A DNA stretch of 64,000 nt. It comes from Lingula anatina. Taxonomy: Eukaryota > Animalia > Brachiopoda. Shown here piece by piece: positions 1 through 64,000 of the stretch (its first letter is position 1; the number at the start of each line of letters is the position of its first letter). Below the pieces are notes generated by a model. That model made no database searches. It saw only the letters and a list, made by a program, of their open reading frames with translations, and was not told the origin of the DNA. The translations under genes and the position numbers were made by a program. The stretch spans positions 12,870,644-12,934,643 of the forward strand of contig CM120643.1 of assembly GCA_051362555.1 (NCBI GenBank), written 5' to 3'.

Positions 1-515
1 CCTCCTGCAGGCCAAGGACCTTTCCCTCTTGGGTTAGAATGCTGCTGTCCTGCAGGATTGTACCTACTATTTTGTGCTGAAGCCCTGTATTCCTCGGATA
101 GGTATAACCTTCCCTTATCCCCATATTTTCCTCCAAATGAGGACCTACCATGGGGCGCTCTGTATGAGTCATTTCCGGATTCAGGCCCAGAGGCTCTAAA
201 TGGGGGTTCTGCAGGTGCTGGGGCCCCTTGGCCAGATTTTTGAGGTGCAGGAAATCTCCTTGCCTGGGTTATCACATTTTGCATCTCTGCCTTACTGCTC
301 AGTAATAGCTTGATTATCTGTCCATTGATCTTCCCTTCCATCATCATGGCCCTCCTGGCATCTTCATCTGTGGAGAAGGCAATAAAAGCATCCCCACTGG
401 TTCCTCCGATGATGTGAACACCTCCATCTGGGATAGAAAGCCCTTGAAAAAACTTCCTAATGTCCAGGGCATTGGCAGTCCAAGGTAGCCCCTGCAGTCG
501 TATTATCACTGACAT
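1..515 (-). CDS. RBM12: RNA-binding protein 12/12B-like (RRM), N-terminal part; runs off the window start
   Basis: Minus-strand translation from ATG at 515: MSVIIRLQGLPWTANALDIRKFFQGLSIPDGGVHIIGGTSGDAFIAFSTDEDARRAMMMEGKINGQIIKLLLSSKAEMQNVI..., the characteristic N-terminal RRM of RBM12/RBM12B. Open to position 1. Acceptor (ttctcttccag) at 570-572 just upstream of the ATG. Confidence 0.9.
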   Translation of the reverse strand, partial: MSVIIRLQGLPWTANALDIRKFFQGLSIPDGGVHIIGGTSGDAFIAFSTDEDARRAMMMEGKINGQIIKLLLSSKAEMQNVITQARRFPAPQKSGQGAPAPAEPPFRASGPESGNDSYRAPHGRSSFGGKYGDKGRLYLSEEYRASAQNSRYNPAGQQHSNPRGKGPWPAG

Positions 516-1553
516 AATAATATTTACTGCTGTGCAACTGGTATCATGTAGATGATTCAGGGTTCAATACTGGAAGAGAAAAAGCATTTTGTTTAAAAAA
601 AAAAAAAAAAAAAAAATAATAATAATAATGTTTATGTACAACTAAAATAGTTGGATTGTATAATAATATATAACTAAACATAACTGCTTATTTACTAAAT
701 GAAATAATATTAGTAAAATTGTTAATTAAAAATGTTAAGATGGAATCAAAAATATGGTACTCCATGGATATTTAAAAATACCTTAATAGTCATTTAAAAA
801 CACACAAAAAGTTAAGTTTTTAAGTTATCATTGCCCATGGTATGAAAGTTATTGAAGATCTGATAGTTCTCAATATTGGTATGGTATATTTTTAAGTCTG
901 ACACAGAGTACATTATATTTTCCCATTTAATTTGCCTCAGGCAGTAGATGGTGTGTTTTATGATCTTTGGGCATATTGTGGAGCAATGCTTTAGATAGCT
1001 TATTCCTCCTGCTGGCAAGTGTTAAACAGTTAGAAATTGTGAGTCCCCTTTCATATGAACTTTCACATTAACTGACATTAAGTAGCAATAAATTCATTAA
1101 CAGAAATCCCTTTGAACTTTGAAACCTCATAATTTTACCTTTAGATATTTTTTCTAAATTATATTTTAATATTAATATAATCAAACTTTTTTTTTCAACT
1201 TCAAACTAAAAAATAAACTCGTTGATAGAAAGTGGGATACGATAATATCATGTCATCTAAAGCTTTTTCCATACTGCAGGGTAAACACGAAGTTCCTTTT
1301 GATGAGCTGCCAAAATCATTTGTGCAAGGAAAAGAAAATGACGCAGGGGATTCCCCCCCATTTCCCCCCACGCCTCCCGCTGGTAAACAATATTTGCTTT
1401 ATCATTCACGGAAGTTTTTTCACAAAATCTGCCCTTTATAGTAGCTTCCAAAGTTTTTGAGGATTATATGCCACTGCTCTTATATCAATATATGATAAAA
1501 TCTACTTGAATTTGCGTGAGGTTACCCCAAGAAAGGAATAAAAACTCGCTCAC

Positions 1554-1714
1554 CTCACATTTTGCCTTGACACGAGCGGCTGAAGCTTCTGTTATCAGAA
1601 GCTCAGAAGCACACGGAAATTCGCTATTTGATTGGTCCCTTTTGTAAATATAAAAATTTGACCAATCAACTCGTGTAACCTGTAACAGGTGCGGTCCTTC
1701 CATTCCAAACAACA
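1554..1714. promoter_or_regulatory. Bidirectional promoter RBM12 / TMEM67, including the probable non-coding first exon of RBM12
   Basis: Minus-strand donor GAG|GTGAGC at 1553. Inverted pair of CCAAT boxes (ttgattggtc 1628-1637 / gaccaatcaa 1660-1669). ETS-like CGGAA at ~1614. TMEM67 ATG at 1715. Confidence 0.65.
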
Positions 1715-19322
<17,608 letters not shown>

Positions 19323-21761
19323 AGTCCAGTTTTTTTCCTGGACTTATTCAGTTTGAGGAATTGATGATCTCCATTTGTTCTTTTGCACTTAGACAGCAGC
19401 AGTTATTTTTTGAAAGGAAACTAAACGAGAAGACCTGCATCAAAATTTGCATTTTATGCTTGTTGAACTGACATTGTAAAGGTCAACTTAATAATACTTT
19501 GATTTTACCATTGTTAAGCACTTTGCTTATAAAGAGAACTGAATTTGCAGAAAGTCTAGAGCTTGCATTCATGCTGTGTGTTATTCATCTTACAGCCTTA
19601 CTTTTCGTTGGAATCAGTAGAACTCCTGCTGTTTAACAAAGGCCAATGTGCAAATGACTTTAAATTTTTAATTAAAATTAATTTTATCCTTTGGTTTATG
19701 AAATACAAAGGTGTCAGCAGATTTTATGTTCTTTCATAATGTTATTCCATTTTGATGCCAGAAGTATTAAGAAATAGTTTGTATCAAATTTAATTTTAAT
19801 GTGTAAATCTGTGTATTATGTACATGTATAGGACTTTTGTAGTGTATATTTATGTATAGTACACATGTGTCTGTGTAATACATGAAGTGGTGCCAATAGC
19901 AGTAACCATTATATATTTTTGTTTATGAACTCTTGTGAACATGATAAATGTATATTTTGTGTAATTGCTTTGGATATTATGCATTTTATTATTAAATGCC
20001 TGAATAATTATTTTTTAAAACGATACACTTGTAAAGAGATGTTTGTGTGTGAAATTATATTCTGTTGTCCGTCCATTGAACAAAAATAAAGAGAAACATG
20101 CTTGAATTTGGAAACAAGCCATTTTCTTTCTGATTGTGTTTTCCACATTATTTATGGTTGACGTGATGTAACGATCTCAGATTGTCGCTGTGTTCAGGTG
20201 GTAGGTTTTCACTTCTTTATACGTTAAAATTTATAGAATTTTATGAGTAACATAAAACGCGTTTGGTGAAAAGATCGTGTTAAACAAAATTTTGGTATTT
20301 GTCATAAATTTGCAAAAAATGAGTTGTCTTAACAAAAACTGGTGCGCCTACAACCACTGTTGCTTTGCGCGTTTACTGTATCACGGGTTTCTCTAAAATG
20401 TACGTTTCAAACGGCATAATGTTGGGTCCTTTCCTTTTATATATGCCCGACTTCGGCTACTTCGTGATAGCTTCCAAATCAGAGGGATTACACCAGCTTA
20501 AAACGCCACACAAACGCTCCAGGCATCAAGTTGAGGACGGAACAGTTTCAGAACGTCACATAAATTGTCATGGTTGTGCCGAAGACCGCAAAAATGCTGC
20601 GATTGTGTTTTTGGTTGTGACTTTGTGAAAGTCTCCAACTGCGTTATGAGCGCTTTACTTGTGTACAAACATGATTGTTTTTCCAGAGTCCCGAGATAAA
20701 AAAGAGCCGAATGCATTTGCTAAGCAACCACTAATTACGCCATCTGTGGATCGCAAATTTACTCATAAGCTAGCCTGAAATTCATATCTGTGAAATATTC
20801 ACAGAATATATGGCATTTTTTTTTTGTTATATCATGACTACTATAATATTTAATGTAATATAACGTTTCACTTTCAAGTGATTTTTTCCTTTGATGTGAA
20901 GTTTAAATATTCTGTCTTGGTTGGACCAATAAAATGTTTGTTTTATCAGTAGCGTTTCTTAAGTTTTCCGCTACTGCCCATGTTGGATGTCGCAGCGTAG
21001 ATAATTCTTCGTAATATCTTGCCACTGCAATAAAGGAAAATGTACATGTACCAGTCCGTGTTGTAACGGATGTAAGACTTGCGAGTGGGTAATATCTAAC
21101 GTATTTTTCAGATGCAAAAACAGTTAAGCGCATATTGACACGTTTCGTCTTGGCTGTCACGTATTTCACATACATGTATTACCAAAATTGGTGACACTCA
21201 TTTAATTATAATAATGTTATTATTATTATTATGAGTTGCTGAGACAAGTTATGCAGTCTATTCTGGCGCAGTAGGATTCGTAGACACAGTCGTTTATGTA
21301 GAGAAGAACGTCAAGAAAAAAATTACTTTAAATGATGAAGGGTGCAACTGTTTTGAAAATGCTAAGTGTACTCAAGAAGAGCGAGTGAGGTCACGCAGGT
21401 CACGTGAGATGATCCCATTGTTCTTTGTTAAGTCACAAACTAGGTTTAGTTGTGTTCATTTGTAGGCGTGTTTTTCATAAAACTGCCGTTACAACATTTG
21501 CGTTTTTTTCTTGAAAGGATTGAGAAAAGGTCCTTTGTCTCTTTGTTTTATGTTTATTTCAAGATGCGATGAACAAAGTGGACTTTTGATTGGCTCCTTC
21601 ATTTGTTAACATGTGCAGTCGCCAAATAACTAGGCGCACTGAATGCATGCGTGCGTACATGTGTGTGGTGGTGAGCGTGTTTAGTAGCTTTTTTTCTCAT
21701 CTTTTTACCATGTATTTTATTACGATTTTCAAAACAAAAGATTGAATACTGCTATGGTATA

Positions 21762-21810
<49 letters not shown>

Positions 21811-22728
21811 CGGACGGCACTTAAAGAAAATGACAATCTACAAACAACGTTAAGTTACAGCTTGGTGAACATCACATCAACAATGAAATAATTAATAACG
21901 AACCGTACGTAACACTGTAATGGTTATATGTAAAAAGAACGTATAAAAGTCAACAGCCTAGACAATGGTTGGGCATATGGCGAGCAAAACAAGAAGTCAA
22001 GAATAGATTTCCAGTATCTCCATTTTGCCAAGAAATATTACTACTCTTTTTTGTGAAGTACACTTTTTCTGTTTCAAATTTTGTTTTGATATAAAAAAAG
22101 AAAAGAAGGGAATTCAATTGAAGAACTTAAAGCTTCAGGGAATCCGTTTTTTATCACCAATCTAGCGTTTCATATAATTTTTGTTATGTTATATATGTAT
22201 AGATAAATATGGCGCACATCTTTCCTCTCATCTCTACAAACAAAGGCAGGTTTTCTCTGACATATCATTACCAACTTTCTCATTTATAGTAGGTTGAAAC
22301 CACTGTATTTTTGCAGACTATGAGTGGTTCGTCATCGGCCTAGGTTTTTTTAGTAGTTCACATCTTCATTCGTATTTTGTAGCATCGTAATTCTGTTCTA
22401 TTAGTACGGGTATAGATCAAGGGCAGTGTGTCCGCACCCGACCCCTTTCCGAATGGCGGGCGGCAGCCAAACGGGAGATTTTCTGAGCATATGACGTTCA
22501 GTCATGCACGGCATTCCCATTGTTTCATTACAAAGAACAAATGACCCTTATTTGTCTGTAGATGCCCGTCACACCCTAAATTGGAGTTCGAAGATGCCAT
22601 CACATCATTTTTTCGTAAATGATTATTCAAAGATGACTTAAAGCCAGGTTCAGTCATACCTGGGGGTAATAGTCTTGTTTGTAATACCCTCTAGCGTGTC
22701 CACTGGTGCCAAAGTGTTACACCCTCTA

Positions 22729-22980
22729 AGGGTCCATTCCCAATAAATGCATCATTCTACGTAGATCGATCCAACCCTTCGGGGACTCTCGCTAAATGCA
22801 ATCAGATTAAAAGATTAACTGGCCACCTCCTGAGGTCGAGTAGAATACGGAAAAGATGGCGATTATTCGAGTACGTTAGGAGCAAGAGAAGGCGCGCCAT
22901 TCAATAATTCTGATTGTATTCAGCGAGAGTCCCCGCCGAGTTGGATCAAACTACGTAGGGCGATAGTTTTATTGGGAAGG
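22729..22980. mobile_element. Second copy of the same MITE family
   Basis: Same TIRs (tagatcgatccaac...ctctcgctaaatgcaatcaga / tctgattgtattcagcgagagtcc...gttggatc). Confidence 0.78.
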
Positions 22981-25900
22981 ATATTCTCAGATCGGACTCG
23001 CATCCAACAATTTTAAAGAAAGATTCTTTTTTTGCCCTCTTTTTTGACCCCTTTCAAATATGGCAGAGAGCCTAGGTCGTTTTTTTATATTGATCAGAAC
23101 TTTTTGCGACCAAGAGAAAGGTTCTTTCTAGCTCTCTTTCTCCCTGTTTTTTATTAAAATAAATGAAATTACATTTGATCACGGAGAACGCCGGACTCTC
23201 CTTTAAAAGCAACTGTATAAATTGTTTATCTAATTCGAACCTTTACCTTAAAGTATATTTCGAAAATATTGCACCCTAAACTTTAAATTGAGTGCTCTCA
23301 GATTCCTTAAATAGGTTACTATGTGTAAAAAAAATTGAATTCTATTTTTGATCAGAGAACCAAGTTACCCGAGCACGAGTTGTAAAATCCGAGACCTCAC
23401 AATCTCGTGACGTACCCATATTTGATCCTTAACTTGGAACGACTCACGCAAACTGGTACTATTTGCTAGCAGATGTATCACAGGTCGCTGGACATGGACA
23501 GAGGCCATAAGCAGCCCGTTTATTTCGTTTAAAAAGGGTGGGTTGATAGAGAGGAGGAGTGGCAGACCCGATTTTGGAAAGAGATATCGATAAAAAAATG
23601 ATATGGATTCGTCACTTAGGTCTAAACGCAGTGAAATGTTTTTACACACGCACGAAAGGTTTGCAAACTCTGTTGATTTTGTAATTTTGGCAAACTAGAA
23701 TCAAAGTTCCATTTTCTGGGTCTGGTCATTTTCAATTACCGACCTTTATTGTGGTCCTCTTGGCTATTTCAAAACTCACCGGCCATCATCTTACCCCCGT
23801 CGAAACTCAAAAATATAGATATACGTTTGAAACACCATTCCTTTTTCCTGACTCGGTTTAGGTCGATCATTTTCTTCGCTTGGTTTAGGTCGGTCTTTTC
23901 ATTCATTTGGTTTAAGTTGATTGGCAGGTTTCAAGTGCTCCCTGCATTTTCGCTTCACGTAAAAGTGCAATTTTTTAGCACGAAGTAGTAATCCATAATC
24001 TTAAAAGAGACATAAAGTGTCCTGAGCACTGAAACAGTCGATATAAAAAGAAACTGATGGATTTCAGACATTGAAAAATTCCGTATTCTGTACTTTCAAA
24101 ACATTCGATTTCGAATCCTTTCTCTCTCTATGCAGCTACATGTAGCCCAATATTTACACCCCAAATAGCATGTAAATGATTATGTAACAAAAACATATAC
24201 AAGTGTTTTTTCCCTGCTTCAAATCGTGCAGGAGGTAATTCATACCTACAGATGTGACACTCTACATCAATCTTCCTTGAGAAAAAGGGCAAGTTCTGCT
24301 GTATAATGAATTTTCCGTATTATCATTATCATTTTGTATACCCATATCATTATTCAGATAAATAAATCTCCATTATCAATTATTTCTGACGTTGTATATT
24401 TCGTGAGAGACCCCTTAATGCATTAAATTGTATGCATTTCATCATTTTACTAACTGAAATTTAACTATTTGAAATTGGGGTTGAGTTTTCATGGTTTCTA
24501 TGCGTGTCTTGTCGTAAATAGCTTTGCTTTTTTCCCTTTATTTTCTTTTGGTTTAGCAAACAAAGAAAAGCTTTCACAATGATTCAGATTTAGTCACACT
24601 GATGAAATGTTAGCATGTCAATGTACCTTTAATGCACTTAAACATGATAAAATATGCTTTGTTCCATGATTTTTAAAGCAAAAAATAAGACAGGTTAGTG
24701 TGTTTAAACCAGTTTTTCGTGTAATTACTTTAGTCCGAGTTTTAATCATTTTATCTTTCTCCTTTTCTGATTTTAACCCCCATAAAAGGGAAGGGGAGGA
24801 GAACAGGTCTAAAAGATCAGTAGAACAGTTGCTAACCAGCTTCATCTTCGACGACGTTGGTCGACATATCAGCCTTTCACTTAAAATTCAAGAGTATCAA
24901 CTTTTGAAAAAAAAAACACGAGAAATTTGCATCTTTATAACGAGGCCATTGGACACAAGAAAGTGAAAGTATGGAAAGTCAGCTATTTTGTTCGTAAAGA
25001 GTTCATCAAATTTCCTTTTCTCTTCTGAAAACCACCTTCTCGGCAGCCTTCATGGGCGTAAACAGCTGCGAATATCATTGGCTGTCCTTTAATATCGTTA
25101 CCGCTGTTAAGAAATGTTTGAGCAATCCAGACTCCTTTCTACCACATAAAGACTGACGTAGAGAGCAATTTATTCTCATATAATTCTCATAAACCCCATG
25201 TTTGACTATATATATTGTTTAACTCAAAGTGCCTGTGCCGCTTGATTTGTCTTAGTAACAAATAAAAAAATTGGGGGATTTGGTTGCAATCAACATTTTT
25301 TGCACCAACGATTTCCATAAGCAGCATATTACAAGTTCATCAGCGTCGATTTCAGAAGGATTGTTTGTAAAAAAAAAGTATTGTGATGCATTGTCACTTG
25401 TCACGCAAGCAGAATGAGGTCACGTTTTTAGTTCTTAACTCATATTCCTCTAAAAGGAAGGTTATGTGAACGCGCAAACAAACACAAGACGAACACAAGA
25501 CAACGGGTGTTTATTCCTGCTGTTCCATGTTCAAAGAGGCACACAAAAAGGGAGTAAAAGGACTACGGCCGATAGTGTTTCCGCTCGTGCATAACAACTA
25601 CCTTCTACCAGAGCCAATGGGATTTGTTTTTCGCTAGATATTTCTCTGGCGGTTCACTAGCTATACATGCATATGAGCATTTTTGTTCAGTGCTGTGCCC
25701 TGCGAGGATATATGCATAGTCACTTAGACTGTATATGGAGTCACCAACCGGCCGGCATCAGGGATGGAGTTGATAATTGCCACGTGGCTTTTTAGTGCTC
25801 ATTCAGGAGTGTCTTGAAAACTTTCAACAATGAATCCCTTTTCTTCGATTTGACGTAGGATGAGACATACCGGCATAGTTTTAATATATCTACAGTTCTG

Positions 25901-27976
25901 AAATTGCTGTATTACGTCTCCCTTGCATTACTAATATCAGCACCGTTCACTTCTGAATCTCGAGTTGATTGGACATTTGCATGCTGACGGTTGGACTGGA
26001 ATTGCTCATGAACATTCAGCGAAAATACTAAGGCCATTGTTGGCGCTTTGTAAGCGGATTAAATTAGCAATAAAAACATAATATATTGCACGCATGCTAT
26101 ACCGTGGCCACGAGGCAGAGGCAAGTTAACGTCCATCACGTTAAGTGAGATTGCATGCGGTTAAAATTGGGCAATGACACGCTAAGTTAAAGATGGATCC
26201 AGAACCCAAAACTTCCTCTACATCAAATAATTATATTCCAAAAAATAATTGAAAAAATAAGAACAAAAAAGATCATGCTATTTGCACCGTTTGTTATGAA
26301 GGCCGAGCTAACATTATCTCAACGTTTTTGTAATGTCCACATAACTGGTTTCTACAAAAAGCTTTGTCGTTAATGAATTTTAATTAAAATCTCTACGCAA
26401 AACGTAAGTCATTATTTGAAGTTGTTTCTACGATGAAATGTGTTATTTGCTTGCAATAATTTACTTATATACATAAATAAATAAGCAAATCAGTTGAAAC
26501 ACGTAAGTGCACAGACAAGCAAACAATATACAAACAAGAATTAATGAATATGAAAAAGTTAAATAAATAACTATGAATAAATGCTATTTGCAACAATTGG
26601 TAAATCCCTGTAGTCACGTAAGTTTTCAGTCAGTCTAAAAAAAAAAAAAAAAAAAAAAACAACATCATCGTGTAAAATGATTATAAGTATATACTTGTTT
26701 CATCATTCCTACGTTTTGTGTATTTCATGCCCGGTCATCGCAAATATTGCAGCCCTCACGAAAAGTGAAAAGGAAAAAAATGAGCGTGCGATAGTAAATA
26801 TTTAAAGGTATTCTTGTCAAGACGTAGGTGACAAATCTGCTCCTCTCCAGATCTCGTAAAAGTCAGGGGACGGTCTCTTCTTACATCTGCTAACGTCCCC
26901 GCAGTAAAATAAGAACCGTGGATGATTTTTTTTCCACTGAGGCGAAGAAAACTTTTGAACTCAAATGGGTGTGGCCATACATATACCGCGTAAATAAGCC
27001 GTTTGTTTTCTTTTACATGGGAGTTATTTGCGTTGCATGGAATATATTGTCTTTTTTCTTAACACACATTTAATAATCATGTGGCAAGGTACATGTACGT
27101 ATACCCAAATATCATATGGTCCGAATGCTTACAGCTTTGTGAGGTCTTAGGCAAATCAGAGCCTTCATCTCAACTTAAATGCTTTTTCAGTTCTCAAGTT
27201 CATAATGTTTAAATTTTTTTCTCTTCCGTCTCATAACATTTCATACATATTCTCTAGTCTAGTCCGAGAACGAGTGCAAGAAGACAATTATTTCTTTGTC
27301 AAAGTCTATCCTGTAATCCAATGTACCGTTTAGTGCAAAAGACCTCTTTCATAGACCTGCATTTTCTGAACGATGGGCAATATAAAATCTTATTCATACA
27401 TAAAGAATTAAAGCTTATGAACAATTACCTCAGTCCTTTTGACGCACATTTACCCCCTTCAAATAAAATAAATTAAATTAAATTAAATTATTTTTGGGGA
27501 ATTGTTGCCTACTACAGTAAGGCTTTCACTAAAACTGTAATAAAGATGAAAATGGTTAAGATTCAAATGACAAATGCACTTAGACGGTGTCACGATTAAC
27601 GAAGGTGGGAATTTTATCATGCCATTTATCAAGGGGGGTTTTCTGCGAACAAATGGCGATGGTGTAAATCCTATTTTGACACGACAGCCAAACCAAAGTG
27701 GGCTGGGGGTGACGTCCTCTTGGCTCCGCCCTATGCAAAACAGCCAGTCTTTTTCCAATAATTCTTCGATTCTCAGGACTCAAAATGTAAAACACAACGC
27801 AGAGTGCAGTTTGACAATTTTTAAAAAGTCAAATATTATTAATTGTAAAAGAAACAAAGTTTGCCTTCGCCGTTGAATAAATATGCAAAAACTCAGTGCT
27901 GTTTGTAAGTTGAATCGATTTGAGCGTGCGGAACCTCCGACGCTAAGAAATAATGAGCTGTGGCCTTAAGGGTCAA

Positions 27977-27984
27977 TATATAAG
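27977..27984 (+). promoter_or_regulatory. TATA box of Ala-rich gene A
   Basis: TATATAAG 70 nt upstream of ATG 28047. Confidence 0.7.
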
Positions 27985-28046
27985 GCTGTACATGCCACCC
28001 TCAGCTACAGGTACTTCTCCTCGTCGACCACTCTCAACTCTTCATC

Positions 28047-29116
28047 ATGAAGCTGATCATCCTTGCTCTCTGCGTTGCCTACACTTGCGCCTTCGGCAAG
28101 TTCGGATATGACTTCAGGTAGGCTATGAAAAACTGAAATGGCTTCACAGCTAGGGATTTTAATGCAGATTTCTTAAGGATCAAAAATATGAGAAAACAAT
28201 GCTCTGAAAACTTTTTAGAATTGTTGCCGGTTCTTTTATCATTTAAACAATTATACAGAATGTTTGGTGATGATATATTTGCATTGAGTTTAATTCTAAA
28301 TGATAGGGATAAAAGCAATTAAGCAAAAAGTAAGCGCTCGATTTTTCTTATTGAAATTCGAAATTGATTAAGTTGATATACTTCAGTTAGCTTATAAGTA
28401 TTTTTAACTACCGTTTTGTTTTCAGCGCTGGAGAGGCCTTGAAGGCTTCCGCCAATAACCGCGCTGCTGCCGCCGCCAACGCCGCTGCCAACGCCAGAGC
28501 TGCTGCCAACGCTGAGGCTGCTGCTGCCGCCAACGCCCAGGCTGCTGCCGCCAACGCCAAGAGAACCGCCCACGCCGCTGCTGCTGCTGCTGCTGCCGCC
28601 GAGGCTGTTGCTGCCAGCAAGGCCGCCACCGCCCAGGAGAAGGCCGCTGCCGCCGCTGCTGCTGAGGATGCCGCTGGTGCTGCTCGCGTTGCCGCCAATG
28701 AGGCCGCTGATGCCGCTACTATTGCTGAGAACACCGCTGCCCGCGCTCGTGCTGCTGCTGCTGTCGCTGCTGATGCCGCCGCCAGAGCTGCTGCCGTAGC
28801 CGGTTCCGCTGCCTCCAAGGCTGCCGCATCTGACAATGCTGCTGATGGTGCTGCGGTCGCTGCTGCTGCTGCTGCCAACGATGCTGCTGCCGCTGCCCAA
28901 AACGAAGCTGGCGTCAGAGCTGCCGTCAGAGCTAGAGCCGCCGCTGCCGCCAGAGCTGCCGCTGCCGCCAGAGCCGCCGCTGCTGCCAGAGCCGCCGCTG
29001 CCGCCAGAGCCGCTGCTGCCGCCAGAGCCGCCGCTGCCGCCAGAGCTGTCAAGGGCTACGGTGGTTACGGATACTCTGGTTACGGATACGGTGGTTACGG
29101 AAAGAATGTTTATTAA
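28047..29116 (+). CDS. Secreted alanine-rich coiled-coil (silk-like) protein A, subtype 1, 253 aa
   Basis: Exon 1 28047-28117 (MKLIILALCVAYTCAFGKFGYDF, signal peptide), phase-2 GT-AG intron, exon 2 28426-29116 (~58% Ala, (RAAAAA)6, tail GYGGYGYSGYGYGGYGKNVY). 3'UTR intron 29120-29399; AATAAA at ~29517. Confidence 0.9.
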
Positions 29117-29191
29117 ACGGTAAACATCTGCATTCGTTTCTTGTTGCTATGAATATTATTAATTTATTGAATATGACAAAAATTTAACAAA

Positions 29192-29222
<31 letters not shown>

Positions 29223-29953
29223 ATGGAAACCATTTTATAATGTACTGGCATTCAATCGTCATATGTATTTTGAGTTACGCCCATTAAAGTGGAATATGAA
29301 AAAAACATATAATATGAGTAAATATATGCACAAATGATACAACACTAGAAAATAATAGTTTGTTATATATATGATTCTTCTGTTTTGTTTTTCTTCTAGG
29401 TTTGCGGAGGGATATAAACAGTTATGGAATTCTCTTACGACCGAACATCGTCGATAGAATATACATTCTGCTGTCGTTTGCTGAATTTTGTACTTATTAT
29501 AGTAGTACTGTGATAAAATAAAAATAAAAAGTATATAAAAATTTATGCAACTGTCTTTTTTTCTACCTAGTAATATTTGTCTCATCTTAATCTTTATCAT
29601 TCAAACTCTGTAATTAAGCCAAGACGTCAGTCAGACGCGTTACCTTTTGTAACGTACATGAATGCTTTGAACCATATTTAAGCATCAAAGATTTGTTCAT
29701 TTTCTTTCTCATTGGAATAACATCGAAAACAAAACATTTATTTATATAACTGCTTCTGTAAAATCGAAAAAACTTTTTTTCAGTACCTTTGCATTTGCTT
29801 AAAATGGAAATAAACACCATAAAATATATAATTTCAACTACATTAAAAGCTAAAAAAAATATGCAACCTAAAATTTCTTTGTTTCTCGTGAATGTTCACA
29901 TTTCACTATTGAGGAGGATCTTGACACTTCTTCACGAATGTGCATGTAAATGT

Positions 29954-30201
29954 CAGTGGCGTATCTGGGATTCTGCTAAAGAGGGTGGGGGTGGGGGTGG
30001 AGAGGTGGAGTGGGGGGGGGGGGCACTGGTGGCGCAGGAATAACAATATATAACAGGATGATAATACACACAACAGAAAATGAGGGAATTTTACGACATA
30101 GGTAGCGCACAGGATGCCTGGTGGGGGGGGGGGGAAGTGGAGGATAATTCCAGGTGCTCAGAAAATGGTACTTGTTTGGTGTGTTTCTAGATTCACCACT
30201 G
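29954..30201. mobile_element. Possible short non-autonomous DNA transposon
   Basis: Imperfect terminal inverted repeats cagtggcgtatctgg / ctagattcaccactg around G-rich tracts; no clear target-site duplication. Confidence 0.4.
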
Positions 30202-30978
30202 ACGTAACTGTTCTATAATTTAAGTATCATGGCAGTTTCATCCCACTATTCTGTTTTTTGAATAAAAAGGCGCGTCTACCTGTGCAAGGCATGACGTCAT
30301 CAAGATGCCAAATCTGTTACAAACTACCGTACATAAAACTAATCTCTCCCATCAATTGAGTACAGTTTTAATGACAGAACGGAAACTTCCACAGTTGCAC
30401 AGCGCACTCCTCGTGCGACACAAATTTCATTTCAAGATCGCGTGACGCGTAAAATGATAAGCGGCGATCTTGAAAGAGATGCATGTTACTGTCGAGCTAG
30501 AGTTTTGCTGCTTGGAGGTTGATGAACACGTGTATTTCCGTTATTCTTTGGAGGATTGCCTGTCACTGTACTATTAGATCTTGTTACAATGTAGTTCATT
30601 AATTGTATATGAGACTGAAGGGGATGCGTACACTGGAAGGGCGCAGTTTATGTTGTTCCAGTCGCGGTTTCAGGGTTTAAATTTGTGAATTTTTTTGGAG
30701 GGGGGGGGGGGGGGGGGGGGCGTGCCTCGAGGCAAAAGAGGTTTTGCTTCGCTTATTTGCAAGATACTTACCTATAAGATAAATGAATAATTAAAGGTGC
30801 TTCAGAGGCACACGTAACTCCCCCGACCCGCGATCTGTTGTTTGACCCCTGTTCATATGAGCCAAGATGAAATTTTTAATGAGTCACGACATTTCTGTTT
30901 GTTTGTGAACACTTAATATAGGACACTTTGGATATAGCACATAAACACGCACTACACTAAACTGAATATTTACTATTC

Positions 30979-31013
<35 letters not shown>

Positions 31014-32506
31014 GGGGAGAATCAATGGTTTAAAAATTTAAGTTTGAATATGCAAGGGTATCAAATATTATCTTCATATATCAAAAATAAAAAGTGAGTC
31101 TTATCGTCTATGTCAGAAATTTTTATTCAATTTACAGGTAAATTATAGTTATCTGTTCATGTCAGAGATACCATAATTCATGTACGGATTCTTTGAGAAA
31201 ATTTAACAATTAGACCTAAATGCACTGTATATATCACTTTGATTTAAAGTTACCCCTACATACATGTAATTCAACATAAATCATCTTATGAATAATAAGT
31301 TAAATTTCGCTTGCTTTAGAAAGCCAACGCTACTCCTCTCTTTCTTTCTTGGTATACATTATTTTGAGAATGGTAATACATTCTTGAATATTTAGGTGGG
31401 TATCAAAGCACGCACGTAAGCCGATGCATCTAGAACGTCAGTCAACATTGGGAGAGCCATACACAGTAGAACTCGGAAACCCCAGTACCGGGAAATTTTG
31501 TTTCAGCTATTACGCGGGGATTCGAGTTAGGCAATGTTCAAATTAATTTCAGCTTATTAACAAAAAAATCTGCTCCATATGATTTGTTCAAGATAAACGA
31601 TAATTGGGGGAAACACGTTACGTTGAAGAAGCGTATTTTAATAATATTTTGGTAGAAAATATTAAACATTATACATCTAAACGTATTAGGCGGGCGGGAG
31701 CTCGAGGGAAAGGGGGCGCACAGCAGCTTCGGTTAAACCATTTTAAGAAAATCCTCAGCACTCTAGTCTTTACTAAAAAATACTCCAGCGAATAAATTTC
31801 AAATATTGATGGAATACTAGCATTTCTCTCAAGTGAATTAAAGAGGTACTTTCCTGTCGGCGAATAGCACAAGTCAAAAGGAAGCCAAGATGGTACTTTT
31901 TATATTTATTTTATTTGTTTTATCAATAACACAAACATAATTTCGAACTAACGATGGTCCGCTTCGCAATGGCGGTGACCAATCGACGATGTTGCGTTGT
32001 TCGAGAATTGTCCATCACCGTGTTTTCGTACAAACCCTGAAAGTGAACAAAACAGTGAATAAATATCAAGACACTTGTCATGAAGAACATTTTTTTTTTA
32101 TCTAATGATGATCCAACCACACTGGAATGATTTTGGATAACAATTTGAGGACGACAGAAATTATAAACGTTTCCAATGTTTTAACTTAGAACCCAAAGGA
32201 AATATAACTTGAAACGTTTAATCCACATTTATAGGCATTAAAGTACTTTCCGCGTGAAATAAGACATTTTGAACGTAAAGATCCGCTTATTGCTATGACG
32301 ACCGAGTTGTAATACATGCATTTTGAATAGATTGATCGATTGTCACATTGTGTAATTGTAATGTTTAAAAACTTTGATATGCTTAGAACTTGGAAATCAG
32401 TTTTCTTATCTTTCGATTTTAAAAATTGACTCATGAGTATGTTTGCATTCTAAGACTTAAGCATAACAAGCGTCTGTTGAAAAACAAAAATAAAACTTAC
32501 AACTTT

Positions 32507-33456
32507 TTATCCCTTCTTAAGGTAGCCGTAACCGTATCCGTAGCCTCTGACGGCAGCGGCGGCTCTGGCGGCAGCAGCGGCTCTGGCGGCAGCGGCGGCT
32601 CTGGCGGCAGCGGCAGCTCTGGCGGCAGCAGCGGCTCTGGCGGCAGCGGCGGCTCTAGCTCTGACGGCAGCTCTGACGCCAGCCTCGTTACGGGCGGCGG
32701 CAGCAGCGGCGCCGGCGGCAGCAGCAGCAGCGGCCTCAGCACCATCAGCAGCGTCGTCAGATGCGGCAGCCTTGGAGGCAGCGGAACCGGCTACGGCAGC
32801 AGCTCTGGCGGCGGCATCAGCAGCGACAGCAGCAGCAGCACGGGCACGGGCAGCGGTGTTCTCGGCAACGGTGGCAGCCTGAGCAGCCTCATTGGCAGCC
32901 TCACGGGCAGCAGCAGCAGCAGCCTCAGCAGCAGCGGCGGCAGCAGCCTTCTCCTGGGCGGTGGCGGCCTTGCTGGCAGCAACAGCCTCGGCGGCATTGG
33001 CAGCAGCAGCAGCGGCGTGTGCGGTTCTCTTGGCGTTGGCGGCAGCAGCCTGGGCAGCGGCGGCAGCAGCAGCCTCAGCGTCGGCAGCAGCTCTGGCGTT
33101 GGCAGCGGCGTTGGCGGCGGCAGCAGCGCGGTCGTTGGCGGCGGCCTTCACGGCCTCTCCGGCGCTAAAACACAATATTTCTGTATTTTAATATGCCATA
33201 TTCGTACTAATCAAAATCATCCTATTAACCATTTAAATTCAACTTGTATTAATCTTTCAAAACATCCTTAGTTATTACTATGTAGCTATTTTCCACTTTC
33301 TCCTTTATTCAAGTTTCATCACCAACTTAAAAAAAAAAAGGAAAATCCGTTTGCGAGAGAAAAAGGCTAACTGCAGATTGCTCACCTGAAGTCATATCCG
33401 AACTTGCCGAAGGCGCAAGTGTAGGCAACACAAAGAGCAAGGATGAACAGCTTCAT
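32507..33456 (-). CDS. Secreted alanine-rich coiled-coil protein B, subtype 1, 242 aa
   Basis: Exon 1 33456-33386 (MKLFILALCVAYTCAFGKFGYDF), exon 2 33164-32507 (close paralog of A, tail GYGYGYGYLKKG). 3'UTR intron 32500-32037. Confidence 0.9.
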
Positions 33457-34018
33457 GGTGACGATCGGGAGACGAGAGAATACCCTGTGACAACCCTTCA
33501 GATCTTCACGCTTTTATACGCACCAGCCCGAAGAGACCAATAAATTATCTTTATTTGTTTTCGAGTCAAATGTCGCTTTTTTCTTTAAATGCGACAAGAA
33601 AAGGAAAATCTCCAGACAATACCGCAATTTTATCCGAATTATTGTTATTGGCATGCGATTGAATCAGATTTACTTGATTGAGTGAAGTGGCTTATTAATT
33701 AGAAACGAAGACCTTTTAGCGTGACACCTATGCTTTATTTGAGCAACTGCATTCACGTCACGCAATTTGTTTGTTTTTTTCTTCAGAGACTGCTTTCATG
33801 AACAGTCAAATGATCTGGTCCAACCAGCATGAAATTGAAATATGCATGCAAATCAGGAACGTGAAAAACCCATATAAATCAATTTAATTCCTAAAATTCA
33901 TGTTCAAAGACGAGAAAAACAACAAAAATGGGCGTCCCAAAAAAAGCCAGATCGGCCTATAAAAGGTTGCTGGAGCTAGTAGCCAAGCACTGGTGATCAA
34001 AACCTCCACGTCTCTAAC
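33457..34018. promoter_or_regulatory. Divergent promoter shared by genes B and C
   Basis: 562 bp between the two ATGs; outward-facing TATAAAAG boxes at 33518-33511 (-) and 33958-33965 (+). Confidence 0.8.
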
Positions 34019-35101
34019 ATGAAGCTCGTCATTCTTGCTCTCTGCGTGGCTGCTGCCGCTGCTGTTGGAAAGGGTCGTTATGGCCTCTATGGCTACTATG
34101 ACTACCGTGGTGTCGTTGCCAAGTAAGTTAACTTATTCTTTTTCAGATTTTTTTAATCAAGTTTTGTTTAACTTTGGTGTTTCTAGAACTTATGTGAAAT
34201 GGTTCATTCAAACCTTTATTTGCTATTCAGCCTTTTTTTTTTGTTTAATTTCAATATTCTGTACCGGGATTTTCATTTATTTTCTTCTCTCTCTCTCTTT
34301 GTTAAATTTAGAGGGAAATTAACTGTGAGAGAACAAGACATTTCTTTAGCCTAGTGTTAAGATGATTGAAAATGATAAACCAAGATTTCATCTCCTGTAT
34401 ACGGATCATGATTTCGTTTTGTATATTCCAGCGCTGCTGCCGCTAGAGTAGCCGCCGACAACCGTGCTGCTGCTGCTGGTGCCGCTGCCGGTAATGCTAG
34501 AAATGCTGCCAACGCCGATGCTGCTGCCGCTGCCAATGCTGCTGCTGCCGCTGGCGCCGCTAGAGGTGTTGCTGCCGACCGTGCCAACGTTGCTGCTGCT
34601 GCTACCGCTGCTGCTGCTGCTGCCAGAGCCGACGCCAACGACAAGGAAGCTGCTGCTCAGGCTGCTGCCGCTGCTGCCGCTGCTGCCCGTGCCGAGGCCA
34701 ACGAGGCTGCCGCTGATGCCGCTGCTGCTGCCGCTGCTGCTGGCCGTGCCCGTGCTTCTGCCAACGCCGCTGGTGCTGCCTCCGCCGCCGCCGCTGACGA
34801 CGCCGCTGCCAAGGCTGCCAGTGCCGCCGCCGCTGACAATGCTGCTGATGGTGCCGAGGGTGCTGCCGCCGCTGCTGCCAACCGTGCCGCCAGAGTCAGT
34901 GCTGCCGTCGACGCTAGAGCCGCTAGAGCTAGAGCCGCCATCGAGGCCGCCAGACAGGCCGCTGCTGCCAGAGCTGCCGCTGCCGCTAGAGCTGCTGAGG
35001 CCGCCAGAGCTGCCGCTGCCGCCAGAGCTGCCGAGGCCGCTGCTGCTGCCCAAGCCGCCCAGTTCAAAGGATTCGGCTACGGATACCCCAAGAAGGGTTA
35101 A
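34019..35101 (+). CDS. Secreted alanine-rich coiled-coil protein C, subtype 2, 257 aa (not in ORF track)
   Basis: Exon 1 34019-34122 (MKLVILALCVAAAAAVGKGRYGLYGYYDYRGVVA), phase-2 intron, exon 2 34432-35101 (NAAAARVAADNRAAAAG...QAAQFKGFGYGYPKKG*). 3'UTR intron 35105-35337; AATAAA at ~35466. Confidence 0.9.
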
Positions 35102-38100
35102 ATGGTAAGGCTCATTGGTTTTATATTTTAGCCCTTATTTTATAAACTGCCCTGTCTTCAAATATGTTCATATTTACTCCAGCATTTTTCCTTTAAAATA
35201 TTAAGATCTGCTTCGAATTTACCCATATATTCGTTTTTACTTCAAATTCAAATTATGATAATCTACAAGACATTATATATTCTTTACTTTAAATTGGCCA
35301 CTTTTAAAGATTTCATTTTCTGATTTTTTTCTTTCAGACGTTTAGCGTGTGCGGTGATGGAAACCCAGTGGACGACAAGACCAACATCGTCGTTGAACGT
35401 TGGCATTTTTCTTGAGAATGCCGATTGTCGTTTGCTGATATTTTGTGTTAGTTACACTCTATAAAAATAAAAATTAAAAAAATTATAAATTTTTTGTTTT
35501 CTTCTTTAACGTTTTCTTCTTTTATTTCATGAAGTTTTGAGATTCACTGATTCATATTAAACACGCGACAATTAATTTTTTTCAACTTTTTCATTTGAGT
35601 AAAATATCGAATTTTGAAAACATGGACAGTAATGAATTTTTCTCAAGACAAAAGAAATTAATAGCGAACTCGAATGTTTAAATGTAGTATTTAGAATAAA
35701 TGAACAAATGGATGAACAAAAGAAGAAATTAACTTTGGGTAGCTATAAAAAGAATAGCGAACGCGAACACATTAAGTTTTAATGTACTATTCATTGTCAG
35801 TAACTCGCCCACTGAACCCGTTAGAGATTCGCATTAGAAAGGGTAATTGAATAGACATCTTACTCATATCTAAGCTATGGTTTAGTAATCGTGCTCACTC
35901 ACTTAAAGATATAATTGAAAAATAAAAAAGATAACATTATAAAGCACAGTGCGGTCCCTGTTTTAGTTGATTTCCAATCTCTTCAATTAGTAAAGATGGG
36001 GTCAAACTGATAGGGAAGGACTACTCTATCTTATAACTGGTTTACACATATTTTATTGTTCTTAAATTTTGTACAATTGCAAACATACAAGACTTTCTGT
36101 ATCCGGGCTAAATAAGTAGACAGCGAACAGTGGGGCTATTTCATATTTCTGTTTTTCTTCATTATATTTGCGTGTAGTTAACCCATGGGTATGGCATCCA
36201 GTTAACAAAATAAACCGATTCGAGGCGGGCCATTAGTTTGCTGAAGGATTCCATGTACATGCAAGAAGAATAAAAAGCAGAGACAAATCAAATAAAACGT
36301 AGCTTGGGAAATGCAATATACATTTGGCTACGTTGTGCAAATTTATTGTCTGGACGCTCTTAATGGTTTTAACACGCGATTCAGCATTAAGAAAACTTTC
36401 TTTACTGTACAATCCCATAAACCATTGCGCCTACTGTATCAAAGAGAATGAATGTAATTACTAAGATAGAAATGAAGATAGACATGGTATTAGGGAGGTG
36501 GAAATTTGAAACAGATGTTGTTTAGCCTAATGCTCACCTGATGGTATGCGTAGACATACAGACTGGTTTTTAAGTTACTGACTTCTCTGAACCTCATTAT
36601 TCCCTTTCACTTAATACATGTACCCCGGTATGATGAAATCCCCCTTATCCTTCCCTCCTAGACGAATCGTGACACCCCTCCATTTCATATAAATATTTCA
36701 TTTTAGAGTCTTTGTTGTAGGATACTGGAATTCAAATAAATCCCCAAAGGCAACACGTCCTGTTTATCATTTGGACATGTCTTGTTTTCCCCATGTCATT
36801 CCCTTTTTTCACACAACTCTGTCGCGTCTCCGCCGGTCGTTCTACATGTAAGTCTTATACGGGTCGTCCGGCCCATTGTCGTTAATAGGTTCAGATTTCT
36901 TAATTGATATACACCTCCACGAGTAGAGTACAATCACGGATATAGACAACTAACTTCATCGTTACAAAAATAACTAAATACTACATACATGTAACCATAT
37001 GCTAGATTTGATCTCGACGCCTATCAACTTTTTGCCCTCATTAATATGCATAGGCCAGGTTAAATGATGTGGTCACCAAATATTTTGTATAAAATTCATT
37101 TTTTAACTTGTTAAATTTCATTGTTAATGTAAATCCCTATGGTTGCTCAATCTGTGCTTACAAGCGAATAGGTTTATTTGTTTGACGGAATATAGTCCAA
37201 CTCTTGTTCGGATAAATCCCCTATTTAAGAAAAGACCGGCTCACCGTTTAGGAGTCTTGTACACTGTGCTGCGGACTAGCTTATGTGTCAGAGGATTACG
37301 TCGGTAATTATTAATTGAACACTGACAGAATCTTTTACTGTTCTACTAATATCATTTATAATTCCCTGGTATAAGCAAATACTACATGTACCGTCTAAAA
37401 GACACGTGGAAATGCTACCTTTGGCTGACTAAAGAACATACTGCCTTCATACATTCGCAGGTTATTACCAAAAACCGTTGACGACGCGTTTCCTTTTTTG
37501 GCCTTTCATTTCGATGCAACATGCATGAAATGACAATATTCGGTTCCAAGGGTCAACCGTCGGTGGGCGTGGGAACACTGACGTTTCTAACAAACTCTCG
37601 CGAGATCTCGTACGTGATTTTACATCACGCTACGTCATGTCTAAGTTGATGCTCTCGTCTTGACTGAACAAAAGCGATAATCACGGGACTGATACGCTTT
37701 AAGTAAATAACTTGAGTGATTGATTTCAAGTTGAGATTAAATGTATCTTGCCATCTATAATCACTGAAAAATGAAAATCAAGTGATGTTGAGGGGGACAA
37801 GGGGTCCTTGTAAGAAGGAGGGGTGGAGCCGTAAATGGATTTTCATATCTTCAGAAATAAAAATTATGCCGGGGAAACAGCGAGCAAAGTTCAGTATAGT
37901 CTTTTGAAAAATTGGGAAAGATCCCAAGCAGCAATAAAAAGTTCTTTTTTCTATTCGAAAAAGAAAAATAATATACGGACTATTTACTGACTTTGTACTA
38001 TACTAGTACCATAAAATGACGAAATAAGACAAAGCGTGAATAAATACAATATTGAAATATGAATCAGCGTTTTCTTCTGTTTGACTGGCAAAGAGCTATT

Positions 38101-39806
38101 GTGGATATCTTCATTATGGAGTCAATTGTTATGGCAAAAATTAACTTAACAAGATAAAAGTAATCGTTGATGGTATCTTCCCAGTAGGCTGAAGAAAACT
38201 CGCGCGCAGCACGCGACCAAATTCTGACAACAGAAAAGGTGATACATGAAAAAACCTTTTATGATTTCGAAGTTGTTAAACAGGTTTTCCAAGATACGTG
38301 TAGCAAAAATAGTGCAGGGAATTTGATCACTTCAGAAGAAACTTATTATTCGAATCCCTGGCTTTAGTATCCGAGAAGTTCCTCCCAAACCCCACAATAC
38401 AGTAAAAATAAACCAGTACAAAAACTATTTATTAACTTTCTATCTTTAGATAATGAAGAATTCCGCATACCACCAGCGATGAGCGTGCAGCGTGTCTGGA
38501 TTACGCCGGATCCCCGTTAATTATAACCGAAACACGTCACATGCACCACATGTATTGAGGTGCTCAGGCACACCCCTTACTGTGGCAAACGAGGCACGTG
38601 GCGTTAAGTACTGTACCGTATAAACTGGGCGGTCACAAGATGCACACGTACACGTGTATTTAGCGTAAGAATGCGATTCAGAAACATTATTAAAATCTCT
38701 CATTAGAACTCTCATTATATGATGAGTCACAGTCAAGTTACCTTTTCGTGTTGCAATAAGAAAAAGGCCAGTGAAGTAGCGGAGGAGGTGAAAATAACTC
38801 AACTGCTTAGAATGATAAAACCCGCTGTACTCGCCGTGATTACCATTCACACTTTCCATCTCGTGTTCCAAAGTTCTTCTGCGTATTTGTCTTGTCATTG
38901 TTCCATCGAACCTAATCCATGACAAAGGTAAATTGAAGCAAAAGAATATTTACGGGCAACTGAAGAAAACGGCAAACTTTTCGTAAACGGCATACTACGT
39001 TTTCTGCATTTAAAGAGTGTCCATCTCTCACTGAGCCAACAGATAAAAGGTTTAAGTTATGCCAAACGCCTGTGTCGTGCAAAGGAAGTATACGAAAAAC
39101 GATTCTCGTCCACCCCCGTCCACAGACATCAAAACAGCAGACACATTCTAGAATGTGAGTCGACTTTTAATGCTATAAAAAAAGAAAAAGTGAACTGAAA
39201 TATTCATAAGTGTTATATAACTTGAATGTACCATGATGAAAATTTTTTGATCTTCAGAAATCGCAAGTGTGAAACAAAATCTAAATTCAGAATCGCGAAA
39301 ATGGTGGTTATTCAAAGTGTCTCGAACAACAATAAATATATAAACAGTAAAATGCGTTTACTTACTTGTGAAACTGACACTTGTAAAAGAAGAAAATACA
39401 TCGAAGGCGCGATCAAAATCAGTTTTCGCCGAGTTAATCGCGGCTTAATCCTCCCCTATTCTTTCAATCTTAACCCGTGAATGAGACTACTTTAATGTTT
39501 TTCGTTATTGTTGTATTTAATTGAATTTACCATTACTATATGTTAACTGCACCTGTCAGTCCGTTAATGCAGTTTTAGCATGCAATTTGGAAATAGGTAT
39601 AATTCTTTTATTCATTTCAGTCGCACCATATATAATGTTTTACTAGAAATTTATATCAATCATTTCCAATATGACGACAACTGTTTTAATATATGTTGAG
39701 GTAAAGTGTGGCATGAAAAGCGAGAAATTCAACAATACAGCATTATTGTAGTTTTTCCTCAACTTGACTAAAGCATGAAAACCGAATATTCATTATACTT
39801 CACTAA

Positions 39807-40228
39807 AGGGCTCATTCCCATTTAAACTATAGGTCTACATAGATCGATCACAGATGAACACGCCTCACCTTGTTTTTACAGCGTACACGTATAATCACTA
39901 CCCTCTACCAGGACCACAGATTTTTTTACTAGGTATTTTAATACTATTAATTATAACTATGAATAATAAGAAGTAATAATAATAATATGTTAAAACAGAT
40001 ATGTCTCTGGTTAAATAGACGGCAATTCTCTGTACTGTGCAAAAAATGTCCACAGAATAATAACTGCGGCCCTGGTAGAGGGTATATAAACACCAACTTT
40101 TCTGTATTCTACTCAACCTAAGGAGGAAGCATATCACGTTAATCTGTTAAACTGACTGTACACAGCGAGAGTCCCCGCGGAATTGGATTAGTCTACTTAG
40201 AACGATAGTTTCAATGGGTCTGAACCCT
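39807..40228. mobile_element. Third copy of the MITE family with a different interior
   Basis: Left agggctcattccca...tagatcgatc; right cagcgagagtcccc...gatagtttcaatgggtctgaaccct. Confidence 0.65.
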
Positions 40229-40518
40229 AAGAATGGCACGAACAGGTAGACAGTCAACAAAGCCCTTCAGAAGTGAGCCAAGACTGATGCACCAACGCGG
40301 CACCACCAATGCCCACTCTGTATTTGGAGACGTTCTATTATATATTTTCCCTTATAAGACATGACTAACATATGAAAACCAGATATTCATTATTGTGTCA
40401 CAAGACTCCCTCAAGGTGACCGTTAAAGTACTTATTTAAAAAAAAACAAGAAATAAAAAAATGGAGCCTTCTCAGTTGGGCAATGATTTCATTAAAAGTT
40501 ATTTCATGTCGACATTCC

Positions 40519-40520
<2 letters not shown>

Positions 40521-40577
<57 letters not shown>

Positions 40578-40598
40578 GTGTGTGTGTGTGTGTGTGTG
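40521..40598. repeat. Compound (ATT)n(GT)n microsatellite
   Basis: Directly visible. Confidence 0.9.
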
Positions 40599-42084
40599 TT
40601 GGACGATCATCAGTTTTATATTAGAAATCTTTTAGGGTCTTTTGGAGTCATCGTTTTTATCGTTGTTTGTGTAATTGTTGGCAGACATTGATTGCTAGTT
40701 GTGACTGGTTTGAGACAGGTGACAGTAGTCAAATACCTAGATACACCTAATGTTTACGCGCTAGAATATTGGCCATGAATACTCAATCAAATATTACTTA
40801 CTGATATTTTAATTTTTGAATTTGGCATTATACTTATGTGCATGAGCACCAGTTAAATTTTTTATATTTCTTCATGAATGCAGCGCCCTTTAGCACCCAG
40901 AGCATCTCAGGTAGGATATATATACAATGCGCTATTTTGGGTTGACATAGTAACCTCAGAAACGCTAGTATTACGTCTCCCGGGACACCATTGGACCATT
41001 GTGGAAAATCTATGAATAATTGTATTCACATTTCATAAGTTTAATCATTCATATGCTGTGAGAGCGGTTTTGTGATATCTTTTTGGCGTATTTACCTCAC
41101 TATAAGTTATTTTTAGGATCTTTTTTTTTTTTTTTACGAATTTCTTACTTTTTGAACACATCTGCATAGTTCAATGAATTCACTTCGAGGATAACTTAAC
41201 TGAATAAGTCAAAATATCTAAAATGTCTTATCACATGACGACCTTCAGGAATTTTAGTGCATTCAATTTTCTTTCCAGACAAACGAACTTAGAACGCATT
41301 GCAGGAAGTACCTCAGTACGCACGCGCATTTGTATTGGCACCTGAACGCTCAGAAAACAACCCGATCCCTGTATTTGGAAACTATTATGCCGTCCAAATT
41401 TTTAAATTCTGTCTCAATAATTTCGTCGAAACTGAATTTAGAGGGAAAAAGGGAAAAGGGGAGTTCATTGCTGTTTTTCTTTGTTTAGCCACAAAGTTAA
41501 GTGCACCATTTTCAAGTAAATTCACGCTGTTTTTGTCACATACTTTCCAACAATCTATATCTATATCAATAATTCATTAGGTATTCAAATGAACAAAGTC
41601 AGATGTATATATTTTTATATTTTTTATATTTATTACAATTGTAATCACAGTACACATCACACAGAATATCAGCAAACGACGGAATATCGTTAATAATTGC
41701 GAGCGTTCTACGACGAGGGTGGTCGCGTCGTCTGTGAGGTTACCTTCACCACTCTACATGCTGCATCTGAAAGAGGATAGAAGCATAATTAAAAACCTGA
41801 GAGTTGAAAATGTTTTTGTGCCATCCTCTCAGTATTGCGACACTAGTATCACACCCATTGACGAAACCGCCCTCCTTGTCAAGATCTCCATTTGTACGCA
41901 GTATTGATAATTTCGTTCCATTTCTTAATTAAAAGATGACTGAATTAATACCTCTGACTCTCATTCTTCAGTTCGTTCTTATCTCATTTATGTACTTAAT
42001 CTATTAAAGTCAAATACCAGAATTTAACATAGTGAGTGGAAGAAATAACTTTAGAAACTATAGATGAATACAGATGATTACCGT

Positions 42085-43177
42085 TTAATAAACATTCTTT
42101 CCGTAACCACCGTATCCGTAATCAAGGTCAGCGTAACCATAGCCTGGAGCCTTGACGACAGCGGCGGCTCTGGCGGCAGCAGCGGCTCTGGCAGCAGCGG
42201 CGGCTCTGGCGGCAGCAGCGGCTTGGGCAGCAGCAGCGGCTCTGGCTCTGGCAGCAGCAGCCTGTCTGGCGGCCTCGATGGCGGCTCTAGCTCTAGCGGC
42301 TCTAGCGTCGACGGTAGCGCTAACTCTGACAGCACGGTCGGCAGCAACAGCGGCGGCACCAGCGGCACCATCGGCAACATTGTCAGCACGGACAGCGCTG
42401 GCTGTCTTGACAGCGGCATGGGCATCAGCGGCGTTGGAGGCACCAGCAGCGGCGTTGGCAGCAGCACGGGCACGAGCAGCGGCAGCGGCAGCAGCAGCGG
42501 CATCAGCGGCAGCCTCGTTGGCCTCAGCACGGGCAGCAGCGGCAGCGTGGGCAGCAGCCTGAGCAAAAGCTTCCTTGTCGTTGGCGTCGGCTCTGGCAGC
42601 AGCAGCAGCAGCGGTAGCAGCAGCAGCAACGTTGGCACGGTCGGCAGCAACACCTCTAGCGGCGCCAGCGGCAGCAGCAGCATTGGCAGCGTAAGCAGCA
42701 TCGGCGTTGGCAGCATTTCTAGCGTTACCGGCGGCGGCACCAGCAGCGGCAGCACGGTTGGCGGCGGCTACTCTAACAGCAGCAGCGCTAAAGTATAATA
42801 TGTCAATATGTTAAAAATAGAACTTGATATCCCTCAACTGAGAAAAATAAAGAAGAACAACAAAGATAACTAAAATGCACATTTTCAAAGGCCTATTGAC
42901 CAATCGCATAAAATAAAATAAAATAGGTTTGCTAAAACAAACGAAATCTTGACCGATCAGATATTAGCTGTAAGGAAAAAAATTCAATTTATTGTTGCTT
43001 TGTATTTAAAATAAATTCAAAAAGATAAAAATAAAATAAAAAAGTCAGAGTATAAAATCTGCATGCTTACTTGGCGATGGCACCACGGTAGTTATAGTGT
43101 CCATAATCGTAACCATAACGTCCCTTTCCAACAGCAGCGGCAGCAGCCACGCAAAGAGCAAGAATGATGAACTTCAT
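42085..43177 (-). CDS. Secreted alanine-rich coiled-coil protein D, subtype 2, 269 aa (not in ORF track)
   Basis: Exon 1 43177-43071 (MKFIILALCVAAAAAVGKGRYGYDYGHYNYRGAIA), exon 2 42787-42085 (paralog of C, tail VVKAPGYGYADLDYGYGGYGKNVY*). 3'UTR intron 42081-41767. Confidence 0.9.
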
Positions 43178-43244
43178 ATTTGAGGCTTTGAGGTCAGATC
43201 CGAGCCGAGAAATCAAGGATAGTGAGGTGGACACACAGGTCAAC

Positions 43245-43252
43245 CTTTTATA
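43245..43252 (-). promoter_or_regulatory. TATA box of gene D
   Basis: cctataaaaggttg on the minus strand, identical to the TATA context of gene C. Confidence 0.75.
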
Positions 43253-44898
43253 GGAGAGGTTTCGTACTTGGAACCGCCCTCATGCGTCCAATTTCCATCA
43301 ATAAAAGTGACTGACGGCTTCAAAGTGAAAGGGAAGCCCAGAATTATCCTCAGTTGGTGTCAGGAAGGCATTTAAAAACGAGGCTACATCTGCAAGGTGG
43401 TGACATGCGACTCGGGAGATTTGCTGGACTTTGTGTAAAATCACCGTATCTGAAAAAAATTTTCAGTTTCTCTGCAAAACTACATTTCATGGTCAAAACA
43501 ATCGTTTTTGCGCACGTATGATGGTTCGTTTGGGCATTAGGAGCTTCTTACTGAAAATATAATTTGATGACTGTTGATTTTACGTGTTGGTAGCTTTGGT
43601 TGAAGCCCCTCCCCGAGGCTATCTTGGCCGCAGATGGCTAAGAGCAATGGAAATTCGGTATAATGACCTTCGTCTCGGGAATTTCGTATTAAGCAATGAT
43701 TGTCAACTGGCAAAATACATTATCATAAGATAAATGCCCTTTGCAAGTATGTATTTGGTGGCGTGATGAAGCAAAGAAGAAAGTCAGTAAGCAGCAGCAG
43801 GCGATGATAATTACGTATGACTTTTCTCAAATTTACCAAACAAAGATGCCACGCATGTTTTTTGATATAATCATTTGGGTAAAAAACGATTTGTTTTTAT
43901 TTTTCTTAGGCAAAGACATCTTTTTCGCATGGGCTATGGACATGCAAAATGAAGTGAGTTTTCCTCCTTTTTTCCCAAAGAGAGTGAAACTACAAAATTT
44001 TGCTTAGCATCTGTGACGTGTCTTATTTATGAAAGATGATGATGTTGACGGTGGTTATTCAAGACAAACAGTCAGCCTTTTCACTCGTTTGTTCAGATAA
44101 GCTCATATGTTTTTTTATTTTATCATAATAAGGTACGCTTACCTTAAGTAGTACTTTCAGCTTTAATGGGGTTACAACCTACATGTATTGGACAATAGAA
44201 CTTCTGTCCATTTCACTAACAAAGGTAATCAGGCGGGTCCTATTGTTTTTATCTTTTTTATGAGTATTCGTTGTAAAAAAACGTGTTTACTCACGAAACT
44301 GTCACTGTCAGTAAGTGACCTGTCGGTTTGGTTATCATCTTAACTGCTTGTAAGTATAATAAAATTGTATGTAATGCTTCTCATCGTGATTGAGATTTAT
44401 GTATTGCTTGACCATTTTGGTTCTAACAATCGACATTTTAGAACACACGGTATTGGTGAACAATGTGCTCTATAAATGCACGCTTGCAGATTTTTTACAA
44501 GTGCTAACAAAAATTTTTATCAATAGGCAGAATCCTAATGTTTAAAAGGCAGTGTGCGTGATCACCCAGTCTGGAATGGTCCCAGTTTTGGTAAATAAGG
44601 TGCACCGGTGTCCAGTAAATGCAAAGAACGCAAGTAAAGGTCCCCTTGGAGAAGTAATAAAGATGCAAACATGAGAAGATTTATATCAATGTGATGTATC
44701 TAAGTTTAAAACTCGATTGAGTGACGGTCAGAAAATTTGTTACATGTCCTTTATTTTGCGAGACCACCTCCAGGGTTTTAACCCCCCTACCCTTCCCCGT
44801 TTCTTGGAGGCATATTTCAGAACAATCCTAAACCTTTCACGTATCTGTCACAGAAAGGGTCTAGTATAAAAGAGATCCACCTTTTAATATGGAACTTT

Positions 44899-44933
<35 letters not shown>

Positions 44934-45759
44934 CACGCACGCTCACTCACTCTCTCTCACACACACGCACACACATTCTCTATCTCCCTTTCTCTCTCTC
45001 TCACACAAACACTACACCCACAAGGTCATTTCGTGAAACCACTCTCGAAACAGCTTGTTAACCTCTTTGATTTTCGTAACTATGACATGTTGTTATCCTG
45101 ATCATATGAGTGATTATCCTAAAACCAGTTGCTCCGCACTTCGTCTCGATTTCTCTCTGCACGCCATGTTCGCTAGAACTGGCTGACTCTTTTAACAAAG
45201 TTAAGTAACTATGCGTAGCGTGGGTTACATAACTGGAAATTTATTTACAAAGTCATACTCTTGATTCACCTTTCCTTTATGGATGTCAGCAGGGAAGTAG
45301 AATTACAGATTTGTTTTTTTAATGCTCCGGCTCCGGTGACAGGTGTGTTGTGTATGACAAAAACACGATGAAAATAGTTTTAAATCGTGTGATATCTAAA
45401 CAACAAATTTAATTCTTTTTTAATTTTAGAAATTAACAATACAAACAAAATTAATACATTTAAATACTAATTCCATTCGCACGTAGGCACATCCATTAAT
45501 TAGTTTTCAAGGTACCTATTCTGTCCTTCAGAACCAAGAATCAGCCTGCTTTATTGTTTACTCCCTTTTTTATTGATCTGCTCAATCTCGATCACGTTCA
45601 AAAACGTCTTCAACAAGGTAGTACCAATTTTCTTGTAAATCGATACTTTGACCCTCGTTCCTACAGCGGAGATGAACGAACGATGGCGGTAGACTTGTCG
45701 CAACAAACACAATGCCGCAAGAAGTTTGGCACAGCAACTTGGCGCAACTAATGCAACGC

Positions 45760-48700
45760 TGTGTTTGGTCATTTGTAGTAAGAATAAAGTGCTGGAAGAG
45801 CGGTGGTGTCAACATTAAGGAAGAAATAGAGCAAAAACTCTGTCTCCCCCCCTCTCATATTCTGTTCTCGGGGCTTATTTTTGGATCATCTTTAAAGCTG
45901 GAATTGGGGGCTTTAATGAAGTGATCCGGGCGGACAGGTGTGGTAGATTTATTTTCATCACATTTTGAAAAAAATCAGAGACGGGTCAATTCTGGGTGAT
46001 ATTGAGTGATTTTCATAAGGGCCGGATACGGCAGTTTCCCTCAATTTTGGCCAGGTAGGGAAAAATTTTTTTTTCTTCATTATATTGTCAGGTATGTGTG
46101 TTTGGTCATTTGTAGTGAGGGTAAAGTACTGGAAGAGTGGTTGTGTCATTATTAAGGAAGAAATAGAGCAAAAACTCTCTCCACCCCCCCCTCTCCAAAT
46201 CCTGTTCTCAGGTGTGCTTTCTGGCAATCTTTAAAGCTGAAATTGGGGGCTTTAATGAAGTGATCGGGTGCGTTTCCACATTTTTTATGAATGACAGGTG
46301 TGGTAAATTGATTTTCATGACTTTTTAGAAAAATTGTTGACGGGTCATTTTTGGGTGATTTTGAGTGATTTTCGTAAGGTCCAGATATGGCAGTTTTCTT
46401 CAATTTTGGCCAGGTAGGGATGAAAAATTTTTTTCTTCAATATTGTGTCAGGTAGGTGTGTTTGGTCATTTGTAGTGAGGGTAAAGTACTGGAAGAGTGG
46501 TTTTGTCATTATTAAGGAAGAAATAGAGCAAAAACTCTCTCCACCCCCCCCCCTTCTCTCTCCAAATCCTGTTCTCAGGTGTGCTTTCTGGCAATCTTTA
46601 AAGCTGAAATTGGGGGCTTTAATGAAGTGATCCGGGTGCGTTTCCACTTTTTTTATGAATGACAGGTGGGGTAAATTGATTTTCATGACTTTTTAGAAAA
46701 ATTGTTGACGGGTCATTTTTGGGTGATTTTGAGTGATTTTCGTAAGGTCCAGATATGGCAGTTTTCTTCAATTTTGGCCAGGTAGGGATGAAAAATTTTT
46801 TCTTCAATATTGTGTCAGGTAGGTGTGTTTGGTCATTTGTAGTGAGGGTAAAGTACTGGAAGAGTGGTTTTGTCATTATTAAGGAAGAAATAGAGCAAAA
46901 ACTCTCTCCACCCCCCCCCCTTCTCTCTCCAAATCCTGTTCTCAGGTGTGCTTTCTGGCAATCTTTAAAGCTGAAATTGGGGGCTTTAATGAAGTGATCC
47001 GGGTGCGTTTCCACTTTTTTTATGAATGACAGGTGTGGTAAATTGATTTTCATGACTTTTTGGAAAAATTGGTGACGGGTCATTTTTGGGTGATTTTGAT
47101 TGATTTTCGTAAGGTCCGGATATGGCAGTTTTCTTCAATTTTAGCCAGGTAGGGATGAAAAATTTTTTTCTTCAATATTGTGTCAGGTAGGTGTGTTTGG
47201 TCATTTGTAGTGAGGGTAAAGTACTGGAAGAGTGGTTGTGTCATTATTAAGGAAGAAATAGAGCAAAAACTCTCTCCACCCCCCCACTCTCCAAATCCTA
47301 TTCTCAGGTGTGCTTTCTGGCAATCTTTAAAGCTGAAATTGGGGGCTTTAATGAAGTGATCCGGGCGCGTTTCCACATTTTTTATGAATGACAGGTGTGG
47401 TAAATTGATTTTCATGACTTTTTGGAAAAATTGGTGAGGGGTCATTTTTGGATGATTTTGAGTGATTTTCGTGAGGTCCGTTTATGGCAGTTTTCTTCAA
47501 TTTTGGCCAGGTAGGGATGAATTTTTTTTTTCTTCAATATTGTGTCAGGTAGGTGTGTTTGGTCATTTGTAGTGAGGGTAAAGTACTGGTAGAGTGGTTG
47601 TGTCATTATTAAGGAAGAAATAGTGCAAATACTCTCTCAACCCCCCCCCCCTCTCTCCAAATCCTGTTCTCAGGTGTGCTTTCTGGCAATGTTTAAATCT
47701 GAATTTGGGGGCTTTAATGAAGTGATCCGGGCGCGTTTCCACGTTTTTTATGAATGACAGGTGTGGTAAATTGATTTTCATGACTTTTTGGAAAAATTGG
47801 TGACGGGTCATTTTTGGGTGATTTTGAATGATTTTCGTAAGGTCCGGATATGGCAGTTTTCTTCAATTTTAGCCAGGTAGGGATGAAAAATTTTTTTCTT
47901 CAATATTGTGTCAGGTAGGTGTGTTTGGTCATTTGTAGTGAGGGTAAAGTACTGGAAGAGTGGTTGTGTCATTATTAAGGAAGAAATAGAGCAAAAACTC
48001 TCTCCACCCCCCCCTTCTCTCTCCAAATCCTGTTCTCAGGTGTGCTTTCTGGCAAGCTTTAAAGCTGAAATTGGGGGCTTTAATGAAGTGATCCGGGCGC
48101 GTTTCCACATTTTTTATGAATGACAGGTGTGTTAAATTGATTTTCATGAATTTTTGGAAAAATTGGTGACGGGTCATTTTTGGGTGATTTTGAGTGATTT
48201 TCGTAAGGTCCAGATATGGCAGTTTTCTTCAATTTTGGCCAGGTAGGGATGAAAAATTTTTTTCTTCAATATTGTGTCAGGTAGGTGTGTTTGGTCATTT
48301 GTAGTGAGGGTAAAGTACTGGAAGAGTGGTTGTGTCATTATTAAGGAAGAAATAGAGCAAATACTCTCTCAACCCCCCCCCCCCTTCTCTCTCCAAATCC
48401 TGTTCTCAGGTGTGCTTTCTGGCAATATTTAAAGCTGAAATTGGGGGCTTTAATGAAGTGATCCGGGCGCGTTTCCACATTTTTTATGAATGACAGGTGT
48501 GGTAAATTGATTTTCATGAATTTTTGGAAAAATTGGTGACGGGTCATTTTTGGGTGATTTTGAGTGATTTTCGTAAGGTCCAGATATGGCAGTTTTCTTC
48601 AATTTTGGCCAGGTAGGGATGAAAATTTTTTTTCTTCAATATTGTGTCAGGTAGGTGTGTTTGGTCATTTGTAGTGAGGGTAAAGTACTGGAAGAGTGGT

Positions 48701-51700
48701 TTTGTCATTATTAAGGAAGAAATAGAGCAAAAACTCTCTTAACCCCCCCCCCCATCTCCAAATCCTGTTCTCAGGTGTGCTTGCTGGCAATCTTTAAAGC
48801 TAAAATTGGGGGCTTTAATGAAGTGATCCGGGCGCGTTTCCACATTTTTTATGAATGACAGGTGTGTTAAATTGATTTTCATGAATTTTTGGAAAAATTG
48901 GTGACGGGTCATTTTTGGGTGATTTTGAGTGATTTTCGTAAGGTCCGGATATGGCAGTTTTCTTCAATTTTGGCCAGGTAGGGATGAAAAATTTTTTTCT
49001 TCAATATTGTGTCAGGTAGGTGTGTTTGTTCATTTGTAGTGAGGGTAAAGTACTGGAAGAGTGGTTGTGTCATTATTAAGGAAGAAATAGAGCAAAAACT
49101 CTCTCCACCCCACCCCTTCTCTCCAAATCCTGTTCTCAGGTGTGCTTTCTGGCAATCTTTAAAGCTGAAATTGGGGGCTTTAATGAAGTGATCTGGGCGC
49201 ATTTCCACATTTTTTATGAATGACAGGTGTGATAAATTGATTTTCATGACTTTTTGGAAAAATTGGTGACGGGTCATTTTTGGGTGATTTTGAGTGATTT
49301 TCGTAAGGTCCGGATATGGCAGTTTTCTTCAATTTTGGCCAGGTAGGGATGAAAATTTTTTTTCTTCAATATTGTGTCAGGTAGATGTGTTTGGTCATTT
49401 GTAGTGAGGGTAAAGTACTGGAAGAGTGGTTGTGTCATTATTAAGGAAGAAATAGTGCAAATACTCTCTCAACCCCCCCCTCTCTCCAAATCCTGTTCTC
49501 AGGTGCGCTTTCTGGCAATGTTTAAATCTGAATTTGGGGGCTTTAATGAAGTGATCCGGGCGCGTTTCCACGTTTTTTATGAATGACAGGTGTGGTAAAT
49601 TGATTTTCATGACTTTTTGGAAAAATTGGTGACGGGTCATTTTTGGGTGATTTTGAATGATTTTCGTAAGGTCCGGATATGGCAGTTTTCTTCAATTTTG
49701 GCCAGGTAGGGATGAAAAATTTTTTTCTTCAATATTGTGTCAGGTAGGTGTGTTTGGTCATTTGTAGTGAGGGTAAAGTACTGGAAGAGTGGTTGTGTCA
49801 TTATTAAGGAAGAAATAGAGCAAAAACTCTCTCCACCCCCCCCCCCCCTTCTCTCTCCAAATCCTGTTCTCAGGTGTGCTTTCTGGCAATATTTAAAGCT
49901 GAAATTGGGGGCTTTAATGAAGTGATCCGGGCGCGTTTCCACATTTTTTATGAATGACAGGTGTGGTAAATTGATTTTCATGAATTTTTGGAAAAATTGG
50001 TGACGGGTCATTTTTGGGTGATTTTGAGTGATTTTCGTAAGGTCCAGATATGGCAGTTTTCTTCAATTTTGGCCAGGGAGGGATGAAAATTTTTTTTCTT
50101 CAATATTGTGTCAGGTAGGTGTGTTTGGTCATTTGTAGTGAGGGTAAAGTACTGGAAGAGTGGTTTTGTCATTATTAAGGAAGAAATAGAGCAAAAACTC
50201 TCTTAACCCCCCCCCCCCATCTCCAAATCCTGTTCTCAGGTGTGCTTGCTGGCAATCTTTAAAGCTAAAATTGGGGGCTTTAATGAAGTGATCCGGGCGC
50301 GTTCAACATTTTTTATGAATGACAGGTGTGGTAAATTGATTTTCATGAATTTTTGGAAAAATTGGTGACGGGTCATTTTTGGGTGATTTTGAGTGATTTT
50401 CGTAAGGTCCAGATATGGCAGTTTTCTTCAATTTTGGCCAGGTAGGGATGAAAATTTTTTTTCTTCAATATTGTGTCAGGTAGGTGTGTTTGGTCATTTG
50501 TAGTGAGGGTAAAGTACTGGAAGAGTGGTTTTGTCATTATTAAGGAAGAAATAGAGCAAAAACTCTCTTAACCCTCCCCCCCATCTCCAAATCCTGTTCT
50601 CAGGTGTGCTTGCTGGCAATCTTTAAAGCTAAAATTGGGGGCTTTAATGAAGTGATCCGGGCGCGTTTCCACATTTTTTATGAATGACAGGTGTGGTAAA
50701 TTGATTTTCATGAATTTTTGGAAAAATTGGTGACGGGTCATTTTTGGGTGATTTTGAGTGATTTTCGTAAGGTCCGGATATGGCAGTTTTCTTCAATTTT
50801 GGCCAGGTAGGGATGAAAAATTTTTTTCTTCAATATTGTGTCAGGTAGGTGTGTTTGTTCATTTGTAGTGAGGGTAAAGTACTGGAAGAGTGGTTGTGTC
50901 ATTATTAAGGAAGAAATAGAGCAAAAACTCTCTCCACCCCACCCCTTCTCTCCAAATCCTGTTCTCAGGTGTGCTTTCTGGCAATCTTTAAAGCTGAAAT
51001 TGGGGGCTTTAATGAAGTGATCTGGGCGCATTTCCACATTTTTTATGAATGACAGGTGTGATAAATTGATTTTCATGACTTTTTGGAAAAATTGGTGACG
51101 GGTCATTTTTGGGTGATTTTGAGTGATTTTCGTAAGGTCCGGATATGGCAGTTTTCTTCAATTTTGGCCAGGTAGGGATGAAAATTTTTTTTCTTCAATA
51201 TTGTGTCAGGTAGATGTGTTTGGTCATTTGTAGTGAGGGTAAAGTACTGGAAGAGTGGTTTTGTCATTATTAAGGAAGAAATAGAGCAAAAACTCTCTCC
51301 ACCCCACCCCTTCTCTCCAAATCCTGTTCTCAGGTGTGCTTTCTGGCAATCTTTAAAGCTGAAATTTGGGGCTTTAATGAAGTGATCTGGGCGCATTTCC
51401 ACATTTTTTATGAATGACAGGTGTGATAAATTGATTTTCATGACTTTTTGGAAAAATTGGTGACGGGTCATTTTTGGGTGATTTTGAGTGATTTTCGTAA
51501 GGTCCGGATATGGCAGTTTTCTTCAATTTTGGCCAGGTAGGGATGAAAATTTTTTTTCTTCAATATTGTGTCAGGTAGATGTGTTTGGTCATTTGTAGTG
51601 AGGGTAAAGTACTGGAAGAGTGGTTGTGTCATTATTAAGGAAGAAATAGTGCAAATACTCTCTCAACCCCCCCCTCTCTCCAAATCCTGTTCTCAGGTGC

Positions 51701-54700
51701 GCTTTCTGGCAATGTTTAAATCTGAATTTGGGGGCTTTAATGAAGTGATCCGGGCGCGTTTCCACGTTTTTTATGAATGACAGGTGTGGTAAATTGATTT
51801 TCATGACTTTTTGGAAAAATTGGTGACGGGTCATTTTTGGGTGATTTTGAGTGATTTTCGTAAGGTCCGGATATGGCAGTTTTCTTCAATTTTGGCCAGG
51901 TAGGGATGAAAAATTTTTTTCTTCAATATTGTGTCAGGTAGGTGTGTTTGGTCATTTGTAGTGAGGGTAAAGTACTGGAAGAGTGGTTGTGTCATTATTA
52001 AGGAAGAAATAGAGCAAAAACTCTCTCCACCCCCCCCCTTCTCTCTCCAAATCCTGTTCTCAGGTGTGCTTTCTGGCAATATTTAAAGCTGAAATTGGGG
52101 GCTTTAATGAAGTGATCCGGGCGCGTTTCCACATTTTTTATGAATGACAGGTGTGGTAAATTGATTTTCATGAATTTTTGGAAAAATTGGTGACGGGTCA
52201 TTTTTGGGTGATTTTGAGTGATTTTCGTAAGGTCCAGATATGGCAGTTTTCTTCAATTTTGGCCAGGTAGGGATGAAAAATTTTTTTCTTCAATATTGTG
52301 TCAGGTAGGTGTGTTTGGTCATTTGTAGTGAGGGTAAAGTACTGGAAGAGTGGTTGTGTCATTATTAAGGAAGAAATAGAGCAAAAACTCTCTCCACCCC
52401 CCCCCCCCCTTCTCTCTCCAAATCCTGTTCTCAGGTGTGCTTTCTGGCAATATTTAAAGCTGAAATTGGGGGCTTTAATGAAGTGATCCGGGCGCGTTTC
52501 CACATTTTTTATGAATGACAGGTGTGGTAAATTGATTTTCATGAATTTTTGGAAAAATTGGTGACGGGTCATTTTTGGGTGATTTTGAGTGATTTTCGTA
52601 AGGTCCAGATATGGCAGTTTTCTTCAATTTTGGCCAGGTAGGGATGAAAATTTTTTTTCTTCAATATTGTGTCAGGTAGGTGTGTTTGGTCATTTGTAGT
52701 GAGGGTAAAGTACTGGAAGAGTGGTTTTGTCATTATTAAGGAAGAAATAGAGCAAAAACTCTCTTAACCCCCCCCCCATCTCCAAATCCTGTTCTCAGGT
52801 GTGCTTGCTGGCAATCTTTAAATCTAAAATTGGGGGCTTTAATGAAGTGATCCGGGCGCGTTTCCACATTTTTTATGAATGACAGGTGTGGTAAATTGAT
52901 TTTCATGAATTTTTGGAAAAATTGGTGACGGGTCATTTTTGGGTGATTTTGAGTGATTTTCGTAAGGTCCGGATATGGCAGTTTTCTTCAATTTTGGCCA
53001 GGTAGGGATGAAAATTTTTTTCTTCAATATTGTGTCAGATAGGTGTGTTTGGTCATTTGTAGTGAGGGTAAAGTACTGGAAGAGTGGTTTTGTCATTATT
53101 AAGGAAGAAATAGAGCAAATACTCTCTCAACCCCCCCCCCCCCCTCTCTCCAAATCCTGTTCTCAGGTGTGCTTTTTGGCAATCTTTAAAGCTGAAATTG
53201 GGGGCTTTAATGAAGTGATCCGGGCGCGTTTCCACTTTTTTTATGAATGACAGGTGTGGTAAATTGATTTTCATGACTTTTTGGAAAAATTGGTGACGGG
53301 TCATTTTTGGGTGATTTTGAGTGATTTTCGTAAGGTCCGAATATGGCAGTTTTCTTCAATTTTGGCCAGGTAGGGATGAAAAATTTTTTTCTTCAATATT
53401 GTGTCAGGTAGGTGTGTTTGTTCATTTGTAGTGAGGGTAAAGTACTGGAAGAGTGGTTGTGTCATTATTAAGGAAGAAATAGAGCAAAAACTCTCTCCAC
53501 CCCACCCCTTCTCTCCAAATCCTGTTCTCAGGTGTGCTTTCTGGCAATCTTTAAAGCTGAAATTGGGGGCTTTAATGAAGTGATCTGGGCGCATTTCCAC
53601 ATTTTTTATGAATGACAGGTGTGATAAATTGATTTTCATGACTTTTTGGAAAAATTGGTGACGGGTCATTTTTTGGGTGATTTTGAGTGATTTTCGTAAG
53701 GTCCAGATATGGCAGTTTTCTTCAATTTTGGCCAGGTAGGGATGAAAAATTTTTTACTTCAATATTGTGTCAGGTAGGTGTGTTTGGTCATTTGTAGTGA
53801 GGGTAAAGTACTGGAAGAGTGGTTGTGTCATTATTAAGGAAGAAATAGAGCAAAAACTCTCTCCACCCCCCCCCCCCCCTTCTCTCTCCAAATCCTGTTC
53901 TCAGGTGTGCTTTCTGGCAATATTTAAAGCTGAAATTGGGGGCTTTAATGAAGTGATCCGGGCGCGTTTCCACATTTTTTATGAATGACAGGTGTGGTAA
54001 ATTGATTTTCATGAATTTTTGGAAAAATTGGTGACGGGTCATTTTTGGGTGATTTTGAGTGATTTTCGTAAGGTCCAGATATGGCAGTTTTCTTCAATTT
54101 TGGCCAGGTAGGGATGAAAATTTTTTTTCTTCAATATTGTGTCAGGTAGGTGTGTTTGGTCATTTGTAGTGAGGGTAAAGTACTGGAAGAGTGGTTTTGT
54201 CATTATTAAGGAAGAAATAGAGCAAAAACTCTCTTAACCCCCCCCCATCTCCAAATCCTGTTCTCAGGTGTGCTTGCTGGCAATCTTTAAATCTAAAATT
54301 GGGGGCTTTAATGAAGTGATCCGGGCGCGTTTCCACATTTTTTATGAATGACAGGTGTGGTAAATTGATTTTCATGAATTTTTGGAAAAATTGGTGACGG
54401 GTCATTTTTGGGTGATTTTGAGTGATTTTCGTAAGGTCCGGATATGGCAGTTTTCTTCAATTTTGGCCAGGTAGGGATGAAAATTTTTTTTCTTCAATAT
54501 TGTGTCAGATAGGTGTGTTTGGTCATTTGTAGTGAGGGTAAAGTACTGGAAGAGTGGTTTTGTCATTATTAAGGAAGAAATAGAGCAAAAACTCTCTCAA
54601 CCCCCCCCCCCCTCTCTCCAAATCCTGTTCTCAGGTGTGCTTTTTGGCAATCTTTAAAGCTGAAATTGGGGGCTTTAATGAAGTGATCCGGGCGCGTTTC

Positions 54701-57700
54701 CACTTTTTTTATGAATGACAGGTGTGGTAAATTGATTTTCATGACTTTTTGGAAAAATTGGTGACGGGTCATTTTTGGGTGATTTTGAGTGATTTTCGTA
54801 AGGTCCGAATATGGCAGTTTTCTTCAATTTTGGCCAGGTAGGGATGAAAAATTTTTTTCTTCAATATTGTGTCAGGTAGGTGTGTTTGTTCATTTGTAGT
54901 GAGGGTAAAGTACTGGAAGAGTGGTTGTGTCATTATTAAGGAAGAAATAGAGCAAAAACTCTCTCCACCCCACCCCTTCTCTCCAAATCCTGTTCTCAGG
55001 TGTGCTTTCTGGCAATCTTTAAAGCTGAAATTGGGGGCTTTAATGAAGTGATCTGGGCGCATTTCCACATTTTTTATGAATGACAGGTGTGATAAATTGA
55101 TTTTCATGACTTTTTGGAAAAATTGGTGACGGGTCATTTTTTGGGTGATTTTGAGTGATTTTCGTAAGGTCCAGATATGGCAGTTTTCTTCAATTTTGGC
55201 CAGGTAGGGATGAAAAATTTTTTACTTCAATATTGTGTCAGGTAGGTGTGTTTGGTCATTTGTAGTGAGGGTAAAGTACTGGAAGAGTGGTTGTGTCATT
55301 ATTAAGGAAGAAATAGAGCAAAATCTCTCTTAACCCCCCCCCCCCCAATCTCCAAATCCTGTTCTCAGGTGTGCTTGCTGGCAATCTTTAAAGGTGAAAT
55401 TGGGGGCTTTAATGAAGTGATCCAGGCGCGTTTCCACATTTTTTATGAATGACAGGTGTGGTAAATTGATTTTCATGACTTTTTGGAAAAATTGTTGACG
55501 GGTCATTTTTGGGTGATTTTGAGTGATTTTCGTAAGGTCCGGATATGGCAGTTTTCTTCAATTTTGGCCAGTTAGGGATGAAAATTTTTTTTCTTCAATA
55601 TTGTGTCAGGTAGGTGTGTTTGGTCATTTGTAGTGAGGGTAAAGTACTGGAAGAGTGGTTGTGTCATTATTAAGGAAGAAATAGAGCAAAAACTCTCTCC
55701 ACCCCCCCCACTCTCCAAATCCTATTCTCAGGTGTGCTTTCTGGCAATCTTTAAAGCTGAAATTGGGGGCTTTAATGAAGAGATCCGGGCGCGTTTCCAC
55801 ATTTTTTATGAATGACAGGTGTGTTAAATTGATTTTCCTGACTATTTGGAAAAATTGGTGACGGGTCATTTTTGGGTGATTTTGAATGATTTTCGTAAGG
55901 TCCAGATATGGCAGTTTTCTTCAATTTTGGCCAGGTAGGGATGAAAATTTTTTTTCTTCAATATTGTGTCAGGTAGGTGTGTTTGGTCATTTGTAGTGAG
56001 GGTAAAGTACTGGAAGAGTGGTTGTGTCATTATTAAGGAAGAAATAGAGCAAAAACTCTCTTAACCCCCCCCCCCCCATCTCCAAATCCTGTTCTCAGGT
56101 GTGCTTGCTGGCAATCTTTAAAGCTAAAATTGGGGGCTTTAATGAAGTGATCCGGGCGCGTTTCCACATTTTTTATGAATGACAGGTGTGGTAAATTGAT
56201 TTTCATGAATTTTTGGAAAAATTGGTGACGGGTTATTTTTGGATGATTTTGAGTGATTTTCGTAAGGTCCGGATATGGCAGTTTTCTTCAATTTTGGCCA
56301 GGTAGGGATGAAAAATTTTTTTCTTCAATATTGTGTCAGGTAGGTGTGTTTGTTCATTTGTAGTGAGGGTAAAGTACTGGAAGAGTGGTTGTGTCATTAT
56401 TAAGGAAGAAATAGAGCAAAAACTCTCTCCACCCCAACCCTTCTCTCCAAATCCTGTTCTCAGGTGTGCTTTCTGGCAATCTTTAAAGCTGAAATTGGGG
56501 GCTTTAATGAAGTGATCTGGGCGCATTTCCACATTTTTTATGAATGACAGGTGTGATAAATTGATTTTCATGACTTTTTGGAAAAATTGGTGAGGGGTCA
56601 TTTTTGGGTGATTTTGAGTGATTTTCGTAAGGTCCGGATATGGCAGTTTTCTTCAATTTTGGCCAGGTAGGGATGAAAAATTTTTTTCTTCAATATTGTG
56701 TCAGGTAGGTGTGTTTGGTCATTTGTAGTGAGGGTAAAGTACTGGAAGAGTGGTTTTGTCATTATTAAGGAAGAAATAGAGCAAATACTCTCTCAACCCC
56801 CCCCCCCCCCCTCTCCAAATCCTGTTCTCAGGTGTGCTTTCTGGCAATCTTTAAAGCTGAAATTGGGGGCTTTAATGAAGTGATCCGTGCGGGTTTCAAC
56901 ATTTTTTATAAATGACAGGTGTGGTAAATTGATTTTCATGACTTTTTGGAAAAATTGGTGAGGGGTCATTTTTGGGTGATTTTGAATGATTTTCGTAAGG
57001 TCTGGATATGGCAGTTTTCTTCAATTTTGGCCAGGTAGGGATGAAAATTTTTTTTCTTCAATATTGTGTCAGGTAGATGTGTTTGGTCATTTGTAGTGAG
57101 GGTAAAGTACTGGTAGAGTGGTTGTGTCATTATTAAGGAAGAAATAGTGCAAATACTCTCTCAACCCCCCCCTCTCTCCAAATCCTGTTCTCAGGTGTGC
57201 TTTCTGGCAATGTTTAAATCTTAATTTGGGGGCTTTAATGAAGTGATCCGGGCGCGTTTCCACATTTTTTATGAATGACAGGTGTGTTAAATTGATTTTC
57301 ATGACTTTTTGGAAAAATTGGTGACGGGTCATTTTTGGGTGATTTTGAGTGATTTTCGTAAGGTCCAGATATGGCAGTTTTCTTAAATTTTGGCCAGGTA
57401 GGGATGAAAAATTTTTTTCTTCAATATTGTGTCAGGTAGGTGTGTTTGGTCATTTGTAGTGAGGGTAAAGTACTGGAAGAGTGGTTGTGTCATTATTAAG
57501 GAAGAAATAGAGCAAAAACTCTCTCCACCCCCCCCCCCCTTCTCTCTCCAAATCCTGTTCTCAGGTGTGCTTTCTGGCAATCTTTAAAGCTGAAATTGGG
57601 GGCTTTAATGAAGTGATCCGGGCGCGTTTCCACATTTTTTATGAATGACAGGTGTGGTAAATTGATTTTCATGAATTTTTGGAAAAATTGGTGACGGGTC

Positions 57701-60700
57701 ATTTTTGGGTGATTTTGAGTGATTTTCGTAAGGTCCAGATATGGCAGTTTTCTTCAATTTTGGCCAGGTAGGGATGAAAATTTTTTTTCTTCAATATTGT
57801 GTCAGGTAGGTGTGTTTGGTCATTTGTAGTGAGGGTAAAGTACTGAAAGAGTGGTTTTGTCATTATTAAGGAAGAAATAGAGCAAAAACTCTCTTAACCC
57901 CCCCCCATCTCTAAATCCTGTTCTCAGGTGTGCTTGCTGGCAATCTTTAAAGCTAAAATTGGGGGTTTTAATGAAGTGATCCGGGCGCGTTTCCACATTT
58001 TTTATGAATGACAGGTGTGGTAAATTGATTTTCATGAATTTTTGGAAAAATTGGTGACGGGTCATTTTTGGGTGATTTTGAGTGATTTTCGTAAGGTCCG
58101 GATATGGCAGTTTTCTTCAATTTTGGCCAGGTAGGGATGAAAAATTTTTTTCTTCAATATTGTGTCAGGTAGGTGTGTTTGTTCATTTGTAGTGAGGGTA
58201 AAGTACTGGAAGAGTGGTTGTGTCATTATTAAGGAAGAAATAGAGCAAAAACTCTCTCCACCCCACCCCTTCTCTCCAAATCCTGTTCTCAGGTGTGCTT
58301 TCTGGCAATCTTTAAAGCTGAAATTGGGGGCTTTAATGAAGTGATCTGGGCGCATTTCCACATTTTTTATGAATGACAGGTGTGATAAATTGATTTTCAT
58401 GACTTTTTGGAAAAATTGGTGACGGGTCATTTTTGGGTGATTTTGAGTGATTTTCGTAAGGTCCGGATAAGGCAGTTTTCTTCAATTTTGGCCAGGTAGG
58501 GATGAAAATTTTTTTTCTTCAATATTGTGTCAGGTAGATGTGTTTGGTCATTTGTAGTGAGGGTATAGTACTGGAAGAGTGGTTTTGTCATTATTAAGGA
58601 AGAAATAGAGCAAAAACTCTCTCCACCCCCCCTCTCTCCAAATCCTGTTCTCAGGTGTGCTTTCTGGCAATCTTTAAAGCTGAAATTGGGGGCTTTAATG
58701 AAGTGATCCGGGCGGGTTTCAACATTTTTTATAAATGACAGGTGTGGTAAATTGATTTTCATGACTTTTTGGAAAAATTGGTGAGGGGTCATTTTTGGGT
58801 GATTTTGAATGATTTTCGTAAGGTCTGGATATGGCAGTTTTCTTCAATTTTGGCCAGGTAGGGATGAAAATTTTTTTTCTTCAATATTGTTTCAGGTAGA
58901 TGTGTTTGGTCATTTGTAGTGAGGGTAAAGTACTGGTAGAGTGGTTGTGTCATTATTAAGGAAGAAATAGTGCAAATACTCTCTCAACCCCCCCCCCCCC
59001 TCTCTCCAAATCCTGTTCTCAGGTGTGCTTTCTGGCAATGTTTAAATCTGAATTTGGGGGCTTTAATGAAGTGATCCGGGCGCGTTTCCACGTTTTTTAT
59101 TAATGACAGGTGTGGTAAATTAATTTTCATGACTTTTTGGAAAAATTGGTGACGGGTCATTTTTGGGTGATTTTGAATGATTTTCGTAAGGTCCGGATAT
59201 GGCAGTTTTCTTCAATTTTGGCCAGATAGGGATGAAAAATTTTTTTCTTCAATATTGTGTCAGGTAGGTGTGTTTGGTCATTTGTAGTGAGGGTAAAGTA
59301 CTGGAAGAGTGGTTGTGTCATTATTAAGGAAGAAATAGAGCAAAAACTCTCTCCACCCCCCCCCCTTCTCTCTCCAAATCCTGTTCTCAGGTGTGCTTTC
59401 TGGCAATATTTAAAGCTGAAATTGGGGGCTTTAATGAAGTGATCCGGGCGCGTTTCCACATTTTTTATGAATGACAGGTGTGTTAAATTGATTTTCATGA
59501 ATTTTTGGAAAAATTGGTGACGGGTCATTTTTGGGTGATTTTGAGTGATTTTCGTAAGGTCCAGATATGGCAGTTTTCTTCAATTTTGGCCAGGTAGGGA
59601 TGAAAAATTTTTTTCTTCAATATTGTGTCAGGTAGGTGTGTTTGGTCATTTGTAGTGAGGGTAAAGTACTGGAAGAGTGGTTGTGTCATTATTAAGGAAG
59701 AAATAGAGCAAAAACTCTCTCCACCCCACCCCTTCTCTCCAAATCCTGTTCTCAGGTGTGCTTTCTGGCAATCTTTAAAGCTGAAATTGGGGGCTTTAAT
59801 GAAGTGATCTGGGCGCATTACCACATTTTTTATGAATGACAGGTGTGATAAATTGATTTTCATGACTTTTTGGAAAAATTGGTGACGGGTCATTTTTGGG
59901 TGATTTTGAGTGATTTTCGTAAGGTCCGGATAAGGCAGTTTTCTTCAATTTTGGCCAGGTAGGGATGAAAATTTTTTTTCTTCAATATTGTGTCAGGTAG
60001 ATGTGTTTGGTCATTTGTAGTGAGGGTATAGTACTGGAAGAGTGGTTTTGTCATTATTTAGGAAGAAATAGAGCAAAAACTCTCTCCACCCCCCCCTCTC
60101 CAAATCCTGTTCTCAGGTGTGCTTTCTGGCAATCTTTAAAGCTGAAATTGGGGGCTTTAATGAAGTGATCCGGGCGCGTTTCCACTTTTTTTATGAATGA
60201 CAGGTGTGGTAAATTGATTTTCATGACTTTTGGAAAAATTGGTGACGGGTCATTTTTGGGTGATTTTGAGTGATTTTCGTAAGGTCCGGATATGGCAGTT
60301 TTCTTCAATTTTGACCAGGTAGGGATGAAAAATTTTTTTCTTCAATATTGTGTCAGGTAGGTGTGTTTGGTCATTTGTAGTGAGGGTAAAGTACTGGAAG
60401 AGTGGTTGTGTCATTATTAAGGAAGAAATAGAGCAAAAACTCTCTCCTCCCCCACCCTCTCTCTAAATCCTGTTCTCAGGTGTGCTTTCTGGCAATCTTT
60501 AAAGCTGAAATTGGGGGCTTTAATGAAGTGATCCGGGCGCGTTTCCACATTTTTTATGAATGACAGGTGTGGTAAATTGATTTTCATGAATTTTTGGAAA
60601 AATTGGTGACGGGTCATTTTTGGGTGATTTTGAGTGATTTTCGTAATTCATATGGCAGTTTTCTTCAATTTTGGCCAGGTAGGGATGAAAATTTTTTTTC

Positions 60701-63700
60701 TTCAATATTGTGTTAGGTAGATGTGTTTGGTCATTTGTAGTGAGGGTATAGTACTGGAAGAGTGGTTTTGTCATTATTAAGGAAGAAATAGAGCAAAAAC
60801 TCTCCACCCCCCCCTCTCTCCAAATCCTGTTCTCAGGTGTGCTTTCTGGCAATCTTTAAAGCTGAAATTGGGGGCTTTAATGAAGTGATCCGGGCGCGTT
60901 TCCACTTTTTTTATGAATGACAGGTGTGGTAAATTGATTTTCATGACTTTTGGAAAAATTGGTGACGGGTCATTTTTGGGTGATTTTGAGTGATTTTCGT
61001 AAGGTCCGAATATGGCAGTTTTCTTCAATTTTGGCCAGGTAGGGATGAAAAATTTTTTTCTTCAATATTGTGTCAGGTAGGTGTGTTTGGTCATTTGTAG
61101 TGAGGGTAAAGTACTGGAAGAGTGGTTGTGTCATTATTAAGGAAGAAATAGAGCAAAAACTCTCTCCTCCCCCCCCTCTCTCTAAATCCTGTTCTCAGGT
61201 GTGCTTTCTGGCAATCTTTAAAGCTGAAATTGGGGGCTTTAATGAAGTGATCCGGGCGCGTTTCCACATTTTTTATTAATGACAGGTGTGGTAAATTGAT
61301 TTTCATGAATTTTTGGAAAAATTGGTGACAGGTCATTTTTGGGTGATTTTGAGTGATTTTCGTAAGGTCCGGATATAGCAGTTTTCTTCAATTTTGGCCA
61401 GGTAGGGATGAAAAATTTTTTCTTCAATATTGTGTCAGGTAGGTGTGTTTGGTCATTTGTAGTGAGGGTAAAGTACTGGAAGAGTGGTTGTGTCATTATT
61501 AAGGAAGAAATAGAGCAAAAACTCTCTCCACCCCCACCCCCCTCTCTCTCCAAATCCTGTTCTCAGGTGTGCTTTCTGGCAATATTTAAAGCTGAAATTG
61601 GGGGCTTTAATGAAGTGATCTGGGCGCGTTTCCACATTTTTTATGAATGACAGGTGTGGTAAATTGATTTTCATGACTTTTTGGAAAAATTGGTGACGGG
61701 TCATTTTTGGGTGATTTTGAGTGATTTTCGTAAGGTGATATGGCAGTTTTCTGCAATTTTGGCCAGGTAGGGATGAAAAATTTTTTTCTTCAATATTGTG
61801 TCAGGTAGGTGTGTTTGGTCATTTGTAGTGATGGTAAAGTACTGGAAGAGTGGTTTTGTCATTATTAAGGAAGAAATAGAGGAAAATCTCTCTTAACCCC
61901 CCCCCCCCCCACCAATCTCCAAATCCTGTTCTCAGGTGTGCTTGCTGGCAATCTTTAAAGGTAAAATTGGGGGCTTTAATGAAGTGATCCGGGTGCGTTT
62001 CCACATTTTTTATGAATGACAGGTGTGGTAAATTGATTTTCATGAATTTTTGGAAAAATTGGTGACTGATCATTTTTGGGTGATTTTGAGTGATTTTCGT
62101 AAGGTCCGGATATGGCAGTTTTCTTCAATTTTGGCCAGATAGGGATGAAAAATTTTTTTCTTCAATATTGTGTCAGGTAGGTGTGTTTGGTCATTTGTAG
62201 TGAGGGTAAAGTACTGGAAGAGTGGTTGTGTCATTATTAAGGAAGAAATAGAGCAAAAACTCTCTCCTACCCCCCCTCTCTCTAAATCCTGTTCTCAGGT
62301 GTGCTTTCTGGCAATCTTTAAAGCTGAAATTGGGGGCTTTAATGAAGTGATTCGGGCGCGTTTCCACATTTTTTATTAATGACAGGTGTGGTAAATTGAT
62401 TTTCATGAATTTTTGGAAAAATTGGTGACGGGTCATTTTTGGGTGATTTTGAGTGATTTTCGTAATGTCCGGATATGGCAGTTTTCTTCAATTTTGGCCA
62501 GATAGGGATGAAAAATTTTTTTCTTCAATATTGTGTCAGGTAGGTGTGTTTGGTCATTTGTAGTGAGGGTAATAAAGTGATCTGGGCGCGTTTCCACATT
62601 TTTTATGAATGACAGGTGTGGTAAATTGATTTTCATGACTTTTTGGAAAAATTGGTGACGGGTCATTTTTGGGTGATTTTGAGTGATTTTCGTAAGGTCC
62701 GGATATGGCAGTTTTCTTCAATTTTGGCCAGGTAGGGATGAAAATTTTTTTTCTTCAATATTGTGTTAGGTAGATGTGTTTGGTCATTTGTAGTGAGGGT
62801 ATAGTACTGGAAGAGTGGTTTTGTCATTATTAAGGAAGAAATAGAGCAAAAACTCTCTCCACCCCCCCTCTCTCCAAATCCTGTTCTTAGGTGTGCTTTC
62901 TGGCAATCTTTAAAGCTGAAATTGGGGGCTTTAATGAAGTGATCCGGGCGCGTTTCCACTTTTTTTATGAATGACAGGTGTGGTAAATTGATTTTCATGA
63001 CTTTTGGAAAAATTGGTGACGGGTCATTTTTGGGTGATTTTGAGTGATTTTCGTAATTCATATGGCAGTTTTCTTCAATTTTGGCCAGGTAGGGATGAAA
63101 ATTTTTTTTCTTCAATATTGTGTTAGGTAGATGTGTTTGGTCATTTGTAGTGAGGGTATAGTACTGGAAGAGTGGTTTTGTCATTATTAAGGAAGAAATA
63201 GAGCAAAAACTCTCCACCCCCCCCTCTCTCCAAATCCTGTTCTCAGGTGTGCTTTCTGGCAATCTTTAAAGCTGAAATTGGGGGCTTTAATGAAGTGATC
63301 CGGGCGCGTTTCCACTTTTTTTATGAATGACAGGTGTGGTAAATTGATTTTCATGACTTTTGGAAAAATTGGTGACGGGTCATTTTTGGGTGATTTTGAG
63401 TGATTTTCGTAAGGTCCGAATATGGCAGTTTTCTTCAATTTTGGCCAGGTAGGGATGAAAAATTTTTTTCTTCAATATTGTGTCAGGTAGGTGTGTTTGG
63501 TCATTTGTAGTGAGGGTAAAGTACTGGAAGAGTGGTTGTGTCATTATTAAGGAAGAAATAGAGCAAAAACTCTCTCCTCCCCCCCCTCTCTCTAAATCCT
63601 GTTCTCAGGTGTGCTTTCTGGCAATCTTTAAAGCTGAAATTGGGGGCTTTAATGAAGTGATCCGGGCGCGTTTCCACATTTTTTATTAATGACAGGTGTG

Positions 63701-64000
63701 GTAAATTGATTTTCATGAATTTTTGGAAAAATTGGTGACAGGTCATTTTTGGGTGATTTTGAGTGATTTTCGTAAGGTCCGGATATAGCAGTTTTCTTCA
63801 ATTTTGGCCAGGTAGGGATGAAAAATTTTTTCTTCAATATTGTGTCAGGTAGGTGTGTTTGGTCATTTGTAGTGAGGGTAAAGTACTGGAAGAGTGGTTG
63901 TGTCATTATTAAGGAAGAAATAGAGCAAAAACTCTCTCCACCCCCACCCCCCTCTCTCTCCAAATCCTGTTCTCAGGTGTGCTTTCTGGCAATATTTAAA
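45760..64000. repeat. Tandem satellite DNA, ~365-370 bp monomer, ~50 copies, continuing past the window end
   Basis: Monomer ...gtgtttggtcatttgtagtgagggtaaagtactggaagagtgg...poly-C...gctttaatgaagtgatccgggcgcgtttccac...aattggtgacgggtcatttttggg... repeats head-to-tail at high identity; length variation lies mostly in the poly-C tract. Confidence 0.98.

What the first reader, a model, noticed from the sequence alone, without database searches (positions are those of the whole stretch)
28047..43177. Four-gene cluster of secreted alanine-rich coiled-coil proteins: candidate undescribed silk-like / structural fibre system
Seen: four paralogs (A+, B-, C+, D-) with the same architecture: TATA box, a short exon encoding a signal peptide plus an aromatic/Gly/Lys head, a phase-2 intron, then one exon encoding a ~200-aa Ala-rich rod and a Gly-Tyr-Lys tail. 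Exon 2 of A has no Cys, Met, Trp or Pro, and Ala is encoded almost only by GCT/GCC. Two subtypes exist (A/B and C/D). Known: aculeate Hymenoptera silk is made from four clustered paralogous Ala-rich coiled-coil fibroins, and mantis ootheca and whelk egg-capsule proteins are also coiled-coil biomaterials. Inference: this is an independently evolved, highly expressed hetero-oligomeric coiled-coil fibre (egg case, tube, byssus, periostracum, cuticle or similar) cross-linked via terminal Tyr/Lys. I do not recognise it as a named family.
Basis: partly seen in the sequence, partly recalled or inferred. Interest (0 to 1): 0.88.

Follow-up and report, generated by a model that had tools for sequence, protein, structure and literature searches.

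The report
Lamp-shell alanine coiled-coil shell proteins
These four neighbouring genes encode already-reported alanine-rich proteins of the shell of the lamp shell Lingula, and a seven-residue pattern found here suggests that they likely wind into rope-like coiled-coil fibres, not antifreeze proteins as a database label says.

Summary
The four genes are real, but they are not undescribed. They are the alanine-rich shell matrix proteins of the brachiopod Lingula. All 9 published shell peptides of three Lingula anatina accessions occur in A, C and D. A and B match the 2015 gene models 18761 and 18760 in length and closely in composition, and model 18759 is reproduced as a truncated C. C heads a published shell iBAQ table.

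New here: across 152 gap-free columns only periods 7 and 14 of 2-18 are significant (0 of 2000 shuffles), with Ala at 93% of a and 80% of d sites, and the subtypes differ by exactly 7 residues. This supports an alanine-core coiled coil over the published three-helix monomer model, and the RefSeq name 'antifreeze protein Maxi' fails its defining test. Hetero-oligomer, fibre and Tyr/Lys cross-links are untested; published peptide intensities do not look equimolar. Known family, modest new structural insight.

The parts
27977..27983 (+). TATA box of gene A
28047..28117 (+). Gene A exon 1 CDS: predicted signal peptide and Gly/Phe/Tyr/Lys head
   Evidence: hydropathy
28426..29116 (+). Gene A exon 2 CDS: Ala-rich rod, R(A)5 hexamer run, GYGY tail. 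A = model 18761 / XP_013416054.1 (253 aa)
   Evidence: 4 of 4 published peptides match, 2 of them A-only
28430..28885 (+). 152-codon gap-free heptad block in A
29120..29399 (+). Predicted 3' UTR intron of A (GT-AG); exon 3 from 29400, AATAAA at 29517 and 29523
   Evidence: no read depth on this exon
31915..32036 (-). Gene B non-coding exon 3, up to its poly(A) signal (AATAAA starting at 31915 on the minus strand)
   Evidence: read depth and 464-nt skip
32037..32500 (-). Gene B 3' UTR intron (464 nt, GT-AG)
   Evidence: joints skipping 464 nt in X7 (240 reads), X8 (80), X9 (138); the reads differ from the window at the junction
32507..33164 (-). Gene B exon 2 CDS. B = model 18760 (242 aa) by length and composition
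33165..33385 (-). Gene B intron 1 (221 nt, phase 2)
   Evidence: spliced in X7 (455 reads), X8 (161), X9 (282)
33386..33456 (-). Gene B exon 1 CDS
33481..33998 (.). Head-to-head spacer of B and C, about 520 nt between read 5' ends, with TATA boxes at 33518 (minus) and 33958 (plus); candidate shared promoter
   Evidence: read ends at 33478-33481 and 33998-33999
34019..34122 (+). Gene C exon 1 CDS
34123..34431 (+). Gene C intron 1 (309 nt, phase 2)
   Evidence: spliced in X8 (101 reads) and X9 (224)
34432..35101 (+). Gene C exon 2 CDS (full protein 257 aa). Published models are shorter: 18759 (103 aa) and XP_013416030.1 (191 aa)
   Evidence: 2 of 2 published peptides match at 34691-34747 and 34814-34885
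34891..34893 (+). Internal CAG; splicing exon 1 to 34894 in silico gives the 103-aa product with the published values of model 18759
   Evidence: no such joint among the joints shown
35105..35337 (+). Gene C 3' UTR intron (233 nt); exon 3 from 35338, AATAAA at 35466
   Evidence: spliced in X7 (38 reads), X8 (33), X9 (60)
41767..42081 (-). Predicted 3' UTR intron of D; exon 3 from 41766 down to AATAAA at 41634
   Evidence: almost no read depth on this exon
42085..42787 (-). Gene D exon 2 CDS. D = XP_013416053.1 (269 aa, 25.219 kDa in both)
   Evidence: 3 of 3 published peptides match
43071..43177 (-). Gene D exon 1 CDS; TATA box at 43252

Best explanation
These four genes encode alanine-rich shell matrix proteins of the brachiopod Lingula, which likely fold as long alpha-helices that likely pack into alanine-core coiled coils and would form part of the flexible organic framework of the phosphate shell. 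Shown here: gene structure; splicing of B and C; identity with published shell proteins; a conserved seven-residue register over about 22 heptads. Published by others: shell peptides, mantle expression of 18760 and 18761, an alpha-helical and poly-alanine Raman signal of the whole shell. Inferred: secretion through the N-terminal signal peptide; helix packing through Ala at a and d with charges at e and c; lateral or end-to-end assembly into fibrils; contact of the Arg-rich hexamer run and the net positive charge with glycosaminoglycans or phosphate; hardening by oxidative cross-links at the Gly-Tyr/Lys ends. Oligomer state and partner choice are open.
For: Identity: 9 of 9 shell peptides listed for XP_013416054.1, XP_013416030.1 and XP_013416053.1 are tryptic peptides of A, C and D; 0 of 6 control masses from two other Ala-rich Lingula proteins match. 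D has the published length and mass (269 aa, 25.219 kDa). A and B have the lengths of 18761 and 18760 (253, 242 aa) and close composition. C with one internal acceptor gives all five published values of 18759; 1 of 15 in-frame acceptors in C, and none in A, B or D, gives 103 aa. C is the first row of the shell iBAQ table, 4.85e6 against 1.64e6 for the next. Coiled coil: of periods 2-18, only 7 and 14 are significant for columns hydrophobic in all four proteins (0 of 2000 shuffles); each protein alone gives period 7 at p 0.007-0.04; Ala fills 93% of a and 80% of d against 48-56% elsewhere; no indel in 152 columns of GCT/GCC-rich DNA and a subtype difference of exactly 7 residues, although the first introns have lost all similarity. 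AlphaFold2 gives about 200 residues of helix for A and C. Raman amide I of L. anatina shell is assigned to alpha-helix at 1654 cm-1 with a poly-alanine band at 905 cm-1 (PMC9057340). The same paper set lists a peroxidasin and a laccase-like protein in the shell proteome, which could make cross-links.
Against: The heptad signal is modest in single sequences: Fourier power at 3.5 reaches p<0.05 only for A and B, not C and D, and D also shows period 5 (p 0.02). The four sequences are homologous, so the pooled test is not four independent samples, and the scoring feature was chosen after a first look. Charged residues show a stronger 3/6 periodicity, partly from the hexamer run, which is not a heptad. 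The core has almost no large hydrophobic residues at a or d. AlphaFold2 used only four sequences, pTM 0.39-0.44, and tends to call Ala-rich chains helical. The Raman signal is of whole shell and overlaps glycosaminoglycan and chitosan bands. The 2026 table marks the A-type accession as having no signal peptide, against the 2015 table. A differs from the RefSeq mass by 58 Da, and A and B are about one point lower in acidic residues than the 2015 models. The 2015 alignment is a picture and could not be read, so B's identity rests on length, composition and position. No cross-link or fibre evidence exists.
Confidence: 0.72

Rival explanations
1. The proteins are shell matrix proteins that fold back on themselves as monomeric helical hairpins or three-helix bundles, as Luo et al. 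2015 proposed, and act as compact elastic units rather than as multi-chain fibres.
For: I-TASSER model in the 2015 supplement. AlphaFold2 breaks the helix once, at about residues 64-70 of exon 2, in both A and C, and the C model aligns to helical hairpins and to 4TQL (Z 9.4, 147 residues). A heptad is also compatible with intrachain packing.
Against: The published model had estimated TM-score 0.4 and C-score -2.72. The register runs without phase shift, gap or Pro through 152 columns. The Z scores are in the range the tool calls common for long helices.
Confidence: 0.12
2. The proteins are stored as helices or disordered chains and end up as beta-sheet poly-alanine crystallites in the shell, like silk or the oyster proteins MSI60 and Shelk2.
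For: 12-16 poly-Ala blocks of 4-9 residues per protein; period-2 and period-3/6 signals once the hexamer run is included; the 2015 supplement draws this comparison.
Against: No Gly-rich spacers; conserved heptad register; shell amide I at 1654 cm-1 and not at about 1668 cm-1 as in beta-sheet silk (PMC9057340).
Confidence: 0.1
3. The proteins are ice-binding antifreeze proteins, as the RefSeq name 'antifreeze protein Maxi' implies.
For: RefSeq names; a weak Foldseek row to Maxi, 4ke2, E 2.4; similar Ala content and length.
Against: Maxi is built of 11-residue TX10 repeats (PMC5304152). Period 11 is absent (p 0.96-0.99 pooled; 0.64-0.98 singly), the rods hold 1-4 Thr and no pair is 11 apart. The proteins are shell components.
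Confidence: 0.01

Closest known systems
Lingula anatina alanine-rich shell matrix proteins 18759/18760/18761 (Luo et al. 2015, PMC4595640); RefSeq XP_013416054.1, XP_013416030.1, XP_013416053.1 (PMC13425148 supplement)
   Same: The same genes: tandem cluster, signal peptide, poly-Ala blocks, R(A)4-5 motif, GYGY motif, lengths, and identical shell peptides.
   Different: The 2015 paper lists three copies and a 103-aa model for C; the 2026 tables list three accessions, with a 191-aa model for C and apparently none for B. Here four full genes with a third non-coding exon. Neither paper's text that I read describes a heptad or coiled coil.
Aculeate (honeybee) coiled-coil silk, fibroins F1-F4 (PMC12284834)
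   Same: Four paralogs; Ala-rich central region of about 210 aa with unstructured ends; heptad with highest Ala content in the core; register kept between paralogs.
   Different: Insect larval silk against brachiopod shell. Here two subtypes of two close copies (91% and 83%), 52-57% Ala, an Arg hexamer run and Gly-Tyr ends. The antiparallel heterotetramer is shown for bee silk and untested here. No sequence link was found.
Winter flounder type I antifreeze protein Maxi
   Same: About 200 aa, Ala-rich, helical; source of the RefSeq name.
   Different: Maxi has 11-residue Thr repeats and a water-filled core; these proteins have a 7-residue register and 1-4 Thr.
Oyster poly-alanine shell proteins MSI60 and Shelk2
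   Same: Ala-rich shell matrix proteins of lophotrochozoans (comparison made in the 2015 supplement).
   Different: They have longer poly-Ala blocks (9-13 and 7-8) read as beta-sheet, in carbonate shells; here blocks are mostly 4-6 within a heptad rod. Their sequences were not compared here.

Membership tests
Lingula alanine-rich shell matrix proteins (Luo 2015) | Tandem copies on one scaffold | tested here: met
   Four copies in 15 kb; paper reports three
Lingula alanine-rich shell matrix proteins (Luo 2015) | Poly-Ala blocks, R(A)4-5 motif and GYGY motif | tested here: met
   4 of 4 proteins have 3-8 R(A)4-5 and 1-3 GYGY; motifs defined
Lingula alanine-rich shell matrix proteins (Luo 2015) | Length, mass, pI and composition of 18759, 18760, 18761 | tested here: met
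   Lengths exact for A, B and truncated C; Ala and Gly within 1 point; acidic about 1 point lower and pI 0.1-0.25 higher for A and B
Lingula alanine-rich shell matrix proteins (Luo 2015) | Peptides in the shell proteome | tested here: met
   9 of 9 published peptides match A, C, D; 2 of them also fit B; no B-only peptide seen
Lingula alanine-rich shell matrix proteins (Luo 2015) | Signal peptide | tested here: inconclusive
   Hydrophobic N-terminus in 4 of 4; SignalP not available; 2015 table says yes, 2026 table says yes for D, no for the A-type and the partial C-type accession
Lingula alanine-rich shell matrix proteins (Luo 2015) | Mantle-enriched expression | not testable with these tools
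   Run tissues are coded; expression is sample-restricted, 3 of 8 runs; the paper marks 18760 and 18761 as mantle-high
Aculeate coiled-coil silk | Four paralogs with an Ala-rich region of about 210 aa | tested here: met
Aculeate coiled-coil silk | Heptad with Ala-rich a and d core kept between paralogs | tested here: met
Aculeate coiled-coil silk | Antiparallel heterotetramer of the four chains | not testable with these tools
   Needs biochemistry or cryo-EM as in PMC12284834
Aculeate coiled-coil silk | Sequence homology to silk fibroins F1-F4 | tested here: inconclusive
   No hits, but those searches also missed the Lingula RefSeq proteins; no direct pairwise comparison made
Aculeate coiled-coil silk | Spun as silk by bee, ant or hornet larvae | tested here: not met
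   The genes are of a brachiopod and their products are in the shell
Type I antifreeze protein Maxi | 11-residue TX10 repeat | tested here: not met
   No period 11; 1-4 Thr, 0 pairs 11 apart
Type I antifreeze protein Maxi | Ice binding and thermal hysteresis | not testable with these tools
   Needs an assay
Beta-sheet poly-alanine shell proteins (MSI60, Shelk2) | Poly-Ala blocks of 7-13 residues | tested here: not met
   Most blocks are 4-6; 1-3 blocks per protein reach 7-9; block sizes of the oyster proteins

The most novel reading that the evidence does not exclude
The most abundant protein of the Lingula shell belongs to a coiled-coil fibre system that arose independently of bee silk but on the same plan: chains of the two subtypes (B with C from their head-to-head promoter, A with D sharing a tail) co-assemble into narrow alanine-core hetero-oligomers about 25-30 nm long, which are cross-linked at Gly-Tyr/Lys ends into a keratin- or silk-like scaffold for apatite. 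A calcium phosphate skeleton would then rest partly on an alpha-helical coiled-coil fibre, not only on collagen and chitin.
Probability: 0.3. Interest if true: 0.65.

Novelty: already known. Interest (0 to 1): 0.3.

Why it matters
The genes are known, so the discovery claim falls. What is useful: a corrected four-gene, three-exon annotation (C was published truncated twice; B seems missing from the protein set used in 2026); evidence that the 'antifreeze protein Maxi' name is a composition artefact; and a testable structural reading. These small, Cys-free, single-exon rods could be made recombinantly. If they form alanine-core coiled-coil fibres, they would explain the long-noted high alanine and alpha-helical signal of the flexible Lingula shell and add a convergent coiled-coil biomaterial that works with apatite.

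Tried and rejected
Homology searches were empty: phmmer with exon 2 of A and with the C-terminal part of D at E<=10, a profile of all four against 1.84 billion representatives, Pfam for 4 of 4 proteins, ESM Atlas. A local control shows that near-identical copies would score E 1e-50 or better, and the Lingula RefSeq proteins exist, so these blanks show only that the libraries or their filters did not return them; they say nothing on absence in other brachiopods. Foldseek on PDB gave no match at E<=0.001; VIA-align gave generic long-helix matches, best Z 11.9. The complex prediction for B with C gave no verdict (score 0.27, mark 0.34). No RNA holder was listed by index; 8 of the 9 listed runs were laid, X6 was not. 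Meckelin could not place the organism: best single-exon identity 60%, no near-identical hit among the 120 of 764 hits listed. A shared RNA structure in the third exons was considered: 34 of 163 columns are invariant, but only 1 of 4 folds better than shuffles (C, z -2.8; others -0.8 to 0.2), so it was dropped. Reads laid on A were rejected as proof of A's expression: 11 of 16 listed differences are B's letter and A's third exon has no depth; D likewise has almost no depth on its third exon. Opposite-strand joints (A exon 1 to B exon 2; C exon 1 to D exon 2) were read as mapping between paralogs or alleles, not trans-splicing; not tested. No whole genome was held. Three look-ups of earlier findings returned nothing. 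Full protein N-termini were not found in the 2026 supplement, which holds peptides only in the parts seen.


Full report
Observation. Four genes lie at 28047-29116 (A, +), 33456-32507 (B, -), 34019-35101 (C, +) and 43177-42085 (D, -). Each has a TATA box 61-75 nt before the ATG, a short first coding exon, a phase-2 GT-AG intron and one long coding exon; the proteins are 242-269 aa and 52-57% Ala. A/B are 91% identical, C/D 83%, and the subtypes 59-62%. The tails cross the subtypes: A and D share 72 of 90 nt around the stop, B and C 50 of 90, other pairs 36-41. B and C lie head to head, with read 5' ends about 520 nt apart.

Expression. Of 9 RNA runs listed, 8 were laid. X7, X8 and X9 (one study) carry reads on the exons; X1-X5 carry essentially none, only poly-G and repeat noise. 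Both introns of B and both of C are spliced as predicted. The reads differ from the window at many fixed sites, so they come from other animals of the same species label. Reads on A look like B: 11 of 16 listed differences are B's letter, against 2 of 11 for C versus D, and the third exons of A and D have almost no depth. These runs therefore show expression of B and C only.

What it is. Sequence, family and fold searches gave nothing usable, and the neighbouring meckelin gene did not place the organism. The literature did. Luo et al. 2015 (PMC4595640; I read main-text passages, and supplement parts 3, 9 and 19 plus searches; the alignment in Suppl. Fig. 26 is a picture and was not readable) describe three tandem Lingula anatina shell matrix proteins with signal peptide, poly-Ala blocks, an R(A)4-5 motif and a GYGY motif. 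Their table gives 18761 as 253 aa, 23 kDa, pI 9.7, Ala 53, Gly 6, acidic 7, and 18760 as 242 aa, 22 kDa, pI 9.6, 57, 5, 8. A computes to 253 aa, 23.2, 9.82, 53.8, 6.3, 5.9 and B to 242 aa, 22.2, 9.84, 57.0, 5.0, 7.0: lengths exact, acidic content about one point lower. Model 18759 (103 aa, 10 kDa, pI 10.3, 43, 9, 5) is reproduced by joining C's exon 1 to an internal CAG acceptor at 34894 (103 aa, 10.2, 10.33, 42.7, 8.7, 4.9); 1 of 15 in-frame acceptors in C gives that length, and none of the 42 in A, B and D.

Direct sequence proof comes from a 2026 shell proteome (PMC13425148; passages, section 8, supplement searches and parts 21, 126, 129). It lists three accessions named 'antifreeze protein Maxi': XP_013416054.1 (253 aa), XP_013416030.1 (191 aa) and XP_013416053.1 (269 aa). 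All 9 of their peptides are tryptic peptides of A (4, of which 2 also fit B), C (2) and D (3); 0 of 6 control masses from two other Ala-rich Lingula proteins match. D has the same mass as XP_013416053.1 (25.219 kDa); A differs from XP_013416054.1 by 58 Da. Both C peptides lie upstream of 34894, so the part missing from model 18759 is translated. The C accession is the first row of the iBAQ table of 97 shell proteins (4.85e6; next 1.64e6); I saw the top 6 and last 23 rows, both in falling order, not the middle. D has 4.1e5 and A 1.0e5. The two peptides shared by A and B are marked unique there, which suggests that B was not in the searched set.

How it likely works. The four rods align without a gap over 152 columns. 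Scoring columns that are hydrophobic in all four proteins, only periods 7 and 14 of 2-18 exceed shuffles (0 of 2000 each); two other scorings agree, one with a weaker period 5. Singly, period 7 has p 0.011, 0.007, 0.036 and 0.042 for A-D. Two positions three apart hold Ala in 93% and 80% of residues, against 48-56% elsewhere; a third takes most Val/Ile/Leu, and charges peak at the position after d. The subtypes differ by exactly 7 residues before the hexamer run (167 against 174), while the first introns show no remaining similarity. GCT/GCC runs should slip easily (general knowledge), so this points to selection on register. AlphaFold2 gives two long helices for A and for C, with low pTM and four sequences. 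Raman spectra of L. anatina shell put amide I at 1654 cm-1, read as alpha-helix, with a poly-alanine band absent in Discinisca (PMC9057340; passages and first part of Discussion). Honeybee silk is a 24-heptad antiparallel heterotetramer of four paralogs with the most Ala at core positions (PMC12284834; passages). I conclude that these chains likely form alanine-core coiled coils in the organic framework of the shell. Fibre formation, binding of the Arg hexamer run to polyanions and Tyr/Lys cross-linking are inference; a peroxidasin and a laccase-like protein are in the published shell lists, but nothing links them to these proteins.

Results against this reading. Fourier power at 3.5 is significant only in A and B, and charged residues show a stronger period 3/6. 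The pooled test uses homologous sequences and a feature chosen after a first look. The Raman band is of whole shell. For the hetero-oligomer in particular, published peptide intensities are far from equal: 0.9-3.9e7 for C, 0.2-5e6 for D and 1.4-4.1e5 for A-type peptides, including the two shared with B. That argues against a fixed 1:1 ratio of subtypes in that extract, though peptide response and allelic differences could distort it, and in 2015 B's model had 9 peptides. The 2026 table also scores the A-type accession as lacking a signal peptide.

Comparison and membership. The genes are members of the Lingula alanine-rich shell matrix family; every feature that could be tested was met or inconclusive. 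They work like aculeate coiled-coil silk in layout but are not members of it. They are not Maxi: that protein is made of 11-residue Thr repeats (PMC5304152; passages), and here period 11 is absent and no two Thr are 11 apart.

Novelty. Already known as genes and as shell proteins. A coiled-coil reading was not found in print: 'coiled' has 0 occurrences in the main texts of the 2015 and 2026 papers, and searches returned no such paper (seen as listing only). The library lacks most subscription papers, bioRxiv supplements were closed, and most of the 2026 supplement was searched by term, not read, so prior mention is not excluded. Interest 0.3: the claim of a new system falls, but a corrected annotation and a testable structure for the top protein of a phosphate shell remain.

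Noticed in passing
window about 1715-19322, + strand: Multi-exon meckelin (TMEM67) gene, ending about 8.7 kb before gene A; 40-70% identical per exon to mollusc, nemertean and vertebrate proteins.
   Followed up: partly
window 45933-64000: A 365-bp satellite, at least 45 copies at 94% match, running to the window's end with a strong GC skew; possibly centromeric or subtelomeric.
   Followed up: no
window 6477-7219: Tandem repeat of 146/289 bp, about 5 copies, inside the meckelin gene.
   Followed up: no
window 29117-29119, 32501-32506, 35102-35104, 42082-42084: In all four genes the last intron starts 3-6 nt after the stop codon, near enough to escape nonsense-mediated decay by the 50-nt rule (recalled); the third exons keep two short conserved blocks.
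   Followed up: partly
window 29062-29149 and 42052-42139: A and D share an 88-nt stretch (85%) over the tail, stop and splice donor although their rods are of different subtypes; gene conversion or a chimeric origin is possible.
   Followed up: partly
window about 39800-40200: Partial reads with loose ends in all eight RNA runs, with a similar motif near 22920; probably a dispersed transcribed repeat.
   Followed up: no
window 27700-43500 (RNA reads): Reads under the same species label differ from the window at many fixed sites, with in-frame insertions in C's head and tail, which may reflect population divergence or cryptic species.
   Followed up: no
not in window (PMC13425148 and PMC4595640 tables): Other Ala-rich Lingula shell proteins exist (XP_013380692.1, XP_013421240.1; models 11493, 21207, 22634) and could be partners or further coiled-coil chains.
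   Followed up: no
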